Source of the DNA: a plasmid | DNA length: 64,000 nt | Strand: one strand, 5' to 3' | Sequence record: NZ_CP087960.1 | Shown: positions 1 through 64,000 of the stretch, piece after piece | Position numbering within the stretch: position 1 is the stretch's first letter | Layout: each line of letters starts with the position of its first letter | Notes under the pieces: generated by a model | What the model saw: the letters and a program-made list of their open reading frames with translations, nothing else | The model's database searches: none | Told to the model about the DNA's origin: nothing | Made by a program: the position numbers and the translations under genes

Positions 1-343
1 TTTATCGATCAAGTTCATAGGAATCTTCAATTATATTAAGAAAAGATCTTTTAAAGTATGATCAATCTTTTCCCAACGATTAACTTATAACCACAAAAAG
101 CAATAGCATGTTAGCCATTATTAACAAAATATCAATTTTACTAATAATATAAAAATTATATAAGTATATTACTTGAATAGTATGCTTATAATATAAATTG
201 CAATATAAAAATATTACAATTTATATGTAATAGACTATAGAATTTTTAATATATTATTGACAAAATAAGCAGTCTATCAATATATTGAAAGGTATATCGG
301 TCCGCAAAATTTCTGACTTGCACTATTCAGTTATAACAAAATA

Positions 344-389
344 AAGCCTAAAAAGCTTGATAACATGCAGCTTTTTAGGCTTTTTCTTT
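344..389. terminator. Stem-loop aaagcctaaaaagc / gctttttaggcttt followed by a T-run; A-run on the other side, so possibly bidirectional
   Basis: Perfect 14-bp inverted repeat plus TTTTTCTTT read directly; lies downstream of the minus-strand Fic gene. Confidence 0.4.
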
Positions 390-564
390 ACTTCTAATCA
401 GACTACAATATATAATTGTACTATATAAGTATTATAAGTATAATTATTTAATAATATTATTGTAGTCGCAGAATAATATTTAAATAATATAATTATGCTA
501 TATAAATAGTTCAATTATATTGCATATAATGTTATTTACATAGTGCTAAAATGCGTTGAATCTA

Positions 565-1419
565 TTAGTTTCTTTCCCTGAGCTTATTCTTAATTCGATG
601 ACGTTTGGCTAATTCGTTCAATTCATCTTTTGAAAACCGAGTTTCTTCTCTAGCTTCTTCTTTATTTTTTTCATTAAGTTGCAGGATTTGAATTCGTTTT
701 TTTAAAGTTCTTTCAGCGTACTTTCCAACCAAGTCTTCAAAAGCAGTTGGATCATGTCTTTTCTGAGAATCAAGTAAAGTTTCCATATATTCTTCTCTTG
801 ATTCATTATCAGGCATGATATTAACTACAGGATAGCCGTTTTCTGTCAACGCCAAACTCATCAGCAAACGTGCTGTCCGTCCATTTCCATCTCTAAAAGG
901 GTGGATCGTTACAAATTTATAGTGTAGATCTGCTGCATATTTAACTGGGTGCATTTCTTTCTGGGCTTTTCTAGACCACTCAATTAAATTATCCATTTCT
1001 GGTCTAATATCAAACGGTTCAGTATACGGATTAAAATCAGTCTTAGCTGGGTGTACTTCTAACGCTCTATACTCACCACCCCACTCTGGATGAGTTTTTG
1101 CTAAGGCCAATCTATTTAAATCACGAATAGTAGTTTGAGATAAAGGTTGCTTATGACTAGCTAAATCTAGCATATAATCGTACGCTTCATTTAAATCAAT
1201 AGTTGATAATACATCTCCTATCGATTCACCATGAATTGTTATTCCCTTATTAATTATTGCTTCTGTCTCAAACTTATCAATTTTGCTTCCCTCAATGGCG
1301 TTTGATGACCAAATATGTTCCACTCGAATATCCTTGTTAAGTGCTCTTATCTGATCAGAATCTAATGGACGGTATTTATCAATCTCTTTTCTTAATTCTG
1401 TTAGCTTGTTAGTATCCAT
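565..1419 (-). CDS. Fic/Doc family protein (AMPylation-type Fido domain)
   Basis: Canonical Fic motif HPFRDGNGRTARLL in the translated ORF; 11-nt overlap with the upstream XRE gene suggests an operon. Confidence 0.85.
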   Translation of the reverse strand: MDTNKLTELRKEIDKYRPLDSDQIRALNKDIRVEHIWSSNAIEGSKIDKFETEAIINKGITIHGESIGDVLSTIDLNEAYDYMLDLASHKQPLSQTTIRDLNRLALAKTHPEWGGEYRALEVHPAKTDFNPYTEPFDIRPEMDNLIEWSRKAQKEMHPVKYAADLHYKFVTIHPFRDGNGRTARLLMSLALTENGYPVVNIMPDNESREEYMETLLDSQKRHDPTAFEDLVGKYAERTLKKRIQILQLNEKNKEEAREETRFSKDELNELAKRHRIKNKLRERN

Positions 1420-2092
1420 TTCTAGCTTTCCTTTTATTTTTAAATTTTATAAATTCAATGAAATCAATGATTTGATCCTTATCTTCTTTTGAAAGATTAT
1501 TTGGAATATGTTGAAGTATTTCAAAAGGTCGCTTAATTGCTTCTTCTGTATCAATACTAGTATTCAGGAGATCGCTAATTGGAATTCTAAAGTGTTTAGA
1601 TAGTATCTCTAGACTTTCTTCACTTGGTTTAATCTCACCAGTAGCCCAACCCCATAATGCACGATATGAAATGCCTAGGTTTTCACAAAATTCCTTGTAA
1701 GTTAATCCTTCACGGCTGATTAAAGCTTCTAAATTTGAAGAGAAAATTTGTAAATTCTCTTTATTGTCTAACTTATCATTAGTCACTACAAATTGTAGAT
1801 AGGATGGATCAATTTCATCCGGTTCACAATTTAAAGCTTTAGCCATAGCAAGCAGATTTTTTTTACTAGGTAAAGAAGATTGTGCGTACACACGTCGATA
1901 GTTATTTATGGTTGTATACGCTATACCTGTTTTTTCTGCTAATTCTTTCGGGGTCATGCCTCTTTTTTTCAAAAGTTCATTTAAATTTTCCTTAATGCGC
2001 TCTCTACGTATACGAGCAGCCAATGATATTGCTTTTCTTCCTTTAGCCATCTTTTTCTCCTCATTTTTATTTCTATATTTATTATAATCCAA
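1409..2092 (-). CDS. XRE-family transcriptional regulator with two helix-turn-helix domains
   Basis: Two HTH_3-like segments (TPKELAEKTGIAYTTINNYRR and LTYKEFCENLGISYRALWGWATGE); divergent to an ImmA-like gene. Confidence 0.75.
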   Translation of the reverse strand: MDYNKYRNKNEEKKMAKGRKAISLAARIRRERIKENLNELLKKRGMTPKELAEKTGIAYTTINNYRRVYAQSSLPSKKNLLAMAKALNCEPDEIDPSYLQFVVTNDKLDNKENLQIFSSNLEALISREGLTYKEFCENLGISYRALWGWATGEIKPSEESLEILSKHFRIPISDLLNTSIDTEEAIKRPFEILQHIPNNLSKEDKDQIIDFIEFIKFKNKRKARNGY

Positions 2093-2172
2093 AAATCTTA
2101 AAAATTTATTTGAATAGTTTTAATAACATTATTGTTGTCAAAGAGAACACAAATATGCTATCCTTTTAATTA

Positions 2173-2184
2173 GAACATATGTTC
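2173..2184. promoter_or_regulatory. Perfect 12-bp palindrome GAACATATGTTC in the divergent XRE/ImmA intergenic region; candidate operator
   Basis: Palindrome read directly between the divergent starts at 2092 (minus) and 2211 (plus). Confidence 0.3.
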
Positions 2185-2210
2185 GAGACATGATAAAAGA
2201 GTGATTAGAA

Positions 2211-2642
2211 ATGGATATTAAGGATATACTATTCGGCTTTTTATTTGAAATAGCAAAAGAATACAAATTAGATGTTAATCTAGAAGAACCAGGAAGTCCC
2301 ATACCTACATGTGTTGTTCCAGAAGACAGAAATATCTTTTTAAATTACACAGACGTAGGAGAAAGAAAACAAGCTTTTCAATTTGCACATGAACTAGGTC
2401 ACTATTTAAATGGAGATCAAGAACGTTGTGACTGTGATAGTGCAATTCTAGATATTAAAAGAGAATATTATGCAGATAGAACTGCTACCAAATTAATTCT
2501 TAAAGGGTTAAGCAAGAATAGCATATATTTTTCAAACTTATATGATCTAATGGAAATTTGTGCGATTCCTTTTAACATGGTTGATTGTGTAAATGAACTA
2601 ATTACAAATCAATATCCATCTTTAATTGCTTCATTTAACTAG
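2211..2642 (+). CDS. ImmA/IrrE-family zinc metallopeptidase (DUF955-like)
   Basis: HEXXH motif HELGHYLNGD; small size and divergent pairing with an XRE repressor are typical of ImmA/ImmR modules. Confidence 0.7.
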   Translation: MDIKDILFGFLFEIAKEYKLDVNLEEPGSPIPTCVVPEDRNIFLNYTDVGERKQAFQFAHELGHYLNGDQERCDCDSAILDIKREYYADRTATKLILKGLSKNSIYFSNLYDLMEICAIPFNMVDCVNELITNQYPSLIASFN

Positions 2643-2660
2643 GAAAGGATTCTACAGTAA

Positions 2661-3227
2661 ATGAATGATAATGTGCTATCAAATTACGTATTTGGAGAAA
2701 CGTATTTTCCCCATGTGGCAATTCCCATTAACAGAAAAGCAGGGGATACAATCATATTTTTTGAATCAAAGCAACTTATATGGAAGATAGAAAAGCAGCT
2801 TAAAGATAAGAAAAAAATAGCAAACAATCTTAATGTTGATTCCTTAATGGCTGTAGATGCTATTGACCTTATAGAAACATTTGATTCAAAATATAATTTT
2901 TTCCTTCCAGATAACGTAAACGAAATTAGAAATATGTATTATTTTGGTAGTCTTAGCACTTTGGGAATTCAAGCTTTTCTAACATTAAAAGAAGCAACAA
3001 ACATTACAAATTTACAACCTTGGGCTACTATGTACAACAGATTAATTGATAAAGCTTATAACCAAAATAATTTATTATCAAAAAACCGATTGGAAATTAG
3101 CCCCAATAAGTTATCAAAATTTACCAAATATTTTGATACCGCTTATCAGCAGAAGATTAAAGATTTATTCAGCAAAGAAAAAGCTATCAATCATCGTATT
3201 CTATCAACAAAAGATTTTATGTTGTAA
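2661..3227 (+). CDS. hypothetical protein
   Basis: Open frame with a start 19 nt after the ImmA stop; no recognisable motif. Confidence 0.35.
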   Translation: MNDNVLSNYVFGETYFPHVAIPINRKAGDTIIFFESKQLIWKIEKQLKDKKKIANNLNVDSLMAVDAIDLIETFDSKYNFFLPDNVNEIRNMYYFGSLSTLGIQAFLTLKEATNITNLQPWATMYNRLIDKAYNQNNLLSKNRLEISPNKLSKFTKYFDTAYQQKIKDLFSKEKAINHRILSTKDFML

Positions 3228-3289
3228 TTACAAATATTATCCTTTACAATCAGTACTGTAGCTCAGCTACTAAATATTTATTTTATAAG

Positions 3290-3322
3290 AGGAACACAAT
3301 TTTTACTTGTGTTCCTTTTTTA
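3290..3322 (+). terminator. Rho-independent terminator (aggaacacaa...ttgtgttcct + T-run)
   Basis: 10-bp perfect stem followed by TTTTTTATT, directly after the 2661..3227 gene. Confidence 0.5.
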
Positions 3323-3497
3323 TTATTAAGATATGATTGCAAAAGACATATTTATATATAGTTAAATCATGCGTTTATATTATTCCAAATAATATTTTAG
3401 AAATATTTAAATAGTATATTGATAATGCAAGTAATGTGATTTATAATAATACTGAAATAAATATTTAGAATTAAGTTTAAGGAGCTAATATAATATT

Positions 3498-4307
3498 ATG
3501 ACAAAAATAATTACATTCTCAGCAATTAAAGGCGGAGTAGGAAAAACTACCATTGCATATAACTTTGGATCTTGGCTAGCCGATAATAAAAAGAAGGTTC
3601 TTTTTATTGACCTAGATCATCAATGTAATCTTAGTCAAACCTATAATGTTTATGATCAAAAGGGCAGTGTAGGCAATATATTAAGTCCTAAAGATGAAGT
3701 AGTAATTCATCATGTTGGGGAAAATATCGATTTAATTGCTGGTGATATGCACCTTGATGATATAGAGACATTAATCGAAAATAAAACTAATAAAAACATG
3801 ATGCTATATTTGTGGCTATATGATAACTATCAAAAGTTACATATAGATAAATATGATTACATTCTGATTGATTGTCACCCAGATTTCAGTACAGCTACCA
3901 AGAATGCTATTATCGTTAGCAACGATATACTAAGCCCAATTACACCTAGCGAATATGGTTATAAAGCTAAATATAACTTGCAAGAACGACTTAAAGAATT
4001 ATCTGAAGAAGCAATTGATTTTACATCTCATAAATCGTATGTCACTGCCAATCTTTATTTCTTAGCTAATATGCTAAAGCATAATACAACAAGTTCGCGT
4101 GAACTTTTAGACAGTTTAAAAGATGAAAAACAATCAGGTGATAATAGTTGTATCGCTTATATTCCTTATAAAGAGTTATTTAATAAATCTGAATTAAACA
4201 AAATTTCTTTGAGCGAAATGGCTAAAGACCATAAATTGGCAATTCAACAAAGAAAGTTTTTTGACGAAATTTTTAAAACATTTGAAGGTATAGAAAACAA
4301 ATTATAA
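3498..4307 (+). CDS. parA: ParA-family plasmid partition ATPase (small type Ib-like)
   Basis: Deviant Walker A KGGVGKTT at residues 11-18; RBS aaggag upstream; followed by a small basic protein and a repeat array. Confidence 0.85.
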   Translation: MTKIITFSAIKGGVGKTTIAYNFGSWLADNKKKVLFIDLDHQCNLSQTYNVYDQKGSVGNILSPKDEVVIHHVGENIDLIAGDMHLDDIETLIENKTNKNMMLYLWLYDNYQKLHIDKYDYILIDCHPDFSTATKNAIIVSNDILSPITPSEYGYKAKYNLQERLKELSEEAIDFTSHKSYVTANLYFLANMLKHNTTSSRELLDSLKDEKQSGDNSCIAYIPYKELFNKSELNKISLSEMAKDHKLAIQQRKFFDEIFKTFEGIENKL

Positions 4308-4328
4308 TGTTAAGAAAGGATAATATAT

Positions 4329-4610
4329 ATGGCTTTTAAACCTGATGATAATATTGCTAAAGCATTAAAGCAATCAAATCCAAACAACAATGGTACGGAT
4401 AACAGAAATGAGCAGAACACTCAAAACTATTCTGACTTATTAAATCTTGTATCTAAGAAAAACGTAGAAAAAGAAGCAATCTCTATAACAATTGATAGTG
4501 ATGTTAAATCCGGAATTGAAAAATTAGCAAAGAAAAATGGCTACAAACATTTATCAACTTTTATTAACGATTACTTTAAAAAACTACTTAGCCTTACTCA
4601 AAATAATTAA
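4329..4610 (+). CDS. Small partition/centromere-binding protein (ParG/ParB-like, possibly ribbon-helix-helix), 93 aa
   Basis: Lies 21 nt downstream of parA and immediately upstream of the iteron array; assignment is by context only. Confidence 0.4.
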   Translation: MAFKPDDNIAKALKQSNPNNNGTDNRNEQNTQNYSDLLNLVSKKNVEKEAISITIDSDVKSGIEKLAKKNGYKHLSTFINDYFKKLLSLTQNN

Positions 4611-4629
4611 TAAGATTATTACTACTTCT

Positions 4630-4656
4630 GACGAGATTTTCATCTCGTCTTTTTTA
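4630..4656 (+). terminator. Rho-independent terminator (gacgagat tttc atctcgtc + TTTTTTA)
   Basis: 8-bp perfect stem plus T-run just after the small par gene stop. Confidence 0.5.
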
Positions 4657-4751
4657 TTTAATTTAATAGATAATTTATAAGACATTAAAAGGAATTAATA
4701 GAGTATTAAGGGTATTCTGTTAGCCCTAGAGACACAAGCACTATCAGATTC

Positions 4752-5208
4752 CAAAGGTACCAAGTAGTGGGGTCAAAGGTGCTAAGTAATGGAGTCCGAG
4801 GCACTAAGTAGTGGAGTCAAAGATACCAAATAGTGGAGTCAAAGGTGCCAAGTAATGGTCCACAGAAATAGAAAATAGAGCTAAAAAGGCAAAAATCGCC
4901 TGATTTCTGTGGATAATTGCTCAAAGGTGCTAAGTAGTGGTGAAATTAATAAATAGTAAAAATTTTAGGCATCAAAGGTACCAAGTAGTGGAGGATTCGT
5001 ATAATTTTTTCAAAATATTGTATATATAAAAAATAAAGGTACCGTATATTGTGATATGGAAAAGCCAAAGGGTACAAATAGTGGAGAAAAACATGTAAAA
5101 AACATATGGATATCTATCCATATGTTTTTTATATATTAGCAAAGAGTCCAAGTAGTGGGATCAAATGTAATTAATAAGAATCGTTTGTCAAAGGTGCTAA
5201 ATAGTGGG
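4752..5208. repeat. Iteron array: five contiguous 22-bp direct repeats (4752-4861, consensus CAAAGGTGCCAAGTAGTGGAGT) plus at least four dispersed copies (4922, 4973, 5066, 5189). Candidate theta origin and/or partition centromere
   Basis: Repeats read directly with exact 22-bp spacing (starts 4752, 4774, 4796, 4818, 4840); positioned between the par genes and the rep gene. Confidence 0.7.
5097..5130. promoter_or_regulatory. 32-nt palindrome AAAAAACATATGGATA TC TATCCATATGTTTTTT within the origin region, next to an AT-rich stretch
   Basis: Perfect 11-bp inverted arms flanked by A6/T6; lies between iteron copies, about 150 bp upstream of the rep start. Confidence 0.35.
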
Positions 5209-5283
5209 GAATGGTTCCTTGGGTAGGTAGAATAAGTTATACTAGAAACTATAAACTTATTCTTTTCAGGGAATGTACTAGTT

Positions 5284-6696
5284 ATGACCGAAAATTTTGA
5301 TGATATTTTAGATAAATTGTTTGATAAACCAGAAAAACAGGTAGAAGATAATGAAAATTCAGAGCAGCTTGATCTATTTAACGTAGATTATGCACATAAT
5401 GGAGACTTGCCTGTATCAGTAAAACAAAAACCATTTGCCTCTACTAATTTATTAATGCGCTTTAGATCTCAGTTAAACAGAGTTATCTGGACTGGATTAA
5501 ATGCCACTCATACCAAAATATTAACAGTGATTTTAAGTAAAACAGCTGATCAGTTGGCTGCATATCAAAAAGATCAGATACAAAAGAGAGTTAAAGAGCT
5601 AAATTTAGATAAAGATAATTTAGATAAAAAAACTCTTACAAAAATTGCTAGTGAAGTAAAGTTTCCAACTGATCTTGTAACGCGTGTCACTTATAGTGAG
5701 ATTGACCATGCTATCGGATACGATAATAATAATGCTAGTATTGGGACATATATTGAAGGCATGAAAAATAAATTGGAAAAGTGGCGTGAGATAAAAGCCG
5801 ATGGGATAACAGCGAGTTTTCCAATGTTTAAAGGAATAATTAATAATACAAACAAAAAATATTTTGAGTTTGTGTACAATGATTTTATGATTAATATCTT
5901 ATTAATTAATCCAAAAACCGGAGATTTTGTTCGCTATCCAGCTCGAGAAATAGTGGATTTATCTTCAGTTAGATCGCAAACTTTGCTTCGTCTTTTGAAG
6001 CAGCTTAGAACTATTGGATCAATCACATTTAGAAAACATACCGAAAAAACTAATGGCAAAACTAGAATAGGGTTGTGGGAACAACTAGAAATACCAGAGA
6101 AGACAAGAGAAGGAAAATTTAGTTCAAAAATTTTAAAGGATGCTCTAATAGAAATTTCTCCATATTTTACAAATTTAAATTATACGAAAAACTATGGTAC
6201 AGCTAATGGGCACAGAGTGGTAGTTAGTTATACTTTTACATTTGAACCCGAAAACCCTAAAAAAAATACTACTTATTCAACTCCTGAAGAAATTTTATCT
6301 GAAGGATTAGTAAATATTGATTCAGCAATATGTTTAACGAGAAAAGATAAATTTAAAGCTATTGATAAATTCTTGAAACAAAAACACGGTACCGCAGAAA
6401 AGGAGTATTTTGCTGTTCACCCAGAAGAAAAAGAACAAGAAAAAACTGAAGATGATAAGCTCAATATTGATGTATGGCAACCAAGTAGAGGGGAACTAAC
6501 GGTTAGAGATTTTTATGATCGTGAACTTGGTAAGAAAGTATTAGAAGCTAATATACCAAAGCTAGAGAAAATCATTGCTGAAATATTAGAACAGGTTAGA
6601 AATGCTAAAGGAAATATGCAATTAGTAGCAGACTATAATAAAACTTTAGGATTATTACAAAAGAAAAAAGCAATAGAGAATTTTAATAATAAGTAA
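5284..6696 (+). CDS. rep: Putative replication initiator protein (iteron-binding Rep), 470 aa
   Basis: Position immediately downstream of the iteron array and par locus; no catalytic motif recognised, so the call rests on context. Confidence 0.5.
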   Translation: MTENFDDILDKLFDKPEKQVEDNENSEQLDLFNVDYAHNGDLPVSVKQKPFASTNLLMRFRSQLNRVIWTGLNATHTKILTVILSKTADQLAAYQKDQIQKRVKELNLDKDNLDKKTLTKIASEVKFPTDLVTRVTYSEIDHAIGYDNNNASIGTYIEGMKNKLEKWREIKADGITASFPMFKGIINNTNKKYFEFVYNDFMINILLINPKTGDFVRYPAREIVDLSSVRSQTLLRLLKQLRTIGSITFRKHTEKTNGKTRIGLWEQLEIPEKTREGKFSSKILKDALIEISPYFTNLNYTKNYGTANGHRVVVSYTFTFEPENPKKNTTYSTPEEILSEGLVNIDSAICLTRKDKFKAIDKFLKQKHGTAEKEYFAVHPEEKEQEKTEDDKLNIDVWQPSRGELTVRDFYDRELGKKVLEANIPKLEKIIAEILEQVRNAKGNMQLVADYNKTLGLLQKKKAIENFNNK

Positions 6697-6718
6697 GAAG
6701 AAAGAATTTTTTTAGAAA

Positions 6719-7528
6719 ATGAAAGATACGTTTGAGGAGATAGGTAAGTTAATAAGGAAATTCTTGAAAGAAAAAGGTGCTGGTATTATAGATGTATTAT
6801 TTCTGATGGAAATAATTTATTTAATATATATGCCAGGTCTGATTCAAAAAAATTTGTTGTTATGGAACGGGATAAATTTTGGAAAAGCATTCTACAATAT
6901 AGGAAGAGATTTTTATTTTCGCTATATTGGCTATGAACTAGCTATCTGTATATTGATACTGTTAATCTTAATTACAATTTATTATCGTAAACATAATAGA
7001 CGTCTTCATAATTATCCTGATGGTTTTAAAAGAGGCCATTCAGCATTTGTTGCTATAATAAGACTTTTACGCTTAATATGGTATTTTTTACACGCTGGGT
7101 GGACTATATTTCTTTTAATAGCTATATTTTCTGGATATGAAAACACTTTATATCCTTTTTTCAATAATTTGTATAATCCATTAAATATTGCTTATCTGAT
7201 TTTTGTGATAATTAAAGTCTTATCTTTTACGAAAGAAAAGATGATTCATTATGGTGATATATTTTCTCAAAAAGAACTTATTACTAATTTCTATATTATT
7301 GATGAAAAATCTGACTATATTTTAGTAAAAAACACGTTTTTAGAAAAACCAATGTTTTGTTTAATGTTACGATTAGAAACCGAGACAATTCAATATGAGC
7401 TTTTAGATTATTCTGAATCTTTTAGTGAAATGGTAGTAGAATTTGATCGCAGAGCAAATGCATCTAATAAGTGTTTTGACGTTGAAATTCCCGAACGTGA
7501 AAGACCAGTTAAAAGTATTCATGAGTAA
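6719..7528 (+). CDS. Polytopic membrane protein, hypothetical (269 aa)
   Basis: Several hydrophobic helices (e.g. YELAICILILLILITIYY, WTIFLLIAIFSGY); 62 bp upstream of the TAC-like operon. Confidence 0.35.
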   Translation: MKDTFEEIGKLIRKFLKEKGAGIIDVLFLMEIIYLIYMPGLIQKNLLLWNGINFGKAFYNIGRDFYFRYIGYELAICILILLILITIYYRKHNRRLHNYPDGFKRGHSAFVAIIRLLRLIWYFLHAGWTIFLLIAIFSGYENTLYPFFNNLYNPLNIAYLIFVIIKVLSFTKEKMIHYGDIFSQKELITNFYIIDEKSDYILVKNTFLEKPMFCLMLRLETETIQYELLDYSESFSEMVVEFDRRANASNKCFDVEIPERERPVKSIHE

Positions 7529-7590
7529 CTAATTTTATAAAATAATTTAATTACAATGTTTTATTATGTAATGAAGTAGGAAAATTGTAA

Positions 7591-8241
7591 ATGTCGGATT
7601 ATTATCTTTCAATTCCGTTATACCATGTTGATTTAAAAGAAAACAATAAATTATTTGTAGAAGGGGAAAATATTCCTGGATCTAATGAAGATGGAGAATG
7701 GGGAGGAAAAGGATTATATTTATGGGATAATTTTAAGAATGCTAAATATTGGCAAAATGTTTATTGGAAAGATGATTCGGCTAATGCATCTATTGTTAAA
7801 ACTGTACTAAAAGTACGAGAATCAGAGCTGTTAGATTTGAGTGAACCCATGCAAGTTAAAGAATTTGAAAAATCTTTACTGGGTATTGCACAAATAGCTA
7901 AAAAATCTAAAAATCCAAATATTTCGAAAAAAGCTGATTATATTTTGAAAGATGCACCAAAGGGTTACGCTATTAATTACTATAGCGAATATATGCAAAA
8001 AGTATGTCAACATTCTTTTAAAGTAGTAAGGCTTGTAGGGCTATACCCAAGTGTAAGTACGTCTACTTTTTTTAAAGATGATTTAGTGTTAAATAAATAT
8101 TATAATGAGAGGAAGAAAGACAAAGAAAAAGTGCTTGCTCAAAAATATTTTATGCCACATGTAACAATTCAATCTAAAACGATTTATGTAGTAAAAAAAC
8201 AAGCATTGCTCTTACAGAGAGAAATTTGTCAGGAGGATTAA
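7591..8241 (+). CDS. Hypothetical protein; candidate toxin/effector of a three-gene operon ending in a SecB-like chaperone
   Basis: RBS aggaaa; stop at 8241 is 1 nt before the next start; no known toxin motif recognised. Confidence 0.35.
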   Translation: MSDYYLSIPLYHVDLKENNKLFVEGENIPGSNEDGEWGGKGLYLWDNFKNAKYWQNVYWKDDSANASIVKTVLKVRESELLDLSEPMQVKEFEKSLLGIAQIAKKSKNPNISKKADYILKDAPKGYAINYYSEYMQKVCQHSFKVVRLVGLYPSVSTSTFFKDDLVLNKYYNERKKDKEKVLAQKYFMPHVTIQSKTIYVVKKQALLLQREICQED

Positions 8242-8242
8242 T

Positions 8243-8593
8243 ATGAGTTTTAAAATACCATCAGCTGATGAATTTATAAAGAAACTAAATGAGTTAGATG
8301 AAAAGACTTTTGATTCAATCTATGAAAGACTTATTTATGATGTTGAAGCAGACAAGATTAATAAGACTTTAGATGTTTTTTCTAAGATTTTGGTTAAGAC
8401 TACAACTGTATCCTCGCCAAATATCCCAACTTCTAATAGTTCTGATGAATCTATAAGTGATATATCTATATCCAGTGATTATATTCATACTTCTCCTCAA
8501 GCAGATATAAAGACTCTTCTAAATTATAGAAAAATCAATACTGAAAACCTTGTTAATAGTGAAATTGTTTCTAGTAGTAAGGAAGTGGCCTAA
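8243..8593 (+). CDS. Small protein with a Ser/Thr-rich, predicted disordered C-terminal tail; candidate antitoxin with a chaperone-addiction (ChAD-like) extension
   Basis: N-terminal ~55 aa helical segment followed by TTTVSSPNIPTSNSSDESISDISISSDY...; stop is immediately adjacent to the SecB-like gene start (8593/8594). Confidence 0.3.
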   Translation: MSFKIPSADEFIKKLNELDEKTFDSIYERLIYDVEADKINKTLDVFSKILVKTTTVSSPNIPTSNSSDESISDISISSDYIHTSPQADIKTLLNYRKINTENLVNSEIVSSSKEVA

Positions 8594-9031
8594 GTGAATA
8601 GTAAGGATCGAAAAAGTGCTTTTCAATTTGATAATCCGGTACTTATAGAATCAGTTTTTTTTGAAAATTTAGCATATAAAAACGATTTTAGTGAAATTGG
8701 ACAATTAACATTCAAAATAAATAAAATAATTGGTGAAAAGCAAAAGTTAGAAGAACATAAAATTGGGGCGCCAGTAGTTCTTACACTTACTACAAGTGAA
8801 AAAATGGAGTTAGATGAAGATACGCCTTGTTTTATACGTGTAACTATGAGGGCCAACTTTGTATGGAATGAAAATGATTTTTCAGATGAAAGCGTTGATA
8901 AGTTGCTTTCTGTGAACGCACCTAGTTTATTACTCGGATATATTAGGCCCAAAATTGTATCATTAACTCAAGATTCTGATCTTCCTACTCAGCAAGTTCC
9001 TTTTATAAACTTTTCAGAAGAGAGTAAATAA
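8594..9031 (+). CDS. SecB-like chaperone
   Basis: Alignable by eye to E. coli SecB: FQFDNPVLIESVFFEN vs FQIQRIYTKDISFEAPN; VVLTLTTSE vs VVLRVTVTAS; APSLLLGYIRPKIVSLTQDSDLPTQQVPFINF vs [32 protein letters not shown]. Confidence 0.7.
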   Translation: MNSKDRKSAFQFDNPVLIESVFFENLAYKNDFSEIGQLTFKINKIIGEKQKLEEHKIGAPVVLTLTTSEKMELDEDTPCFIRVTMRANFVWNENDFSDESVDKLLSVNAPSLLLGYIRPKIVSLTQDSDLPTQQVPFINFSEESK

Positions 9032-9073
9032 ACAGAAGGTTATACGTTAAAGATGTCGTATAATTAATGACAA

Positions 9074-9112
9074 AAGGAGCGTAGAATTATATAAATTCTA
9101 CACTCCTTTTTA
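9074..9112. terminator. Bidirectional terminator hairpin (aggagcgtagaatt / aattctacactcct) shared by the convergent SecB operon and the small toxin gene
   Basis: 13-bp stem with one mismatch; T-runs on both strands. Confidence 0.45.
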
Positions 9113-9250
9113 CTTTTCCTTTTTATTATGGCGATTGTCCCACCAATCATCGAATAACTTATTCAAAATGTGAGTTACAACTGGTACCAGAATAACAATT
9201 ATAATATTTTGAATAATGAATGTAGAGATATTGATAATTGTTTCAATCAT
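9110..9250 (-). CDS. 46-aa hydrophobic peptide MIETIINISTFIIQNIIIVILVPVVTHILNKLFDDWWDNRHNKKEK; candidate Fst/Ldr/Lpt-type type I toxin (not in ORF track)
   Basis: Translated by hand from the minus strand; RBS ggagtaaaATG; single TM helix with a Pro then a charged DxxxxKK tail like Fst; an 8-bp inverted repeat (aatactga/tcagtatt, 9259-9281) in the 5' UTR; convergent bidirectional terminator. Confidence 0.4.
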   Translation of the reverse strand: MIETIINISTFIIQNIIIVILVPVVTHILNKLFDDWWDNRHNKKEK

Positions 9251-9452
9251 TTTACTCCGTAATACTGAATATGAATCAGTATTAATTATATTAACTTCTT
9301 TTAAAAGCTAAACAATTATTTTAAATTATAATCAACTTTCCCTCTCTTTCAATTTTTTATTAGTTTATCTTGAAAAGAAGAAAATTATTTTTAATGTAAA
9401 CTCAAAATAGAATAAGGAGTAAGATTTTTTTCTTACTCCTTATTTAATGCGT

Positions 9453-10055
9453 CTAAATGTTTTCTCTTTTTTTAATTCTATAAACTTGTTGTCTAGATAT
9501 GCCTACTTTTTTAGCAATAACTGAAATAGGTATATTTTTTTTGCGTAAATCACTAGTTACTGTCTGCCAGACCCATCTGTTACGTGGGTCTTTTGCATTT
9601 GCACCATATTTAATTTTTCTACCAGTGTATACGCCCGCAGCTTTAGCAATTTTGATTCCTTGTGCTTGACGTTCCTTGATTTTTTCACGTTCATTTTGTG
9701 CAACGAACCCCATAAGCTGAACCATCATATCCATCATAAATTGATCAACTAGTGGATTGCCTGTATTTGTTTGTGGTAAGTCGTCAACAATAAAAGAGAC
9801 TTTTATATCTCGTAAGTGTTGGATCAATTTCTTTATATCATTATAATCTCTACTTAATCGATCTAAACTTACTACTTGTAAGGTATCACCTTCACGTAAA
9901 TAATTCATCATTTTTTTGAAAGCGGGGCGGTTAAGACTTTTTCCGCTGTATTTTTCTGAAAAAATTTTATCTGCATGAACTTCTTTTGCTCGAGCAAGTT
10001 GTCGATCCAAGTTTTGTTCTTCAGAACTAACTCTTGCATAAAAAACTAACGCCAT
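9453..10055 (-). CDS. Serine recombinase / resolvase (multimer resolution)
   Basis: N-terminal catalytic region YARVSSEEQNLDRQ; GDTLQVVSLDRLSRD; C-terminal HTH (ISRQQVYRIKKR). Confidence 0.85.
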   Translation of the reverse strand: MALVFYARVSSEEQNLDRQLARAKEVHADKIFSEKYSGKSLNRPAFKKMMNYLREGDTLQVVSLDRLSRDYNDIKKLIQHLRDIKVSFIVDDLPQTNTGNPLVDQFMMDMMVQLMGFVAQNEREKIKERQAQGIKIAKAAGVYTGRKIKYGANAKDPRNRWVWQTVTSDLRKKNIPISVIAKKVGISRQQVYRIKKRENI

Positions 10056-10084
10056 TTACGATTTTCCTTCTTATATTTTGTTAC

Positions 10085-10170
10085 AGTATTATGTTACACT
10101 TTTTTTCGTTGCTTTTCAGCAATAAGAAAGTGTAACAATAGGGGACACCCTAATGTTACACTAAACAGAT
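10085..10170. promoter_or_regulatory. Candidate res site: three copies of the 9-bp motif TGTTACACT (10092-10100; inverted at 10129-10137; 10154-10162) upstream of the resolvase
   Basis: Motif copies read directly; location 5' of the resolvase start is typical for res subsites. Confidence 0.4.
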
Positions 10171-10256
10171 ATATTTAATACAACATCTTCTAATTTATGA
10201 TAAAATAAGACGTAAGAGGTAAGACGTAAATAGTAAGAAGTGAAAAGGAGAATACC

Positions 10257-10523
10257 ATGGATAATCCATATACTGGAAAAATATCCCAAAAGGGTCAGTT
10301 AGTAATTCCTGCAGCAATTAGAAAGGCTTTAGGTTTAGATAAAGGGGCTAAAGTTTCTTTTGAAGTAAAAAATAATGAAGTAATTGTAAAAAAGCTTCCG
10401 ACAGCTTTAGATTGGTCAAATTTAATTGCTGAATTACCTGAAGAAAAGGTTGAGATTGATAAAAACGGTCAGTATGATCCAAAAAAATCTCCTAATTTTC
10501 ATGACTGGATGGTTAATGGCTAA
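10257..10523 (+). CDS. AbrB/MazE-family antitoxin (SpoVT/AbrB swapped-hairpin domain)
   Basis: ISQKGQLVIPAAIRKALGLDKGAKV motif; stop overlaps the start of the downstream toxin (TAATG). Confidence 0.65.
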   Translation: MDNPYTGKISQKGQLVIPAAIRKALGLDKGAKVSFEVKNNEVIVKKLPTALDWSNLIAELPEEKVEIDKNGQYDPKKSPNFHDWMVNG

Positions 10524-10870
10524 TGAAACCGATGGAGATTTACATCGCAGACGTACCATTTGATGATAAAGATGATTCAAAAATACGTCCGGCTTTAGTG
10601 GTTAAAGTCAGTGATGAACGTGTAAATATATTTAAAGTAACAACAAAATTTAAAAATAAATCTAAAAAGATAAGGCGACTATATTATCCAATAAAAAAAT
10701 GGAAAGAATCAGGCTTAAAAGAATTATCCTATGTAGATACACATAGAACATATAATATATCACAGAAAGCGGTATTTAGTAGAAAGCCAATTGGTAAGTT
10801 AGATAATGGAGATATTGTTGGGTTATTTGAGTTTATCCAAAAAATAAAAAAGGAAAGCAAAAATGTATGA
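10523..10870 (+). CDS. MazF/PemK-like toxin (divergent member)
   Basis: N-terminus MEIYIADVPFDDKDDSKIRPALVVKVSD parallels MazF GDLIWVDFDPTKGSEQAGHRPAVVLS; TTKFKNKS...YYPI resembles MazF TTQSKGYPFEV; translationally coupled to the AbrB-like gene. Confidence 0.5.
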   Translation: MKPMEIYIADVPFDDKDDSKIRPALVVKVSDERVNIFKVTTKFKNKSKKIRRLYYPIKKWKESGLKELSYVDTHRTYNISQKAVFSRKPIGKLDNGDIVGLFEFIQKIKKESKNV

Positions 10871-11093
10871 TCAAGACCAAATAGTAGAAAACTATAGTAG
10901 ATTACGTAATGATTTCAAATTTCAAAAATCAATGTCAATTTTGATATTAACAGAAGCAGTACTTAACAACAATCAAAACTCTACTATTATTGAGCACGCT
11001 ATAAATACAATTCGAAAAGATTTTACGAAAGACTGGGTTAAACAAATGATTAAATTAATTTGTACTGATCCGGAATTAAGAATTATGTTCTAA
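10863..11093 (+). CDS. hypothetical small protein (76 aa)
   Basis: ORF overlapping the toxin stop by 8 nt; no motif recognised. Confidence 0.25.
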   Translation: MYDQDQIVENYSRLRNDFKFQKSMSILILTEAVLNNNQNSTIIEHAINTIRKDFTKDWVKQMIKLICTDPELRIMF

Positions 11094-11123
11094 ATTAATG
11101 GATTTGATTGAGGAAAAATAACT

Positions 11124-11345
11124 ATGAATAGGTCTACAATAGAAAAATCAATAAAGGAATTTGAAACATATTTTGAAGGAAGACCAAACAAGGTTGAAGT
11201 AGTAACTCGAATCGTATCAAACAAAGCGGCTGATTTTTGGAACAATACATCTAGACTAACAGTTCGAGAAAGAGAAGAAGAAATAAAAGATTTAGGATGT
11301 AATCCACTAGAACAGAAACCAATTGGAAAAGAAAGACTTAAGTAG
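11124..11345 (+). CDS. hypothetical small protein (73 aa)
   Basis: ORF preceded by ggaaaaataactATG; no motif recognised. Confidence 0.25.
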   Translation: MNRSTIEKSIKEFETYFEGRPNKVEVVTRIVSNKAADFWNNTSRLTVREREEEIKDLGCNPLEQKPIGKERLK

Positions 11346-11366
11346 TTATGAAAAATCCAAATAGCT

Positions 11367-11410
11367 AAAAATCGGTATTAGATTGATTAGGTTCAATAAT
11401 ACCGATTTTT
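11367..11410 (+). terminator. Rho-independent terminator (aaaatcggtatt ... aataccgatttt + T-run)
   Basis: 12-bp perfect stem followed by TTTTT. Confidence 0.5.
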
Positions 11411-11423
11411 GTGTGATTAAAGT

Positions 11424-11466
11424 CAATTATTGTACCACATAGTGCATATATATGGTACAATAATTG
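11424..11466. promoter_or_regulatory. 14-bp perfect inverted repeat CAATTATTGTACCA / TGGTACAATAATTG with 15-nt spacer; candidate autoregulatory operator of the RelB/DinJ module
   Basis: Read directly; sits 37 bp upstream of the RelB-like start. Confidence 0.4.
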
Positions 11467-11502
11467 ATGAAGATATAGATAAAGAAAAATAGGTGAATTC
11501 AA

Positions 11503-11802
11503 ATGATAGAAAGAAATATATCAAGATTCCAAGTACGAATCGATTCAGATTTGGTAAGTGGTGTAAAAGCTAAGCTAGCTCAAGCAGGTATTGATCAGCA
11601 AAACATATTAAATGCTTTTTTAACTTATGTTGCATATACTCAAAAAATTCCTTTTCAAAAATTAACCAAAAGAGAAGAATTACAAGCAAAAGCAGCAGCT
11701 ATCTTTGCTGCTGATAATGAGGATAAAGAAATTCCTGAAATTACTAATGAAAAAGACTTAGAAGATTGGTATGCAGAAAATGGTGATAATGATGAAGAAT
11801 GA
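11503..11802 (+). CDS. RelB/DinJ-family antitoxin (ribbon-helix-helix) with an acidic C-terminal extension
   Basis: ISRFQVRIDSDLVSGVKAKLAQAGIDQQNILNAFLTYVAYTQKIPF closely follows the DinJ pattern (RIDEDLK...MGLT...PF). Confidence 0.7.
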   Translation: MIERNISRFQVRIDSDLVSGVKAKLAQAGIDQQNILNAFLTYVAYTQKIPFQKLTKREELQAKAAAIFAADNEDKEIPEITNEKDLEDWYAENGDNDEE

Positions 11803-12208
11803 TCATTTTCAACCGTTTGATGTAGCTTCTATTTTTTGGATTTATGAGGAAGATATAGATAGTAACAAGGATAAAAAGAGGGGGAAGCTTAGACCTGGTT
11901 TAATTACAGGTTTCACTCCAGATGGTAAGGCAGTTTTTCAGAAGATTACCACAAAGTTTAAGAATAAAAGCCCATTCATTAAGCTTAGATACTATAAAAT
12001 TCAAGATTTAAAATCAGCAGGTTTAAATAGAGAATCATATATTGATATTAAAGATAGTAGAATTATTAAATTAGATAATATTGTTAAAAGAGGGAGTCTA
12101 TCAGAAAAGGATATTGATGATTTAATTGATTTTAAACAAACATATCCAGAAAGGCTTAGAAAATTTCAATTAAAACAAATTAATAGGAATAGAGGACTAG
12201 AAAGATGA
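11771..12208 (+). CDS. MazF/PemK-like toxin paralog. The real start is probably at 11789/11792 (MMKNDHF), giving the usual short antitoxin overlap
   Basis: Shares KLRPGLITG...KITTKFKNKS...YYKIQDLKSAGL...SYID with the 10523..10870 protein; ATGA stop/start overlap with the next small ORF. Confidence 0.45.
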   Translation: MQKMVIMMKNDHFQPFDVASIFWIYEEDIDSNKDKKRGKLRPGLITGFTPDGKAVFQKITTKFKNKSPFIKLRYYKIQDLKSAGLNRESYIDIKDSRIIKLDNIVKRGSLSEKDIDDLIDFKQTYPERLRKFQLKQINRNRGLER

Positions 12209-12375
12209 ATAAGGATTTAGTAAGAGTTCAAATGAACTCACAGATTATTGAGGCGGCAGAAAATGTTTTTAAGAAGAATAATTTAACTGCAAGTGAAGCT
12301 GTAACATTATTGTATGAGAATATTTTATTAAAACCAGAATTTCCTTTTCCTTTGCAGGTAGAAAAACATGAGTAA
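12205..12375 (+). CDS. 56-aa DinJ/RelB-like small protein MNKDLVRVQMNSQIIEAAENVFKKNNLTASEAVTLLYENILLKPEFPFPLQVEKHE (not in ORF track)
   Basis: Hand translation; the VRVQMNSQIIEAAENVF...LTASEAVTLL pattern resembles the DinJ N-terminus; start overlaps the toxin stop (ATGA). Confidence 0.45.
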   Translation: MNKDLVRVQMNSQIIEAAENVFKKNNLTASEAVTLLYENILLKPEFPFPLQVEKHE

Positions 12376-12535
12376 ACAAAGATTAGTTTTGATGGTTGAT
12401 GATGACTTGAAAAAAGAGTTTAAAAGGACTGTGGAAGATATGGGACTGACTTCTACGGCTGCTGTTACTCTTTTTATGCAACAAGTAGTAAATCAAAAAA
12501 GAATACCATTTAATCCAACTTATACTAAAAAGTAG
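12368..12535 (+). CDS. 55-aa DinJ/RelB-like small protein MSKQRLVLMVDDDLKKEFKRTVEDMGLTSTAAVTLFMQQVVNQKRIPFNPTYTKK (not in ORF track)
   Basis: Hand translation; VDDDLKKEF / MGLTSTAAVTLF...KRIPF matches DinJ RIDEDLKNQA / MGLTISDLVRI...KALPF; ATG overlaps the previous ORF by 8 nt. Confidence 0.5.
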   Translation: MSKQRLVLMVDDDLKKEFKRTVEDMGLTSTAAVTLFMQQVVNQKRIPFNPTYTKK

Positions 12536-12712
12536 TACGATTTAAAAAACACAGATTTAAAGTTTTTAGATTGAAGAAAAAGTAAATAAAGATGAATAAA
12601 ACTAAAGAGCTTACTATTTTTAAAAAGTAGAAAATATAGATATTTTTTAGAGATATGCGTAGAAAAGAGAGGAGCGATTTTTATCAAAACAATTAATTAT
12701 TACACGAGATTA

Positions 12713-13243
12713 ATGACCATGACCTACCAAGACGCAGTTAATTTTTTACAAAAAAAGTGTAAATGTCATTATGATTACTTTAATGAACAATCTTTTAATA
12801 ATTTAAAACATAGAAATTTTAGAACAAAAAATGGTAATTACCGATTGCCTAACCATAATCCAAAGCGGTCGAAATACAAGTCAGATGGATTAATATTACA
12901 TCATGTTTATGAGAATAAGTTTTCAAATTTATCGTACTTGTCATCTATAAGACAACATAGTGACTTTTTATATCAAAGAAAGAAGAATTTGGTCTATTGT
13001 AACTTGTTAGAACATTTGATTTTGCATGCCTTGATTTTTAAAGAAACAAAAAATGAAAAACTTGGTATAGGTGGTTATAAATCTTTGCCAACTCAGATTG
13101 AAAACTTATATTTAGTTGAGGAAAGCCAAAACGAACAAAATGAACAAGCTAAAATTAATCATGAATTAAAATCAGCAATAGGGTTAACTTGGTCTGAAGT
13201 GAATGAAATATTAGTTGCTAGTAAGGCATTATTAAAAAAATAA
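12713..13243 (+). CDS. hypothetical protein (176 aa); stop codon lies within the IS30 target-site duplication
   Basis: Open frame; Cys/His-containing N-terminus (CKCHYDY ... LHHVYENK) not confidently assignable. Confidence 0.35.
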   Translation: MTMTYQDAVNFLQKKCKCHYDYFNEQSFNNLKHRNFRTKNGNYRLPNHNPKRSKYKSDGLILHHVYENKFSNLSYLSSIRQHSDFLYQRKKNLVYCNLLEHLILHALIFKETKNEKLGIGGYKSLPTQIENLYLVEESQNEQNEQAKINHELKSAIGLTWSEVNEILVASKALLKK

Positions 13244-13247
13244 TTAT

Positions 13248-14435
13248 CGTTGATTGTAAAATCAAATTGAACACTTTAGAAAAATAAAAAGTCCATTCGG
13301 ACCTGTTTGATAGAATGTTAATAACCACAAAAACTTTCTATTGGAGGTCAAAATGGACTCTTTACATTCTACCATGAACCAGCACGTTAAAGGAAAGCAT
13401 TTATCATTTGAAGAGCGAGTTATTATTCAATTGCGTTTGAAAGATGGCTGCTCTTTGCGTGCAATTGCTCGTGAACTCAACTGTTCTCCTTCTACTATCA
13501 GTTATGAGATTAAACGTGGCACTGTAAAACTGTATCATGGTAAAGTCAAAAGATACAAGGCTACTCAAGGACATGATGTATATCAAGCTCATCGTAAAAA
13601 TTGTGGGCGCAAATCAGACTTTCTCAAAAAAACTCAATTTATTCACTATGTCCACAAACATTTCTTTAAAGACGGTTGGTCGCTTGATGTTTGCAGTAAT
13701 CGTGCCACTGCTGCTGGCGAATTCTCTAGCAGCGATGTTGTCTGCACCAAAACTCTTTATAATTACGTTGATAAGGGCTTATTAGGCATTTATAATTACG
13801 ACTTGCCTGAGAAGCTTAAACGCAATACCAAGCTTCATCGTGTTCGCAAAAACAAGAAAAAGCTTGGCAGAAGTATTGAAGAACGTCCAAAAGAAATTAG
13901 TGAACGTAATGAATTCGGTCATTGGGAATGCGATTTGGTTCTTGGACATAAGACTAAAGATGATGAAGTGCTGTTAACCTTATCTGAGCGCATGAGTCGT
14001 GAATTCTTAATTATTCGTATTCCCGACAAGACTTCTATCAGTGTCATGCAAGCCTTTAAAGAACTCCAAAGACAATACAGTGAACACTGGAATGATATTT
14101 TTAAAACTATTACCACTGATAATGGTTCAGAATTTGCGGATCTGTCCAACCTAGAAGAAGCATCCAATACACTGGTTTACTATGCCCATCCTTACACTTC
14201 TTGTGATAAGGGAACAGTTGAAAGACACAATGGTCTTATTCGCAGATTCATTCCTAAAGGAGAAGCAATAGCTAACTATTCTTTACAAAATATCATTGAT
14301 ATTGAAACCTGGTGCAACTCATTGCCAAGAAAGATCTTAGCTTATCATACACCAGATGAAATCTTTGAAAGAGAATTAGATCGAATCTATCAAGCAGCTT
14401 AACCAAAAGTGTTCAATTTATTATTGCAATTTACG
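13248..14435 (+). mobile_element. IS30-family insertion sequence, copy 1 (1188 bp), flanked by the 13-bp direct repeat AAAAAATAATTAT (13235-13247 and 14436-14448)
   Basis: Boundaries set by comparing the two identical copies. Imperfect terminal inverted repeats CGTTGATTGTAAAATCAAATTGAACAC / GTGTTCAATTTATTATTGCAATTTACG. Flanking direct repeats read directly. Confidence 0.8.
13341..14402 (+). CDS. IS30-family transposase (353 aa)
   Basis: N-terminal HTH and DDE region typical of IS30 transposases; identical copy at 20767..21828 (minus). Confidence 0.85.
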   Translation: MEVKMDSLHSTMNQHVKGKHLSFEERVIIQLRLKDGCSLRAIARELNCSPSTISYEIKRGTVKLYHGKVKRYKATQGHDVYQAHRKNCGRKSDFLKKTQFIHYVHKHFFKDGWSLDVCSNRATAAGEFSSSDVVCTKTLYNYVDKGLLGIYNYDLPEKLKRNTKLHRVRKNKKKLGRSIEERPKEISERNEFGHWECDLVLGHKTKDDEVLLTLSERMSREFLIIRIPDKTSISVMQAFKELQRQYSEHWNDIFKTITTDNGSEFADLSNLEEASNTLVYYAHPYTSCDKGTVERHNGLIRRFIPKGEAIANYSLQNIIDIETWCNSLPRKILAYHTPDEIFERELDRIYQAA

Positions 14436-14507
14436 AAAAAATAATTATATGTATGTTTAGATATTTATTAATTAAAATTAGACTCGAAGAAAATATTCAA
14501 AGAAAAA

Positions 14508-14545
14508 GAATCAAACATCTTTTTTCCAGTTGTTTGATTCTTTCT
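14508..14545 (-). terminator. Hairpin aagaatcaaac / gtttgattctt; T-run on the minus strand
   Basis: 11-bp perfect stem; one of three hairpins downstream of the minus-strand lanA-like gene. Confidence 0.35.
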
Positions 14546-14568
14546 CAAAACTATTCATCTTCTACTTT

Positions 14569-14598
14569 AGGCTGTTTGACAAACAGCCTTTTTATTTT
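14569..14598 (+). terminator. Hairpin aggctgtttg / caaacagcct + TTTTTATTTT
   Basis: 10-bp perfect stem plus T-run, read directly. Confidence 0.35.
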
Positions 14599-14615
14599 CT
14601 ATTTAATCTACAAAA

Positions 14616-14652
14616 ATCCTGTTGATGGATATTATAATATCCATCAACAGGA
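14616..14652. terminator. Bidirectional terminator: perfect 16-bp stem cctgttgatggatatt / aatatccatcaacagg with A/T runs on both sides; immediately downstream of the precursor-peptide gene
   Basis: Read directly; 24 nt after the lanA-like stop on the minus strand. Confidence 0.55.
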
Positions 14653-14675
14653 TAAATTTTTATAATCTATAAATA

Positions 14676-14774
14676 TTATTTAGTAGAAATTTGATTGCTA
14701 CAAATTCCAGTCCATTCAGCTTCTGTAGCGTTAACTTCTACATCTAGTTCTTGTAATTCAATTAATTCTTGCAT
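14676..14774 (-). CDS. Lanthipeptide precursor peptide (32 aa) MQELIELQELDVEVNATEAEWTGICSNQISTK, class III-type leader (not in ORF track)
   Basis: Hand translation of the minus strand; strong RBS ggaggatcattattATG; leader contains LIELQEL (class III leaders carry a conserved ILELQ-type motif); C-terminal core is rich in Thr/Ser with a single Cys; divergent from the synthetase gene. Confidence 0.6.
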   Translation of the reverse strand: MQELIELQELDVEVNATEAEWTGICSNQISTK

Positions 14775-14836
14775 AATAATGATCCTCCTAAAAAAATATT
14801 AAAATAAAATTTTATAAAACAAATTTTATAGTGAAC

Positions 14837-14865
14837 ATATTAATATTATATTTAATTAATGTCAA
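14837..14865 (-). promoter_or_regulatory. Predicted sigma-A promoter for the precursor gene: -35 TTGACA (14860-14865), 17-nt spacer, -10 TAATAT (14837-14842)
   Basis: Consensus hexamers with ideal spacing read on the minus strand about 60 nt upstream of the precursor ATG. Confidence 0.4.
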
Positions 14866-14883
14866 TAAAAAATAATAAAAATA

Positions 14884-14911
14884 TTGATTTTTGTTAAAAA
14901 TATTGTAGAAT
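14884..14911 (+). promoter_or_regulatory. Predicted promoter for the synthetase operon: -35 TTGATT, 16-nt spacer, -10 TAGAAT; RBS aaggag before the ATG at 14938
   Basis: Hexamers read directly in the divergent intergenic region. Confidence 0.3.
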
Positions 14912-14937
14912 TATGAAAAAAGGAGATATATTTTATC

Positions 14938-17238
14938 ATGAACGATAGATTATTTTGGAACTTTAACGATAAAATATCTGGAAATTATATGTGGTATAGT
15001 ACTTCAATTCTGCCGTTATCATTGAATTATGAAGATTTAAGAAAAGTAAGTAGAAATAAAGATCATTATTTTCTTCAATTTAATTTTTCAAAAAATAAAA
15101 TTCAAGAACATCAAGGGTTTAAAATACATATTTCAGCAACTATTAAGAATTATGAACAGATACTAGACATAATTTTTAATTTTTGCAAAAAAAATAATAT
15201 TACATTTAAATATATTGCTAATAAATATGAACTAGAAAAGAATTTTTCTGGACTATGTTCGTTTTGGAGTACAGGAAAGTTTATAACTATATATCCTCAG
15301 CCTGGAGATTTTAGGTCAATAGTTTCTAAACTTTATTCGCTCCACGAATTAAAAGAACTAAAGGGTATATATATATTAACTGATCGGCGTTATAAGGACT
15401 CTAATGTAATATTTTATAGATATGGAATTCTGAATAATGATTCAAATAAATGTATTTTTGATCCAAATGGAAAATATCTATATACAGACTATTCAATTGC
15501 TAAATATCAGTTACCATATTTTGTAAATGAACCATTTCCCATAAATAAGGATGAGGTAAGTCCTCACAGTAAGTACTTATTTTTGAAGTATACACCTATT
15601 CGGAACATATATAAGAAGTCCTCGGGGTCAGTATATTGTGTAAAAAGTAATAATGGTGATACATATATTCTAAAAAATGCACGTCCAAATTTTTCAGATG
15701 GTAATAGTACTCAAATTGAGAGACTAAAGAATGAAAAAATAAAATTAAAAAAATTAATTGATTTTAATTTCTTTCCGCATGTGGTTGAAAGTTTTATAGA
15801 AAATGATAATTATTTTTTAGTCGAAACATTAGTTACAGGTGTAACTGTTAATAAATTTCGTGCAGAAGATTTATCAGGATATGCAACAGATACCCAAATT
15901 TTACCTAAGAGCTTTAAAGTTTTAGAAATAATAAAAGATATGTGTAGAAAGTTACTTGCATTACATAAAAAAGATATCTTCTTAGGAGATATATCCGCAA
16001 ACAATATATTAGTTAATGAAAAAACATCAACAATTAATTTTGTAGATGTTGAACAGACTGAATTTAATGTTTCTAAGAAAAAGATATCTTGTTTTTTTAG
16101 AACACCGGGTTTTTTTGATAAAAAAACGGCTACTCTTCCTCCTTTGCAGCAAGATATACAGCAATTAGGATATGTAATTATGTCTCTCTTTTGTAGAGCT
16201 AATTCTTTCTTAGAAATTGATTCATCGGGTAAAACTACAATTTCATTTTTTAAGGAATTTGCAAAGATATATCATATACCTAAAGCTTTAGTTGAGATAC
16301 CATTAACTCTGATTAGAAATCCTAGAGAATCTTCTTTAAAAAGTGTTTTAAATGTAAAACTAATTTTAGATTTTGAAAGTGATAAAGAGAAAATTTGTAC
16401 CTTTCCTGAAGATCTTTTGCTTAAGTTAAGACATACTTATTTTTGTGGTAAGTTAGATAATATTTGCTCACAAGATATTGAACAAATATCCTTTTTTAAT
16501 AAAGAAGACGTTTTGTATACAGATAAAATTCTCAATTTAAATATGAGATATTTAGAAAACAAAAATACTAATTCAATATCGCAAGAAAGCAAAAACGCAA
16601 TAAATTTAGCAAAAAAAGAATTAGTAAATTGTTTTTCCAATGCAATTAAATCAGAATTGGAGTCACGTGACTTAAGTATATTTTTAAGTGTTTTAAATTG
16701 TTACTTTTTTGCTAATAACTTTGATATAAATACACAGAAAGAAAAGGAAGATATTGAAACAATAATAGATTACTTGCTAACAAATTACAAAGTCGTTAAT
16801 AATGGTCTTGTTGGATTTCGAAAATCGAAAAAATCAGTTTATATTATGCCATATATATCGAGTGGAACAGCAGGTATTTTGATAGTTTTATTGTTTTATA
16901 AATATATAAGTGACACCGATAAATATGATGAAATAATAAAAACAATAGCATATGGATTTAAATTAACGACGTTACCTAAATCTGGTGGCTTTGCTAATGG
17001 TCTATCTGGAATTGTTTACGCACTTCTTTTATATAGAAAAGTAACAGATGATAGTAAGATTGATAATTTGACTAAGAAAATGATCAATGAATTACATATG
17101 TATACTATATATTTATCAAATAATTTATATGTGATTTCAGATGATTTTAAACATGTAAGCCTAGATTTTGTGGATGGTAATTTAGGCATGATTAAAGTTC
17201 TGGAAAAGGCAAAAAAAGTTCTCAATTGGGAAAGCTGA
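14938..17238 (+). CDS. Class III-type lanthipeptide synthetase (LanKC-like): N-terminal lyase, central Ser/Thr-kinase, C-terminal LanC-like cyclase lacking Zn ligands
   Basis: Kinase-like catalytic loop HKKDIFLGDISANNILVN and DFG-like FVDVEQ. C-terminal GGFANGLSGIVYALLL corresponds to the LanC GxAHGxxG motif but has no His. No CHG or WCxG Zn-ligand motifs (DFVDGNLG instead), as expected for class III rather than class IV. Confidence 0.65.
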   Translation: MNDRLFWNFNDKISGNYMWYSTSILPLSLNYEDLRKVSRNKDHYFLQFNFSKNKIQEHQGFKIHISATIKNYEQILDIIFNFCKKNNITFKYIANKYELEKNFSGLCSFWSTGKFITIYPQPGDFRSIVSKLYSLHELKELKGIYILTDRRYKDSNVIFYRYGILNNDSNKCIFDPNGKYLYTDYSIAKYQLPYFVNEPFPINKDEVSPHSKYLFLKYTPIRNIYKKSSGSVYCVKSNNGDTYILKNARPNFSDGNSTQIERLKNEKIKLKKLIDFNFFPHVVESFIENDNYFLVETLVTGVTVNKFRAEDLSGYATDTQILPKSFKVLEIIKDMCRKLLALHKKDIFLGDISANNILVNEKTSTINFVDVEQTEFNVSKKKISCFFRTPGFFDKKTATLPPLQQDIQQLGYVIMSLFCRANSFLEIDSSGKTTISFFKEFAKIYHIPKALVEIPLTLIRNPRESSLKSVLNVKLILDFESDKEKICTFPEDLLLKLRHTYFCGKLDNICSQDIEQISFFNKEDVLYTDKILNLNMRYLENKNTNSISQESKNAINLAKKELVNCFSNAIKSELESRDLSIFLSVLNCYFFANNFDINTQKEKEDIETIIDYLLTNYKVVNNGLVGFRKSKKSVYIMPYISSGTAGILIVLLFYKYISDTDKYDEIIKTIAYGFKLTTLPKSGGFANGLSGIVYALLLYRKVTDDSKIDNLTKKMINELHMYTIYLSNNLYVISDDFKHVSLDFVDGNLGMIKVLEKAKKVLNWES

Positions 17239-17251
17239 GGTGAATTAGCTA

Positions 17252-18835
17252 ATGATAAAATCATTTTTTAAGTCTAATTATAAGTATACTTTTATTTTTA
17301 TTGTTTCGACTGTTATTGGTGGGGCCTTAGTTGCTTATGGGAGTTACGGTTGGACGCCTGCTACTGACTCTTTAAAAAATCTTGATACTAAAAAATTTGT
17401 TTTGTGGATTATTTTGATAGTAGTGACATCAGCTGGTGGTAGAGTCATGCAATTCTTAGCTGGTTATCTCTTTACAAAACAAGAGCAAGAATATTTTCAT
17501 AATCTAAGGAAAAAGCTTATAAATCATTATTATGAAAGTAAGCCTGTAGATAAGCTATCTAATATGCAAAATAGATTAACAAATGATCTAAAAATTATTA
17601 GCGATCAAGCTTTAGATCCAGTATCTAATGTAGTCCTTTGTGTAGTTGATTTAGTATTTTCTGCATATGTAGTTTTAACTTTTAATTTTTGGCTGCTTTG
17701 TTTAATTTTAGTTTTAGCAGTAATTATGCTTTATTTGCCAGATTTGTTGTCTAAGCAATTAGAAAAAGCAACAAATGAAGTTTCCTCTAACTATAGCAAG
17801 TATATTGATACCATTGAAAAATGGTTAGCAGGGCTAGCAGTTTTACAAAGATATCGGTCAAAGACAAAATTATCTGCTGCCTTAGCTAGAAGTTCTTCAG
17901 GATTAGAGAAAGCCACAGTAATTCGAGATAAAAAATCTGTTGAATTACGTAATCTCACTTATACTGCTAATATGGTTGCTCAAGGAGCTGTTCTTCTGGC
18001 AACTGGATTATTAGTATTGAATCATCAGTTAACTATTGGTACCCTTATGAGTATTGCGAATTTTTCTAGCTTAATTTTTTCTCAGCTTGTTAATGTTACT
18101 TCACAGATTGGTTCAATTAAGTCAACTAGATCGTTAGCAGATAGTGTAATGAAAGAAATTAAAGAGTTACCAAATTCAGAGAAAAAAGAAGACTCTCTAA
18201 CAAACTTTGACACTCTTTCTACTCATGGTTTAGTTCTTCAGTATCCTAATGGTGAAAAAATCCAGTATCCTGATATTCAGATTAAGGCGGGAGAAAAAGT
18301 ACTTTTAAGTGGTGATAGTGGAACCGGAAAGTCAACGCTGTTTAAAATGATTTTAAATGAAATAAAGCCTACTCAAGGTAAAATTGTTTTTAAAGATAAA
18401 CTAGGCAAGATTCTCAATCCTGATTATTCGCAAATTGGATATATTCCGCAAGATCCAGTTGTTTTTCCAGGAACAATTGAAGATAATATTACGATGTTTA
18501 ATAGTAGACTGAATAAAAAAGCAGCGAATTGGGCACAAAAGGTTCAGTTAGCAACAGACTTTGAAAAGTTCCCTGATGGTATTAAAACTGTCGTAGATCT
18601 AGATAAAAAGAATCTTTCTGGAGGACAAAGACAAAAAATAATTTTGGCTCGAACTGAAGTATATAACAGCAAGATTATCTTAATTGATGAAGGTACTTCG
18701 GCAATAGATTCGGTTGCAACAGAGCAAATTCTAAAAAATATTCTTAAAGAACCTGCAACGGTAATCTTTATTGCGCATAATCTAACTGATGAAATGGTTC
18801 AATTATTTGATCGTAGGATTAACTTAAGTAAGTAA
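17252..18835 (+). CDS. ABC transporter, fused permease-ATPase exporter (no N-terminal C39 peptidase domain)
   Basis: Six N-terminal TM helices; Walker A GDSGTGKST; signature LSGGQRQKIILAR; Walker B ILIDEGTSAIDS. Confidence 0.85.
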   Translation: MIKSFFKSNYKYTFIFIVSTVIGGALVAYGSYGWTPATDSLKNLDTKKFVLWIILIVVTSAGGRVMQFLAGYLFTKQEQEYFHNLRKKLINHYYESKPVDKLSNMQNRLTNDLKIISDQALDPVSNVVLCVVDLVFSAYVVLTFNFWLLCLILVLAVIMLYLPDLLSKQLEKATNEVSSNYSKYIDTIEKWLAGLAVLQRYRSKTKLSAALARSSSGLEKATVIRDKKSVELRNLTYTANMVAQGAVLLATGLLVLNHQLTIGTLMSIANFSSLIFSQLVNVTSQIGSIKSTRSLADSVMKEIKELPNSEKKEDSLTNFDTLSTHGLVLQYPNGEKIQYPDIQIKAGEKVLLSGDSGTGKSTLFKMILNEIKPTQGKIVFKDKLGKILNPDYSQIGYIPQDPVVFPGTIEDNITMFNSRLNKKAANWAQKVQLATDFEKFPDGIKTVVDLDKKNLSGGQRQKIILARTEVYNSKIILIDEGTSAIDSVATEQILKNILKEPATVIFIAHNLTDEMVQLFDRRINLSK

Positions 18836-19010
18836 ATTTTTAAAAGTAGAGAACATTTATTATCTAAGTGATATAACGGCATTATGTAACTTCATATAAC
18901 GTATCTTATGTAAAGTAATATATAAAAAGAAAAAAAGAAACTGTCTAGCAACAATACTAGACAGTTCTCAAACAAGCTAAACCATGCTATAATTTATGCA
19001 GGTATTGAAT

Positions 19011-19042
19011 GAAATTATATTCAAACAAATTATATTCAAACA
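19011..19042. repeat. Tandem 15-bp direct repeat (AAATTATATTCAAAC x2) in a non-coding region
   Basis: Read directly. Confidence 0.4.
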
Positions 19043-19407
19043 ATTAGGCTGATAGCTTAGCGGGTTGTGCTTTTGTTCTGATGTACTTCCAATACATCAC
19101 CAGCCAAGCACATTAGAGAACCCCTTCAAAAGTGATCACCTCTAAATTGTTAACTAGTGCATTGATTGTATCGTCAGTGCACTTTTTTATTATAGCAAAT
19201 TTCGTTGTAAAAAAAGAACCACTCTAGAAATTGATACTTCTAAAGTGGCAAGTAGGATTTATGACGTATTCTGATCAATCCTATAAAATCAAAACACGCG
19301 CACTAAGTTCACATAGAATTCCTTAGTACTCTTGTATTTGATAGTATCATAATATCAAGTTCATTTAAAGAATATGTTTTAGAAATAATATATAGGATAT
19401 AAAAAAA

Positions 19408-19443
19408 GACCTGAGTGGCAGTTGCCACTCAGGTCTTTCTTTC
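19408..19443. terminator. Bidirectional terminator: gacctgagtggca / tgccactcaggtc with A7 upstream and TTTCTTTC downstream
   Basis: 13-bp perfect stem; lies between the ABC exporter (plus) and the convergent DUF3945-like gene (minus). Confidence 0.55.
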
Positions 19444-19650
19444 ACGTGATCCTTCAGAGCATTAACAATAGTAATAATAATTATTGTTACATTTCTTGAA
19501 TATAAACTATTGCCAAATTTATTCAGAATACGTATCACATTATGACTAAATACTATTATATATTTATTTAAATAGTAAGTAAAGCAAAATATGACGGCTT
19601 TTCACCATAAATAATACGCATATCGTAAATTTTTTAAAGTAGTTTTTTTG

Positions 19651-20760
19651 CTAAGCCCATTCTTTCTTTTCTACATAGAAACCCCAGAATGTTTTCCCTT
19701 TATATTCTTGTTCCTTTAAGCCACCGGTGGCATACCAAGAACCTTTTTTAGCTTTAAGTTTTATACGAATTTTTTGGCCAGCTAATAATTTGTCTTTTTC
19801 ACTTTCAGTAAATTTATGAGTAGACCAGCTATTTTTAAATCTAATTTCTTTACCATTTGGTGTATAAATACCTGTAAAATGATTATTGTCGATAAATTTT
19901 ATGGTGTTCTTATCATAGGCAAAACCCCAGAACGTTTTATCTTTATATTTTTGTTGAGAAAGTTTTCCTTCGACACTTAATGGAGTACCTTTTTTAGAAG
20001 TACATTCTATTGTAATTGTTTCTCCATTTAGCAAAGTTTGGAGTTCAGAATCAGTAAATTTATGAGAGGACCAACTATTTTTAAATGTAACTTTTTGACC
20101 AGTTGGCTTAAATATTCCTGTAGTTCGTGTACCGTCATCAGGGAATTCAATTTTATTTACGTCAAAGCTAAAACCCCAGAATTTTTTATTTTGATACGTT
20201 TTCTCAGATAATTTACCAGGAACAATAATAGCAGTTCCCTTTTTAGATTTACAGTTAACCTTAATAGTTTGACCAGCAAGAAGCTGTTGAATTTCTTCAT
20301 CAGTAAATCTATGACCACTAAATATTCTACTGAAGTTGATCTCTTCTCCAGTTGGACTATAGATTCCATTAACTCTTTCAGCTGGTTTTGGTAAATCAAG
20401 TGCAAGTTTTTGCAATGTTGAATTATTTTTAATTACATTAATATTTTGACGAATTATTGGCATATCATGCTTAACAATAGTCGTCATCAAAGTTGGAATT
20501 TTTTCAAATTCAATCTTGAATAGTTTAACTTCTTTCATATATTCAAGTAGTTGTTTAGTAACATGTGGGCTAGAAATTTGACAGCCTTGTGTTAGAAGAG
20601 CACTAGCTAAGCCATTAAAGGTAAGCTCATATACATTATTTTTGACTTTAAGTAGAGCAGTTGGATCTTTAGGATTGGAAATATCTGTAATAGTAGTTAG
20701 TTGTGTAGCACCAGTTCCGATATTATTTTTCTTCGTAAATTGCAATAATAAATTGAACAC
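19651..20760 (-). CDS. Protein with three ~75-aa DUF3945-like repeats (GIYxPxGxEIxF...FTDxE...AGQxIx...KKGT...FWGF). C-terminal portion of an ancestral topoisomerase fusion; present start codon and first 9 codons are IS30-derived
   Basis: Three internal repeats read directly in the translation; the ORF start lies inside IS copy 2 (IS boundary at 20733/20734). Confidence 0.55.
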   Translation of the reverse strand: MFNLLLQFTKKNNIGTGATQLTTITDISNPKDPTALLKVKNNVYELTFNGLASALLTQGCQISSPHVTKQLLEYMKEVKLFKIEFEKIPTLMTTIVKHDMPIIRQNINVIKNNSTLQKLALDLPKPAERVNGIYSPTGEEINFSRIFSGHRFTDEEIQQLLAGQTIKVNCKSKKGTAIIVPGKLSEKTYQNKKFWGFSFDVNKIEFPDDGTRTTGIFKPTGQKVTFKNSWSSHKFTDSELQTLLNGETITIECTSKKGTPLSVEGKLSQQKYKDKTFWGFAYDKNTIKFIDNNHFTGIYTPNGKEIRFKNSWSTHKFTESEKDKLLAGQKIRIKLKAKKGSWYATGGLKEQEYKGKTFWGFYVEKKEWA

Positions 20761-21921
20761 TTTTGGTTAAGCTGCTTGATAGATTCGATCTAATTCTCTT
20801 TCAAAGATTTCATCTGGTGTATGATAAGCTAAGATCTTTCTTGGCAATGAGTTGCACCAGGTTTCAATATCAATGATATTTTGTAAAGAATAGTTAGCTA
20901 TTGCTTCTCCTTTAGGAATGAATCTGCGAATAAGACCATTGTGTCTTTCAACTGTTCCCTTATCACAAGAAGTGTAAGGATGGGCATAGTAAACCAGTGT
21001 ATTGGATGCTTCTTCTAGGTTGGACAGATCCGCAAATTCTGAACCATTATCAGTGGTAATAGTTTTAAAAATATCATTCCAGTGTTCACTGTATTGTCTT
21101 TGGAGTTCTTTAAAGGCTTGCATGACACTGATAGAAGTCTTGTCGGGAATACGAATAATTAAGAATTCACGACTCATGCGCTCAGATAAGGTTAACAGCA
21201 CTTCATCATCTTTAGTCTTATGTCCAAGAACCAAATCGCATTCCCAATGACCGAATTCATTACGTTCACTAATTTCTTTTGGACGTTCTTCAATACTTCT
21301 GCCAAGCTTTTTCTTGTTTTTGCGAACACGATGAAGCTTGGTATTGCGTTTAAGCTTCTCAGGCAAGTCGTAATTATAAATGCCTAATAAGCCCTTATCA
21401 ACGTAATTATAAAGAGTTTTGGTGCAGACAACATCGCTGCTAGAGAATTCGCCAGCAGCAGTGGCACGATTACTGCAAACATCAAGCGACCAACCGTCTT
21501 TAAAGAAATGTTTGTGGACATAGTGAATAAATTGAGTTTTTTTGAGAAAGTCTGATTTGCGCCCACAATTTTTACGATGAGCTTGATATACATCATGTCC
21601 TTGAGTAGCCTTGTATCTTTTGACTTTACCATGATACAGTTTTACAGTGCCACGTTTAATCTCATAACTGATAGTAGAAGGAGAACAGTTGAGTTCACGA
21701 GCAATTGCACGCAAAGAGCAGCCATCTTTCAAACGCAATTGAATAATAACTCGCTCTTCAAATGATAAATGCTTTCCTTTAACGTGCTGGTTCATGGTAG
21801 AATGTAAAGAGTCCATTTTGACCTCCAATAGAAAGTTTTTGTGGTTATTAACATTCTATCAAACAGGTCCGAATGGACTTTTTATTTTTCTAAAGTGTTC
21901 AATTTGATTTTACAATCAACG
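20734..21921 (-). mobile_element. IS30-family insertion sequence, copy 2 (1188 bp, identical to copy 1, inverted), flanked by the 13-bp direct repeat TATTATTTTTCTT (20721-20733 and 21922-21934)
   Basis: Same termini as copy 1; flanking direct repeats read directly; inserted within a reconstructable ORF. Confidence 0.8.
20767..21828 (-). CDS. IS30-family transposase (identical to 13341..14402)
   Basis: Identical 353-aa translation. Confidence 0.85.
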   Translation of the reverse strand: MEVKMDSLHSTMNQHVKGKHLSFEERVIIQLRLKDGCSLRAIARELNCSPSTISYEIKRGTVKLYHGKVKRYKATQGHDVYQAHRKNCGRKSDFLKKTQFIHYVHKHFFKDGWSLDVCSNRATAAGEFSSSDVVCTKTLYNYVDKGLLGIYNYDLPEKLKRNTKLHRVRKNKKKLGRSIEERPKEISERNEFGHWECDLVLGHKTKDDEVLLTLSERMSREFLIIRIPDKTSISVMQAFKELQRQYSEHWNDIFKTITTDNGSEFADLSNLEEASNTLVYYAHPYTSCDKGTVERHNGLIRRFIPKGEAIANYSLQNIIDIETWCNSLPRKILAYHTPDEIFERELDRIYQAA

Positions 21922-23392
21922 TATTATTTTTCTTTAAAAACTTTCGTAAAAAGCTAAGAGTTGGTTTAGCCGGAGCTGGATTACTCCCCTCATAAATGTA
22001 TGGAGTAACAGTAGAAAGGAATCCTTGATGATTAGACTTATTAGAATCAGAATCTAGATCTTGTTCGTTGAAGACCAATTTATAATTTAACTTCTTAGGG
22101 AGATTAGAAACAGACTTAAAGTCTGGATTATTGGCTAAATGAGCTTTTTGTTGTTCGTAGACGTAATCTTCACATAAGATTGCTAAGTAGGCTTTAGCCA
22201 AAGTTATATATATTTCCTTACCGCATTTTCCAAACTTTTTTTCTAGTTCATCTAAGCTAGTGGGTACATTAATTCCTGGACGATTGGCACCGTGATCAGC
22301 CTTTGCAGTAATGTATTTTTTACGTGCTGTTCTATGAGTTAATAGAGAATGATCTACTCCAACAACATTGGCAATGCTGTCAACTAAAGGGAGTAACTCA
22401 TCAAAGTCTTTTTGATCTACCTTGGTATCTTCTGTACGAGGATAAGAGACGTATTCCGCTTCATACATCTTTTGATAAGTATCTTTGACTTGGCTAGTAG
22501 TAAACCCTTTTTTACTTAATAAGTCAGCTAATCCCATTAAGTTAATCAAGGAAGGCGGTTCAGTAGTTTTGGTTACATTAGAATCAATAACTACGTTATC
22601 CGGCTTATAGTTTAGTAAATCGTTATTAGCATCAGATTTATGCTCAAATCTAAATGTGTCATCATCTTGAAAGTTTCTTTTAAAAACATTCCCGTTGGCA
22701 TCTTTATATCGAACTTCAAAGTAAGGTTTCTTTACATAGTTTTTTATCTTTTGCCATTGTTGATAAACAATATTAGCTAATGCTGATTTAAATCTACCTA
22801 ATCTAAGTACTTTAGGATTGTATCCAGCTTGCTTAGCTGCAAGAGTTGCAATTCTACTAAGTTGCATTGAACCATAGTCAAGACGTTGTCGTGAAGTTGC
22901 TTCTAAGTATTCACCACTATGAAACTTATCACTAACATCTTTGCGATTAATGATAGCTTCTTTGATTTTGGACTCAGTTGAAAAATAGGCTCTATAAACG
23001 GTACTTCTCCACCCAATAGCTTCGATGATTTCCCAAGCGAGCAAATCACCTTCACCTGAGGGATCGCAGTCAGTAGCAATTACAATTGCATCTTTATCTT
23101 GAGCAGCCTGTTTAATTTGTTGCACATTTTTCTTCGCATCAGTATCTAAATATGTTTTTTTCCATGCAAAATCGTTTAAATTCCAAGGAAAAACATCATA
23201 AGAATTCCATTCTGAATATCTAGCTATCTTATCAGCTGATACTTGATCTTGAGGATCTTTTAACTTTAACAAATGACCGTGGCTGTGTACTAGCTCATAA
23301 GTATCAGTACCAATATTACCTGAAATTCCACCAAGTACTTGTGCAAACTTTTGATATGCACTAGATTTTTCTGCTAAGATTAATAGTTTCAA
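21899..23392 (-). CDS. Type IA DNA topoisomerase (TopB/Topo III-like) Toprim + catalytic domain; C-terminus truncated by IS30 insertion (last 7 codons are IS-derived)
   Basis: Toprim DxD motif ATDCDPSGEGDLLAWEI (compare E. coli TopB GDPDREGQLL); catalytic Tyr motif YVSYPRTED (compare LISYPRTD); RIATLAAKQAGY resembles the topoisomerase TR motif. Confidence 0.7.
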   Translation of the reverse strand: MKLLILAEKSSAYQKFAQVLGGISGNIGTDTYELVHSHGHLLKLKDPQDQVSADKIARYSEWNSYDVFPWNLNDFAWKKTYLDTDAKKNVQQIKQAAQDKDAIVIATDCDPSGEGDLLAWEIIEAIGWRSTVYRAYFSTESKIKEAIINRKDVSDKFHSGEYLEATSRQRLDYGSMQLSRIATLAAKQAGYNPKVLRLGRFKSALANIVYQQWQKIKNYVKKPYFEVRYKDANGNVFKRNFQDDDTFRFEHKSDANNDLLNYKPDNVVIDSNVTKTTEPPSLINLMGLADLLSKKGFTTSQVKDTYQKMYEAEYVSYPRTEDTKVDQKDFDELLPLVDSIANVVGVDHSLLTHRTARKKYITAKADHGANRPGINVPTSLDELEKKFGKCGKEIYITLAKAYLAILCEDYVYEQQKAHLANNPDFKSVSNLPKKLNYKLVFNEQDLDSDSNKSNHQGFLSTVTPYIYEGSNPAPAKPTLSFLRKFLKKNNTLIVKSN

Positions 23393-23397
23393 TTTTC

Positions 23398-23440
23398 TTT
23401 CCTTTCAAATAAAAAAAGCACTTTGAATTTCTTCAAAGTG
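23398..23440 (-). terminator. Hairpin aagcactttgaa / ttcaaagtgctt followed (minus strand) by a T-run, then RBS aaaggaaag and the ATG of the topoisomerase gene
   Basis: 12-bp perfect stem; same terminator-RBS architecture seen at 28210-28245 and 33340-33375. Confidence 0.4.
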
Positions 23441-23460
23441 CTTACGCAATATATTTTGGG

Positions 23461-23910
23461 TTACGCATCTAAGTTAATAATGTTTGTTAAATCGATTTTT
23501 TCTAACTTTTTTAATTCTTGTTCCAAATATCTTTCTAGTTGTAGATTATTATTAAGATTTAAGTATTTAGAAATAAAATAGTAATCAACATTCATTTTAG
23601 CTAGATTTTTGTGAACAAAGTTATCGACCTTTTTAGAATCTACGGAATAGTCATTTACTTTTAACCAGTTTTCTAAAATAAAAGATTTCATTCGTAAATT
23701 TTGATTTTGCTGAAAAGTAATAGGCTCATAATTAAGTTGCTTTAGTAACTTATTTGTCTTATTAATAGGATCTGTTAGTCTAATGCCATTATCTAAAGCA
23801 ATTGTTGCTAGGTATGTGTCATTATCTTGTTCCATAGCAATTCTTTTGGGTGTTGGAGTTAATAGGTTAAAATATACATCTTTGACTGTTAAATTCGTTA
23901 AGTTATTCAT
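23461..23910 (-). CDS. hypothetical protein (149 aa)
   Basis: ORF within the conjugation module; no motif recognised. Confidence 0.3.
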   Translation of the reverse strand: MNNLTNLTVKDVYFNLLTPTPKRIAMEQDNDTYLATIALDNGIRLTDPINKTNKLLKQLNYEPITFQQNQNLRMKSFILENWLKVNDYSVDSKKVDNFVHKNLAKMNVDYYFISKYLNLNNNLQLERYLEQELKKLEKIDLTNIINLDA

Positions 23911-23952
23911 TTAAAATTCCTTTGCTTTTTTTAATATTATTCTCGGTCTAAA

Positions 23953-25011
23953 TTACGGAAGTTGAAGTTCTCTCCGTTGGATATGTTGTTTAGCTAAGCG
24001 TGTTTTAAGCGTACTAGCTTGGACTTGACTTACATGTTTGAGTACATCGTTCCAATCCTTACCATACTTAGTATTAGGTTGGGCGCTTAAAATTTGAAGA
24101 ACATTTCCGTCAATATCGCGTGCTTGGTATTTCTGCATTTTTTCAACAAATTTATTGCCCGCATCATCGTTATCTACGCCTAATGCTATAGACTTTAGTC
24201 TGCTCCCAGATTTAGTAAGTTGCTTGGCTGTTAAGTTAATATAACTTGCAACAACCTCTTTCTTTAGACCATCCATGGAAACGAACCGCGTGTTAGTTAG
24301 CTTGGTAGGATTTAAATTATAGTAGCTTAAAGCATCAATGCTTGATTCAAAGAATCTGATGTTTTCTGGCTTTCCTTTTCCTTGTGTTATATCTATTGAA
24401 TCAAAGCTAAAGCCATAGCCGTATGTAGAATTAGGTTCAATTCGTTTAAGCGTACCTCGTTTACCAAATTTCTCATGGTTAATCCATGTTCCTTGTTTTG
24501 TCGCACCTTTAATTTCTCTGGTTTCTGGATCACGCCATAAAAAAAGAGCATTACCGAACTTATCTTGTTCGATTATGCCCTGAGTATGAAGCATTTGTAC
24601 TAAATCAGCATTTAATCCTCTTCTTTTAGTTAAATATGCTGTTACTTTATTAAACCTTTTATCAATCTCTTTTGGATTAAATTTAAACGGTTCACGTTTG
24701 ATTTCTTTAGTTTTTGCCTCGTTAATACCAGCCTTAGTTACAATATCCATTGCCTTTAGGAAACGATTTTTTTTATCTAGATTTTCTTCCGATAGAAGAT
24801 ATTCTTTTGCAAAACTTAGAGCACCAACACCGCCGACATTGCGTGAGTTCCAAAACCAAGCATTCCGCGATGGTGTTACAACTAAACTATCATGCTCAAC
24901 ACCTTTGTATTCATTATGACCAGTGTGAGCTAATTCAACGCCAACTTTATCAGCGAATTCTAAAATATCTCCCTTTTCCGCTTGCTTTACTTGCTCATCT
25001 GTGTATTTCAT
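23953..25011 (-). CDS. Primase-like Toprim-domain protein (DUF3991/Toprim conjugative primase family)
   Basis: Toprim acidic motif LGVDNDDAGNKF; N-terminal region is laid out like a DnaG zinc-binding domain but lacks cysteines; lies upstream of a type IA topoisomerase as in Gram-positive conjugative plasmids. Confidence 0.45.
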   Translation of the reverse strand: MKYTDEQVKQAEKGDILEFADKVGVELAHTGHNEYKGVEHDSLVVTPSRNAWFWNSRNVGGVGALSFAKEYLLSEENLDKKNRFLKAMDIVTKAGINEAKTKEIKREPFKFNPKEIDKRFNKVTAYLTKRRGLNADLVQMLHTQGIIEQDKFGNALFLWRDPETREIKGATKQGTWINHEKFGKRGTLKRIEPNSTYGYGFSFDSIDITQGKGKPENIRFFESSIDALSYYNLNPTKLTNTRFVSMDGLKKEVVASYINLTAKQLTKSGSRLKSIALGVDNDDAGNKFVEKMQKYQARDIDGNVLQILSAQPNTKYGKDWNDVLKHVSQVQASTLKTRLAKQHIQRRELQLP

Positions 25012-25026
25012 AAAAATTTCTTCTTT

Positions 25027-25512
25027 CTATCTGAGTAAGAAACGTTCTTTACATAAAGCATGTGCTTTAGCTTTTTCACGTTTCATGTAATTTGGATTTA
25101 GTTTTCTCATATTTTCTTTAGTCCTCTTTCTTAAGGCTTCAGGTTGTTCTGAGTCTATAGATAACTGCTTTTGTTGCTTAAAAAGTATGTTAGCCACTCT
25201 TCTTTCTACCTCGGACAATCCAGCATATTTTGGAATATGAGAATTGGCTTCATCAATGAATAAAGCAACATGATAACCTGAATGATTTTGTGCTGCTTTA
25301 GTAGTTGTATATTGAGAAAAATGCAAGATACTATTATCCTGATCTTCATGGATATCACTAATACCTAATTTATGTTTATGACTTAATCGCCACACAGAAA
25401 ATTCAATGTTTGCTTTATGTGATTGTGTAGCCTTTTCTGTAAGATCCTTCTTCAAGTAAGCTTTTGACCATACTCGTGGACTAATACCATAATCATCTTC
25501 GTATTTTGTCAT
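25027..25512 (-). CDS. hypothetical protein (161 aa)
   Basis: ORF only. Confidence 0.3.
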   Translation of the reverse strand: MTKYEDDYGISPRVWSKAYLKKDLTEKATQSHKANIEFSVWRLSHKHKLGISDIHEDQDNSILHFSQYTTTKAAQNHSGYHVALFIDEANSHIPKYAGLSEVERRVANILFKQQKQLSIDSEQPEALRKRTKENMRKLNPNYMKREKAKAHALCKERFLLR

Positions 25513-25525
25513 TATATTAATCTCC

Positions 25526-28012
25526 TTATCTTTCTAAATTCCGTGATTGCATAGCGTGTTTTCTTGCAAGTTGTTTTTTATTAATTTCTCCGCGTCTTGT
25601 TGCCCACTTTTCCTTAAATTTTTGGGACAATTCCATAGTTTTAGAGTCCTGAGTTGGTTGCATTCTTCCACGGCTAATCAAAAAGGCTTGTCTATGCATT
25701 TCTGCTTTAGACAAACCTTTTTCTTTTTGTGTTCTTGATTGTTGATCAGGTATATTTTGCAATTTATTAATATTTGACTTAATTGCCACTATAAATTTTG
25801 AATCGTAGAATTTGCTTTTACTTAACGCATTTTGTTGAGAAAGTAAAGTTTTTTGAGTGTTTTTAATAATAGAGCTTTCATTAGTATCATCAATCTCTTT
25901 AGTATTAATATTTAAAGTTGCAAAAAGCCCTTTATGTTTATTGGCAGATTCAGCGTTTCCCCAGACTGTGTATTCTACTTGGCTTGGATTAGATGAATTA
26001 ACCGATACATCAGTTAAATTTAGTCGTTTCTTTTGATTAAGTTCCTGGATAGCTTGAGCAACTTTAATTGGCTTCTCATTGATTAGGTCATAGTTTTGTT
26101 GCTCTTCTAAACTTAGTTTGTTTAGATACTCAACATAACCCCATGCTTTGACGTTTCCACCTACATCTTTACGCTCATCAAAGTTTTCGACCTTTAGCGG
26201 CTTAAAATTTTTCATTGGATAAGTGCCAGGATTAATAGGTCGAAATAAGGAGTAGTAGCGGTAAATTTTTGGTTTTTCATTTTCTACTACTTTTTCATTT
26301 TCTTGCGATAATTGACGGATTTTTTGTTTTATAGTTGGAAATTGTTTATCGAAATATGAGGAAATCTTCTTTTTGATATCTGGAGTAAAAGTAGAATATT
26401 TGATATCAATTTTACTGTTATAAATTTCTTTATCTTTAATTACCGAGTTATTTAATCCAAGATTTGAAGCATAAGTTTCAAAGGCTCGTGCAAACACTTC
26501 GCTAGGTGTCTTTAAATAAGTACTCTCTTTAGGAGTGAGCGCCGTTGAGCTGTTTCCGATTTCTGCTTGAATAGATTGCAAAGAGTCGGAAAAGTTTTTG
26601 TTAATAGATAGAGGTAAGTTAGATCTACCATTGTAGTTATAGTCTAAGAAATGACCGTATTCATGTACAAAACTTTGTAAGCCCGTTTCTTTAGTTTTCT
26701 TATCATATCTAAAGTCGACTGCTAAAGTATTGTTGATTGGTGTAAACATGCCTAGTGCTCTATGATTTTTGAGCTTTCTAAATCGCAAAATAGGTTTAAT
26801 TCCATTCTTTGCATGAGGTAAAGCAGAAACAGTTTGTTTTAATTCGGGAATAAATTTTTTCAATTCTTCCAAGTCTACATCATTATCAATTTCGACTTTT
26901 TTAAAATGTTTAGATAAATCATTAGTGAGACGTTCCATTTCTGTTTGAGTTGTTTTATCAATATTCTTTTTAGTTTGAAAGAATGTTGCATGACTTGATC
27001 TAGCTTGCTCAGCATCATATTGTTGTTGTAGCGTTAAGTTGTATGTATCTTTTAAGTATCGATTAACAAAGTTTAACGTTTGATTTTTGGATAAAACGTT
27101 TGAAACTGTTGTTTTAGGAATTATTTGATCTTTATTAATAAGGTATTCCGATAGTTCTTTTTCAATTGCAGATTTCGGTTTTTGGTTTTTCTCAGTATCT
27201 TCTTTATTAATTCTTATCTTTAATAAGCTTTCTTCTGGTGTATTTTGCCATTCTTCATAAGTTGGCATATGAGCTTGTTTTGCAAATATTTCATAGTAAG
27301 CATCAGGGGAAAACAAATATTCATTGCTACTCCCGCTATTTTTAGGATCAGTTAAGTTATCAATAAGTTCGTTGAGTGGCTCTAATGATTTTTCTTTAAA
27401 GTTTCGTTTTAAGTCAATATTTAGTTTGTCGTATCCAATCAATAGATCACGACTGTATGCTGTAAAGTATACTTTTTCATTTCTATTATTTGCTCTAGTT
27501 ATCCAAGGAGTGGTATCTGTGTCTGGCAAACCATTATAGTAAGTATTTAATGAGGCTCGTTGCTTAATAGTTTCGTTCGTATCAGTCCAGTATCTTCTTT
27601 GACCATAGTAAGTGGAAGGTATTGAACCGTTGGGTTTGATAAATATAAAAGTTTTTTCACCATCTTTTTGATACTGATAGATATGATCTTCCCATTTATC
27701 TTTTTGAGTGTTTTTAAATTTGAATTTCTTTTTGAACTCTATTTTTTCTTCAGGAGCCAGTTTAGAACTATCAACTTTTTTTATCTCATTTTCTTTAATA
27801 TCTAGCTTATGAGATAAGGCTAAGACTTCGTCTTTATCTGTATAGTCGCCATTTTCAACTCCATTTTTGTACAGATATCGTGCAGTTTTTCGATAAAGCG
27901 TATATAGTGTATCGTTAGACGTAACAGTTATTGTTTTGCTGATGTGAGTTAAACCATATTTTTGTTTCATTAAATCAACAATTTTATTTGGTGTATTAAT
28001 TTGATCAGTCAT
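25526..28012 (-). CDS. Large conjugation-associated protein (828 aa) with a zincin-like HEXXH motif (ArdC/metallopeptidase-like C-terminal domain?)
   Basis: FVHEYGHFLDYNY contains HEYGH; size and context typical of plasmid accessory proteins; the family assignment is tentative. Confidence 0.35.
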   Translation of the reverse strand: MTDQINTPNKIVDLMKQKYGLTHISKTITVTSNDTLYTLYRKTARYLYKNGVENGDYTDKDEVLALSHKLDIKENEIKKVDSSKLAPEEKIEFKKKFKFKNTQKDKWEDHIYQYQKDGEKTFIFIKPNGSIPSTYYGQRRYWTDTNETIKQRASLNTYYNGLPDTDTTPWITRANNRNEKVYFTAYSRDLLIGYDKLNIDLKRNFKEKSLEPLNELIDNLTDPKNSGSSNEYLFSPDAYYEIFAKQAHMPTYEEWQNTPEESLLKIRINKEDTEKNQKPKSAIEKELSEYLINKDQIIPKTTVSNVLSKNQTLNFVNRYLKDTYNLTLQQQYDAEQARSSHATFFQTKKNIDKTTQTEMERLTNDLSKHFKKVEIDNDVDLEELKKFIPELKQTVSALPHAKNGIKPILRFRKLKNHRALGMFTPINNTLAVDFRYDKKTKETGLQSFVHEYGHFLDYNYNGRSNLPLSINKNFSDSLQSIQAEIGNSSTALTPKESTYLKTPSEVFARAFETYASNLGLNNSVIKDKEIYNSKIDIKYSTFTPDIKKKISSYFDKQFPTIKQKIRQLSQENEKVVENEKPKIYRYYSLFRPINPGTYPMKNFKPLKVENFDERKDVGGNVKAWGYVEYLNKLSLEEQQNYDLINEKPIKVAQAIQELNQKKRLNLTDVSVNSSNPSQVEYTVWGNAESANKHKGLFATLNINTKEIDDTNESSIIKNTQKTLLSQQNALSKSKFYDSKFIVAIKSNINKLQNIPDQQSRTQKEKGLSKAEMHRQAFLISRGRMQPTQDSKTMELSQKFKEKWATRRGEINKKQLARKHAMQSRNLER

Positions 28013-28035
28013 TTTTATTCCTTCCTGATTTGTTC

Positions 28036-28197
28036 TTAGTTTTTGATATCTTCTTCGTAATGATCAACTTTAAACTCTTTACAAATACGAGTTAGAGTGT
28101 CATAAGCTCCTTCATCGTAATCACTTGTCGGATTTTTAAAATTTTCAACTAGATTGAATAAATATTCAGCAAATTTTTCTTCATTAAATTTTTTCAT
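28036..28197 (-). CDS. 53-aa acidic small protein MKKFNEEKFAEYLFNLVENFKNPTSDYDEGAYDTLTRICKEFKVDHYEEDIKN (not in ORF track)
   Basis: Hand translation; preceded by RBS aaaggaaaattgaCC ATG and the conserved leader/hairpin module. Confidence 0.3.
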   Translation of the reverse strand: MKKFNEEKFAEYLFNLVENFKNPTSDYDEGAYDTLTRICKEFKVDHYEEDIKN

Positions 28198-28248
28198 GGT
28201 CAATTTTCCTTTCAAATAAAAAAGCTCCTAATCAATTTGGATTAGAAG

Positions 28249-28302
28249 CTAAAGATTATAAGTATTAGTTGTTTTCGGTGGACTACGTGCATAGTAAGGC
28301 AT
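28249..28302 (-). CDS. Leader-peptide small ORF A: MPYYARSPPKTTNTYNL (17 aa), followed by terminator-like hairpin 28213-28240 and the RBS of the downstream gene
   Basis: Hand translation; RBS ggagac 7 nt upstream; peptide and flanking DNA conserved with small ORF B at 33371..33430. Confidence 0.4.
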   Translation of the reverse strand: MPYYARSPPKTTNTYNL

Positions 28303-28346
28303 AGGCTTAGTCTCCTTTTCTTTTTCTGTAACTCTGTAAATTTGTT

Positions 28347-28383
28347 TTTACTTAATTACAAAAAAGCCAATTAAGTGAAAGAA
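28347..28383 (-). terminator. Terminator hairpin ccaattaagtgaaag / ctttcacttaattgg downstream of the GH32 gene
   Basis: 13-bp stem (ccaattaaggaat/attccttaattgg) followed by a T-run on the minus strand. Confidence 0.45.
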
Positions 28384-28390
28384 TATTCCT

Positions 28391-30219
28391 TAATTGGTTT
28401 TAATTTTGACTTAAATTTGCTTGAGTAACATCTACTTTATTCCCATTTGTAGGATCTTCTGTGAAAATCTTAAAGTCTTGTTTTTGACTAGTATTAAAGC
28501 GAGCTACAGTATAACTTTGACCGTTGGGGAAGAAGAACTCTACTGAATTTTTATCAGTTAGAACTTTCAAATCAACTGAATGCTGATTTTTAACCCCCGA
28601 GTCAGCAATATATCCATTCCCATTACCAAGTAGTCCATCATACTTGAAGCAGCTTGACCATTTCTTCCTCTATCTAATTCTCCAGAACGCGTTTTAACGT
28701 TGTATAAGCCATTGGACGGATCATAGTTAAGGCGCACATAGTCGTTACCTTGCCAGATATCGATGTATATACGACCTCGGTAGCTACTTTTGGTGTTGTA
28801 GAAATGTAAGTTATAAAGCTTATTCACTGATAAGGAAGGAACATCAAGTAAATTATAAATCGTACCATTAGTATCTCTACCATTAGTGAATGGTCGATTG
28901 GAAGAGGCATTGATGCCGTTTATAGGATGATCTTTTGATACAGAGTTATAGTGTTTAACTTCTTTACCTTGACCCACAATAGGAGTCGATTTAATACTCA
29001 TATCGTTACCAAGTTCAAGATTTCTAGCAACAGAATAAGAACCTAAGTGTTTCGTAAAAGCAGAATTTGCAGATTCGTCATTGTGAATCCCATTGGCTGT
29101 ATAGGACCAGTTACCAACCCAGCCCATTGATTTGATGGCTCTTGAAGCTTCAGCAAGATTTGAGCTACCAGAGAAGTTAGCTCCATAATAGTCAGAACCT
29201 TGATCTAGTCTTTTAGCATCAGTTTCGGGGGCAAAAAGTCCATTTTGATCAAGATGACCAACAATGTAATATGTTCCAGTAGTTTGACCAGCATGTGGGG
29301 CTTTGGCACCAAAGAAAAGAACTTGTTTAGTTTTCCCATTAGGCATCTTCATTGTACGAAGTGCTGGACATTCTACTGGCGTTGAATCCTGTGTATTGAT
29401 ACCACGCAGATAAGTTCCCATACCTACTTTACTTGCTCCATGAGGATCAGCTTTTGAACAGTGAATGCCATCATGTGATTGATATACTCCAATTTCATTG
29501 CCTTCAGCAACATACATCAGCATTTTTCCGTGCCAATATACGACTGAAGGATCTCGTTCGTCCACTTTGTTGTGACTGGTGAAGTTCCAAGAGTGATCAA
29601 TGACTGGAGAAGCACCATTTAAGACGTGGCTAAAGGTCTTACCGTTGTCACTAGACCAAGCACCCCAGATATTCTGACTACCACCATCATGTTTTTCAAG
29701 ACCTGAAAAGTAAGCAACTTGCGCTCCTTTAGGCACACCTGCAATTTGACCATTATTGACTAGAACAGTTCCTGTCCATGCACTAGTCCATGTATATGGT
29801 GCTTCTGGACCATCTGCTTTAATTGCCTCGTTTTGGGGAGTGAAGTGTACGAAGTCTTTTGTGGTTGTATGATACCAGTTCTGATCGCCTGCTTCGTTAG
29901 GATCGTCAGATGTTTTAGAATGCAGGAAGTATAGATCATAGTAGTTGCCCTTACTATTCCAAGCAATTGTCTGCAGATCATTTGACCAGCCATCTTTGGT
30001 CGTCAAGTGGTAAATACTTTCGTGAGCAGTGGAAGTTACACTGTCAGCATGTACTGTGGTAGTGGTTAGTGTCATTCCTAATCCTAAGGCCACTAAAGCC
30101 CCTGTTGATAATAGTGTATTTGTTAGTTTCATATAACTCTCCTTATTTAGTTCATCATAATTGTTTTTATATTTAACAAATTTTGTATTAGGGGGGGGAG
30201 ATTTATTTTTATATTTCAT
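28391..30219 (-). pseudogene. Secreted glycoside hydrolase family 32 (beta-fructofuranosidase/levanase-like) with an apparent frameshift near 28610-28665. The true C-terminal beta-sandwich continues in another frame to a stop at 28391
   Basis: Signal peptide; GH32 motifs KDGWSNDLQT (WMNDPNG-like), ERDPSVV (RDP) and VECPAL (ECP). The alternative frame encodes ...YIADSGVKNQHSVDLKVLTDKNSVEFFFPNGQSYTVARFNTSQ..., typical of the GH32 C-terminus, while the tracked frame ends in a nonsense tail. Confidence 0.55.
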
Positions 30220-30255
30220 TGCAAAATAAAAACACTTAACTTTTATCGTTAAGTG

Positions 30256-32304
30256 CTACCTTTCTAATTTCTTATTTCTACTTGCTTTTTTGGCGTGTTC
30301 CAGAGCTAGATATTTTTTACTATTTTTTTCGATTTTTGCTTTAGTAGTTTTGGAAACTAAGCTAATATTTTTAACTTCAGAAGTTTTGTCATCGAAGTAA
30401 ATATCTCTTGTTGCTACATAGGCATTCTCTAGTTTTCTAATTGTATGAACGGGGATCTTTTGTGATAGTTTCTCGAATTTTTGCTTTTCTTCCCCTTGAT
30501 AGAAACTAGGAAAGCCTAATCTTTCAAGATCTTCATATTCTTTTTCTTCACGATCACGTTGCATGAACCATTGTGAATAGATTGGTTTTTCCAGAAATAC
30601 CTGTTCTGTTTTTTTATCTATTTCCGTTTTCTTTCCGTATGTTTCAGCATAATTTTTTCGAATTTCAGGATCTGCAAGTTCTAATTTTACTGATTCTAAT
30701 CCAGATTTCTTAATTTTAAGTTGCTTGTTAAACTTATCCTCATTTTCAATATTTTTCGCCATCTTTTCAATATTCTCTTCTGTTGCATCAAAGCCATATT
30801 CTTCTAAAAGTCGCTTGGCATTTTCTCTTCTTGCGAGATTAGGTGTTGCTTTATCTTTTTTAGAATTAGCTTTAATATAGCCAATTGCTTTTTCCTGCTT
30901 AGGTTTTTCCATTTTTTCAACTACTTTATTTAAGTTGGTATCTTTTGAAAGTCCCAAAAGAACGTTGGCATCTTCAAAGTCTTTCTTTGATGGATTTATG
31001 TAAACATCATATTTTCTTAAATATTTTTTGAAAAGATCTTCGTTAGCATTCTTATCTCGGCCAATATACAAATTACGTTGAATATTTTTAACTTGATCCT
31101 GGTGAGTCTTAGCAAAATGTTCTCGATTGATATCTACTAGAGTAGTAGATAATCCATCAATTTTTGCTGGTTCATTTAAGTAGTCTGCAAAACTTTCTAG
31201 GTCTTTTCCTATTAATTGAGGTTCTTTTTTATTTTTAGGATTGTAGTAATAAATATCTTGTTTTTGATTCCATTCTAGCCCTTTGACAATTGAAGTTGGT
31301 TTTAAAACGATGTTTGCCTTTGCACGGTCATCATCGATAGTTTTATCTGGTGTATAGTAATCATTTTCAATGACACTAAGATCTAAAGGCATGGGATCTC
31401 CAAGATCAATTGAAAAATCAGGGGCATTAGGAGCAACTTTAGCTAAATCTTTCGACACTTTTTTATATTCAGGATCAAACTCGTAATCTTCCAAATTGCT
31501 AATCGTGGTAAGTTCTTTTTTTGAAAGATTGTGAATTGCGACTTCCCCATCTTCAATGAAAATGACCCCGTATTTGGAGCCATTGTATACATGATTGAAC
31601 AAATCGTATCTATCCGATGACACCCATGGATTTTCAAAAAAATCACCATTTTTTAATAGCTTTTCTAAGTTAACGAATTTCATACCGTTAGGTAGTTGGT
31701 GGGTGCTTGCATATTTATCAATAGCTTCTTTTTGTTGAAAAGCAATCGAATCATTTGAGTGAGTTTCGTGATAAGATAATTCACTATTGACTGAACTAGT
31801 GCTTAGATTGGCCCTCTCAACATCACGATCTTTAGTTGGTTGAGAAAATCTACTTATGTCAGGTCTTTTGTAAAAATCTTTAGCATATGAGATAGCATCT
31901 TCATCAGTTGGCAATTCATCAAATTCCTCATGTGCATATATAGCCGTAGTACGACCAACTTTTTTATTTGTAAGAATTCCGGAGCCATATTGTTGCATAT
32001 ATCTGGGTCCGTAATCTTCAGCTTCTCCATCAGCCATAATTTCTTGTTTAACTTCTTCAAGAGAATTTCCTAAATAGAAAGGTTTTTGAAGTTGCTTGCC
32101 AATTAAATATAAAGAGTCATTGTGGATATTTTTATACTTGCTGTGTGATAAGTCAGAACCAAAGATGAGATTAAGATCTAAGTCTTTGACTCTATCTTTG
32201 AAATGCAACAGTTGTGCTTTACCATCAATAGAATTTTCTCTATTAATAATTACGGGATACTGCTCCACTTTTTGTTTAAATATTTCTCTTTCTTTTTTAT
32301 TCAT
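30256..32304 (-). CDS. Large hypothetical conjugation-module protein (682 aa)
   Basis: ORF with RBS; Lys/Glu-rich, no catalytic motif recognised. Confidence 0.3.
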   Translation of the reverse strand: MNKKEREIFKQKVEQYPVIINRENSIDGKAQLLHFKDRVKDLDLNLIFGSDLSHSKYKNIHNDSLYLIGKQLQKPFYLGNSLEEVKQEIMADGEAEDYGPRYMQQYGSGILTNKKVGRTTAIYAHEEFDELPTDEDAISYAKDFYKRPDISRFSQPTKDRDVERANLSTSSVNSELSYHETHSNDSIAFQQKEAIDKYASTHQLPNGMKFVNLEKLLKNGDFFENPWVSSDRYDLFNHVYNGSKYGVIFIEDGEVAIHNLSKKELTTISNLEDYEFDPEYKKVSKDLAKVAPNAPDFSIDLGDPMPLDLSVIENDYYTPDKTIDDDRAKANIVLKPTSIVKGLEWNQKQDIYYYNPKNKKEPQLIGKDLESFADYLNEPAKIDGLSTTLVDINREHFAKTHQDQVKNIQRNLYIGRDKNANEDLFKKYLRKYDVYINPSKKDFEDANVLLGLSKDTNLNKVVEKMEKPKQEKAIGYIKANSKKDKATPNLARRENAKRLLEEYGFDATEENIEKMAKNIENEDKFNKQLKIKKSGLESVKLELADPEIRKNYAETYGKKTEIDKKTEQVFLEKPIYSQWFMQRDREEKEYEDLERLGFPSFYQGEEKQKFEKLSQKIPVHTIRKLENAYVATRDIYFDDKTSEVKNISLVSKTTKAKIEKNSKKYLALEHAKKASRNKKLER

Positions 32305-33328
32305 TAATATTTCCTTTCAACTTATATCCTATTGTTTCGATTACTGGAACAGTTACTGAATTACCAGCCTGTTTGTATAGCTGGTTATCGCTTAGCCCAG
32401 CATTTTTTGCTTTAAAAAATTGTTCATCTGTAAACCCTTGTAGGCGCCAGCATTCTAATGGTGTTAATTTTCTAATTGATAATTCCTTATCTTTTTTTAT
32501 TAGAACTCCATGCTTGTCAGTTGCTGTTACTGTAAATGCAGGTTCTCCAGCATTTTTAAATCTTCTTCCATTTTGTCTCTTAGCTAGACGATCAGGAGTA
32601 AGTACCGCTTCAACTAAGATCTTAGGTTGCCTGTCGCCACCTTGCATTGTGTTTAGTGTAGGAGATAGTCCGTGAACAGAGTAAACTCTTCCAGTTTGTG
32701 GATTATTGCCGAATGACTTATTCGAGCGATAATTACCTACCTGCTTAATTTTTGATTGCTTAATAGAGTTTTGACTTTGTCTTTGGATAGGAAATACTTT
32801 ATTGGAACATTTACCTCTAAGATGTCCGATAAGGTAGACTCTTTCTCTGTTTTGAGGGACGACTTCTTTAGAGTTGATAAGTGACCATTCGACATCGTAC
32901 CCGACTGAGTCCATTTCAATGAGAACGCGGGCGAAGTCCCTACCGTTTCTACTTGATAAAAGTCCCTTAACGTTTTCCATGAAGAGATAGGTAGGAATCT
33001 CTTGTTGGTTTTTAGTTCTTTCTTTAAGCAGTCTGATAATCTCAAAGAACAAGGAGCTTCTTTTTCCGCTAATGAGTCCGTCTTGTTGACCAGCGATTGA
33101 AACATCTTGACAGGGACTTCCGAAGGTCCAGATGTCGGCTGTTGGTAAATCTTTTCCTCTAACTTGTCTAATGTCATATCCTGTAAATTCTCCTTTTGTA
33201 TCGTACATAGCCTGGTAGCTTTTTCTTGCAAATTTATCGAATTCTACAAATCCAACGCATTTATGACCGGCTTTTTCTAGTCCAGATCTAAAGCCACCGA
33301 TTCCAGCAAAAAAATCAATAAAATTCAT
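32297..33328 (-). CDS. DNA (cytosine-5)-methyltransferase (Dcm-type, orphan)
   Basis: Motif I FFAGIGGF, motif IV GSPCQDVSIAGQ (PCQ), motif VI ENV (LFMENVKGL), motif VIII QNRERVYLIG. Confidence 0.9.
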   Translation of the reverse strand: MNFIDFFAGIGGFRSGLEKAGHKCVGFVEFDKFARKSYQAMYDTKGEFTGYDIRQVRGKDLPTADIWTFGSPCQDVSIAGQQDGLISGKRSSLFFEIIRLLKERTKNQQEIPTYLFMENVKGLLSSRNGRDFARVLIEMDSVGYDVEWSLINSKEVVPQNRERVYLIGHLRGKCSNKVFPIQRQSQNSIKQSKIKQVGNYRSNKSFGNNPQTGRVYSVHGLSPTLNTMQGGDRQPKILVEAVLTPDRLAKRQNGRRFKNAGEPAFTVTATDKHGVLIKKDKELSIRKLTPLECWRLQGFTDEQFFKAKNAGLSDNQLYKQAGNSVTVPVIETIGYKLKGNINE

Positions 33329-33370
33329 GGTATTTTCCTTTCAAATAAAAAAGCTCCTAATCTAAATTGA

Positions 33371-33430
33371 TTAGGAGCTAAAAGCAAAAGTATTAGTTAT
33401 TTTAGGTGGACTTCGTGTGTGATAAGTCAT
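33371..33430 (-). CDS. Leader-peptide small ORF B: MTYHTRSPPKITNTFAFSS (19 aa), overlapping/followed by terminator-like hairpin 33341-33368 and the RBS of the Dcm gene
   Basis: Hand translation; conserved with small ORF A (Y-x-x-RSPPK-x-TNT-aromatic); same downstream hairpin + TTTTTATTTGAAAGGAAA + ATG architecture. Confidence 0.4.
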   Translation of the reverse strand: MTYHTRSPPKITNTFAFSS

Positions 33431-33434
33431 AGAG

Positions 33435-34328
33435 CTACTCTCTTTCTCGATCAAATCGTTTTCTAAGTGCCGCTTTCTTTGTAGCTTCTTTATGATTCGG
33501 TGCTGCTTTTTCGTGAGTAAGCTGTCGACCTAAATCGTCAGTATTTATGGTTTGTTTTTCTGCATAGGCTGAAATACTTTTATTTAGCACTGAAGCTAAG
33601 GACAGAGCATCTTGGGGTGTTTTAATATATTCGTGATTAAGATCTATAGCACTGGCGCTACGTCCTAAAACAACGTTTCTTTTTTTATTATTTTCATCTA
33701 AATATGTTACTTGATCATTGCTTTCTTGAAATATTCCTAAGATTGTATTTTGTGGGACTCTTTTTAATTGTTCTGAAAGGGTTCGAACATTTAAGTTCAT
33801 TAATGACGCAGGTACAATACCATCATTTTTACTAGTTCTGAGTAATATCATTAAATTTTTATCGGAACTTTTAATGCCTTTATTTAGGTTCAATTTATGA
33901 ATCTGTTCAATTTTTGAAAGATCGGATAATATTAAGCCATCTGTATGTAAGATTTCCTTCGCTGAAGATAATACTTGTAGCTTTAAAAAAGTAGTCCTAT
34001 CATTTTTGATAAGTATTGCATTAGGAGTTTTGTTATCTAGAATATCTGTTAAAACTTGATTTGGCTTTCGTCTGTCAAATCTTAATCCTAGTAAATGAGC
34101 AAAATTTTCTTTTCCAAAGTTAACAGATAATAGTTTTAGTTGATTCTCCGATTTGAAAACATAGTCTATTGTCTTATTAGCTAAATTCTTATCATAAAAT
34201 TTCGAAAATCTATTTATATTTTTTATGTATAAATCATTAATTATCTGTAACTCGTTATCTGTGGCAATATGATATCCATGTGGAATATATTTAACTGGTT
34301 TATTTAATGATTGTGAAAGATTTTGCAT
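33435..34328 (-). CDS. hypothetical protein (297 aa)
   Basis: ORF only. Confidence 0.3.
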   Translation of the reverse strand: MQNLSQSLNKPVKYIPHGYHIATDNELQIINDLYIKNINRFSKFYDKNLANKTIDYVFKSENQLKLLSVNFGKENFAHLLGLRFDRRKPNQVLTDILDNKTPNAILIKNDRTTFLKLQVLSSAKEILHTDGLILSDLSKIEQIHKLNLNKGIKSSDKNLMILLRTSKNDGIVPASLMNLNVRTLSEQLKRVPQNTILGIFQESNDQVTYLDENNKKRNVVLGRSASAIDLNHEYIKTPQDALSLASVLNKSISAYAEKQTINTDDLGRQLTHEKAAPNHKEATKKAALRKRFDRERE

Positions 34329-34685
34329 CTTTTTCTTCCTTATGATATAGTTAACTTAATAGAAGAAGCAATTTTTAAATTAAGGATCATAACTTGATCG
34401 GGTGGCTCACTGCCTAGCTTTAATAGCTAAAAAAAGCGTAGTGTATTGCTTTTCAAAGGCCCTTCTTAAGGGCTTTTCTTTTGTGCTTTTTTTGACACTA
34501 ATAATTGATGTCCCTGTGTTATACTATTTATAAGATCACGGTGTAAATTAGTGGATTGTTAATGTTTTTAACGTTAACAGTCGGGTAAGCTCACTGCCTT
34601 GTCGATATGCTAGACTAAAGAAAGCCCGTAACCAATCAGTGAGACTCGTAAGAACGGTATGCACGGAAAGCGGTGTGTACTTCTA
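34329..34685. promoter_or_regulatory. Candidate oriT / relaxase-operon downstream region: non-coding 360 bp with direct repeats GCTCACTGCCT (34402-34412, 34596-34606) and several imperfect hairpins
   Basis: Repeats read directly; long intergenic gap adjacent to the MOBP relaxase operon. Confidence 0.25.
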
Positions 34686-34729
34686 AAAAGAAAGGTTCTG
34701 TAAAAATTTACAGAACCTTTCTTTTTTTA
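34686..34729. terminator. Perfect hairpin aaagaaaggttctgtaaa / tttacagaacctttcttt with flanking A/T runs (bidirectional)
   Basis: 18-bp perfect stem read directly, immediately after the stop of the 34731..35135 gene. Confidence 0.55.
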
Positions 34730-34730
34730 G

Positions 34731-35135
34731 TTAGAAATTGGCTAAATATAATGCTTGTTCTAAACTTTCAGTTATAACTGTTTTATCTGACTTATTTTTA
34801 CTTAAAATTTTTAATACTTTTGAATATTTTAGTAATTGTTTACCGTTGATATTGTAGGGCAAGAAAACATCGAATACCTTACCCTGAAAATCAGTTATAA
34901 TGTGTATCGTTTCGTCATTATTTGAACAAGTGTAAATGGGTAATTCAATTTCATGTTCGGGTTCCGAAGAAGCAGGAGTATAAGTTATGGTGTCGATATC
35001 GATTGATTCTACATTTAATATCTTTTTTAATTGATTAATATAATTTGGAATTTTTTGATTCATAATAAAACCTTCTTTCAAAAATAAGCAGACGTTATTC
35101 TTGTGAACGTTCGGCTGCTTTTTGTATCTTTTCAT
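34731..35135 (-). CDS. hypothetical protein (134 aa), last gene of the relaxase operon
   Basis: ORF overlapping the relaxase stop. Confidence 0.3.
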   Translation of the reverse strand: MKRYKKQPNVHKNNVCLFLKEGFIMNQKIPNYINQLKKILNVESIDIDTITYTPASSEPEHEIELPIYTCSNNDETIHIITDFQGKVFDVFLPYNINGKQLLKYSKVLKILSKNKSDKTVITESLEQALYLANF

Positions 35136-36714
35136 ATTCAGTTAATGCTTTTCTCTTATCTAGACTTACATGTCCTTTTTCTAGAATCATTTCCTTTCTA
35201 GTCTGATGACTTATTTCTTTTTTCAATTTTTCAATTCTTTTTTTACTTAAAGTGAATAAATATAAATTTCTTTTTCTTGGAACATTCCGCCGAGCCGGAG
35301 CCACCCGGCCACCTGCCCCTGAAGAACTTTTTTGAGTTTTTGCTTTATTAAGTAAGGTTTGAAAATACATTTCAGGATTAACCCTTAATTTTAAAGGAGT
35401 TTTTTTGTGCATCTTATTAGCTTGTTTATCTAAAGTAGCTAAAGATTTTAAAACTGCATTTCCATTTCGTCGGCGAATATCTTTAAGTTTATTAACTTTA
35501 TAATTTTTATTTTCACGTTTTGAAATACCGTATAAAGCTTGTCGCGTATCTTGATAATCAGAAATATCTTTTTTATATGTACGATAATCTTGATCATCTT
35601 TTAGTAAGGTTTCAGTAATTATATCCAGGAGCGCTTTACCATTGGCATCATTTTTTTCAAGCCATTTGTAGTTCCAGTTTCTTCGATCAGCTGGTAGGTG
35701 CTCCATGAGTTGATTAATCATTGCTTGAAAATCAGGATTTTCTTTTTGCTTTTCAAAATGCTGAAAAACATTGGCTCTAACTTGATCACGATTACGGGAG
35801 ATTTCTTTCGTTAGATCACTGGTATTGATCAACGTATTTGTAAAAACAGATTTCATTTGATCGATTACTTTTTGAGGCCTACGTCCCTTGGGCTGTTTAA
35901 CAAGATTTCCAAACTTATCTTCACGCTCAATAATTGGTCGCTGATTTATTGCTTCAACAGTTGCAAAATGGATATGAACATTATCAGTGTTACGATGAAT
36001 TGACGCCATCCAATAAGGCTGATACAAAGGTGGATTCATTTTTGCTTGAAAAGTTTTCATCATTTCTTGACTTGCGTGTCGCATAGCTTGTTCATCTAGC
36101 ATTCCAGTTTCTTTATTTAAAATTCCTTTTTTTACTAAGAAATCATTATCGAAAGAAATTACGTCTTGCCATAGCACGCTATGATTAGCTTGTGCTTTAG
36201 TTAATTGATCTCGAATGTGTTGAAAGTCTTTAAGATGAACTTGATCCATATCTGAAGTAAAAAAGCCAACTGCTAATTTATCTTTTGTCACTTTTAGGTC
36301 TGTTAATTTATTAGCTGCTTCATTAACTCGTTTTAGTTCTTGAGTTTCTTGGGGAGTTAATTCGCGTTTACCTTGGATTGTAGCTAATGCGCTTGATCTA
36401 GCCATGTAGCCCAAGTATTTTGAAAATTGGTCATCGTTTAATTCGCTCAATACTTTATTGTTTAAAAGTTTTTTTGCTTGTTTATTAACTAGCTCATCTT
36501 TTGATTGATCAAAAACTTTTCTAAACTTTCCATGTATATCAAGTTCACGAGCTTTGATAGTAACGCGATTAATCTCTTTTCTTTCTTGCTCGGTTAAATA
36601 TTCCTTAGATTCGAGAGCTTCTTTACGAGCCATGTAGCCCAAGTATTTACCGAAAGATTTTCCGTTTGTTTCTGTTGAAAATTTTGAAGTTAAAATTATA
36701 GCTGGTCTTTTCAT
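35095..36714 (-). CDS. MOBP-family conjugative relaxase
   Basis: Three-His motif ASIHRNTDNVHIHFATVEAIN matches the RP4 TraI motif III HTDTDNLHIHIAIN; N-terminal Tyr-containing duplicated segment (G)KYLGYMAR. Confidence 0.65.
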   Translation of the reverse strand: MKRPAIILTSKFSTETNGKSFGKYLGYMARKEALESKEYLTEQERKEINRVTIKARELDIHGKFRKVFDQSKDELVNKQAKKLLNNKVLSELNDDQFSKYLGYMARSSALATIQGKRELTPQETQELKRVNEAANKLTDLKVTKDKLAVGFFTSDMDQVHLKDFQHIRDQLTKAQANHSVLWQDVISFDNDFLVKKGILNKETGMLDEQAMRHASQEMMKTFQAKMNPPLYQPYWMASIHRNTDNVHIHFATVEAINQRPIIEREDKFGNLVKQPKGRRPQKVIDQMKSVFTNTLINTSDLTKEISRNRDQVRANVFQHFEKQKENPDFQAMINQLMEHLPADRRNWNYKWLEKNDANGKALLDIITETLLKDDQDYRTYKKDISDYQDTRQALYGISKRENKNYKVNKLKDIRRRNGNAVLKSLATLDKQANKMHKKTPLKLRVNPEMYFQTLLNKAKTQKSSSGAGGRVAPARRNVPRKRNLYLFTLSKKRIEKLKKEISHQTRKEMILEKGHVSLDKRKALTEYEKIQKAAERSQE

Positions 36715-36795
36715 GTATCACTCCAAAAGCTTTATTTGCTTGAATAGTCATCAACATATGGATTATATTTTGGACGTTTTATTGCTTTTTCTTTT

Positions 36796-37083
36796 TCAGT
36801 TTCCACTAATTTTTTGATTTCTTTTTTTAGCTTGTTCATTTTTCTTTAGCTCCCTTCTTAAATTTACAAATTCAAATATTGGTGTTGCTAATATGATTAT
36901 TCCTAAGTATTCAAATAATTTACCGGCTACTAACAATAACCAATACCAAGCATAAAAATTATATTGATTAAAAAATTCCGCATGAAGAAAATAAAAGCTA
37001 CATGCAATTAATAAAAAAAGAATGGAAAGCCTAACGTGTTTAACAATCATTGCTTCCATTCTTTTTAAAATATATTTATTCAT
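36796..37083 (-). CDS. Small membrane protein (95 aa, 2 TM)
   Basis: Hydrophobic helices LSILFLLIACSFYFL and WLLLVAGKLFEYLGIIILATPIF. Confidence 0.3.
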   Translation of the reverse strand: MNKYILKRMEAMIVKHVRLSILFLLIACSFYFLHAEFFNQYNFYAWYWLLLVAGKLFEYLGIIILATPIFEFVNLRRELKKNEQAKKRNQKISGN

Positions 37084-37468
37084 TAACTACTGCCTTGTGC
37101 CAATGTTTATTAATTTGACCTGCTGCAATTTCTTTTTTAACTTTTTGCTTAGCAGATTTAATACTGATGTATTGTGATCCAACTTGCACATTCGTAATGG
37201 GAAGACCATTGTCATCTTGAAAGCCACGCCCTTTAACCATTAACTCACCTGTAACTTCCATTAAAGTTTGTAAATTAAAATTAATATTCTTTAAGTCTTT
37301 CAATTCGGTTTGCAAATTTTTACAAGCCAAGTGATCGTGTACAAATAAAACTAGTACATCGTGTGCAGTTTTTATTGCGGGATTTTTTTCTCGAATTTCA
37401 TTAATGAGTTTCCACTCTTCATCACTAAGTTGAGTTCTAAATTCCTTCTTCCGTGTCATAATTTTCAT
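37076..37468 (-). CDS. hypothetical protein (130 aa)
   Basis: ORF overlapping its neighbours in operon fashion. Confidence 0.3.
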   Translation of the reverse strand: MKIMTRKKEFRTQLSDEEWKLINEIREKNPAIKTAHDVLVLFVHDHLACKNLQTELKDLKNINFNLQTLMEVTGELMVKGRGFQDDNGLPITNVQVGSQYISIKSAKQKVKKEIAAGQINKHWHKAVVNE

Positions 37469-37880
37469 TCCTTTCTTTTAGTTCATTGTTTAAATTTTTT
37501 GCTTTTGTTTTATCTTCTTGAATTATTGCATCTAAAATTTTGGAGATAAGATTAATTTTTCTACGAACATTTTTATCTGTTTTAAGACTAAGATCTTCGG
37601 AAAGATTTAATGCTTCTTCTGTGTCACCGGTGATTAATAAGAAAAATAATTTATCTACTGCATCTTGATATGCTTCCATATTTTCAACCATTGCTTTTAA
37701 TTGCACGGCTGTCTCACTATCAATTTTTTTATAAAGATCTTCTTCTGGAATTTTTTCAATTCTATCTCTTAAAAATTTTGATCGTGAAATTTTAGTTTTA
37801 TTTTGATGATTATATTGTTCAATCATTTTATCGATTGAATATATAACTTTGGGGTCAATATTTCGAATTATTAAATCCAT
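37437..37880 (-). CDS. Putative relaxase accessory/DNA-binding protein (MobC-like?), 147 aa
   Basis: First gene of the relaxase operon; N-terminus paralogous to the 64-aa ORF at 38027..38221. Confidence 0.3.
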   Translation of the reverse strand: MDLIIRNIDPKVIYSIDKMIEQYNHQNKTKISRSKFLRDRIEKIPEEDLYKKIDSETAVQLKAMVENMEAYQDAVDKLFFLLITGDTEEALNLSEDLSLKTDKNVRRKINLISKILDAIIQEDKTKAKNLNNELKERNENYDTEEGI

Positions 37881-38026
37881 TTCTTATTCTCCTTTATTTT
37901 TGTCATTAAAATTATCGAGTTCTTTTCCTAACTTAACTGCTAAATTAGTTGCACTATTTTTATTGTTTGCGATTAAAGCAAACAATAATTCTGTATTTAA
38001 TTTTTGACTCGTAATTAAATACTTTT

Positions 38027-38221
38027 TTATTGCTTGAAGTTCTCTCCGTTGGATATGTTGTTTAGTTTATTTTTGATTTTTTGTTCGGAGTATTTTTTAA
38101 TAAGATCTCTTAAAAATTTACTTCTTGAAATTTTTGTATGATTCTTTTTGTTAATTTGTTCTATTTCTTTATCAATAACGTAGATATCTTTTGGATCTAC
38201 GTTTTTAATTTTTAAATCCAT
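38027..38221 (-). CDS. Truncated paralog (64 aa) of the 147-aa accessory protein. Its 3' end runs into a 32-bp repeat shared with the primase gene 3' end
   Basis: MDLKIKNVDPKDIYVIDKEIEQINKKNHTKISRSKFLRDLIKKY vs MDLIIRNIDPKVIYSIDKMIEQYNHQNKTKISRSKFLRDRIEKI. Confidence 0.35.
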   Translation of the reverse strand: MDLKIKNVDPKDIYVIDKEIEQINKKNHTKISRSKFLRDLIKKYSEQKIKNKLNNISNGENFKQ

Positions 38222-38470
38222 TTTCTATTGTCTCCTTTTATTAATTATATTGGTAGCTCCTACGTCGCTCTTGGAGTAAAGAGCATAAGGGAAATCTGAT
38301 ATCAACCTCGTGCCTCGGTTGCTACTTTGGCTGTGCCAAAGGGATTTCCAAAGGGTTAGAGATTATATCGTATTTTTCGATTATTTCCGCACAAACGGAC
38401 GTTTTCCAACCTAAAAAAAATAGGCATTCCGCTTAAACGGACACCTATTTAGCTACGTTTCTATAAAATT

Positions 38471-39349
38471 TTAGAAGTTTATAGCGCCATTTTGGGTTGC
38501 CTTAATGTTTTCTTTTTGCTCTTTAATTGTCTTTTTAGCTTCCTTAATGATCTGAGTTTGATTATCAATATCTTGTTTGTAATCACTAATTTGACTTTCG
38601 ATATCTTCTTTTTGTGAGGATGAAGCAATTGCTTTTTTACGATTCATCTTTCTAATTAATTCTTGATCTCGGTCAATTGTTGCCTGAGCATTTGCAATTT
38701 TCTTTTGAGATGATGAAATCTTTTTAGTGTAGGTCTTAATAAGCATTGCTAAATAGTTTTTAGCATATGCAGATTTTGCTTTAGGTTTTAAGTTTGTATC
38801 CAACTTGATTTTATTTTCGCGAGCGTACATTTTGATCAGAGTATTTTTCGTAAATCCATCAGTTTCAACTTTAGAATTAATTAATTCAGGAACAACATCG
38901 TAACGAATTACGTTAAAACCAGGTTGAATGTCTTTGGCCTCAATTACAAAGTAATGGTCATTAATTTTTTGAAAACGTGTTGAAACAAATCTTGCTTGGT
39001 TTCCCATAGTACCGTGTTGAATTTGAGCACGAGTTGCATATTTAATATTACTTAGTGCTTTTTCTGCTGAAAGATCATTTACATCTTCTTTATTTCCAAC
39101 ATAAAATTCTGAGACTAGATAACCAGTTTTAGGATTAAAAGTTGAACTCATTCGATAGAGCTTAGCATTGGTGGCAACATCTGTAGTATCATTTCTAGTT
39201 AAACTAACTTTACCTGCTCCCATGTAAAATGGACTAAGTAAAATCCCGATAAAAGCTACTAAAATGATTGTAGCTGCACTTAAAAATGCTTTTCGCTTTC
39301 GGAATTTTTCGTGACGCTTTAATTCTTTTTGTTTATTTGTTTTAGGCAT
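38471..39349 (-). CDS. T4SS membrane protein (N-terminal TM, C-terminal coiled coil), 292 aa
   Basis: TM helix AFLSAATIILVAFIGILLSPFYM; last gene of the T4SS operon. Confidence 0.3.
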   Translation of the reverse strand: MPKTNKQKELKRHEKFRKRKAFLSAATIILVAFIGILLSPFYMGAGKVSLTRNDTTDVATNAKLYRMSSTFNPKTGYLVSEFYVGNKEDVNDLSAEKALSNIKYATRAQIQHGTMGNQARFVSTRFQKINDHYFVIEAKDIQPGFNVIRYDVVPELINSKVETDGFTKNTLIKMYARENKIKLDTNLKPKAKSAYAKNYLAMLIKTYTKKISSSQKKIANAQATIDRDQELIRKMNRKKAIASSSQKEDIESQISDYKQDIDNQTQIIKEAKKTIKEQKENIKATQNGAINF

Positions 39350-39367
39350 TCTATTTTCATCTCCATT

Positions 39368-39637
39368 CTATTCGCCATAACCGTACTGACTTTCTAGACC
39401 TAATTTTTTATATTGGGACTTATTAAATTTGATTTCAGATTCTAAATCATGAATTTTAGAATCTTTTTTATGAATAACTTTTTCATATTTTGAAATTTGA
39501 CTTTGATTTGGGGCTTGGACAAAAGTATAAACAACTTGACCGACATTAAGTAAAAGAAGGAAAACAACTAAATACTTTAGCCAAGAATTTTCTTTTTTTA
39601 AACTATAACTCTTGGACGCGTGTTTATATCTGGCCAT
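39368..39637 (-). CDS. Small T4SS membrane protein (89 aa)
   Basis: Single TM LKYLVVFLLLLNVGQVVYTFV. Confidence 0.3.
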   Translation of the reverse strand: MARYKHASKSYSLKKENSWLKYLVVFLLLLNVGQVVYTFVQAPNQSQISKYEKVIHKKDSKIHDLESEIKFNKSQYKKLGLESQYGYGE

Positions 39638-40050
39638 TTCATTGCTCCTTTAAATAAATCATTTATTTTTCTTTTATCGATACCAGTGTATCTGTCAACT
39701 TCTTTTCCATGATGTAACACAATTAAAGTTGGTACATAATGCAAGTTATATTCACCGATGTAATGTTTATTTTTTACATTATTTAAATTAATTGGTTTTA
39801 TATTTGTTCCACCAAAATCTTTTTCCACCATAACTCTGTCAAAAATTGCTTTACAGTCTGAACAATCATCTTTATAAAATAAAACAACCGCGTTTTCGTT
39901 TTTCTTTAGAGAAACTTGAACGCGGTTGTTTTCAATAGCTGTATTTCTTAAATGATATCCTTCAATACTAAGACCAAAAGCTAATAGAGTGAAGAAAAAT
40001 ATCATTGCAATTTTGGTGCTTGTCTTTAATTTGTTTTTATTCTTTTTCAT
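39598..40050 (-). CDS. Membrane-anchored thioredoxin-like protein (CxxC)
   Basis: N-terminal TM; CSDC redox motif in FYKDDCSDCKAIFDRV with a thioredoxin-fold-like layout. Confidence 0.5.
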   Translation of the reverse strand: MKKNKNKLKTSTKIAMIFFFTLLAFGLSIEGYHLRNTAIENNRVQVSLKKNENAVVLFYKDDCSDCKAIFDRVMVEKDFGGTNIKPINLNNVKNKHYIGEYNLHYVPTLIVLHHGKEVDRYTGIDKRKINDLFKGAMKWPDINTRPRVIV

Positions 40051-40052
40051 TT

Positions 40053-40697
40053 CTAATCATTCTTTTCTGTATTTTCAGCAAATTTTCCCACAGATTTTAG
40101 ACTAGTAAATTGTCCTGAATGAGTATTGTAAGTTAAATTAAATCCTTCAGTAGGTGAAGCAATTAATTTGTCATTCAAGTAAGTTCCGTAATGTACTTTT
40201 AAAAATACTGGAACATTACCATCAGAATCTTCTAGTCCATTGGTAATTGAACTTGAGTAATAGTCGCCAGCAATTTTTTGACCTTTAATTTGCTCTAGGT
40301 CATGTTTTGGAAATAGGGCTGGATCAACAGTTGCTTTTTTAGAAAGTAAAACGCTGACTTTGTTTTGTCGTTTTAAATAATCTTTAGAGCCAGAGTAATT
40401 AAACAAAGCTTTGGCTACTTTGATAGCTCTAGTGTTAATTGCACGATTAAGCATAACTTGTCTTACTGAGTCTGAAGTTGATTGATTACTAGAATTTTGT
40501 TTTTGGTCTAATAATATTGATTCATTATCACTTTGAATTGTGGAGAGCTGTCTCTTTTTTTGATTTAAGGCTACCTGCGCTTTGTTTAAGTCTGCATCAT
40601 ATTTTGCCTGCTTAGATTTAAAAGCAGTACCGGTTCCTATGCTTAATACTATTAATGATGTTGCTACTCCAATTTGAATTCTTTGCCAAGCTTCCAT
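40053..40697 (-). CDS. T4SS membrane protein (VirB8-like candidate), 214 aa
   Basis: N-terminal TM, periplasmic-type C-terminal domain; translationally coupled to its neighbours. Confidence 0.3.
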   Translation of the reverse strand: MEAWQRIQIGVATSLIVLSIGTGTAFKSKQAKYDADLNKAQVALNQKKRQLSTIQSDNESILLDQKQNSSNQSTSDSVRQVMLNRAINTRAIKVAKALFNYSGSKDYLKRQNKVSVLLSKKATVDPALFPKHDLEQIKGQKIAGDYYSSSITNGLEDSDGNVPVFLKVHYGTYLNDKLIASPTEGFNLTYNTHSGQFTSLKSVGKFAENTEKND

Positions 40698-41317
40698 TAT
40701 TGATTGCTCCCTTCATTCTTTAGAACATCTGATGTAGAAAAGGTTACTAACTTATAGCTATTAACTTTTTGAGTTGTGAGATCATAGTCAAAATTAAATG
40801 CAATGGATAATGGTTCAGAACCAGTTCCTTTTTTAACTTCATATTGTGTGTAAGCAAAAACTTTTGCATGATGAATGTCTTTAACGTTATTGAAGTAAAC
40901 ATGTACTTCATTGTTATTAAGATAAGAAGTTTCAGGATTGTAAACGACAAAAAAGTTGGCAAACTTTTTGCCCATCAAACTTTGAATTTTACTTTTCTGA
41001 GTTTTAAAATCATTTTCTGTCTTCAAGCCACCAAAAGTTGTTTGTAGTCCTTGAGATAATCTATCAGTTGCGGTCTTTTCTTGATCGGTCAAGTTGAAAT
41101 TATTAGCAGCAAACAATGGGGAATTGTTTTGAGCTTGTTGACGTGCAACCTTAATTTGCTTAGCAGTATTTCTAGTTTCTTGACGTATTTCAGATATGTT
41201 TCCTTGCTTTGGAATATTAACTAAGGCAAAGATAACCGATAGTATAGACAAGACCCAGAGCGTTAAACGAAATGCCTTTTCATTATTGTTTTCTTTTTTC
41301 GTTTTATTAAATTCCAT
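40697..41317 (-). CDS. T4SS membrane protein (VirB8-like candidate), 206 aa
   Basis: N-terminal TM LTLWVLSILSVIFALVNI; coupled start/stop with its neighbours. Confidence 0.3.
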   Translation of the reverse strand: MEFNKTKKENNNEKAFRLTLWVLSILSVIFALVNIPKQGNISEIRQETRNTAKQIKVARQQAQNNSPLFAANNFNLTDQEKTATDRLSQGLQTTFGGLKTENDFKTQKSKIQSLMGKKFANFFVVYNPETSYLNNNEVHVYFNNVKDIHHAKVFAYTQYEVKKGTGSEPLSIAFNFDYDLTTQKVNSYKLVTFSTSDVLKNEGSNQ

Positions 41318-42621
41318 TACTTATCTCCTTCAATTAATTTTGACCAATCTATCCAAGTGCCATCATTACTAAAGGCATGAGCTTCAGCCGCCATAATTTC
41401 TTTCTTGCTGACACCAATGTGAACGTGGCTAACGTTGCTTAAGCTAGAATCTAATGTTCCAATTTTTTGACCGGCAGTTACTTTATCGCCTACTTTAACT
41501 GAAATTGCTTTATCCTTATCTCCTGGATCAAAAGCAAATTCTTGATACACTTCGTAATACCCATCGTCACTTTTTACACAAACAAACCAACCTAAGTCGC
41601 TTTGAGTTGACCCTTGGTGATCAATTTTATAAACCGTTCCATCATGAATGGCTAAAATATCTTGCTTATTGTAAGGAATTGTTCCGAAATCAAGACCATC
41701 ATGGAATCCATTTTTTCGACCGCCACCAACGTTACCAAAGAGTTGAGCGCCAGAAATTTGCGGTTTACCTTTAATTGATTTAAACGGCCAAGCCCACTTT
41801 CCATCACTTACAACAACACAATTTGTTTCATCACTATCTGCTGAGTTAGAAGAGCTATTAGTATTTTTACCACCAGTACTACCTAATTTGCTCTCATCTG
41901 CTTTTACGCTACTTCCATTAAAAAGTTTGTAGGCAGTTTCCGCATTAGCAATTCTTTTTGTACCACTTCCATCTGGATCACTTGCGTAACCGCCCCCGGC
42001 TTCCATTTGACTGATATAAAATCGTTCGGCAGCTTCTTTGGGATCTGTAGTAGTACCAAATGTTTTTAAACTATTGTCTTTAAATTTCCCACTGGTCCAC
42101 ATTGCTTGATTTTTCATATCATTCTCTAGCATTTCGATTTGAACATCTAAGTCAGTCCAACTTTTGCCTTTCTTTTCTGCAAAGCTTTTTAAAGCAGTTG
42201 TTCTAGCAAAGGTCCATTGAATTAGTCCAGCACCATTATCGCTAGCGTTTACTGCGCCAGTATTAAACTTAGATTCTTGAGCAATATTACCTAAGGCCCC
42301 AGCAGCGGCAGCTCCTGAAACACCTAAATCTTTGGTTAAGCGATCAAAGATTGTCTTAGCTGTGTTATATTCTTTAGAGCCTTTTTGAGTCCATTCGCCA
42401 GTTGCTCCACTTACTTGACCCGCAATTGGATTCGATGTATCAGGAGCACAAGTTCCTTTAACACCAATAATTACACTATAAATAACTGCGATGAAAATAA
42501 TAAAAGAGGCGATACATGCTGTAACGCCTCCTACGATTAATCCAATCGTGAGTGAATGTCGACACAACCTTCGTCGGATCATTCTCATGAATGGATCTTT
42601 ATTTTTTTTATTGTTTATCAT
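41317..42621 (-). CDS. Bifunctional cell-wall hydrolase: lytic transglycosylase (SLT) + M23 peptidase (VirB1/PrgK/TraG-like)
   Basis: SLT motifs NIAQESKFNTGA ... GAGLIQWT; M23 motifs HDGLDFG (HxxxD) and SHVHIGV (HxH); N-terminal TM. Confidence 0.7.
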   Translation of the reverse strand: MINNKKNKDPFMRMIRRRLCRHSLTIGLIVGGVTACIASFIIFIAVIYSVIIGVKGTCAPDTSNPIAGQVSGATGEWTQKGSKEYNTAKTIFDRLTKDLGVSGAAAAGALGNIAQESKFNTGAVNASDNGAGLIQWTFARTTALKSFAEKKGKSWTDLDVQIEMLENDMKNQAMWTSGKFKDNSLKTFGTTTDPKEAAERFYISQMEAGGGYASDPDGSGTKRIANAETAYKLFNGSSVKADESKLGSTGGKNTNSSSNSADSDETNCVVVSDGKWAWPFKSIKGKPQISGAQLFGNVGGGRKNGFHDGLDFGTIPYNKQDILAIHDGTVYKIDHQGSTQSDLGWFVCVKSDDGYYEVYQEFAFDPGDKDKAISVKVGDKVTAGQKIGTLDSSLSNVSHVHIGVSKKEIMAAEAHAFSNDGTWIDWSKLIEGDK

Positions 42622-44648
42622 TATTGACCACCATCGAATAACTTCAGTTGTTCTGGGTCAGGATTATTAGTAACTTTATATCTTTGTCCGCTACCTAAAG
42701 TCCATATAGCGTTTCCTGTTGTTAATGACGGAATTTCGCTATAGTCACTTGGCATTAAGCTATCTCCTAGTAGCTTTTTGATTTTTGCAAGTTGCGAATT
42801 CTCCATTGCCATCATAACTTTGATTGCACATAAATCGAAAACAACTTTCAAGTCGGATTGTTCTACGCTGTTAACTTTATCTGGGACCATTTCTTCTGGT
42901 GATTGTGTTGCAAAAATAATTCCTGCATTGAATTTACGCATTTCTCTTTCAAAGTCTTTAATGTAAGTTACCGCATTCATATTTTTGTAATTGACAATGT
43001 TGTGGCATTCATCTAGTACAACATCAAAGTAACTAATTTCATCATTAGTAATCACGCCATTATCTAGTAAATAATTCTGACGTCGTCCGTTTTGTAGAGC
43101 CTGATTCCAAATCAATGATAATGTAGAAAATATTTGAGCTTGATAAACGCTCCCCTGGTTAGCAACAGTAGAAGTGTCAAATAGAACAACCTTTTCTCGC
43201 GATAAGTCCTTCATACTACTATGACCATCAAACATTTGACCGTAGTTATCGATCATTGCTTCAACACCAATTTTGATTTTTTCAAAAGTTCTACGACGTT
43301 GGGGACTAGCATGAATTGCGCTTAAATATTCTTCGCTATTGCATTTATCAACATATCTACTAAATTCCGAAAAGGTAGGATAATCTTGAGGATCTTTTCC
43401 CGTAAGTCGAACTTTTCCTGGATTTCGTTGCCAATCTTTAGGTAATAATCCGTAGTAAATATAGAAACTACGTAGAATGTTTTTAAAATCTTGGATTTCA
43501 ATTTCTGCAAAATCTCGGTTAACCATTTTAAAAAGCACGCTAACTTTGTCTAAGTGCTGCATGAAGGAAGCTACTTCGTCTACTACCTTTCCTTCCTTAT
43601 CAGTAACCGTAGCCATAACTTCTAGCGGATTAATCATACCTTCACTTCCGTCTAAATTAACGACAACCCCACCAAGTGCTCTTACTAAGCGAACATATTC
43701 ACCACTCTTATCAATCCCGCGCCAGTACATGTTTCTTGCAAAACTACCTTCAGTTAACATTTTAAGCAGCGTTGATTTACCAGCTCCCATTTTTCCTAAA
43801 ACCATCATATTGAAGGATCTACGAGTATTAGTTGATCTGAACTGGTCAAAAATAAATGCACCGCCAGCGCTTGTTGTGCCAAGAGGAATACCCCGAGGAT
43901 CTTTTAAGCTTTGAAAGCTAAAAGGATTTCCAAAGCCTAAAGTTCTAGCTGGCATGATCTGTTCTGGTACAGCTGCAAAACTTCGCTCTTGTTTGGTAAG
44001 TTTTTGTGTCATAGATTTGTACTGGTCAGCTTGCGTAAAGTTATAGACAGTTGCTCTGAAATCATTACCTTTTAGGCTCTTAATGAGGTCTCTGATTTTT
44101 TCTTGCAAGCTTTCAATTGTTGGCGCATAAACGAAAATTCTAGAAACAATTTTCTTAGGAATTTCACCTTGACGAGAAATAGAAGATGATAAATCCATTA
44201 AATCCTGGTAATTGTCTTGAGCATCACTCATAGACGTTGCTTTACGACCATTAGTCGCTTGATCTCCTAATTCTTGTAAACTTCGATTAATTTCACTCTT
44301 TAATCGTTCACTGGAAGCAGTCTTAACGTCCATAATTGCCACTGTTGAGTCATTTAGCATTACTTGAGTAGCCCATAAAATATTAGGATCAGTAGGATAT
44401 TGTAAAATGTTAACGCATGCCGAGTATCCATCACCAATTGCATGATCGTCATCAAAAGTAATGCCACCTTGTGGCTGAGTCTTTGCCAAAAATTCTACAT
44501 CATAACCATCGCGTAAGAGTCGTTTGATTCCAGCATCATTGATAACTTGTGTTGGATCAATTTGTGGTTCTTTAATTTGAGTATTTACGGTACTTTCTCT
44601 GTGTAGTATCTTGTCTCCTAAATTTTGCAAACTTTCTAATACACTCAT
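42621..44648 (-). CDS. VirB4-family T4SS ATPase (TraE/PrgJ-like)
   Basis: Walker A MVLGKMGAGKST; Walker B VVLDECHNIV; 675 aa. Confidence 0.85.
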   Translation of the reverse strand: MSVLESLQNLGDKILHRESTVNTQIKEPQIDPTQVINDAGIKRLLRDGYDVEFLAKTQPQGGITFDDDHAIGDGYSACVNILQYPTDPNILWATQVMLNDSTVAIMDVKTASSERLKSEINRSLQELGDQATNGRKATSMSDAQDNYQDLMDLSSSISRQGEIPKKIVSRIFVYAPTIESLQEKIRDLIKSLKGNDFRATVYNFTQADQYKSMTQKLTKQERSFAAVPEQIMPARTLGFGNPFSFQSLKDPRGIPLGTTSAGGAFIFDQFRSTNTRRSFNMMVLGKMGAGKSTLLKMLTEGSFARNMYWRGIDKSGEYVRLVRALGGVVVNLDGSEGMINPLEVMATVTDKEGKVVDEVASFMQHLDKVSVLFKMVNRDFAEIEIQDFKNILRSFYIYYGLLPKDWQRNPGKVRLTGKDPQDYPTFSEFSRYVDKCNSEEYLSAIHASPQRRRTFEKIKIGVEAMIDNYGQMFDGHSSMKDLSREKVVLFDTSTVANQGSVYQAQIFSTLSLIWNQALQNGRRQNYLLDNGVITNDEISYFDVVLDECHNIVNYKNMNAVTYIKDFEREMRKFNAGIIFATQSPEEMVPDKVNSVEQSDLKVVFDLCAIKVMMAMENSQLAKIKKLLGDSLMPSDYSEIPSLTTGNAIWTLGSGQRYKVTNNPDPEQLKLFDGGQ

Positions 44649-44661
44649 GCAATAGCCCTCC

Positions 44662-45282
44662 TTATTTACTGTTTAAATTATTTAACCGGTAAAGAACTTC
44701 TCCAGTTTCTTTTTTATTTATTTCTCTTAAATGTAAGTAGCCTTGATCTGCAAATTTGGCAGATTTAACTACTGATTTTAGTTCTTTTTTGTTATCTGCA
44801 AACACTTGAATGTAAAAGTTAATATCACTGTAACTATCTGCTTCTCTTTCAAGATTAATGACTTTACTTAAGTAATATCTTTGCAATTGCTTTCTTGTAT
44901 CTGATTGAGCAGTATTGTCAGACATACTCTTCATGCGTAGTTTTCGCCAATATACTTGTTGCTGACTAGTATCAATACGAGTTGAAAGAATGACGATCTT
45001 GTAATCTGGTGTAAAAACGCGATTAAACATAGTAAATGCAGTCAAGTATTTGAGTCTAGTATCATCGTCTAAACTAAAAAGATCTGTAGGTTCTACTTTT
45101 AAGTAGCGCGATACAGATCCATCTTTTAAATATAAACGACCATTTTTGGTACAAGCTCTATACCCAAGAAAATCAAGCATAGATTTAATATCTTTTTGAG
45201 ATAGCCCCGAAGGGCTTGCTCTTTTTGTTTTGAAGATTTTTTCAAATAAAGATTGCTTCTTTTTAATTATCTTTTTTCCCAT
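44662..45282 (-). CDS. T4SS-associated protein (206 aa)
   Basis: Conserved position between the VirB3-like and VirB4 genes. Confidence 0.3.
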   Translation of the reverse strand: MGKKIIKKKQSLFEKIFKTKRASPSGLSQKDIKSMLDFLGYRACTKNGRLYLKDGSVSRYLKVEPTDLFSLDDDTRLKYLTAFTMFNRVFTPDYKIVILSTRIDTSQQQVYWRKLRMKSMSDNTAQSDTRKQLQRYYLSKVINLEREADSYSDINFYIQVFADNKKELKSVVKSAKFADQGYLHLREINKKETGEVLYRLNNLNSK

Positions 45283-45586
45283 TTTCTTCTCCTCTCACAA
45301 ATAATGGATAATATTTATTTCTGTCTTGTTTAAGAACTAGAAGTAAGACCTTCCAATTTGGCACGCCGTAACATAAAGTTGTGGAAGCTACAGCTGCAAT
45401 TCCCGTTAATGCTGAAAATCCTAGTAAAACAAATTGCATAATTGCTGGTAAGTTGCTTATTTTAGCTATATGTAAGCCAAGAGCAATAAAACCTAAGACG
45501 GTCAAAATATCAATTAATGGTACATAGACAACTGTTAAACGATATTTCGTCTTTTTAGGCATAACTAGTTTTTGATAACTATCCAT
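45263..45586 (-). CDS. VirB3-like small membrane protein (107 aa, 2 TM)
   Basis: Two TM helices; immediately upstream of the VirB4 region as in Gram-positive T4SS. Confidence 0.4.
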   Translation of the reverse strand: MDSYQKLVMPKKTKYRLTVVYVPLIDILTVLGFIALGLHIAKISNLPAIMQFVLLGFSALTGIAAVASTTLCYGVPNWKVLLLVLKQDRNKYYPLFVRGEENGKKDN

Positions 45587-45588
45587 TT

Positions 45589-48500
45589 CTACTTATCCTT
45601 TCTAGGTTTTGGAGCTATTGGTTTTGTTTCTTTGAAGTTGCTCTTAAAATCATTTCTTTTAGTTACATCTTCAATAGTATGGTTAATTTGATCTTTATTA
45701 ATCTCAGTTGTTACATCTTGTCTGAACTTCTTTATATAGTGTTTTTTACTATGCAGAAAACTTTCAATTGTTGGTGCATTAGGATTAGTTGAAGAAATAT
45801 TTGAAGCAGGTATGTATTCTGCTGAAGTTTCTTTAACAGTGGAAGTTATATTAGACGGAGTAGTAGAGATTTCAATACTTTGTCCTGGTCCTTCTTGAGT
45901 AACGTGTACTTGTTGCTTTTGATCAGGAACAAGCTGCTCATAATTGCTTGTTGTGTTTTCAGCTACAGAAGGTTGAGTTGTTGTAACAGAATTGATTGGT
46001 TTTTCAGAGGATTTCAAAACTTGATTAGTACCACCTTGCTCTTTAATATTTGTCTTTGTATCTGATCCTTGAATAGTTTGAGTTGAGCTATTTTGAGGTT
46101 CATGAGTAAGGTTTTCAGAAATCTTGTCTGGACTAGATGGAGTGTTAGGATCTATTTGTACATGTTTACCTTCTTCTTTAATAGTCTTAAGTTGTTCAGT
46201 TCCACCTTGTGTGATAACGTCCTTCTTACTATCTTTTCCTGGAATAACTTTATGGCCATTTTCAGTTGCACGCATTGCATCAGTAATAGTAGGCTTTGTA
46301 CCATTATCTGGTTGAGTAGTTGGATCAATCTTTTGAGCCTTGCCTTCCTCTTTAACGGTCTTAAGTTGTTCAGTTCCACCTTGTGTAACAACATCTTTCT
46401 TAGTATCTCTACCAGGTATAATTTCCTGACTGACTTTAGGTAAATCATTTGAGCTAATAGGATTGCTCTTCTTACTTTCAGCTGGTTTGGAATTAGGATC
46501 AATCTTTTGAATCTTGCCTTCTTCTTTAGCAGTCTTAAGTTGTTCAGTTCCACCTTGTGTAACAACATCTTTCTTAGTATCTCCACCAGGTATAATTTCC
46601 TGATTGACTTTAGGTAAATCATTGTGCTCGCTAATGTTTTCGTTTGATTCAGTAGACTTATTTTGGGTAGTTGCTTCTGGTTTAGCTTTATCAAAAGGCT
46701 TTTCAACTTGTTGATTTGCAGGATTAATCTTATTTGCATCATTGTCATTAATGTCATCAACATTAGCAGCCTTCTTAAGATTACTTGTTGCAATGGTAAG
46801 TCGCTGTGCAGCATCCTTTTGCTGTTCCCCACTAGCATTTGGATCGTTCATAATATGCTTACCACTTCTGAGTGCATCATTGAGTTCTCTTCTAGCATCA
46901 ATAGTTTTACCTTTGGTGTCGCTGTCTGGCATTGACAAATGTTTTAGCTGTTCAGCATTATCAATTGCTGAGCGTAGACCACTCTTTTTAAGAGCTTCTG
47001 CATGTTCATCTGCATGTTCATTGGCAAATTGAGTATATGGTTTTCCTGTACTTGCCTGGCGGAGTGAATTATATTCGTTGTCAGTTAATCCATTATTGCT
47101 TGCCATTTTATCAGCCATTTCGCTAACAGTAGTTGGTACCAATCCACTTCGAGAAGCTTTATTCCACTGATGACGACTTCCGCCACTAGCCATAAAGCCT
47201 TTTTTGAGTTGAGAGTTAGCATGAGCAGCATTTGCGCCGTTACGTAAGCTTTGCCCCCAGGTTTTACCATTCTCACGAGCCTTATGTGCTGCATCTAAAC
47301 CCGTTAAAGCACTCTCTGTCGTATCGAATCCTTTACGAGCAAGATGACCAGTTCCGCGAGCCAAGCCTGCGCCCTTCTTAACAAGGCCAGCAGTTTGGTT
47401 GGCAACAATCGCACCCATTGCCCAACCTTTTTGTGCACCTGTATCGACACCAAAGAATTTAGCTGTCTTTTGTGATCCAGTCCAAAGCATAGCTGTAGCA
47501 GCTATCATTGCTACACAATATAGGAGAGGACCCATATCAGCATTGGTCAAAAAGTTGACTACAATTCTGTAGAAGGCTAATTCAAATCCTTGTAAGGCAA
47601 TAGTTAAAGCTGCAGTAAACATATCATTAATAGCTGCTTTTGTTTTAGCTCCTGAGTCTAAGTCTGTTGAGAAAATTAATAGAGCGAGAACTTGCATAAT
47701 AGCTAAATCTAAGAAAGATTTAACTACTACATAAGTGATAAATGCAAAAGCTAATGACAAAGCAAATAATGAAACTACAACTGGTAAAAAGGCTACAGTA
47801 TAACGCTGATACCCACCAGAATAAGAATTGGAGAATGGAACGCTTGACTTGCTGATTTTAACTGCAGCTGGTTTATCTCCACCATCAATCAATTGATATT
47901 TAAGATATTTTGGTTTAAATTTTAAAGATTTCCAGTGATGATCTTTTTGTAATTTCTCAGCAGTTTTTTCCATTGAATCAACTGTATCTGGAGTGATTGC
48001 ACTTGCTAAGTTAGTAGCAGATAATAGATCAAACGATTTTTTACCGTTTTTGTTATCCCAACCGTTGTGACCATAGTCTTCATCGCTTTGAGTTTTAATC
48101 TTACCGGATCCTTTCGTTTTAAAATCCGGCCAATTGTTATAAACCAGGTAGGCGATATCGTTGGTATTTCCTTTGATAATATCAAATGGAATGCTAGATG
48201 TATTACCATCAGTGACTTCGGCTTTATAGATGTTACTTGATTGATCTACTACCCAATTAGTTAAAGGTTGCAGATTAAACATCAAAAACGTTGCAATAAT
48301 AGCTTGCAAGATGATGTTTTGTACAGGAGTTTTCTCCTTGCCTAACATCATTTTTATTCCGATCCAAACTAAGACCGCAATCATTACTGCTGCGGCAGCT
48401 CCTAAAATATACCCTTGAATCCAGTCCTTAAGTCCCGCATCACTTAATAGTTTGCTAAAATCCAAACTATGAGTAGCAAGATCTTCTACACCATTAGCTA

Positions 48501-48747
48501 GATTATAGAAAGCTTTTATAATTCCCCACTTAATCCAATTAAAAACTTGTCCTACTGCATCTTGAAAGTGAAGATACGGCCGGATGTTGTCTAAACTGTT
48601 TGCGGCATTGGTTAGATCTTCTTTAGAATCACCGCCACCACCAAACATATCAGAAATAGCTTTTCCTAGATCAATCCACCCTGTAAAAATATAGGATTGC
48701 GCTAGTATTAGCAATTTTGTTCCCATATATTTTTCCTTTCTGTACAA
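45589..48747 (-). CDS. VirB6-like polytopic membrane protein (1052 aa) with a long C-terminal extracellular repeat region
   Basis: At least 5 TM helices in the N-terminal half; C-terminal half contains 58-aa repeats (IIPGxDTKKDVVTQGGTEQLKTxKEEGKxQKIDP). Confidence 0.5.
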   Translation of the reverse strand: MYRKEKYMGTKLLILAQSYIFTGWIDLGKAISDMFGGGGDSKEDLTNAANSLDNIRPYLHFQDAVGQVFNWIKWGIIKAFYNLANGVEDLATHSLDFSKLLSDAGLKDWIQGYILGAAAAVMIAVLVWIGIKMMLGKEKTPVQNIILQAIIATFLMFNLQPLTNWVVDQSSNIYKAEVTDGNTSSIPFDIIKGNTNDIAYLVYNNWPDFKTKGSGKIKTQSDEDYGHNGWDNKNGKKSFDLLSATNLASAITPDTVDSMEKTAEKLQKDHHWKSLKFKPKYLKYQLIDGGDKPAAVKISKSSVPFSNSYSGGYQRYTVAFLPVVVSLFALSLAFAFITYVVVKSFLDLAIMQVLALLIFSTDLDSGAKTKAAINDMFTAALTIALQGFELAFYRIVVNFLTNADMGPLLYCVAMIAATAMLWTGSQKTAKFFGVDTGAQKGWAMGAIVANQTAGLVKKGAGLARGTGHLARKGFDTTESALTGLDAAHKARENGKTWGQSLRNGANAAHANSQLKKGFMASGGSRHQWNKASRSGLVPTTVSEMADKMASNNGLTDNEYNSLRQASTGKPYTQFANEHADEHAEALKKSGLRSAIDNAEQLKHLSMPDSDTKGKTIDARRELNDALRSGKHIMNDPNASGEQQKDAAQRLTIATSNLKKAANVDDINDNDANKINPANQQVEKPFDKAKPEATTQNKSTESNENISEHNDLPKVNQEIIPGGDTKKDVVTQGGTEQLKTAKEEGKIQKIDPNSKPAESKKSNPISSNDLPKVSQEIIPGRDTKKDVVTQGGTEQLKTVKEEGKAQKIDPTTQPDNGTKPTITDAMRATENGHKVIPGKDSKKDVITQGGTEQLKTIKEEGKHVQIDPNTPSSPDKISENLTHEPQNSSTQTIQGSDTKTNIKEQGGTNQVLKSSEKPINSVTTTQPSVAENTTSNYEQLVPDQKQQVHVTQEGPGQSIEISTTPSNITSTVKETSAEYIPASNISSTNPNAPTIESFLHSKKHYIKKFRQDVTTEINKDQINHTIEDVTKRNDFKSNFKETKPIAPKPRKDK
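46148..46670. repeat. Three tandem 174-bp coding repeats inside the VirB6-like gene
   Basis: Unit starts at 46148, 46322 and 46496 (GGATCNATYT...), read directly. Confidence 0.6.
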
Positions 48748-48773
48748 AAAAGGACAAGCTTTTAATGCTTGTC

Positions 48774-51026
48774 CTACTCGCTATTTACTTTTTGCCATAA
48801 TTCCATAAATTCATTTAGTAAATCAGGTTTGTTTACTAAAAATTGCATATAGTCACTTCGTCCACCATGATGATCAATAATTAATCTGAATCTTTCAGCA
48901 TCTTCTCCTAATTCGTCTTTATGCTCTTGCCAAAATTCACGTAGTGCTTCTGTTTGATTCATTTGTCTTTGAGCAGCCATTTCTGCAAAAATTGCATCGG
49001 TTTCAGCACCATTTGGTAAGTCATCAACTTCATTTTCATGTTTAGCTTTGGCTCCACTAGCCGTGTCATCGCTTCCCATACTATCTTGCTTATTTGCATC
49101 TGCTTGTTGATGTGCATCATATGCACTTAAGGCATCCTTTGACCAGGTAATCCAGTCTCGCCAATCAACCGCCAAACTAGCTAAATCGAGCTGTGCATGT
49201 GGCGCATCAATTTGTAATAAATCTGGACTTGTTCCAGGATTAAATTCATCAGTTAAGAATGTATAAGCAAGTGGCATCTTAGTTTTACCCGTATTAAAGA
49301 TTGGATACGGTCGAACAGATCGACCTTTCAAATCGGTTCGATAAAGTGGCCGTAATACTACGCTCTCTCCAATCATGAAATCTTTAATTCTTTCCGGCAA
49401 AAGTAGAGGAACTGAATCAGCGGACACATTAATGGATTGAGCCATATTCATCACAGACTTATTAACGTTATTGCCTTCAACAGTCTTATTTCCAATTAAA
49501 GTACAAAATTCCTTGTTAGTATCCATATCAGTAGATTTAATCAAAATCTGATTTTGACCGTTTTCTTTAATTGTATTTCCCTTATCTTTCCCATATTTTG
49601 CGTAAATTTGTTTATACGATTGAATAATGAGTGTAAATAACATATTACGTCCGGCTGAAACTGTCATCAATTGGTCCATATCCTTGATTGGTAACATATT
49701 ACCAAACTCATCAAAGATAAAATGGACTCTTCTAATAGTTTTACCGCCAGCAACGTATGAACATTGCTTTGCCAGTTCTGAGTACAGCTGTGAAATGAAA
49801 ATTGAAGCAAGAGCATTGTTAGAACTGTCGTAGTCAGGAATTTTCATAAATACGGCAGTTGGACGATCGGAATAATGCATGCGAAGATTGCCAATAGGCA
49901 TTTTAGATTGCAATGGCTGCAATTCTGTCTTCTCTGTTCTTGCATCAATTTTGATCTTATATGAACTAAATTGCTGACGATGTTTAACGATCATATAGCA
50001 ACCATCAGTCAACTTATCATCAAAGTTGTATTGTACAAAGCCTCCAAATGCAACCTTAACCGTATACTTATTGATGAGCTCTTTCTTCTTATTAAGAAAG
50101 AGAATCTGGATTCTCTTATTGGCAAGCTTCTTGTCAACTTCAAAGTCAAGGTATTTTGGAAAACCAATTGATTTAAGCTCTAGAGAATTCATTGAAGTCA
50201 TTCGGGCCATTTTAGGCATTGAGAAAACGCTCAACTTTTGAACGATTGTTGAATAAATTGACCCTTTAGCTTTATCTCCTGAAAAACTTGTAGATCCAAA
50301 TTCTCGCTTTGCAATAGATCCTTGCTTTAAGTGCTTAAAGTACTCATCAAGGACGTTAGATTTATCATATGGATCGTCAGGATCAGTTGCGTAATCAACC
50401 GTTCCTAGTTCGTTAACCATATCAATAACATTGTTAAGCGTAATTTTTTCCGTCATATTATGCTTAATACAATATTCAATTAAAGCAATAATCATACCGT
50501 TAACGGCTTTTTGTGCACCTTCGTAAACCCAGCTATTAGCTCCGGCATTTTCTTCATGATATAAGGTATAAGTCAGAGAGTTAACTAGTTGCATAGCACC
50601 TTCAATATCGCCACGTTTCCAGGATTGAATAATGAGCTGCAACGGATTATAAGCCATCGATTGAGATCCATCTGCTAAATTAAGCAGGTAAACATTGTAG
50701 CCTCTTCTACGTAGTGTTTCAGAAGAGGCTGCGTATAGTTCTCCTTTAGGATCGTTGACAACAATCGATGACTGTTTGCTTGCTCGGGAAAGATTATCGA
50801 TCATTGGAATAACGATTGCTTGGGTTTTAGCAGACCTTGATGTTCCAACAATAATATTGTGACTGGTACTTCGATCAATAAAATAGAACCCTTTTTTCCT
50901 TATAAAAGGAAATTTTTTAGCTCTTACCCACTTATTTACGTGAGAGATGGGTATACCGCCGTATCCTTCAAATGATGGTTTATAGGTGTAAGATGTATAA
51001 TTTCTACTTATTGCAGCAGGCATCAT
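48774..51026 (-). CDS. VirD4/TraG-family type IV coupling protein
   Basis: Walker A IIVGTSRSAKTQA; Walker B VHFIFDEFGNM; 750 aa. Confidence 0.8.
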   Translation of the reverse strand: MMPAAISRNYTSYTYKPSFEGYGGIPISHVNKWVRAKKFPFIRKKGFYFIDRSTSHNIIVGTSRSAKTQAIVIPMIDNLSRASKQSSIVVNDPKGELYAASSETLRRRGYNVYLLNLADGSQSMAYNPLQLIIQSWKRGDIEGAMQLVNSLTYTLYHEENAGANSWVYEGAQKAVNGMIIALIEYCIKHNMTEKITLNNVIDMVNELGTVDYATDPDDPYDKSNVLDEYFKHLKQGSIAKREFGSTSFSGDKAKGSIYSTIVQKLSVFSMPKMARMTSMNSLELKSIGFPKYLDFEVDKKLANKRIQILFLNKKKELINKYTVKVAFGGFVQYNFDDKLTDGCYMIVKHRQQFSSYKIKIDARTEKTELQPLQSKMPIGNLRMHYSDRPTAVFMKIPDYDSSNNALASIFISQLYSELAKQCSYVAGGKTIRRVHFIFDEFGNMLPIKDMDQLMTVSAGRNMLFTLIIQSYKQIYAKYGKDKGNTIKENGQNQILIKSTDMDTNKEFCTLIGNKTVEGNNVNKSVMNMAQSINVSADSVPLLLPERIKDFMIGESVVLRPLYRTDLKGRSVRPYPIFNTGKTKMPLAYTFLTDEFNPGTSPDLLQIDAPHAQLDLASLAVDWRDWITWSKDALSAYDAHQQADANKQDSMGSDDTASGAKAKHENEVDDLPNGAETDAIFAEMAAQRQMNQTEALREFWQEHKDELGEDAERFRLIIDHHGGRSDYMQFLVNKPDLLNEFMELWQKVNSE

Positions 51027-51538
51027 TCATCACCCCTCTCATCATGATCAGGAATAATTGGATATTGCTTTTCAAGTTCTTTTTCAGTGGTAAAACGCTC
51101 ATCACCTTTTTGACCGTATGCAACATCTTTTGTCGCAAATTTTAGACGTTTTGATAATCCGAAACCGCCGAAAAAGCTAATGGCCAAAATTGCTATCAGC
51201 CATTTGAACGGCAAAGGATATTTAGCGATATTTATAGCTTGGGCAAATATTTTTTCATCATCAATCTTTTGAGTAAAGAAGTTAAAGCCAGGTCTACTTA
51301 TTGTTTGAAATGTGAGTCGACCAGCATTAACAAATATTACCAAAACTATGAAAAGTGCCACACTTGAAATAACTGCTACAAATAACCGAATATCCTTTTG
51401 GTGTTCTTCCCGATTATCAGGAAGATTGGCACCATCTATTGTTTCTTTTCTTAAACTTAAAAATACTTGTTTAAAAAAAGAACCTGTTCTTTTAATAAGA
51501 CTGGTCCTTTTTACCTTTTTTACTTTTCTAACTTTCAT
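51023..51538 (-). CDS. Membrane protein (171 aa, 2 TM) coupled to the coupling-protein gene
   Basis: TM helices RLFVAVISSVALFIVLVIFV and WLIAILAISFFGGFGL. Confidence 0.3.
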   Translation of the reverse strand: MKVRKVKKVKRTSLIKRTGSFFKQVFLSLRKETIDGANLPDNREEHQKDIRLFVAVISSVALFIVLVIFVNAGRLTFQTISRPGFNFFTQKIDDEKIFAQAINIAKYPLPFKWLIAILAISFFGGFGLSKRLKFATKDVAYGQKGDERFTTEKELEKQYPIIPDHDERGDE

Positions 51539-53987
51539 TCTTAGCTAACCACCCGTTCTGCCAATCATGTACTGCGTAAAAAGCCAAAATAACTGAGTCT
51601 CTTGCAGAATCAGAAACACTTTTTCTTTCGTCAGCATTCATTTTGAGCCAAGAGTCGCGAATATCTTTTTGATTATTTTGAGCGATTGCTAAATATAATT
51701 TGCTAAGAGTAGTAGGATCATTTCGATTGATCACTTCAAGAGAGCGAACATCTTTTTGCCCCACTAGTCCATTTAGATAATCAACTTTTTCACTCCAATT
51801 ATTTAAAGAGTTATATTTCTGTTCAGGTGTTTCAGGTTTTGGAGTTGAGGGCTGTTCTAGCTTCTTCTTTGAAGAAGAAGTATCTTGCTTTTTAGGTGAA
51901 CTAGTCTTTTTATTGCTCTTCTCAGCACTTGAATTTTTAACTAAAACGACTGAAGGCTTAGTTGACGAAACTGAGTGATTATTTCGATTATATCCAAACA
52001 AAAGTACTGAACTTAAAGTAGCCACAGCCAAGAATGAAATGATACCTATTTGCCAATGCTTTTTAGAATTCTTAGTTGTTAGTTCTTTTTTTGCGTCTTC
52101 AATTTCCTTATCTTTAGCGGTAATTTGTACTTCAGTCAGCTTTTTTTCTAAAGCGTCATATTGATCCTTCAATTTCTGAAATTCAGTGTTATCGACTGGA
52201 GGAGTCGAATTGTTTGGAATCTGTGGCGCTCCTGCAGGCTGAGCATAATAATAATTACCTGGAACTTGATAGAACGGCATTAATTGAGAATTAGGTGATT
52301 GTTGTTGTGTCTTATTAATTGCAGCTGCAATTGCATCTGGTAATCCTTCAATTTGTTTCTTAGTTAATGCAAGTTCTTGATCTTTTTGATCTAACTCGCG
52401 AGCCTTCAATTCATTTTCTTTTTGCTTTTGAGCAAGTTTCGCTTGGGCAAATTGATATTTTTCACGTTTTTGATTAATTTCATCCCGTTTTTCTTGAATA
52501 GAACTAATGGCTCCATCAAGACCTACACGGAAGTTTTCTTCTGATTTAGTAAACTCATTCTTCAAGCCTTGGTTGAAACGGTTTGAAAGTTCAACGCGTG
52601 TATCAGATAAGTTTCTGTTAATTTCATTAACTACCTTGTCATGTTCCCGTTGTTTCAAATCATTTTTGCTATCAGCTAGTCGAGTATCGATTTTTTCATT
52701 TAAAGTATCTAGTTCTTTTTGTTGGTTAATCTTAAATGAACGCATGCTTTCCTGATGCTCATTTTGCAATTGAACTTTAAATTGATCTAGCTTATCTACA
52801 TCTTGAGCTGTAAGGCGGGCTTCTTCATTATTGCACGCTTGCTCCATATTAGATTGATTCTTTTGCTTGTTATTCTGAGCATCTTGTTCTAATTGATTAA
52901 TCTCATCTTTAAGCCGAACTGCTACGATATTTTCAACCGTGTTCTTAGTTAGCTCATTATACTTGGTAGTTAAAGCATCAATTAAACTATTTTCTAAATT
53001 TGATTTAGTAATATCAAATTCGCTTTGAAGAGAGGATAAACCTGTATCTTTCAATACTTCATCAATTGTTCTATTCAGTTCTTCATCAAACTTATCAGTA
53101 GGATTGTTCTTATAACCAAGTTGTGCTTTAATGACACTCAAATCAAATGATTCTGCATTATATTTATCCGGAATTTTACTTAAGATATCCTCTGGATTTT
53201 CAAATTTACTACTTGGCGTAACTACTAATTCAGTTGGTACTGGTGCCGGCTGAGCCGGCGTAGCACGTTCTTGATTCTGTGCTGCAAATTCACTGGTTGG
53301 ATCTGGAAGATCAAGATCATCAGTTGGCTGAATATCATTGTTTTCATTGGAAACAGACTCCGGCTCTGGAAGGCTATCCTCTAATGGTAAGCTTTCGTTA
53401 TCTTCAAACGACTGACCTTCTTCATTAGAATTATTAGCTTTAGGTTGAGTCTGTTTAGGAGTATCTACCATAGAAAACTGTTTAACAATGTTACCATCTA
53501 CACCTTCTACACCTTTAATGTCACCAACTACACCACTTGCTCGTTGTGATTGGAATACAGGTTGATTGTCTGTATTTTCTTCTACAGCAGTTTTATCTGT
53601 TTCCTCTGGTTCAAGTTCATCTGCATAATTAGTTTTAGCAGCACCTAATTCAGACTGAATCTGATCTTGTAAATCTTCTAAATCCTCATTTTCTTCATCA
53701 CTAAGTTCTTCATCTGCATAATCGCGACTAATTAAGCTAACAATTCCAAATTGAGCATCTCCGGCTTCAATTTGAGTATCAAAAGTATACTCGTCTGCTA
53801 CATCTCCACCGTCATCTTTGATAACAGTAAACGCAAATTCTTTCGTTTCGTGTGCCGATAAAGTCTTAGCATACTCCTTAACCCTATCATTTGCTTCTTT
53901 TAGTGGAAGTGGCTTTTGCTTAAAGATACCAGTCTTGAATAACTTTTTGCCATCTTTAGGATAAGAAGTAAAAGTAACTTCTATCAT
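51528..53987 (-). CDS. Large T4SS-associated protein (819 aa): acidic N-terminal domain, Pro-rich linker, ~350-aa coiled coil, a TM helix and a C-terminal extracytoplasmic domain
   Basis: Domain layout read from the translation (heptad-rich QELALTKKQIEGL etc.; TM WQIGIISFLAVATLSSVLLFGY). Confidence 0.35.
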   Translation of the reverse strand: MIEVTFTSYPKDGKKLFKTGIFKQKPLPLKEANDRVKEYAKTLSAHETKEFAFTVIKDDGGDVADEYTFDTQIEAGDAQFGIVSLISRDYADEELSDEENEDLEDLQDQIQSELGAAKTNYADELEPEETDKTAVEENTDNQPVFQSQRASGVVGDIKGVEGVDGNIVKQFSMVDTPKQTQPKANNSNEEGQSFEDNESLPLEDSLPEPESVSNENNDIQPTDDLDLPDPTSEFAAQNQERATPAQPAPVPTELVVTPSSKFENPEDILSKIPDKYNAESFDLSVIKAQLGYKNNPTDKFDEELNRTIDEVLKDTGLSSLQSEFDITKSNLENSLIDALTTKYNELTKNTVENIVAVRLKDEINQLEQDAQNNKQKNQSNMEQACNNEEARLTAQDVDKLDQFKVQLQNEHQESMRSFKINQQKELDTLNEKIDTRLADSKNDLKQREHDKVVNEINRNLSDTRVELSNRFNQGLKNEFTKSEENFRVGLDGAISSIQEKRDEINQKREKYQFAQAKLAQKQKENELKARELDQKDQELALTKKQIEGLPDAIAAAINKTQQQSPNSQLMPFYQVPGNYYYAQPAGAPQIPNNSTPPVDNTEFQKLKDQYDALEKKLTEVQITAKDKEIEDAKKELTTKNSKKHWQIGIISFLAVATLSSVLLFGYNRNNHSVSSTKPSVVLVKNSSAEKSNKKTSSPKKQDTSSSKKKLEQPSTPKPETPEQKYNSLNNWSEKVDYLNGLVGQKDVRSLEVINRNDPTTLSKLYLAIAQNNQKDIRDSWLKMNADERKSVSDSARDSVILAFYAVHDWQNGWLAKNES

Positions 53988-54031
53988 TGAATAACTCCTT
54001 ACTTTTTATTACGTTTAACCAGAATATTTAA

Positions 54032-54325
54032 CTAGAAAGTTGCCCCTCCGAACATTTGCCAGATCGTAGGTACTAATTGTGGAGCTAGTAATAGGACAGC
54101 ACCACCAATTAAAGCTGCAACTAACATAGCTTTAGCTTTTTGAGCTGCTTGGCCACCAAACATCCAAAATAGACCAGCTGCAACAATTACAGCAACACCA
54201 ATAAATCGTGCAGTATTTGTCATATTAGTAGATGCGTAACTTGCACCATTGTTAACTTGGCTCCAAACATTAGCACCAGTCATAAGTTTTAATTTTAAAA
54301 AGTTCATAATAAATACCTCGTTCAA
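54032..54325 (-). CDS. VirB2/TrbC-like pilin-type small membrane protein (97 aa)
   Basis: Signal-like N-terminus plus two hydrophobic helices (FIGVAVIVAAGLFWMF; MLVAALIGGAVLLLAPQL). Confidence 0.4.
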   Translation of the reverse strand: MNEVFIMNFLKLKLMTGANVWSQVNNGASYASTNMTNTARFIGVAVIVAAGLFWMFGGQAAQKAKAMLVAALIGGAVLLLAPQLVPTIWQMFGGATF

Positions 54326-54488
54326 ATATCATCAAAATTTTCAATAAAAAAAGAGCACCGAATCATATGAATGATTCGATGCTCAACAACATCTGTTAGT
54401 AACATTTTTAATCCTTTATTTATTTCAATAATTTTTGCTTATTATAAAAAGCTGGTTCAGCTCTAATAACTTTCATTTTTATCACCAA

Positions 54489-54764
54489 CTATTTATCATT
54501 TGGTTTAAAGTCCTTATTAAATGGCTGGTTATTAGTACGATCTTTATGATAAAGCTTATTTGCTTCTGCTGTTGCACTGAACAAATCTTCTAAATCAAGC
54601 TGCTCTTGTGCCCAATCTAAAGCTGGTCCTTTTTCTTGCTTAATTAAAGAAGTGCCTAGCTCTGTACACTTTTGTGTAAGCCTAGCTTTTTCATCGATAT
54701 TATGCTTTTTTCGCCAGTCAGAAATAATCTTCTTTTGTTCTTTCGTTAAATTAGTAATTGTCAA
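54489..54764 (-). CDS. hypothetical small protein (91 aa)
   Basis: ORF only. Confidence 0.25.
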   Translation of the reverse strand: MTITNLTKEQKKIISDWRKKHNIDEKARLTQKCTELGTSLIKQEKGPALDWAQEQLDLEDLFSATAEANKLYHKDRTNNQPFNKDFKPNDK

Positions 54765-54852
54765 ACTTTCTCACCTTCATATTCCCACCAACACACCCGA
54801 TTAAAAGGAGTAAGAAAATCTCACCATTCTTCTTGCTCATAATATTTACCTT

Positions 54853-56196
54853 TTAATTAAAGAAACTCTCAATTTGCTCAACTAAATTATTTAAAAAGCC
54901 ATGAATTCTTGCTTTACCAGTCTGATACATCTTGGCATCAGTAACAGTTGGCTTTTGTCCTTCGGTTCCCTTAGCTTGATCTTGCCCAGGTTGATTTTGC
55001 TCTGAAGTTTTTCCATTTTCAGGTTTATTCTCTGGAGTTTTTTCAGGCAAAACCTTTTCTGATTTTGGATAAATAGTAAATTCTGGACTATATTTTCCAT
55101 CTTTATCAGTGATAGGTGTCAAGATAACAATTGGATCGGAATTCTTAGCCATTGCTTCTTTTGGAGTCTCAGTATTTACAACATAGTAAGCATGATACTT
55201 ACCATCAATTGGAACTTTAACTCTTGCAACGCCGTCCTTATTGCTTGTCTTGTCATGCTCAGTTGTCACTTGAGCAAAAGTTTTCATTGACTTCGGGTCA
55301 AGTTTAGCTGCACGACTAGCAACTTCTTTGCGAATCGTATCGTCTTTACGCATTTGTTCGACTTTCGCAACAAGCTTCTCTTCCTCTTCTGATTTCTTAT
55401 CTGACTCTGATTTATCATCCGCATTCTTGCTCTTTTCTACAGAAGACTTAGATTGGTCATCTACTGTAGTACTTGAACTTGACTTTGAAGATGAAGTTTC
55501 AGAATTTGAAGACTTTGGTTCAGTTTGATCTAAATCAGCTTCAGGAGCTTGAGTTGATGCTTTTTCTGTTTTAGCATCACTAGAAGATGATTTCACTGAT
55601 TTATAGGCGGAAGGAATTTTGGATTTGTTATTCGTACTGTTTGAGATAGTCTTATTAGCATTATCTTCAGTACTATTCTCATCAAATTCTTCGGAATCAG
55701 ATTTATCTGCTTCTGATTTTTCTTCTTGTGAATTGGAATTATCAGCTTCTTTTAGGGCTTGATCAACTTGTTTGTCGCTTGGACTAGAATCATCTACCTT
55801 AAGCTTTTCTTTGATAATCGTATTCATTAAGTCAGTAACATCATAAACAGTAAATTTTGAACCATTTACTCCCTCAAGACTATCTGAGTTAAGATCCTTT
55901 TCATTGGTAGCAATTACTTTTCGAATAACCATAGTTTGTTCTTTCAAACTTTGTGGGTTATCTGGATCTGCTTTTTTATCCTCAGCTTTAACATCTACGG
56001 AAGAGTTGTCTGTACTCTTTTCTGTCTTGGTATCATCTGTCTTCTTATTCTCATCTTCTTTTTTGTTTTGAACGATAGAAGATTGAGTAGAAGCAGATGG
56101 TTGTTCGGCCGCATGTACAATTGCTGGTGCAGCTAATGTAAGTACATTAGCTGATAGCATAGCCGCAGACATAATTTTACTTCTTGCGTTTTTCAT
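54853..56196 (-). CDS. Secreted surface-associated protein with Cna-B/pilin-like domains and a long Ser/Lys/Asp/Glu-rich disordered region (no LPxTG)
   Basis: Signal peptide MSAAMLSANVLTLAAPAIVHA; GSKFTVYDVTD-type motif; overlaps the start of the sortase gene. Confidence 0.4.
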   Translation of the reverse strand: MKNARSKIMSAAMLSANVLTLAAPAIVHAAEQPSASTQSSIVQNKKEDENKKTDDTKTEKSTDNSSVDVKAEDKKADPDNPQSLKEQTMVIRKVIATNEKDLNSDSLEGVNGSKFTVYDVTDLMNTIIKEKLKVDDSSPSDKQVDQALKEADNSNSQEEKSEADKSDSEEFDENSTEDNANKTISNSTNNKSKIPSAYKSVKSSSSDAKTEKASTQAPEADLDQTEPKSSNSETSSSKSSSSTTVDDQSKSSVEKSKNADDKSESDKKSEEEEKLVAKVEQMRKDDTIRKEVASRAAKLDPKSMKTFAQVTTEHDKTSNKDGVARVKVPIDGKYHAYYVVNTETPKEAMAKNSDPIVILTPITDKDGKYSPEFTIYPKSEKVLPEKTPENKPENGKTSEQNQPGQDQAKGTEGQKPTVTDAKMYQTGKARIHGFLNNLVEQIESFFN

Positions 56197-57013
56197 GTAG
56201 ATATACCTTCTTTACTTTTTTCTTCTTTCTATTTTTTCGATGGGTGAACCAGTAGAATAAAGCCATTGCAGAAGTTACAACAATTGCTACAATAGCAGCT
56301 TTCCCTAATGAAGTTAGTCCACCATCAGCATTAATATTCTCAGCATGGTAAGGAACACGGTGCCCTCTAACTAGCAACCTATGAGTATTTTGGAAAAGCG
56401 GAGTACAAGTAACCAAAGTTACATAATCTTGATTAGGATCAACCTTAAAATATTTCAAATTATTAGGCAAAACCTTTTTAATTTGATCTACCTGATAAGC
56501 GTGAATTTCCTTGTTCACTTTGATATAAAACTTGTCGCCTTTCTTTAACTTAGGCAAATCGGTAAAAAGACGATTAAGACTTAATCCACTATGCCCAGTA
56601 AGTACGGAGTGCTTACCTTTACCGCCTGTTGGCAGGCTGGTATTTTCTAACACTCCAATACCGTTATCAAGTGCGGTTTGCGATGTTCCCATGTAAACCG
56701 GCAAAACTTCTTTAATCTTAGGAATACTTAAGGCTGCAACAGGCTTTAATTCAGCTTCAGCAACATCAACCGAATTTTTATTTTTCTTCTTAGTTGCAGA
56801 ATTAGCAAATGGATCTACAGGTTTCTCAGTTTTAGGTGCCTTATAAAAAGACTCCAGATAGCTACTACCGTGTCTCTCCGATCTTGCAACTTCAGCCTCT
56901 TGCTTTTGTGCCAAAAAGTAATCATTAAGAAAAGGATAAGTTGAAAGCCCTAAAATTGTTAGGCACAATAACCCCCAGATTACTAGCGTTAAAGGTTTTT
57001 TACCTTTTTTCAT
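56177..57013 (-). CDS. Class C (pilus-associated) sortase
   Basis: Active-site TLVTCTP; N-terminal TM and C-terminal TM + basic tail (AAIVAIVVTSAMALFYWFTHRKNRKKKK), typical of SrtC. Confidence 0.75.
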   Translation of the reverse strand: MKKGKKPLTLVIWGLLCLTILGLSTYPFLNDYFLAQKQEAEVARSERHGSSYLESFYKAPKTEKPVDPFANSATKKKNKNSVDVAEAELKPVAALSIPKIKEVLPVYMGTSQTALDNGIGVLENTSLPTGGKGKHSVLTGHSGLSLNRLFTDLPKLKKGDKFYIKVNKEIHAYQVDQIKKVLPNNLKYFKVDPNQDYVTLVTCTPLFQNTHRLLVRGHRVPYHAENINADGGLTSLGKAAIVAIVVTSAMALFYWFTHRKNRKKKKVKKVYLHEKRKK

Positions 57014-59241
57014 TACTTGTCAGCTTTCTTTTTCTTTTGAGAAACGTAAATGTATGTACCACCGCCAACAACAACTACCGCAACAAGAATTCCACCTAAT
57101 TGAAGAAGTCCTTGGCTACCAGTAAATGGCATGCTGGTCTTTTCGTCGTTCTTGATTTCGATTGGGTTGCTCAAAGTTTGATCATTAGTATGAGGTCCAA
57201 TCTTAAAGTTGACAGTTTCATTCATCAATTGGTATCCCTTAGGTGCCTTAACTTCTCGAAGCTTATAGTCACCTTCTGAGAAACCTTGTAAAGCAAATTT
57301 ACCTTCCTTATCGGAAGTTAAAATACCAGCCTTAACGTCTGAATAATTATCTACCCAGTCAATATCTTTTTCGCCCTTCTTACCATTTTCTTTGAAGCCG
57401 TTAAACCACTTACCAGTCTTCAAATCTTGAACGGCAAATTGAGCACCTTCCAGCTTCTGCTTAGCAATTCCCCAGCCCATGAAACCGGAAGATTCCTTAA
57501 CGAAGTTAACACCATAGGTTACAGTATCATCGTGACGATGAATTTCTTTATAGCCTGAACCATCATTCCAGCCTAAAGTAATGGTGTTAACGATTCGCTT
57601 ATCTAATGGCGTATCATCAGTCAAAATTTCATCATATTCATAGTTAAGCTTCTTACCAGCTTGAGCGGCAACTAAGTCACTTACACTACCAGTAGTTAAG
57701 CCTTTAACAGCATCTTCGATTTTCTTATTATCATGAGAGTTAGCTGCATCTTGAAGTTTCTTAGCATCTGCTTCACTTAAGCCCTTAACAACATAGTTGA
57801 CCCACCATTTACTATCTGAACCGTTTAAAATTTGGTAATCTTTACCTTCTTCAAGCTTTTTACCATCAGGAGTTGTAATTACTAAGTGTCTTTCAGCAGG
57901 AACATCTTTTAAGTTCTTTTCTGGTTCATCACGAGTAAAGAAGGTATGGTAAGGTTCAGTCATTGCATTAGTACCAGTAGCATCAATTTGCCATGCAGAA
58001 CCCATAATATTTTGTGGAATTACGGTCTTTGAATTAAAGTGCGCAAAATCACCACGGTGCAATGATTGATTTGGTCCAATACCATTAGTTAACTTCTTTT
58101 CTTCATTAGTCGGACCATAGTTGACAAGTGAACCTTGTAATTTAGTTGGATCAATACCATCTTCACCAATTTCAAAAGTTAGCTTGTTACGAACATCATT
58201 CTTGGCAATTGGTGAAATTGCTGCTCTTGCTTGGTCGTCTGCTTCGTCACCAGCCACCTCACTTGGCTCTTCAACGAAGTAGTACTTACCCATAATTAGA
58301 TTATTAGCAGTTACTTTACCCTTACTATCAGTAGTTAAGACTCCACCAACCTTTTCACCTTTTCCTGGTTCACCACGATATAATTGGAACTTAGCGCCAG
58401 CAAGCGGTACTTTCTTTCCGCCATCCTTGTCAGCATTCCAAAGAACATATTTAGTTAGATCAAAGTTTAATTTTTGCGTCTTGTTCTTTGGATACAAGTG
58501 TGTGGTTGACAAGAATCCTGTACCATCTGGATTGGTATAAGGGTTTACGAAAATAATAGGTTCAGATGGTGGAGTTACAAATCCACGTGGTGTCTTAGTT
58601 TCAACTGCTGCATAGTAGTGATATTTTTGTGGCTTAGAAGCATCATAGGCTTTAACGTTTTCAAAAGTTATGTCACCATTGCTATCAATTGCCTTAGTTG
58701 CTACCTTTTGAGCTTTAGCCAAGTATTCGTTTTTGCTCATCTCTTGAGTAAGCTTAGCTGGATCTACACCGTGCGTAGCATCAAAAGCGTTATTGAAAGA
58801 CTTTTGAATTGATTCACTAATGTACTTAACGCGTCCATTCATAGCTTGTTGGTCAGCTGCACTGTTAGTCCAACCAGTTAAGCCCTTACCATCATTGAAT
58901 TTTTCGTTTACCACATCGGTAATGTCATACAAAGTAAATTCGACTTTACCCATTGTATTAGGATTGTAGTGTGTAATTTGGTCTGGTAATTCCTTAGACT
59001 TATCAGTACCATCGTTCTTGATCTTGTTTTGTTCAAAGAATTTGGCATCTTTAGTGTCATACATCATCTTATGAACAGTAATGTTAGTAGTACTTGGTGC
59101 TACTTGATCTGCTTTAACAATTGACGGATGTTGAATCATAACCGCCGCTTGAACACCTACTAAAGCAGTACCACATAAACTCAAAACAACTCCTCCGGTT
59201 GCAAGAGACTTTCGAAATCCTTTTTTCATAGAATTATTCAT
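57013..59241 (-). CDS. Sortase-dependent pilin-like surface protein (742 aa)
   Basis: Signal peptide; pilin motif THLYPKNKTQ (YPKN); Cna-B motifs GAKFQLYRGE and EGAQFAVQDL; C-terminal sorting signal MPFTGSQG + hydrophobic stretch + KKKKADK. Confidence 0.65.
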   Translation of the reverse strand: MNNSMKKGFRKSLATGGVVLSLCGTALVGVQAAVMIQHPSIVKADQVAPSTTNITVHKMMYDTKDAKFFEQNKIKNDGTDKSKELPDQITHYNPNTMGKVEFTLYDITDVVNEKFNDGKGLTGWTNSAADQQAMNGRVKYISESIQKSFNNAFDATHGVDPAKLTQEMSKNEYLAKAQKVATKAIDSNGDITFENVKAYDASKPQKYHYYAAVETKTPRGFVTPPSEPIIFVNPYTNPDGTGFLSTTHLYPKNKTQKLNFDLTKYVLWNADKDGGKKVPLAGAKFQLYRGEPGKGEKVGGVLTTDSKGKVTANNLIMGKYYFVEEPSEVAGDEADDQARAAISPIAKNDVRNKLTFEIGEDGIDPTKLQGSLVNYGPTNEEKKLTNGIGPNQSLHRGDFAHFNSKTVIPQNIMGSAWQIDATGTNAMTEPYHTFFTRDEPEKNLKDVPAERHLVITTPDGKKLEEGKDYQILNGSDSKWWVNYVVKGLSEADAKKLQDAANSHDNKKIEDAVKGLTTGSVSDLVAAQAGKKLNYEYDEILTDDTPLDKRIVNTITLGWNDGSGYKEIHRHDDTVTYGVNFVKESSGFMGWGIAKQKLEGAQFAVQDLKTGKWFNGFKENGKKGEKDIDWVDNYSDVKAGILTSDKEGKFALQGFSEGDYKLREVKAPKGYQLMNETVNFKIGPHTNDQTLSNPIEIKNDEKTSMPFTGSQGLLQLGGILVAVVVVGGGTYIYVSQKKKKADK

Positions 59242-59260
59242 TGAATTATCCCCAGTTCTT

Positions 59261-59929
59261 CTAAATTAGTTCGCCTTGAACTACAAGACGATTCACTCCG
59301 CCATTAGCACATGTATAGACTGTAACTATTGGCTTTTCCTGATCTTTAGGCATATAAAAAGCGCTACCCTGAACTGGTTTGCCGTCAACAATTTTGACTG
59401 TTGGTGGCACTACCTTCTTGCTGGTAACGCGATATTTATATCGTTGGCCATTATAGCCGGTTAGAATTATTTGGTCTCCCAAATTAATTCTGTGTAAATC
59501 ACTTAAAAGAATGCCTGGTTGTTCCATATCATGACCAGCCACGCAAAAGTTGCCTTTACCAAATTCACTATCGAGATAGTATGACTTACCAACTCCTAAT
59601 GCTAACGTATAGTTATTGGCACGATTATAGATCGGAAGGCGAATACCAATTGAAGGAATAATCAGATATCCGTTAGGATACTTATCAACCCCGAGTTGCA
59701 ATGCCTTCTTTTTATTTCTAATCAACTCATTTTTAGTAGAAGGCTTAATATCTTTTTCTTCTTTTAAGGCCGCTCTATTTGTTTTCATCGTTACGGCGCT
59801 ATTCACTTTATGATCTAAAATCTGGTCATTTTGATAAGTTTGATGCCAACAAAAAGCCGCAATCAGTAATACAAGAAATGTACCGATTGCGACTAATTTT
59901 CCAGATTTAGTTTTAAAAAAAGCTTTCAT
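59261..59929 (-). CDS. Sortase (222 aa)
   Basis: N-terminal TM; active-site cysteine in a TLxTC-like motif IVTVYTCANGG. Confidence 0.6.
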   Translation of the reverse strand: MKAFFKTKSGKLVAIGTFLVLLIAAFCWHQTYQNDQILDHKVNSAVTMKTNRAALKEEKDIKPSTKNELIRNKKKALQLGVDKYPNGYLIIPSIGIRLPIYNRANNYTLALGVGKSYYLDSEFGKGNFCVAGHDMEQPGILLSDLHRINLGDQIILTGYNGQRYKYRVTSKKVVPPTVKIVDGKPVQGSAFYMPKDQEKPIVTVYTCANGGVNRLVVQGELI

Positions 59930-59940
59930 GCTAATTTACT

Positions 59941-61761
59941 TTATCTTTCTTTATTCTTCTTAGATTCATACAATGCGTAACCACCTACAGCACAAGTAAT
60001 AGTGATTGCGGCAGTTGCTTCGATTAACAAGTAATCACTACCAGTCGTTGGAATTGGCTGAGTATTATCTGTCATCTCACCTGTAACAACATCGGGCGCA
60101 GTTGGCCCAACGTTTGGAAGTTTAACAGGAGTAGTACCTAAGGCATATCCATTAGGTGATTTAATTTCAACTGCATAGTAATCACGTCTTGTCGAGTCAA
60201 GTAAAACATTATCAAATCTTGCATGACCGTCCTTATCAGTAGTTGCAATATATGGCTGTCGGTCATTGTGACCTGTTACAAGCTCACCATTAACTTGACG
60301 TAAAGCTTGTTTTTTTGCATCTTCTACTGATATTTGATTAAAGGGTTCACCTAAATCTCTAATAAGTACAAATTGAGCACCTTCAATTCCAGCGCCACTA
60401 ATATTTTTCTTAGTAATTTCAAAAGGTTGATGCTTTTTATCATTAACAACCTTTCCTAAATCAACCTGACGTTGAGGATTATCACCAGTTAACTGATCAA
60501 TGTCTCTTTCATAAGAAGCATTATATTGACCATCGGGTTGTTTTATCTCTTTCAAATGATACTTCTTACCAAGTGGTAAGTTATCGAAAGTTACACGACC
60601 ATTATTGTCAGCTGTTTTTCTTTCCATGAAGCCATCAGAAGTTAATACAAATTCAGTACCTGGCAAGATTTTAGTGTTATTATTGCCTGAGCCTCTTTTG
60701 ACAAAAGTCAAACTACCAAATGATGGCTTAACATGAACGGTCATATCAGATGAGCCTTTCATATCTACAGTTGTTGCTTTAATGCCTAATTTAGCAACAT
60801 TCTGAATGCCCGGATCTTTAACTCCATAAATCCATGCTACTTTTGCCTTTTTATTCCAGTGACCGGTAGCTTTTACTTTAAATGAAAAATCGGAAGTATT
60901 TGTCATGTCATTATATGGTACAGATACTTTTAAATTGTCATCTGCATTGACATTATTGAAGTCGACCTTGCTACCATTTTTTCTAGTTCCAGATAAATAC
61001 TTCTCGTTTTTTGAATCAACTGCATGAACTTGAACATCATGCATGTTACTAGATGGGACTTTAAAATTCTTTTCGTATTTATTGCCGTGGAAATCACCAC
61101 TACCAATATTTAATGTCGTTGGATCAAAGCCTAATTTGGCAGGGTTTAAAACAATTTCTGATTGACTAGCATTACTATGTTTTTTTGCCTCTGCAACTAA
61201 ACGATTAACTTTATCCCTAATTTGCGGTGCAAAATGAGCTACACTATCACCAGTTATTTTACCATCATATGGTGATCTGTCATTTGGACAAGCAACTAAG
61301 TGGACGGCAGTTTGATATAACCAATAATCTGCTAAATCATAATCAGCACCGGCACCATCAATACTCTCAAATGATTTATCATGGCCCTTACTAAAATCAG
61401 TGATTAGCCATTGAACTGCGGGATTAGCTTGATATTGCTTAACAAGCTGTTTATTACTTGGAGAATCTTTATTGAAGTTAATACAAAAGATATAAGAATC
61501 ACGACCACTTTTACCTTTTTCCTTAATAATGTTGATTCTGTGATAACCATTACCAGCTACCCACTGGCCATCATATTGAGCATGTAATTTTCCATCTGAA
61601 GCGGAAACCCAAGTCTTCTGGGCATTATTAGTTGTAATCGTCTGAGGACCATTATCATCTGCAAATGCCACATAAGTGTTTCCCATTGATGAGGCAAGTC
61701 CACAAAGAGTTAGTCCTGTTGCAAAAAGCAAGACAAGTCTTTTCTTTTTTCTAACTCTCAT
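59941..61761 (-). CDS. LPxTG-type surface protein with Cna-B domains (606 aa); minor pilin/adhesin candidate
   Basis: Signal peptide; GTEFVLTSDG and EGAQFVLIRD motifs; sorting signal IPTTGSD + hydrophobic + KKNKER. Confidence 0.6.
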   Translation of the reverse strand: MRVRKKKRLVLLFATGLTLCGLASSMGNTYVAFADDNGPQTITTNNAQKTWVSASDGKLHAQYDGQWVAGNGYHRINIIKEKGKSGRDSYIFCINFNKDSPSNKQLVKQYQANPAVQWLITDFSKGHDKSFESIDGAGADYDLADYWLYQTAVHLVACPNDRSPYDGKITGDSVAHFAPQIRDKVNRLVAEAKKHSNASQSEIVLNPAKLGFDPTTLNIGSGDFHGNKYEKNFKVPSSNMHDVQVHAVDSKNEKYLSGTRKNGSKVDFNNVNADDNLKVSVPYNDMTNTSDFSFKVKATGHWNKKAKVAWIYGVKDPGIQNVAKLGIKATTVDMKGSSDMTVHVKPSFGSLTFVKRGSGNNNTKILPGTEFVLTSDGFMERKTADNNGRVTFDNLPLGKKYHLKEIKQPDGQYNASYERDIDQLTGDNPQRQVDLGKVVNDKKHQPFEITKKNISGAGIEGAQFVLIRDLGEPFNQISVEDAKKQALRQVNGELVTGHNDRQPYIATTDKDGHARFDNVLLDSTRRDYYAVEIKSPNGYALGTTPVKLPNVGPTAPDVVTGEMTDNTQPIPTTGSDYLLIEATAAITITCAVGGYALYESKKNKER

Positions 61762-61774
61762 ATAAAATCCTTTC

Positions 61775-61850
61775 TTAAAACAAAAAAACGCCCAGCTCTA
61801 AAACTTGTATTTTATACATTGTTTTAAAACTAGGCGTTTTAAATACTATT
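61775..61850 (-). terminator. Long imperfect stem-loop (aaaacgcccagctctaaaac... / ...gttttaaaactaggcgtttt) downstream of the surface-protein gene
   Basis: Inverted repeat read directly; T-run on the minus strand. Confidence 0.35.
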
Positions 61851-61867
61851 TAATTTTTAACCAAATA

Positions 61868-64000
61868 TTAACGTAGGTCTTTCTTCTTTGAAGTAGCAAG
61901 ACCTAACAAGCTACCAACGCTTGCAAGTGCTAAACCAATTAATCCAGCAAGGTTAGTGTCACGACTGCCGGTAGTTGGTAATACACTACTTGCTTTCACT
62001 GTGTGATCCTTTGCATGCTTTGAAGCATAAGATGAAAATGCGTTTGAATTTAAAGTAGTACTTTCTTTAGCTTCTACCTTAGCAATTGCATGTGCAACTA
62101 CTCTACTTTCAACCTTAGATGATACTACACCAACAAATTCACCTTTAGCATTATAAACTTTGTTTTCCTTTACAGTGTAATCAGATGGCATGACTTGACC
62201 TTTTGAGTCAATTAACTTATCATTGCCAGCCTTGTAAAAGTTAGTATGTTCTGCTTTTTCTTCTGCTACCTTTTTAGCTTCTTCTTGAGCTTTCTTAACT
62301 GCTTCTTTAGCTGCTTCTTCTTTCTCAATTTTAGCTAATACAAACTTAGCAGTAGTTAAAGCAGTTTCTTTTTCTGCTAATGTAGCCTTTACTTCAACAA
62401 GTTTAGCAGTTAAATCATCAGCAGATTTCTTAGCTTGGTCAAGTTCAGCAGTTGCATCAGTCAATGCTTGAGCAGTTTCAGCTACATTTTCCTCAGCATT
62501 TTGAAGAGCTGATAAATTGCTCTTTAAGCTGTTTAACTTATCTTGAGCTTGTTTAGCATCAGCCTTAGCTTGACTTAATTTTGCAAAGGCTTGATCGTAA
62601 TCAGCTTTTACTTTATCAAACTCTTTTTGCATGTTAGCAGCATCGGATTTTGCACCGTCTAAGTCTTTCTTAGTTGCCTCGTAAAAATCGCTAGCCTTCC
62701 ATAAATCGAAATCCTTATCTGATTTAGACTCAGTCAATTTATTTAATTTTTCTTGAGCTGACTTTAAGGAAGATTGTAGGTTGGCGAGATCGTTATTAAG
62801 CTTAGTTACATTCGCATTAGCTACTTCATAAGCATTCTTTGCAGATGATTGTTTTTGCCGTGCTTGTGCAAGTTTAGTTGCAACAACATTGTATGCTTTT
62901 TCAGCATTGTTTACAGTGTTAGTAGCTTCACCGTATGAAGTTTGCTTAACTGCTAATTCGTGTTTAGCATCTTTTAAACTTGCCTTTAATCCGTCATAGT
63001 TAGGAATTTCAAACTTTTGCTCCTTAGGATCAACTGCCCACTTAGTATAAGAATCAAATTGAATGAATCCCTTATCTTTTCTAAAGGAAACGCCAAAATA
63101 TTCTGGATTAGGGTTACCAGGTGTATTTGCTAGCATAGAGGTTTCATCACCTGTTAACTGAAAGGCGTGACCCCAATTTGCATCGGCATCTCCAAAAATC
63201 ATACTTAACATATGATAGTAAACTCCACGTTTAACATCATTCATATTTTCAGCATACCATGGAGTACCAATTGATTCACTTGACATACTTAAGTCTGGAA
63301 TCAATTTATCTGCAGCGTCAATTGCATTAGTATCATGATCAAAAGTAGGTACAGTAGAATGAGTTGCAATATAGTTGGTATGAGCAAGTGAAGCAGGAGT
63401 TACAACCAAATTTGGTTTTAGTCCAACTTGTTGACGCACATCATTTAAAATACCAGCTACCCAAAGAGTTAATTCCTTTTGTTGAGCATCGGTTAATTGA
63501 GTAACTCCATCTTTATTATGCGCAACTGCTTCCTTTTTAGCCTCTTGATCATCTTTATACGAATTTGCATTGTATGCCGCGTCAACAACTGCAGTATTGA
63601 CGCGATCGGGCATACCATACTTGTTGTATAAGAAGTAATTCTTAGGCATAGTTATTACATTAATAGAATCAACTTTTGTTTGTAAACCATTAACTGTACT
63701 TTGTGCAGCATCAAGTTCAGCTTTTGCTGAATCAGCTTGTTGACGAGCTTGGGATAAAGAAGATTGTTTATCGTTAACTTCGTTAGTAGCTTCAGAAACT
63801 GCATTATTAGCATTATTAACTTGTTCTGCTAATTGATCTTTTTGAGCATTAGCATTTTGAACAGCCTTTTGTGCTTCTGCAACTTTATTTTGATCATTAT
63901 TAACTTCTTGTTGTGCTTGGTTAACTTGATCTTGAGTTGCATTCAAGTTAGCTTTAGCATCATCAATTGCTTTTTGATTTTGAGCTAGTTTATTTGAGTA
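61868..64000 (-). CDS. Coiled-coil LPxTG surface protein (PrgA/Sec10 surface-exclusion-like); 5' end lies beyond the window
   Basis: C-terminal LPTTGSRD + hydrophobic + KKKDLR sorting signal; long heptad coiled coils on both sides of a central globular domain; no stop between the tracked start at 63946 and the window edge. Confidence 0.55.
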   Translation of the reverse strand, partial: YSNKLAQNQKAIDDAKANLNATQDQVNQAQQEVNNDQNKVAEAQKAVQNANAQKDQLAEQVNNANNAVSEATNEVNDKQSSLSQARQQADSAKAELDAAQSTVNGLQTKVDSINVITMPKNYFLYNKYGMPDRVNTAVVDAAYNANSYKDDQEAKKEAVAHNKDGVTQLTDAQQKELTLWVAGILNDVRQQVGLKPNLVVTPASLAHTNYIATHSTVPTFDHDTNAIDAADKLIPDLSMSSESIGTPWYAENMNDVKRGVYYHMLSMIFGDADANWGHAFQLTGDETSMLANTPGNPNPEYFGVSFRKDKGFIQFDSYTKWAVDPKEQKFEIPNYDGLKASLKDAKHELAVKQTSYGEATNTVNNAEKAYNVVATKLAQARQKQSSAKNAYEVANANVTKLNNDLANLQSSLKSAQEKLNKLTESKSDKDFDLWKASDFYEATKKDLDGAKSDAANMQKEFDKVKADYDQAFAKLSQAKADAKQAQDKLNSLKSNLSALQNAEENVAETAQALTDATAELDQAKKSADDLTAKLVEVKATLAEKETALTTAKFVLAKIEKEEAAKEAVKKAQEEAKKVAEEKAEHTNFYKAGNDKLIDSKGQVMPSDYTVKENKVYNAKGEFVGVVSSKVESRVVAHAIAKVEAKESTTLNSNAFSSYASKHAKDHTVKASSVLPTTGSRDTNLAGLIGLALASVGSLLGLATSKKKDLR

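Follow-up and report, generated by a model that had tools for sequence, protein, structure and literature searches.

The three-gene operon described here very probably belongs, as a divergent Gram-positive representative, to the CmdTAC (PD-T4-9) family of toxin-antitoxin-chaperone (TAC) systems. It is cargo of a conjugative plasmid of the Lactobacillus gasseri type, on which it follows shortly after rep, and it lies in a 64,000-nucleotide stretch of plasmid sequence record NZ_CP087960.1 that is referred to as the window. The features of the operon and its borders are as follows.

7538..7543, + strand: TAAAAT, a putative -10 box of the operon's own promoter, 47 nt 5' of the ATG (inferred only)
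7591..8241, + strand: cmdT-like toxin gene, 216 aa, ATG start
8243..8593, + strand: cmdA-like antitoxin gene, 116 aa, ATG start, after a 1-nt gap from the toxin gene
8594..9031, + strand: cmdC-like SecB-type chaperone gene, 145 aa, GTG start, with a 0-nt gap after the antitoxin stop codon
9072..9110, not assigned to one strand: bidirectional intrinsic-terminator-like hairpin ending the operon, with a 17-bp stem, one mismatch and T-runs on both strands
9110-9250, minus strand: small convergent ORF, 46 aa, hydrophobic
Ending 62 bp upstream of the operon: membrane-protein gene, 269 aa, with at least three TM-like segments

An earlier note, made from the sequence alone, had described a three-gene operon with gaps of 1 nt and 0 nt, and the coordinates are exactly as claimed there. 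Each of the three ORFs is preceded by a Shine-Dalgarno-like motif read from the sequence. A TAAAAT or TATAAT box is followed by AATTACAA at equal spacing in the window and in a related locus, L003, which keeps the -10-like box though the operon there has no preceding membrane-protein gene. A consensus promoter scan returned no full -35/-10 pair and no site upstream of the operon, and its total was not above that of shuffled sequence. A promoter belonging to the operon itself at 7538..7543 is therefore only weakly indicated. At the 3' end, the hairpin at 9072-9110 sits between the operon and the convergent 46-aa ORF. The region spanning 9032-9125 folds with -25.6 kcal/mol (z -4.89), and none of 200 shuffled sequences folds equally well. 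This hairpin was missed by the consensus scan because of the G-C-pair rule that the scan applies.

The order toxin-antitoxin-chaperone (T-A-C) is found at about 50 of the 69 related loci, which are spread over several phyla (Lactobacillaceae, Streptococcus, Clostridia, Bacteroidota and Spirochaetes), and close relatives show this order again with tight junctions. When compared with three relatives, all three genes have dN/dS values of 0.1-0.3 (0.16-0.20 for the toxin gene and 0.11-0.25 for the chaperone gene). The three ORFs are real genes that are kept as a trio under purifying selection, and an arrangement by chance is ruled out by the recurring T-A-C order together with the low dN/dS values. 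The carriers of the relatives include the moron slot of phage LJ and prophage or chromosomal sites, and in L003 the operon lies directly behind a Rep3 gene.

PD-T4-9 was found in 2022 and later renamed CmdTAC (PMC9519451); how it acts was described in 2024 (PMC11618068; Mets et al. 2024). CmdT is an ADP-ribosyltransferase (ART) of the DTX type with an H-Y-[E/D/Q] triad, and the Y41A mutation is inactivating (PMC11618068). CmdA carries two N-terminal helices and a disordered tail whose C-terminal AA is recognised by ClpX; changing this AA to DD stabilises CmdA, and VA is a validated ClpXP degron of M. tuberculosis HigA1 (PMC11618068; Mets et al.). CmdC is a SecB-like tetramer that is titrated by the T4 capsid protein Gp23, whereupon CmdA is degraded by ClpP and the freed CmdT blocks translation by ADP-ribosylating single-stranded RNA on adenine N6 at GA sites (PMC11618068; Mets et al.). 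CmdT alone is non-toxic in E. coli, and CmdA is needed for CmdT folding (PMC11445053, PMC11618068). CmdTAC homologues are stated to exist in Gram-positive species (PMC11618068), and our search of the literature turned up no account of such TAC systems, or of any other, in Lactobacillus. The cmdTAC locus in a P2-like prophage of E. coli N2250, located by using a primer from the PMC11618068 supplement as a probe, served as the reference. It encodes a toxin of 192 aa, an antitoxin of 77 aa (ending in LAA) and a chaperone of 129 aa, and as a positive control these proteins matched the PADLOC models PD-T4-9_A, PD-T4-9_B and PD-T4-9_C with E-values of 4e-97, 3e-38 and 7e-61, respectively.

Searches of Pfam and NCBIfam with the 216-aa protein returned no significant family, and HigB, MqsR and HicA in particular were not matched. 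The placement of the toxin outside these three families in the earlier note therefore stands, but its proposal that the toxin is new does not. The PADLOC model PD-T4-9_A (CmdT) matches the protein with an E-value of 2.6e-6, over residues 33-121 only, and matches all 125 full-length members of the toxin family. An exhaustive profile search yielded 241 representatives of this family, mostly 170-210 aa in length, and close relatives of the window protein comprise only 5 clusters above 60% identity in a database of 5.8 billion clusters. Alignment of the toxin family with genuine E. coli CmdT by hhalign gives a probability of 93% (E 3e-7), and pairs Y43 of the window protein with the catalytic Tyr of E. 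coli CmdT (Y41 in the numbering of the paper). The two proteins share about 23% identity over 66 aligned columns, a remote similarity. Conservation within the family is highest at G39, Y43 and W54 (each 125/125), followed by H12 (123/125) and D82 (120/125). Putative NAD-site residues are H12, Y43 within the motif W37-G-G-K-G-L-Y43-L-W, and Y53/W54.

An AlphaFold model of the toxin built on the 125-sequence alignment is confident (pLDDT 91), and this model was used throughout; a version built on 6 sequences reached a pLDDT of only 43 and was set aside. The structural matches to the model are exclusively ADP-ribosyltransferase folds (PARP/tankyrase, diphtheria toxin, exotoxin A and MbcT). A Lys/Glu-rich insert around residues 155-190 is modelled with low confidence. 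As for the third residue of the triad (E/D/Q), no conserved acidic or amide residue occurs where strand 195-201 begins. Q194, whose column varies across the family, is a possible counterpart of a Gln in E. coli CmdT, and a weak alignment of the toxin profile to an approximate PARP1 core sequence, taken as a lead only, stops before E988. Neither a single profile nor a deep profile of the toxin gave useful matches in sequence searches of the PDB, and Pfam PARP is matched by two members of the family. Judged from these alignments and the model, the 216-aa protein is a CmdT-family protein with a predicted DTX/PARP-type ADP-ribosyltransferase fold in which the NAD-site His and the catalytic Tyr are kept.

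The last gene had been read in the earlier note as a SecB homologue bearing the C-terminal SecB signature, and family-level searches agree on both points. On its own, the 145-aa protein falls just under the Pfam cut-off for SecB PF02556 (E 7.2e-5, 23.2 bits vs 26), and 44 of its 46 syntenic orthologues match this Pfam family. The profile of the SecB-like family aligns with E. coli SecB 1qyn over the full length (E 7.3e-11), including the NAPxxLxxYxR...PxxNF region; a PDB search with the single sequence gave nothing useful, and the family profile alone worked. The same note had allowed that the protein might turn out not to have the SecB fold, but the homology searches found SecB homology. PD-T4-9_C matches the protein with an E-value of 2.5e-5, and hhalign relates the chaperone family to E. 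coli CmdC with a probability of 97.5% (E 5e-12). The GTG start is backed by a conserved SxFQF motif at residues 8-12.

Full-length homology is likewise shared with the housekeeping SecB of Proteobacteria. The window protein differs in that it is encoded in a plasmid toxin-antitoxin (TA) operon and scores far under the NCBIfam equivalog cut-offs for housekeeping secB (23.6 bits vs 102.8 for TIGR00809, and 17-21 bits vs 143-223 for the others). To our knowledge, neither a housekeeping SecB nor a SecB export pathway is expected in Firmicutes, and the 145-aa protein is therefore taken to be a dedicated TA-type chaperone. By its profile matches, it is a SecB homologue and not a housekeeping SecB.

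The ORF at the antitoxin position is conserved in place and size among relatives. Its first ~50 residues are conserved among four close relatives (dN/dS 0.08-0.20), and its tail evolves fast (dN/dS 0.5-1.1). The C-terminal half of the 116-aa protein contains 25% Ser, 7% Thr and 10% Asn, consistent with the Ser/Thr-rich tail reported previously. An Ala is the last residue in 42 of 45 syntenic proteins at this position (34 AA, 7 VA and 1 IA), measured against an Ala background of 4.2%, and is found at the end of 5 of 125 toxins and 0 of 46 chaperones. The window antitoxin ends in Val-Ala, the same two residues that form the ClpXP degron of M. tuberculosis HigA1. A [polar]-Y-[I/L] motif around Y80 is common to the four close relatives, and Y80, within D-Y-I-H, is a candidate aromatic ChAD anchor. 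The N-terminal ~50 residues are presumed to bind the toxin, and the Ser-rich tail is presumed to be the ChAD. As far as can be read from its sequence, the 116-aa protein has the layout of CmdA, with a conserved N-terminal part, a variable Ser-rich tail and a C-terminal Val-Ala. The proposal of a TAC architecture with a ChAD-type antitoxin is supported.

The antitoxin model PD-T4-9_B matches 0 of the 45 syntenic antitoxins, and hhalign detects no homology between this antitoxin family and E. coli CmdA (0.1% probability). A CmdTAC homologue has been defined by a CmdT homologue, any second ORF and a SecB-like third gene (PMC9519451); sequence homology to CmdA is not demanded by the authors because the antitoxins are 'widely variable'. 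The window operon, with its predicted CmdT homologue, its second ORF and its SecB-like third gene, belongs within this definition.

E. coli CmdTAC (PD-T4-9; ECOR22, O112ab:H26) and the window operon share the T-A-C order with tight junctions, a homologous toxin with an ART fold and the catalytic Tyr, a homologous SecB-like chaperone, and a location on mobile elements. CmdA likewise has a disordered tail and a C-terminal ClpX-type degron, and the CmdA of O112ab:H26 (121 aa) is similar in size to the window antitoxin. Differences are seen in toxin length (216 aa in the window vs 192 aa for E. coli CmdT, with the Lys/Glu-rich insert at ~155-190 in the window protein), in the antitoxin, which shows no sequence relationship to CmdA and has VA rather than LAA/AA at its C-terminus, in the host (Gram-positive Lactobacillus vs E. 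coli), and in the carrier (a conjugative plasmid, beside rep, vs a P2-like or other prophage). The prototype TAC system, HigBA1-SecB(TA) of M. tuberculosis (Rv1955-1957), has an antitoxin whose C-terminal chaperone-addiction region is bound by a dedicated SecB-like chaperone, and the HigA1 degron corresponds to the last two residues of the window antitoxin. However, that system employs a HigB RNase toxin and an HTH HigA antitoxin, and neither family is detected in the window operon. DarTG, MbcTA and Xre-RES differ in having two genes and no chaperone. DarT targets thymidine in ssDNA, MbcT and RES degrade NAD+, and the respective antitoxins (macrodomain, MbcA and Xre) are not present in the window operon.

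The mechanism established for CmdTAC is most likely to apply to the window operon by analogy with the E. coli system. The SecB-like tetramer would hold and shield the disordered tail of the antitoxin in a three-protein complex, in which the N-terminal domain of the antitoxin would help the toxin to fold and would neutralise it. In an infected cell, a freshly synthesised structural protein of the phage might compete for the chaperone, and the exposed antitoxin could then be degraded by ClpXP via its C-terminal Val-Ala. The freed toxin would ADP-ribosylate single-stranded RNA (mRNA), block translation and thereby abort the infection. Both RNA as the target and a capsid-type trigger are extrapolations in this scheme from the E. 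coli system. The trio is probably a defence system, and the possible defence role raised in the earlier note is supported.

The replicon is of the Lactobacillus gasseri plasmid type, as established from matches of the flanks to plasmids in PLSDB. The matches to L. gasseri plasmids run up to ~6683 on the rep side and resume from ~9454 on the resolvase side. The segment between ~6683 and ~9454 has no DNA or protein match among 72,556 PLSDB plasmids, and the operon DNA and the toxin protein used as direct queries of PLSDB gave no matches; these results show only that the cargo segment is rare. In one related plasmid, a Fic gene occupies the slot after rep. The window encodes a Rep3-type initiator, and parA and rep lie directly upstream of the operon. 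Immediately 3' of the operon are a resolvase, a MazE/PemK pair and a RelB-type module, in line with the adjoining addiction modules noted previously. The window also encodes a VirD4/TraG coupling protein, a lysozyme/M23 hydrolase and SpaA pilins, which makes the label 'conjugative plasmid' given in the earlier note a reasonable one.

This setting bears on whether a CmdTAC-type module might serve mainly in plasmid addiction, such that a ClpXP-labile antitoxin decays after plasmid loss and the ART toxin kills plasmid-free segregants. The position directly downstream of parA and rep, which the window shares with the independent relative L003, and the degron on the antitoxin are consistent with such a role, and the flanking resolvase, MazE/PemK and RelB modules fit maintenance as well as they fit defence. 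However, every CmdTAC system studied by experiment is a phage defence system triggered through its chaperone, and relatives reside in prophages, phage moron slots and chromosomes, where addiction makes less sense. Moreover, CmdT-type genes are rare on plasmids, with the E. coli type in 3 of the 72,556 PLSDB records and the window type in none. We consider a mainly addictive function possible but rather improbable. The two roles are not mutually exclusive; given an unstable antitoxin, the module would also put cells that lose the plasmid at a disadvantage, and the relatives in the phage LJ moron slot and at prophage or chromosomal sites favour defence as the general role. It is unlikely, though conceivable, that the Lactobacillus sub-family formed by the 5 clusters above 60% identity is a functionally shifted CmdTAC with a different class of trigger, perhaps a substrate other than the GA sites in mRNA, and a dual function in addiction and defence on a conjugative plasmid. 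This suggestion draws on the ~155-190 segment of the toxin, the lack of an identifiable third catalytic residue and the Ser-rich tail ending in VA; candidate triggers are a structural protein of a Lactobacillus siphophage, or a conjugation or plasmid-loss signal.

Other explanations concern the toxin itself. An ART-fold protein could instead degrade NAD+, as MbcT and RES do, or modify DNA or protein rather than mRNA. The conserved pattern H...G-x-Y-F...Y is of the DTX/PARP type and not the R-E-S of RES toxins, the profile searches tie the family to CmdT, and the two members that match Pfam PARP point the same way; such an activity is accordingly judged quite unlikely. That the module carries a toxin of a previously unknown family, as the earlier note proposed, would agree with the missing Pfam and NCBIfam assignments, the mere 5 close homologues in 5.8 billion clusters and the lack of a PLSDB match. 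However, genuine E. coli CmdT has no NCBIfam match either, and the missing annotation thus reflects missing models. With PD-T4-9_A matching the window protein and all 125 family members, and with an ART fold and an alignment to E. coli CmdT that includes the catalytic Tyr, we give a new toxin family almost no credence. The TAC layout is real, the toxin is of a known kind, and the operon is a previously unannotated copy of CmdTAC. A decaying, non-functional remnant might be suspected from L071, a near-identical sister plasmid fragment in which the toxin has a 5-aa deletion beside the invariant W54 and the resolvase is truncated. In the window, by contrast, none of the three ORFs is disrupted, conserved positions retain their residues and comparison with three relatives gives a dN/dS of 0.1-0.3, so that decay of this copy is very unlikely.

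An assignment to CmdTAC would extend this family to a conjugative plasmid of human-associated lactobacilli, whose phage resistance bears on their ecology and on their probiotic and dairy use. It leaves the current understanding of TAC systems unchanged. It does expose an annotation gap, in that Pfam and NCBIfam hold no CmdT model and the PADLOC antitoxin model is specific to E. coli; as a result, the annotation of such operons reads 'hypothetical, hypothetical, SecB' and they seem novel. An antitoxin that ends in Ala-Ala or Val-Ala, a rule across the family, and has a fast-evolving tail offers a simple marker for further CmdTAC operons. CmdT is itself a TAC toxin family, one that the list in the earlier note (HigB, MqsR and HicA) had left out.

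Two neighbouring genes were considered as further parts of the system. The membrane-protein gene is present 62 bp upstream as previously described, and was rejected as a fourth component since it is missing from L003 and from all other related loci. The 46-aa ORF, which runs on the minus strand toward the terminal hairpin of the operon, was rejected as a part of the system because of the same absence. It had been called an Fst-like type I toxin converging on the terminator. The convergent ORF and the hairpin are indeed there, but the Fst label did not hold, since the match to the NCBIfam Fst model NF033608 is sub-threshold (E 0.42, 10.5 bits vs a cut-off of 26) Pfam gave no match, and Rfam gave no RNA family for either the ORF or the surroundings of the terminator; the ORF encodes a hydrophobic peptide that resembles type I toxins, its family unconfirmed. 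Outside the window, the near-identical fragment L071 is the one place where both genes accompany the operon, and they are unrelated neighbours that lie outside the module.

Alanine is the last residue in 42 of the 45 proteins found at the antitoxin position in loci related to the operon, with Ala-Ala at the end of 34 (alignment A4). A family-wide alignment of these antitoxins (n = 45) was not possible. C-terminal Ala is a simple marker of CmdA-type antitoxins that is independent of sequence, and this feature could help locate CmdTAC-type systems. Related loci were found in phage and prophage DNA:

Lactobacillus phage LJ (L073, NC_048680.1), 1836-3450: CmdTAC-like locus flanked by endolysin and integrase genes
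E. coli N2250 (L072, NZ_CP189474.1), 2447-3660: genuine cmdTAC locus, at a hotspot of a P2-like prophage

In the locus of phage LJ, a temperate phage of L. casei, gene 1 encodes a distant CmdT-like protein (hhalign 86%), a further ORF encodes a 138-aa protein with the C-terminal residues GAAA, and the SecB-like gene carries the existing annotation 'protein-export chaperone SecB'. Judged from sequence, this locus looks like an unrecognised CmdTAC-like moron. The E. coli N2250 genes, which are flanked by a DinI-like gene and a portal gene, carry only the RefSeq labels hypothetical, hypothetical and SecB. A CmdT model is absent from NCBIfam.

The sister plasmid fragment L071 exhibits 98-100% identity to the window. 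Its toxin (protein P0002, 8001-8636) has a deletion of five residues (VYWKD) directly after the invariant W54, and may be inactivated in this close relative. The resolvase gene of L071 (9848-10132) is truncated, leaving 94 aa. On either side of the operon, the window carries the following features:

6719-7528, plus strand: 269-aa protein with at least three TM-like segments and a soluble C-terminal part of ~90 aa
9110-9250, minus strand: ORF for a peptide of 46 aa, whose N-terminal segment is strongly hydrophobic and whose tail is charged
9352..9325, minus strand: sigma-70-like promoter-like site of the 46-aa ORF (11/12 match)
10257-10870, plus strand: MazE/PemK-type pair
11503-12208, plus strand: RelB-type antitoxin, with an ORF of 145 aa after it

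No family was detectable for the 269-aa protein, whose adjacency to the operon recurs only in L071; it was not found in L003, a relative with the operon directly after a Rep3 gene, or in any other related locus. The convergent 46-aa ORF shares a terminator-like hairpin with the operon, and its stop codon abuts this hairpin. The predicted peptide resembles a type I toxin, matching the Fst model only below threshold (E 0.42); no Pfam or Rfam family was found. The 145-aa ORF after the RelB-type antitoxin has no Pfam match; a TTKFKNKS...YY motif is common to it and the PemK-like toxin. The MazE/PemK-type pair and the RelB-type module therefore place two additional TA modules within 3 kb of the operon.

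Elsewhere, the window carries:

25526-28012, minus strand: protein of 828 aa containing a DarA_C (defence against restriction) domain
13341-14402 and 20767-21828: two copies of an IS30-family (ISLga1-like) transposase

The DarA_C domain suggests an anti-restriction role on this conjugative plasmid. The region bracketed by the IS30-family copies codes in L071 for a RamC_N/LANC_like lanthipeptide synthetase and an ABC transporter, and the window holds matching ORFs at 14938-17238 and 17252-18835.

What the first reader, a model, noticed from the sequence alone, without database searches (positions are those of the whole stretch)
10257..12535. Dense addiction locus: two divergent MazF-like toxins with different antitoxin classes plus two tandem orphan DinJ-like small ORFs
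An AbrB/MazE-type antitoxin pairs with a MazF-like toxin at 10257-10870. A RelB/DinJ-type antitoxin pairs with a paralogous toxin at 11503-12208; the two toxins share KITTKFKNKS...SYID. Right after the second toxin come two overlapping 55-56-aa DinJ-like genes found by hand (12205-12375 and 12368-12535). These are joined by ATGA and ATG overlaps and have no downstream RelE/YafQ-type partner. Paralogous toxins neutralised by different antitoxin folds, plus spare antitoxins, suggest antitoxin swapping or anti-addiction functions. A 14-bp perfect inverted repeat upstream of the RelB gene looks like its operator.
Basis: partly seen in the sequence, partly recalled or inferred. Interest (0 to 1): 0.55.

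Follow-up and report, generated by a model that had tools for sequence, protein, structure and literature searches.

The report
Toxin-antitoxin cassette with two extra regulators
This Lactobacillus plasmid region holds two ordinary toxin-antitoxin pairs, but the second forms a rare, conserved four-gene cassette whose last two small genes encode only a DNA-binding domain and so are more likely regulators than spare antidotes.

Summary
A near-identical L. gasseri plasmid (pHL20_1) already annotates most of them.

**Module 1 (10257-10870)** is a canonical AbrB/MazE + PemK/MazF pair.

**Module 2 (11503-12535)** is one operon:
- a full-length RelB/DinJ antitoxin (E);
- a divergent MazF-fold toxin (F: no Pfam hit, but a confident AF2 model whose best PDB matches are all MazF);
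- two translationally coupled 55-56-aa proteins (G, H).

G and H are real genes. The F-G-H order recurs in three lineages at 52-69% amino-acid identity, with dN/dS about 0.2-0.3. [quoted passage not shown] They lack the C-terminal toxin-binding tail that E has, and no YafQ/RelE remnant lies downstream. They are therefore not spare antitoxins. They are most likely DNA-binding regulators, which makes this a four-component variant of a type II TA system.

MazF toxins paired with different antitoxin folds are well documented, and the same holds across this toxin clade.

The palindrome overlaps an extended -10 element. Its core, TACCA-N15-TGGTA, is conserved across the lineages.

The toxin gene carries two independent inactivating deletions in relatives, while E, G and H stay intact.

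Overall: modest interest, a new variant of a known kind.

The parts
10257..10523 (+). A: AbrB/MazE-type antitoxin of module 1 (88 aa)
   Evidence: PF04014 3.6e-10 and TIGR01439 2.6e-11. The same 88-aa partner precedes B-family toxins in Limosilactobacillus loci.
10523..10870 (+). B: PemK/MazF-family toxin of module 1 (115 aa)
   Evidence: PF02452 at 28.6 bits, above the 23.1 cut-off. It has 24 homologous clusters, those named by a source being Lactobacillaceae proteins called PemK/MazF toxins. Arg and Thr are invariant in the family alignment.
10863..11093 (+). C: 76-aa ORF that overlaps the end of B; function unknown. It may be an accessory of module 1.
   Evidence: No family hit. It follows B in every L. 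gasseri / L. jensenii copy but is absent from Limosilactobacillus B-family loci. Only two plasmid records carry it.
11367..11410 (+). Terminator-like hairpin with a 14-nt perfect stem followed by a T-run. It ends the upstream transcription unit.
   Evidence: Inverted repeat I4; the T-run is read. The consensus scan did not call it because the loop is 16 nt.
11423..11467 (.). Operator-like palindrome with 19-nt arms and a 15-nt perfect core. It overlaps the extended -10 element TGGTACAAT (11453-11461). The conserved core TACCA-N15-TGGTA lies at 11433-11457.
   Evidence: 0 of 100 shuffles gave a perfect arm longer than 12 nt. The core motif occurs once in 64 kb against 0.02 expected. It occurs once at the equivalent promoter in 10 of the 11 cassette-bearing loci that include that promoter (L015 has TGGCA, one mismatch). 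It is absent from the other fetched loci, none of which holds the promoter (sequences).
11503..11802 (+). E: full-length RelB/DinJ-type antitoxin (99 aa). It has an N-terminal RHH domain and an acidic C-terminal tail carrying the motif DLEDWYAENGD.
   Evidence: PF04221 2.7e-6, above cut-off. The C-terminal Trp motif is shared with the RelB partners of related toxins in L. plantarum and C. perfringens. The L002 orthologue is 54% identical, with dN/dS about 0.31.
11789..12208 (+). F: divergent MazF-fold toxin (139 aa from the PGAP start; the ORF opens at 11771). It has a long basic C-terminal helix.
   Evidence: It is 37% identical to B. The AF2 model has pLDDT 89 and pTM 0.80. All top Foldseek PDB hits are MazF/EndoA, E 3e-4, TM 0.55/0.64. 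Arg35-Pro36 align with the Arg25-Pro26 of B. subtilis MazF (low probability). Only 2 cluster representatives score below 1e-30 among 1.84 billion.
12205..12375 (+). G: 56-aa acidic RHH-only protein, translationally coupled to F through an ATGA overlap.
   Evidence: RelB-type profiles match from residue 1 to about 55, all below cut-off. The AF2 monomer shows an extended N-terminus plus two helices at pLDDT 60. Orthologues in L002 and L009 are 62-66% identical. pI is 5.1-5.3 in all three lineages.
12368..12535 (+). H: 55-aa basic RHH-only protein, coupled to G through the 8-nt overlap ATGAGTAA.
   Evidence: PF04221 5e-11 and TIGR02384 54 bits, above cut-off, covering profile positions 1-53 only. 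It matches the 53-residue E. coli RelB chain 2K29 (chain residues 8-52) at 6.8e-5. It is 40-47% identical to the N-terminal half of 83-88-aa DinJ proteins from DinJ-YafQ pairs. Orthologues are 67-69% identical, with dN/dS about 0.22. pI is 9.8-10.4.

Best explanation
The region holds two independent type II toxin-antitoxin modules on a mobile Lactobacillus gasseri-group element.

**Module 1 (A-B)** is a standard AbrB/MazE-type antitoxin with a PemK/MazF-type endoribonuclease toxin.

**Module 2** is a discrete four-gene operon, E-F-G-H. It is transcribed from an extended -10 promoter embedded in a palindromic operator.
- E is a classical two-domain RelB/DinJ antitoxin. Its RHH dimer binds the operator, and its acidic Trp-containing tail neutralises F.
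- F is a divergent MazF-fold RNase. Its catalytic-type Arg (Arg35) is retained, as is a Thr (Thr54) at the position of the catalytic Thr.
- G (acidic) and H (basic) are stand-alone RHH domains made in step with the toxin through start/stop overlaps.

I infer that G and H are DNA-binding regulators, not toxin neutralisers. They may act as a G-H heterodimer or as two homodimers. On this view they add an antitoxin-independent layer of transcriptional control to the cassette, in the way omega serves epsilon-zeta or PaaR serves paaA-parE.

**Shown:** gene content, folds and domains, co-conservation, purifying selection, the absence of a toxin-binding tail, and the position and conservation of the operator core.

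**Inferred:** toxicity of F, E-F binding, DNA binding by G and H, and their target.
For: - **Domains and fold:**
- **Paralogy of B and F:**
- **Conserved gene order:** E-F-G-H recurs in L002/L003 and F-G-H recurs in L009, with the same overlaps and 52-69% amino-acid identity. dN/dS is 0.2-0.3 for E, F and H (dS not computable for G) and dS is saturated.
- **Discrete cassette:** homology to pHL20_1 breaks at 11433 and 12690, and the gene after H differs in each lineage.
- **G and H end at the RHH domain:** they stop at RelB/DinJ profile position ~53 and lack the C-terminal Trp motif of E. Removing the RelB C-terminus abolishes RelE suppression (PMC12301738).
- **DNA-facing residues:** the polar residues of the RHH beta-strand that would face DNA are conserved in G (R-Q-N/D). 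In H they are R, N/V, M (read).
- **Charge:** G is acidic and H is basic in all three lineages.
- **G and H are specific to this cassette:** ordinary RelB-MazF-like pairs elsewhere have no extra RHH ORFs.
- **Operator:**
- **Recurrent toxin loss:** a 180-bp deletion occurs in L004-L008 and a 35-bp frameshift deletion in L016/L029/L032/L034, the last three on large contigs matching L. jensenii-named proteins. E, G and H stay intact in both cases. This fits a harmful toxin.
Against: - E keeps its own RHH domain, so a separate regulator is not obviously needed.
- Known dedicated TA regulators (omega, PaaR) lie upstream of the pair, not downstream of the toxin.
- No second conserved DNA site for G or H was found.
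- The long palindrome arms are specific to the window. Only a 5+5-bp core is conserved, and half of that core is part of the -10 element.
- G scores below the curated cut-offs, and its monomer model has low confidence.
- Only three lineages are known, and one of them is a 682-bp fragment.
- No expression or binding data exist.
Confidence: 0.55

Rival explanations
1. G and H are spare or orphan antitoxins. They neutralise F, B, or toxins of competing elements by direct binding (anti-addiction).
For: They belong to the RelB/DinJ family by profile match. Orphan antitoxins have been proposed as anti-addiction factors (PMC7354431).
Against: - Both stop at the end of the RHH domain and lack any C-terminal toxin-binding segment.
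- In RelB that segment is required for toxin suppression (PMC12301738).
- They are linked to F in three lineages and are not scattered as orphans.
- No YafQ/RelE-type partner or remnant exists in the window.
Confidence: 0.07
2. G and H are non-functional relics. They would be the N-terminal stumps of two former antitoxin genes whose toxins were deleted, carried along passively.
For: H is closest to the N-terminal half of DinJ proteins from intact DinJ-YafQ pairs. TA loci decay often, and F itself is deleted in many relatives.
Against: - Lengths (55-59 aa), start/stop overlaps and order are the same in three lineages that differ at about 36% of nucleotides. dN/dS is 0.2-0.3.
- No trace of DinJ C-terminal or YafQ coding sequence lies downstream in any lineage.
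- E, G and H are only 10-25% identical to one another, so they are not recent duplicates.
Confidence: 0.1
3. G and/or H act through protein-protein contacts inside the module, not as independent repressors. They might form mixed RHH dimers with E, which would change antitoxin valency and operator affinity. Or they might bind the long basic C-terminal helix of F, as a PasC-like helper of neutralisation.
For: - RHH domains are obligate dimers, and three different RHH proteins are made from one mRNA.
- G is acidic, while F and H are strongly basic.
- F has a C-terminal helix that extends beyond the end of B-family toxins.
- pasABC gives a precedent for a downstream helper gene (PMC4803016).
Against: No direct evidence exists. 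E, G and H share only 10-25% identity, which argues against promiscuous heterodimers. Related toxins with C-terminal extensions (L. plantarum, C. perfringens) have no G/H.
Confidence: 0.15
4. G and H regulate targets outside the cassette. Candidates are operators of resident or incoming DinJ-YafQ or RelB-MazF modules (silencing rival addiction systems) and other plasmid functions such as transfer or partition.
For: - H resembles DinJ DNA-binding domains from plasmid DinJ-YafQ pairs.
- The omega RHH protein controls several plasmid promoters (PMC4803016).
- The element is mobile between plasmids and chromosomes.
Against: - The gene neighbourhood beyond the cassette is not conserved.
- The operator core motif occurs only once in the 64-kb window.
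- The residues of H that would read DNA (R, N/V, M) differ from those of the DinJ relatives (R-N-R).
Confidence: 0.1

Closest known systems
Two-gene RelB/DinJ + PemK/MazF-like modules on Lactobacillales and Clostridium plasmids (e.g. E. hirae pHDC14-2.69K WP_002326659/WP_002326660; L. plantarum WP_002819873 with its neighbour; C. perfringens WP_211935953/WP_211935948)
   Same: An RHH antitoxin with an acidic Trp-containing tail overlaps a downstream toxin of the same divergent MazF clade, at 35-43% identity to F.
   Different: Those modules stop after the toxin. No extra RHH genes follow. F and its two orthologues form a very small subclade.
Bacillus subtilis / Staphylococcus aureus MazE-MazF (EndoAI-EndoA)
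   Same: They are the best structural matches to the F model (1NE8, 4MDX, 4ME7, 4MZM). From my own knowledge, MazE of B. subtilis is also an RHH antitoxin. Arg-Pro aligns with the Arg25-Pro26 of EndoA.
   Different: No sequence-level match is detectable: a profile search of the PDB returns no MazF. F lacks the G-x-E-x-x-G motif before the Arg and has a roughly 20-residue longer C-terminal helix.
Tripartite type II TA systems: omega-epsilon-zeta (pSM19035), paaR-paaA-parE, pasABC
   Same: An extra gene in the TA operon supplies regulation (omega is an RHH protein; PaaR) or assists neutralisation (PasC, which lies downstream of the toxin) (PMC4803016).
   Different: Here there are two extra genes, both RHH-only and both downstream of the toxin. 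The antitoxin keeps its own DNA-binding domain. No sequence relationship to omega, PaaR or PasC was found.
E. coli RelB N-terminal domain / DinJ of DinJ-YafQ
   Same: H aligns over its whole length to the 53-residue E. coli RelB chain of 2K29 and to residues 5-50 of RelB in 4FXE. Its nearest full-length relatives are DinJ antitoxins of YafQ toxins. From my own knowledge, 2K29 is the isolated RelB N-terminal DNA-binding domain.
   Different: H (and G) is a natural stand-alone domain. It has no toxin-wrapping C-terminus and no RelE/YafQ neighbour.

Membership tests
PemK/MazF toxin (PF02452; CcdB/MazF fold) | Sequence match to the family profile above the curated cut-off | tested here: inconclusive
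   B meets it: 28.6 bits against 23.1. F has no Pfam or NCBIfam hit, but it is 37% identical to B. Relatives found by HMMER partly hit PF02452.
PemK/MazF toxin (PF02452; CcdB/MazF fold) | MazF-type SH3-like barrel with a C-terminal helix | tested here: met
   The AF2 model of F has pLDDT 89 and pTM 0.80. All 50 top Foldseek PDB hits are MazF/EndoA/MoxT, probability 1.00, TM 0.55/0.64.
PemK/MazF toxin (PF02452; CcdB/MazF fold) | Catalytic Arg and Thr (Arg25/Thr48 of B. subtilis MazF, from my own knowledge) | tested here: inconclusive
   Arg35, Pro36 and Thr54 are invariant in the 22-sequence alignment. hhalign places Arg35-Pro36 on Arg25-Pro26, but at only 25% probability. The Thr54 equivalence rests on its position at the end of strand 3.
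PemK/MazF toxin (PF02452; CcdB/MazF fold) | Growth inhibition / sequence-specific RNA cleavage, relieved by the upstream antitoxin | not testable with these tools
   The only evidence is indirect: two independent inactivating deletions of F in near-identical relatives.
RelB/DinJ antitoxin (PF04221, TIGR02384) | N-terminal RHH domain matching the family profile | tested here: met
   E scores 27.6 bits and H 42.8 bits against a cut-off of 22.4. H scores 54 on TIGR02384 against 45.65. G matches three RelB-type profiles, all below cut-off.
RelB/DinJ antitoxin (PF04221, TIGR02384) | C-terminal extension that binds and neutralises the toxin | tested here: not met
   E meets it, with a tail of about 45 residues carrying a conserved Trp motif. 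G and H do not: their matches end at profile position 51-54 of 82-85, and the proteins end 2-5 residues later. G and H should therefore not be filed as antitoxins.
RelB/DinJ antitoxin (PF04221, TIGR02384) | A cognate toxin gene immediately downstream | tested here: not met
   E meets it (F). G is followed by H. H is followed by unrelated genes that differ in each lineage. There is no YafQ/RelE similarity.
AbrB/MazE/SpoVT antitoxin (PF04014) | Swapped-hairpin N-domain profile match, with a toxin downstream | tested here: met
   A: PF04014 at 40.1 bits against 24.7 and TIGR01439 at 43 against 28.3. B overlaps its stop codon.
Tripartite TA with a dedicated regulator (omega-epsilon-zeta / paaR-paaA-parE type) | A separate DNA-binding regulator gene is co-transcribed with the TA pair, and the antitoxin lacks regulatory activity | tested here: inconclusive
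   Extra RHH genes lie in the same operon. However, E retains an RHH domain, and G/H lie downstream of the toxin, unlike omega or PaaR (PMC4803016). Regulatory activity cannot be tested here.

The most novel reading that the evidence does not exclude
G and H form a heterodimeric, stand-alone RHH repressor whose synthesis is tied by translational coupling to that of the toxin. The cassette would then measure toxin production through a stable DNA-binding reporter, not through the labile antitoxin. That would be a four-component TA architecture not described before. A bolder version has G/H also silencing the operators of rival DinJ/RelB-type addiction modules, giving anti-addiction by transcriptional silencing instead of toxin neutralisation.
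Probability: 0.15. Interest if true: 0.6.

Novelty: new variant of a known kind. Interest (0 to 1): 0.35.

Why it matters
Type II TA modules are nearly always two genes, and only a handful of three-component exceptions are known. Each exception taught something about how toxin release is controlled.

This cassette is a conserved antitoxin-toxin-RHH-RHH unit. It moves between L. gasseri/paragasseri plasmids and large contigs (up to 1.85 Mb) that carry L. jensenii-named proteins, presumably chromosomal. If G and H really regulate it, it would be a natural case where DNA binding and toxin neutralisation are partly split between separate proteins.

It also cautions against annotation by domain. 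Short proteins labelled 'RelB/DinJ family antitoxin' that contain only the RHH domain should not be counted as orphan antitoxins or anti-addiction factors.

Apart from that, the locus is ordinary plasmid-maintenance equipment.

Tried and rejected
- **Sequence searches of solved structures** with B, F, G and the toxin-family profile gave no MazF or RelB hit for B, F or G. Only the fold search linked F to MazF.
- **Collection scans for more cassettes.** Two genome-contig scans (F and H patterns) and three viral-contig scans found nothing. The metagenome scan returned only copies with a G protein identical to the window's. The family therefore stays at three lineages.
- **PADLOC** gave no defence-system match.
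- **PHROGs** gave only RHH families of unknown function.
- **Rfam** gave nothing above gathering scores, so there is no sign of an RNA antitoxin.
- **AF2 on the G monomer** gave pLDDT 60. That is too low for a fold search, so none was run.
- **L. intestinalis hit to E** is an unrelated 136-aa protein, not a cassette.
- **A decayed DinJ-YafQ downstream of H** was considered and rejected.
- **The 14-nt perfect repeat at 11367-11410 as an operator** was rejected. It is followed by a T-run and sits right after the upstream ORF, so it is terminator-like.
- **Alignment of the window and L002 promoters** found no conserved long palindrome, only the TACCA-N15-TGGTA core.


Full report
**Source and observation.** The window matches the Lactobacillus gasseri plasmid pHL20_1 (NZ_CP072179.1) at 97.8% identity across the locus. 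PGAP annotates that plasmid with an AbrB/MazE protein, a PemK/MazF toxin, a hypothetical protein, a RelB/DinJ antitoxin, two hypothetical proteins and a second RelB/DinJ antitoxin.

Domain searches gave:
- A (10257-10523): AbrB/MazE.
- B (10523-10870): PemK/MazF, above the Pfam cut-off.
- E (11503-11802): RelB/DinJ, above the Pfam cut-off.
- H (12368-12535): RelB/DinJ, clearly above cut-off.
- G (12205-12375): sub-threshold hits to three RelB-type profiles.
- F (11771/11789-12208): no hit.

B and F are 37% identical (E 1e-13) and share the K[IV]TTKFKNKS and SY[IV]D motifs. The palindrome at 11423-11467 has 19-nt arms with one mismatch. Its 15-nt perfect core exceeded every one of 100 shuffles, whose maximum was 12 nt.

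**Toxin F.** I aligned F with its one distant orthologue and 20 B-family proteins. AlphaFold2 on that alignment gave a confident model: pLDDT 89, pTM 0.80, a small beta-barrel followed by a long C-terminal helix. Foldseek against the PDB returned only MazF/EndoA/MoxT structures among the top 50 hits. The best were 1NE8, 4MDX and S. aureus and M. tuberculosis MazFs, at E 3e-4, probability 1.00 and TM 0.55/0.64.

Sequence methods do not reach solved MazFs. A profile-sequence comparison (hhalign) places Arg35-Pro36 of F on Arg25-Pro26 of B. subtilis EndoA, with low probability. Arg35 and Thr54 are invariant in the family alignment.

Toxicity is not shown, but there is indirect support. Among near-identical relatives, F carries two independent disabling lesions:
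- A 180-bp deletion between AGAAGATT repeats. It removes the antitoxin's C-terminal motif and the first ~52 residues of the toxin (L004-L008).
- A 35-bp frameshift deletion found in L016, L029, L032 and L034 (the last three on contigs of 0.64-1.85 Mb). The truncated product matches proteins named from L. jensenii.

E, G and H remain intact in both cases.

**Antitoxin classes.** An exhaustive HMMER search of 1.84 billion cluster representatives found only two representatives below 1e-30 and 253 below 1e-3. F thus belongs to a small, divergent MazF clade.

tblastn against plasmids found 419 records, mostly from Lactobacillaceae, Enterococcus and Pediococcus. The partners in this clade are:
- RelB/DinJ in L. 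plantarum, L. paracasei, C. perfringens, E. hirae, Vagococcus and L. salivarius.
- Phd/YefM in Acinetobacter.
- AbrB/MazE for the B family.

MazF toxins linked to antitoxins with different DNA-binding folds have been described before (PMC3879964). This part of the finding is correct but already known.

**G and H are genuine, conserved parts of a four-gene cassette.** The only distant orthologue of F (P0003, 52-55% identical) lies on a metagenomic contig (L002). There it has the same order and the same overlaps: RelB-type antitoxin, toxin, a 56-aa ORF, then a 57-aa ORF, followed by a type I restriction-modification system. A third lineage (L009) shows the C-terminus of an F homologue followed by G and H homologues.

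Window versus L002:

| Protein | Amino-acid identity | dN/dS |
|---|---|---|
| E | 54% | about 0.31 |
| F | 55% | about 0.25 |
| G | 62% | dN 0.30, dS saturated |
| H | 69% | about 0.22 |

Homology between the window and pHL20_1 breaks at 11433 and at 12690. The gene after H differs in every lineage. E-F-G-H is therefore a discrete unit.

Ordinary RelB-MazF-like pairs elsewhere have no additional RHH ORF. The cassette is rare. G has three clusters at 90% identity among 5.8 billion. Four further collection scans found nothing new.

The exact G protein is nonetheless abundant. It occurs on 858 contigs, including contigs up to 1.85 Mb, and carries L. jensenii-derived names, some of them 'translation repressor RelB'. 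In these L. gasseri/jensenii relatives the whole A-B-C...E-F-G-H block travels together, sometimes in ICE-like surroundings.

**What G and H are not.**
- Both match only positions 1-53 of the 82-85-position RelB/DinJ profiles.
- H aligns end-to-end with the 53-residue E. coli RelB chain of 2K29, which I know to be the isolated RelB N-domain.
- H is 40-47% identical to the N-terminal halves of 83-88-aa DinJ antitoxins that sit next to YafQ toxins on Enterococcus and Aerococcus plasmids.
- E and the RelB partners of related toxins share an acidic C-terminal motif around a Trp: DLEDWYAENGD, EVADWLNDPDED, EEIEAWLNEE. G and H stop before any such segment.
- Truncating the RelB C-terminus abolishes RelE suppression (PMC12301738).
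- No DinJ C-terminal or YafQ-like coding remnant follows H in any lineage or occurs anywhere in the window.
- E, G and H are only 10-25% identical to one another, so they are not recent duplicates.

The 'spare antitoxin / anti-addiction by neutralisation' reading is therefore unlikely, and so is a 'decaying relic' reading.

**Most likely mechanism.**
- *Shown:* an extended -10 element (TGGTACAAT, 11453-11461) lies inside the right arm of the palindrome. A Shine-Dalgarno sequence (AGGTGA) precedes E. All four genes overlap or abut. The core TACCA-N15-TGGTA occurs once in the 64-kb window, against 0.02 expected. It occurs once, at the equivalent promoter, in 10 of the 11 cassette-bearing loci that include the promoter (L015 has TGGCA in the right half-site). 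It is absent from the other fetched loci, none of which holds that promoter.
- *Inferred:* E dimers repress this promoter, and E's tail blocks F. G and H are RHH-only proteins with polar residues on the face of the beta-strand that would contact DNA (R-Q-N/D in G; R, N/V, M in H). Their charges are consistently opposite (pI about 5.2 and about 10), and their genes overlap by 8 nt. I infer that they bind DNA, as a heterodimer or as two homodimers, and add a layer of transcriptional control that does not depend on the labile antitoxin. This is comparable in logic to omega in omega-epsilon-zeta or PaaR in paaR-paaA-parE (PMC4803016).
- *Against:* E keeps its own RHH domain. Known dedicated regulators lie upstream of the pair. 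No separate G/H site was found. Only a short operator core is conserved.

I put about 0.55 on this reading. The main rival (about 0.15) is action through protein contacts, either mixed dimers with E or a PasC-like helper role.

**Comparison and novelty.** Module 1 and the E-F pair are members of known, already annotated kinds. G and H fail a defining feature of RelB/DinJ antitoxins, the toxin-binding C-terminus, and have no cognate toxin. They should not be filed as antitoxins even though they share the N-domain. The antitoxin-toxin-RHH-RHH arrangement did not turn up in the TA papers found by my searches and is best called a new variant of a known kind. Interest is modest (0.35). A specialist would find the conserved pair of RHH-only genes curious but not startling, and the rest of the locus is routine.

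Noticed in passing
window 13236-14450 and 20720-21931: Two IS30-family copies, 99.6% identical over 1215 bp and in inverted orientation. They bracket a lanthipeptide-synthetase-like gene (14938-17238; RamC_N/LANC_like in the identical gene of L004/L030) and an ABC transporter (17252-18835). Related contigs (L004, L030) lack the first IS copy. This may be a composite-transposon-like arrangement.
   Followed up: partly
window 10080-10162: Four copies of TGTTACA(C) lie between the serine recombinase gene (9453-10055, minus strand) and antitoxin A: two direct, plus an inverted pair at 10129-10143/10148-10162. They could be a res site for the resolvase or the AbrB-type operator of module 1.
   Followed up: no
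window 10863-11093 (ORF C) and 11124-11345 (ORF D): C (76 aa, no family) overlaps the stop codon of toxin B. It accompanies A-B in all L. gasseri / L. jensenii copies but not in Limosilactobacillus A-B loci, so it may be a third gene of module 1. D (73 aa, no family) is present only in the window-type variant and is replaced by unrelated sequence in pHL20_1.
   Followed up: partly
window ~11759-11938 (absent in L004-L008); window 12011-12045 (absent in L016, L029, L032, L034): There are two independent natural deletions of toxin F. One is 180 bp, lies between AGAAGATT repeats and also removes the antitoxin's Trp motif. The other is a 35-bp frameshift on large contigs (0.64-1.85 Mb); its truncated product carries L. 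jensenii names. A 75-aa allele of E with an in-frame loss of the Trp motif also exists (P0213).
   Followed up: yes
window 12713-13243: The 176-aa ORF right after the cassette matches NCBIfam NF053682 'SAV1803-related protein' (1e-28). Its function is unknown. It is not conserved next to the cassette in pHL20_1, L002 or L009.
   Followed up: no
L032 (GCA_951857035.1, 1.73-Mb contig): The whole A-B-C/E-F(truncated)-G-H block sits in a chromosome-sized contig (1.73 Mb; species not given, L. jensenii-like by its F allele). It lies between a Fic/SocA_Panacea pair and an IS256-like (Transposase_mut) transposase, close to the rplJ/rplL ribosomal protein genes. The sequence is nearly identical to the plasmid copy, which implies recent exchange among these Lactobacillus species.
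   Followed up: partly
L002 1484-4698: In the divergent lineage the four-gene cassette lies directly upstream of type I restriction-modification genes (N6_Mtase, Methylase_S). This may place it in a defence-island context.
   Followed up: no

What the first reader, a model, noticed from the sequence alone, without database searches (positions are those of the whole stretch)
14676..18835. Compact class III-like lanthipeptide cluster with a divergently transcribed 32-aa precursor missed by ORF calling
A 32-aa minus-strand ORF has a strong RBS, a consensus TTGACA-17-TAATAT promoter and a perfect bidirectional terminator. It encodes MQELIELQELDVEVNATEAEWTGICSNQISTK. The LIELQEL leader matches the conserved ILELQ-type recognition motif of class III LanKC leaders. 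The adjacent 766-aa enzyme has lyase-kinase-cyclase architecture, and its C-terminal LanC-like domain lacks the His/Cys Zn ligands, which is the class III hallmark. An ABC exporter without a peptidase domain follows. The core peptide has a single Cys and lacks the SxxSxxxC labionin motif, so the ring topology would be atypical: possibly one MeLan ring from T22/C25 plus dehydro residues. There is a single precursor copy and no protease or immunity gene. The cluster sits on a conjugative plasmid of a lactic acid bacterium and is bracketed by two IS30 copies.
Basis: partly seen in the sequence, partly recalled or inferred. Interest (0 to 1): 0.8.

Follow-up and report, generated by a model that had tools for sequence, protein, structure and literature searches.

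The report
Compact class III lanthipeptide gene cluster
A Lactobacillus plasmid carries a real three-gene cluster (32-residue precursor, a shortened LanKC-type enzyme, an ABC exporter) that most likely makes a small peptide with one four-residue thioether ring; it belongs to an uncharacterised sub-family found in many host-associated lactobacilli.

Summary
The 32-aa minus-strand ORF (14676-14774), its AGGAGG ribosome site, its TTGACA-17-TAATAT promoter and a 17-bp perfect bidirectional terminator are all present. The promoter, ribosome site and ORF are conserved in two diverged loci, with dN/dS about 0.2.

The 766-aa protein is a lyase-kinase-cyclase enzyme. Its best solved relatives are ThurKC, SalKC, PneKC and CuvL. 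It has no Zn ligands. A 527-aa ABC exporter without a peptidase domain follows.

New here: the enzyme belongs to a compact clade of 738-770 aa, mostly Lactobacillaceae. Its cyclase domain is about 95 residues shorter than in canonical LanKCs. It scores below NCBI's LanKC cut-off (279 against 575 bits).

In 20 partner precursors, 29 of 30 core cysteines have Ser/Thr at position -3. The family makes one or two [S/T]-x-x-C rings, not the SxxSxxxC labionin motif. The window peptide is the one-ring form (Thr22-Cys25).

The two IS30 copies are separate later insertions, each with its own 13-bp target duplication. An IS-free plasmid that is 99.9% identical exists.

The small ORF is already deposited as 'hypothetical protein' on hundreds of contigs. 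I found no characterised product.

The parts
14676..14774 (-). Precursor gene (lanA-like), 32 aa: leader MQELIELQEL..., core ...TEAEW-T22-G-I-C25-SNQISTK
   Evidence: ORF. Orthologues sit in the same divergent position in L005, L008 and at least 12 further loci. dN/dS is 0.19-0.24. The exact sequence occurs on 288 public contigs.
14784..14789 (-). Ribosome-binding site AGGAGG, 9 nt before the ATG of the precursor
   Evidence: Sequence. Conserved in the window, L008 and L005.
14837..14865 (-). Promoter-like site for the precursor, TTGACA-17-TAATAT
   Evidence: 10 of 12 positions. The -35 TTGAC and -10 TAATAT are conserved in three diverged loci. Transcription was not tested.
14616..14653 (.). 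Bidirectional intrinsic-terminator-like hairpin (17-bp perfect stem, T-runs on both sides) ending the precursor transcript
   Evidence: RNA fold is -29.3 kcal/mol, z = -7.5.
14884..14911 (+). Promoter-like site for the lanKC-ABC operon, TTGATT-16-TAGAAT (TG-extended -10)
   Evidence: 9 of 12 positions. The region is conserved in L008 and L005.
14938..17238 (+). Compact LanKC-type lanthipeptide synthetase, 766 aa: lyase (about residues 40-206), kinase (about 228-445), shortened Zn-free LanC-like domain (about 490-766)
17252..18835 (+). ABC exporter (fused permease and ATPase, 527 aa) without a C39 peptidase domain
   Evidence: An ABC transporter of this type lies beside the synthetase in every complete family locus examined.
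13248..14435 (+). IS30-family element, copy 1 (context, not part of the system), with target duplication AAAAAATAATTAT
   Evidence: Absent from the plasmid contigs L001/L002, whose synthetase is 100% identical; L001 DNA is 99.9% identical.
20734..21921 (-). IS30-family element, copy 2 (context), with target duplication TATTATTTTTCTT; it splits the plasmid topoisomerase gene
   Evidence: L001/L002 carry an intact 846-aa topoisomerase.

Best explanation
This is a functional, minimal class III-type (LanKC) lanthipeptide gene cluster of a compact, uncharacterised sub-family.

Proposed mechanism:
1. The 32-aa precursor is transcribed divergently from its own promoter.
2. Its N-terminal helix (E3-L4-x-x-L7-Q8-x-L10) docks on the synthetase.
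3. The kinase domain phosphorylates Thr22, and possibly also Thr17, Ser26, Ser30 and Thr31.
4. The N-terminal lyase domain eliminates phosphate to give dehydrobutyrine.
5. Cys25 adds to Dhb22, giving one methyllanthionine ring that spans four residues (Abu-Gly-Ile-Ala). This step is templated by the shortened, Zn-free C-terminal domain.
6. The ABC transporter exports the peptide.
7. The leader is removed by proteases encoded elsewhere. No protease is present in the cluster, as is common in class III.

Shown here: gene content, domain architecture, conservation of catalytic residues, conservation of the precursor and of the [S/T]xxC rule.

Inferred: every chemical step, the leader cleavage site, export, and the biological role. 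The role is most likely interference competition or signalling among related gut and vaginal lactobacilli.
For: Architecture:
- Pfam finds RamC_N at 9.5e-30, LANC_like at 5e-11 and Pkinase at 3e-7.
- NCBIfam scores LanKC at 279 bits and LanL at 178 bits.
- The best PDB sequence hits are ThurKC, TherKC-like 9wj0, PneKC and SalKC.
- The AF2 model has pLDDT 89.3 and pTM 0.88.
- It matches full-length ThurKC by Foldseek (E 1e-30, TM 0.68).

Catalytic residues are invariant or nearly invariant across 47 LanKCs. The lyase residues are K62, H64, K91, K114, Y119, D149 and R161. The kinase residues are K246, E266, D351, N356 and D370.

No Zn ligands are possible: the protein has no Cys after residue 588 and no conserved His.

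Precursor:
- It lies in the same divergent position in every family locus examined.
- The leader M-x-E-L-x-x-L-Q-x-L is conserved.
- dN/dS is 0.19-0.24, the same as for the synthetase gene.
- The promoter and RBS are conserved.

Ring:
- 29 of 30 core Cys in 20 precursors have Ser/Thr at -3, against 2-9 of 30 at every other offset (binomial 9e-19).
- Aromatic residues are enriched at -4 and -2.
- Paucisalibacillus FTWKCPDVPEK has no other Ser/Thr in its core.

The three-gene unit (precursor, LanKC, ABC) recurs in chromosomes and on plasmids.
Against: - No transcript, peptide or mass data exist, so no chemical step is shown.
- The enzyme scores far below NCBI's curated LanKC cut-off (279 against 575 bits).
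- Its cyclase domain is about 95 residues shorter than canonical ones.
- Residues reported as essential for cyclisation in ThurKC/TherKC (R609, D666, F769, D770; PMC13504147) have no conserved counterparts here. The D770 position is N in this protein and variable in the clade, on a weak alignment. The C-terminal domain may therefore not be a true cyclase, and ring closure could be spontaneous.
- The 20 precursors are not fully independent; there are about 14 lineages.
- Supernatants of bee-gut Lactobacillus Firm5 strains encoding lanthipeptide clusters showed no inhibition of one test organism (PMC10673953). An antibiotic role is unproven.
Confidence: 0.75

Rival explanations
1. The enzyme only dehydrates (kinase plus lyase). 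The shortened C-terminal domain is a substrate-binding or scaffold remnant. The thioether then forms spontaneously, or the product is a linear dehydro- or phospho-peptide.
For: The cyclase half is shortened by about 95 residues. Only the last three GxxG repeats align to ThurKC. The positions equivalent to TherKC F769/D770 are not conserved. Streptococcal relatives of about 650 aa, in which Pfam sees no LANC_like domain, still pair with TxxC peptides.
Against: The C-terminal domain is under clear constraint. P638, Y639, G643, G646, P680, G688, G747, N748, G750 and C588 are invariant in 15 sequences that are as little as 34% identical to the window enzyme. The domain folds confidently. The strict -3 spacing of Ser/Thr to Cys shows that ring formation is the selected outcome, whoever catalyses it.
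Confidence: 0.15
2. It is a canonical class III cluster making a labionin or a larger lanthionine. For example, Cys25 adds to Dhb22 and the enolate attacks a dehydrated Thr17, or Cys25 links to Ser30/Thr31.
For: Thr17 is conserved in the three closest precursors (TEAEWT). Class III enzymes are known for labionin chemistry (PMC13504147).
Against: The spacing is T-x4-T-x2-C, not S-x2-S-x3-C. Across the family, no Ser/Thr position other than -3 exceeds background. Several cores have no second Ser/Thr upstream at a fixed distance, and one has none downstream.
Confidence: 0.06
3. The small ORF is a chance ORF in AT-rich intergenic DNA, and the LanKC-like protein acts on something else or is a relic.
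For: The leader-plus-[ST]xxC pattern alone is expected 2-3 times per 64 kb. Promoter-like sites are not enriched in the region.
Against: An ORF with the same leader and the same core rule sits in the same position in loci whose synthetases are only 34-40% identical. dN/dS is about 0.2. The RBS and promoter are conserved.
Confidence: 0.02

Closest known systems
ThurKC / ThurA (class III-a, Bacillus thuringiensis; PDB 8sao, 8sam, 8sap)
   Same: It has the same lyase-kinase-cyclase order. It is the best sequence hit (127 bits for the single protein, 214 bits for the clade profile) and the best Foldseek hit. The lyase and kinase catalytic residues are conserved. The C-terminal domain is Zn-free. 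Recognition is leader-dependent, through an LxxLQ-type helix.
   Different: ThurKC has 859 aa and a 14-helix cyclase barrel (PMC13504147). This enzyme has 766 aa, about 12 helices in residues 491-761 and about 95 fewer residues between the kinase DFG-Asp and the PY motif. ThurA-type cores are Thr-rich with STxSNxC, whereas this one has a single TxxC.
PneKC and SalKC (class III-b, Streptococcus; PDB 8w7j, 9ugq)
   Same: They are trifunctional LanKCs from Lactobacillales and give full-length structural matches.
   Different: Their cores carry SxxSxxxC plus SxxxC (PMC13504147; PMC7268733). The pneumococcal clusters encode a prolyl oligopeptidase (PMC7268733), and none is present here. The enzymes are about 870 aa.
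antiSMASH-predicted class III clusters of bee-gut Lactobacillus Firm5 (PMC10673953)
   Same: They probably belong to the same clade. The bee-gut isolate Lactobacillus sp. ESL0245/0246 carries a synthetase 39% identical to this one, with a partner peptide of the same type. That paper notes conserved lyase and kinase residues and the absence of Zn ligands.
   Different: That study reports prediction only. As far as the passages read here show, it gives no class III precursor rule, ring topology or product. This copy is plasmid-borne in the L. gasseri group.
Nisin ring B type (Me)Lan rings (Thr-x-x-Cys) of class I/II lantibiotics (general knowledge, not tested here)
   Same: The predicted ring size is the same: a thioether from Dhb at position i to Cys at i+3.
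   Different: Those rings are made by Zn-dependent LanC or LanM cyclases within multi-ring peptides. Here the peptide has only one ring (two in some relatives) and the enzyme is Zn-free.

Membership tests
Class III lanthipeptide synthetase (LanKC) | N-terminal phospho-Ser/Thr lyase domain with its catalytic Lys/His/Arg/Tyr set | tested here: met
   RamC_N scores 9.5e-30. K114, Y119 and R161 are invariant, and K62, H64, K91 and D149 are at least 90% conserved, in 47 LanKCs.
Class III lanthipeptide synthetase (LanKC) | Central Ser/Thr-kinase domain with catalytic Lys, Glu, Asp, Asn and DFG-type Asp | tested here: met
Class III lanthipeptide synthetase (LanKC) | C-terminal LanC-like domain lacking the Cys-Cys-His zinc ligands | tested here: met
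   LANC_like scores 42 bits over residues 596-724. There is no Cys after residue 588 and no conserved His. However, the domain is about 95 aa shorter than in canonical members.
Class III lanthipeptide synthetase (LanKC) | Passes the curated NCBIfam LanKC equivalog threshold (NF038151, 575 bits) | tested here: not met
   The score is 279 bits, with the best stretch covering only profile positions 36-518 of 833. NCBI names clade members 'LanC family protein' or 'LanKC N-terminal domain-containing protein'.
Class III lanthipeptide precursor | Leader with the (I/L)(L/F)(D/E)LQ or LxLQ helix motif | tested here: met
   The window leader contains L-I-E-L-Q. L-x-x-L-Q is found in all 15 Lactobacillaceae-type partner peptides that carry this leader. 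The LxLQ motif is described in PMC7268733.
Class III lanthipeptide precursor | Core with an S-x-x-S-x-x-x-C (or STxSNxC) labionin/lanthionine motif | tested here: not met
   The core has one Cys in T-G-I-C. The family rule is [S/T]-x-x-C (29 of 30 Cys). The motifs of subclasses III-a to III-d are given in PMC13504147.
Class III lanthipeptide system | The enzyme actually phosphorylates, eliminates and cyclises the peptide | not testable with these tools
   This needs co-expression or an in-vitro assay with mass spectrometry.
Class IV lanthipeptide synthetase (LanL) | Zn-binding Cys-Cys-His in the cyclase domain, and the LanL profile scoring best | tested here: not met
   LanL scores 178 bits against 279 bits for LanKC. 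The Zn ligands are absent.
IS30 composite transposon carrying the cluster | One target-site duplication flanking the whole IS-cargo-IS unit, with the cargo absent where the ISs are absent | tested here: not met
   Each IS has its own 13-bp duplication. The IS-free plasmid L001 carries the cluster at 99.9% identity.

The most novel reading that the evidence does not exclude
The cluster represents a distinct, so far unnamed LanKC subclass, besides III-a to III-d. Its features would be: a cyclase domain lacking about two helical hairpins and the ThurKC/TherKC catalytic network; a dedicated substrate rule of aromatic-[S/T]-x-x-C; and products that are very small peptides with one or two four-residue thioether 'staples'. 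The family is spread through host-associated Lactobacillus (johnsonii, the gasseri group, jensenii, helveticus/kefiranofaciens, taiwanensis and bee-gut species). Related forms occur in Enterococcus, Streptococcus and Paucisalibacillus. Given their small size and the lack of immunity genes, the peptides may act as signals rather than antibiotics.
Probability: 0.4. Interest if true: 0.65.

Novelty: new variant of a known kind. Interest (0 to 1): 0.5.

Why it matters
Class III lanthipeptides are the least understood with respect to cyclisation chemistry, because they use no zinc. A natural minimal enzyme that makes only a single i-to-i+3 ring from a 32-residue precursor would be a simple model for asking what the Zn-free domain really does.

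The family occurs in well-studied probiotic and vaginal or gut lactobacilli, for example L. johnsonii N6.2 and L. jensenii. [quoted passage not shown] The product could therefore matter for strain competition or communication. Here it is on a conjugative plasmid and so is transferable.

Tried and rejected
- A megablast of the cluster against PLSDB plasmids found only a 230-bp tail match. The cluster is absent from the deposited relatives. Comparison showed that pHL20_1 keeps the last 73 bp of the ABC gene, so it has a deletion there rather than this plasmid having an insertion.
It was replaced by exact look-ups.
- Literature searches found no characterised product and no description of the [S/T]xxC rule. 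The terms tried were class III lanthipeptide or LanKC with Lactobacillus, lactic acid bacteria, jensenii, johnsonii and Paucisalibacillus. Only antiSMASH-level mentions turned up (PMC10673953). The review PMC8341899 has no mention of lactobacilli or Firmicutes. The library lacks most subscription papers, so absence is not proof.
- The 176-aa ORF (12713-13243), considered as a possible protease or immunity gene, has no Pfam or PHROG hit and is not found with the cluster elsewhere.
- The 70-aa ORF (14453-14665) overlaps two terminator hairpins and was called by only one annotation pipeline. I treated it as spurious.
- The composite-transposon idea was rejected.
The helix count of the cyclase domain therefore rests on the DSSP string and the length comparison only.


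Full report
**1. What is in the sequence**

The minus-strand ORF 14676..14774 encodes MQELIELQELDVEVNATEAEWTGICSNQISTK. Several expression signals surround it.
- An AGGAGG lies 9 nt upstream of the start codon.
- A TTGACA-17-TAATAT promoter-like site lies at 14865-14837.
- A 17-bp perfect palindrome at 14616-14653 has T-runs on both sides. As RNA it folds at -29.3 kcal/mol, z = -7.5 against shuffles.

Promoter-like sites are not enriched in this AT-rich stretch (31 found, 34.8 expected). The promoter call therefore rests on conservation. The -35, the -10, the RBS and the divergent lanKC promoter region are all retained in two diverged loci, L008 and L005.

Two ORFs are transcribed divergently from the precursor:
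- a 766-aa ORF (14938..17238);
- a 527-aa ABC transporter (17252..18835) with ABC_membrane and ABC_tran domains and no peptidase domain.

**2. The enzyme**

Family and structure searches agree on a LanKC-type enzyme.
- Pfam finds RamC_N (lyase, 9.5e-30), Pkinase and LANC_like.
- NCBIfam ranks LanKC (279 bits) above LanL (178 bits), but both are far below their curated cut-offs of 575 and 650.
- The best solved relatives by sequence are ThurKC, a TherKC-like entry, PneKC and SalKC.
- An AlphaFold2 model built on 47 homologues is confident (pLDDT 89.3, pTM 0.88).

The lyase residues (K62, H64, K91, K114, Y119, D149, R161) and kinase residues (K246, E266, D351, N356, D370) are invariant or nearly so across the 47 sequences. 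The C-terminal domain cannot bind zinc in the LanC manner. There is no Cys after residue 588 and no conserved His. The lyase-kinase-cyclase reading and the class III assignment therefore hold.

**3.

A clade of 738-770-aa proteins, mostly from Lactobacillaceae, has 250-278 residues between the kinase DFG-type Asp and the conserved PY motif of the cyclase. Canonical LanKCs have 350-390 residues there.
- Only the last three GxxG repeats align to ThurKC.
- The model shows about 12 helices in residues 491-761. A 14-helix barrel is described for ThurKC and TherKC (PMC13504147).
- A search of 1.84 billion representative proteins with residues 470-766 found only 55 hits. About 20 of these cover most of the domain. 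Canonical ~880-aa LanKCs match only its last 150-180 residues.
- Residues reported as essential for cyclisation in TherKC/ThurKC (R609, D666, F769, D770; PMC13504147) have no conserved counterparts. The D770-equivalent is Asn here and variable in the clade (the alignment is weak).
- The domain is nevertheless under constraint. P638, Y639, G643, G646, P680, G688, G747, N748, G750 and C588 are invariant.

**4. The precursor is real and belongs to a family with its own rule**

A small ORF lies upstream of the synthetase (or of its operon), on the opposite strand, in every complete family locus I examined.

| Source | Precursor |
|---|---|
| L005 (synthetase 67% identical) | MQELIKLQEVDLDENATEAEWTAFCGNQMTNRCN |
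| L008 = L. johnsonii N6.2 (86%) | MQELIELQELDVDVDTTEAEWTGICSNQISR |
| Bee-gut Lactobacillus ESL0245 | ...LFSKFCSNKFTIFCEI |
| L. taiwanensis | ...TISTDSCTVTTKC |
| L. kefiranofaciens / helveticus | ...GPWFSYKCTINN |
| L. jensenii / psittaci | ...FTNFTWKCKMTD |
| Levilactobacillus | ...GWTIACSHDCKV... |

Several metagenomic forms add to this list. All of the Lactobacillaceae forms listed above share the leader M-x-E-L-x-x-L-Q-x-L.

In a table of 20 precursors, 29 of 30 core cysteines have Ser or Thr exactly three residues upstream. Every other offset is at background, 2-9 of 30 (binomial 9e-19; about 14 independent lineages). Aromatic residues are enriched at -4 and -2.

Cores carry one or two such motifs. 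The window peptide (TGIC) is a one-ring form whose closest two-ring relative is L005 (TAFC...TNRC). The same switch is seen between L094 (TFYC...TISC) and L173 (TFYY...TISC).

The motif also appears with related enzymes in other genera:
- Paucisalibacillus (FTWKC, with no other Ser/Thr in the core);
- Enterococcus gallinarum (FTFKC);
- Streptococcus (TIFC).

dN/dS of the small ORF is 0.19-0.24, like the synthetase gene at 0.19-0.23. The pattern alone would occur 2-3 times by chance in the window, and one other ORF matches it, lying inside the coordinates of a larger ORF on the same strand. It is position and conservation that make the case.

**5. Mechanism**

The best-supported reading has these steps.
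1. The leader helix binds the synthetase.
2. Thr22, and possibly other Ser/Thr residues, is phosphorylated.
3. Phosphate is eliminated to give Dhb.
4. Cys25 adds to Dhb22 to give one four-residue methyllanthionine ring.
5. The ABC transporter exports the peptide.
6. The leader is trimmed by proteases encoded elsewhere.

The gene content, domain integrity and [S/T]xxC rule are shown. All the chemistry, the cleavage site and the biological role are inferred.

The main rival is that the shortened C-terminal domain no longer catalyses cyclisation, so that the ring closes spontaneously or not at all. A labionin or larger ring is unlikely, because no second Ser/Thr position is conserved.

**6. Context**

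The window is a plasmid of the L. gasseri group. It is 92% identical over 20 kb to pHL20_1. It carries a Rep3 initiator, a MobL relaxase, a T4SS coupling protein and a lysozyme/M23 hydrolase. 'Conjugative plasmid of a lactic acid bacterium' is therefore supported.

pHL20_1 lacks window 12691-18762 but keeps the last 73 bp of the ABC gene. It lost the cluster by deletion.

The two IS30 elements (13248-14435 and 20734-21921) are 1188 bp each, identical and inverted. Each has its own 13-bp direct repeat, and the second one splits the topoisomerase gene. The metagenomic contigs L001 and L002 carry the same plasmid without either IS: their synthetase is 100% identical and L001's DNA is 99.9% identical. 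The ISs are later, independent insertions and not a composite transposon that delivered the cluster.

**7. Known or new**

The exact 32-aa peptide is already in public collections as 'hypothetical protein' on 288 contigs. The L. johnsonii N6.2 variant is AHA98177.1. It is therefore not universally missed by gene callers.

antiSMASH-level reports of class III clusters in Lactobacillus exist, for example in bee-gut Firm5, where Zn ligands were noted as absent and supernatants of lanthipeptide-cluster strains did not inhibit the one pathogen tested (PMC10673953).

I found no characterised product. I also found no description of the compact cyclase or of the [S/T]xxC rule. The most recent subclassification (III-a to III-d; PMC13504147) lists only SxxSxxxC and STxSNxC-type cores. 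The literature library is incomplete, so prior work in subscription journals cannot be excluded.

**8. Verdict**

It is best filed as a new variant of a known kind: it works like a class III lanthipeptide system. It meets the architectural criteria. It fails two family criteria, the curated LanKC score threshold and the canonical core motif.

Interest is moderate. It is attractive for RiPP enzymology as a minimal Zn-free ring-forming system, and for Lactobacillus ecology. It is not a categorical surprise.

Noticed in passing
window 13235-13247 / 14436-14448 and 20721-20733 / 21922-21934: Each of the two identical 1188-bp IS30-family copies is flanked by its own 13-bp direct repeat (AAAAAATAATTAT and TATTATTTTTCTT). 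From general knowledge, this is much longer than the 2-3 bp duplications usual for IS30. Both targets are AT-rich.
   Followed up: partly
window 19651-20760 and 21899-23392 (minus strand): The plasmid's 846-aa Toprim/topoisomerase gene is split by the second IS30 copy. It is intact in the otherwise 99.9% identical contigs L001/L002 and in pHL20_1.
   Followed up: yes
window 18763-18835, compared with L012 (NZ_CP072179.1): The related plasmid pHL20_1 lacks the whole cluster but retains the last 73 bp of the ABC transporter gene. This is a deletion scar. Identity also changes at this junction, from 99.8% on the left to 91.6% on the right.
   Followed up: partly
L025 2768-2863, L103 1767-1862, L101 36-128, L148 66-161: Streptococcal relatives of the synthetase are about 650 aa, and Pfam sees no LANC_like domain in them. 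They lie near peptides such as MNVQQLNQLPKETITTQGRPILTIFCPIATS. These carry the same TxxC motif but pair with an even shorter C-terminal domain and a different leader.
   Followed up: no
L173 2735-2842 compared with L094 2659-2766: Two near-identical precursors differ by Cys to Tyr in the first ring motif (LTFYC against LTFYY). This is a natural two-ring to one-ring switch, parallel to L005 against the window peptide.
   Followed up: no
window 14938-17238, residue Cys588: Cys588 is the only Cys or His conserved in the C-terminal domain of the compact LanKC clade (15 of 15 sequences). Its role is unknown.
   Followed up: no
window 12713-13243 (+): This 176-aa ORF has no Pfam or PHROG match. It lies in the segment that is missing from pHL20_1 together with the cluster. 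It is not found next to the cluster in the chromosomal loci.
   Followed up: partly
window 14453-14665 (+): This 70-aa ORF was called by one annotation pipeline. It overlaps two terminator-like hairpins (14569-14589 and 14616-14653) and has no family match. It is probably not a gene.
   Followed up: partly
window 57013-59241, 59941-61761 and 25526-28012 (minus strand): The plasmid encodes SpaA-type Gram-positive pilin subunits and a DarA_C (defence against restriction) protein. Toxin-antitoxin modules (MazEF-like and RelB-like) lie upstream of the cluster, by homology to the L001 and pHL20_1 annotations.
   Followed up: no
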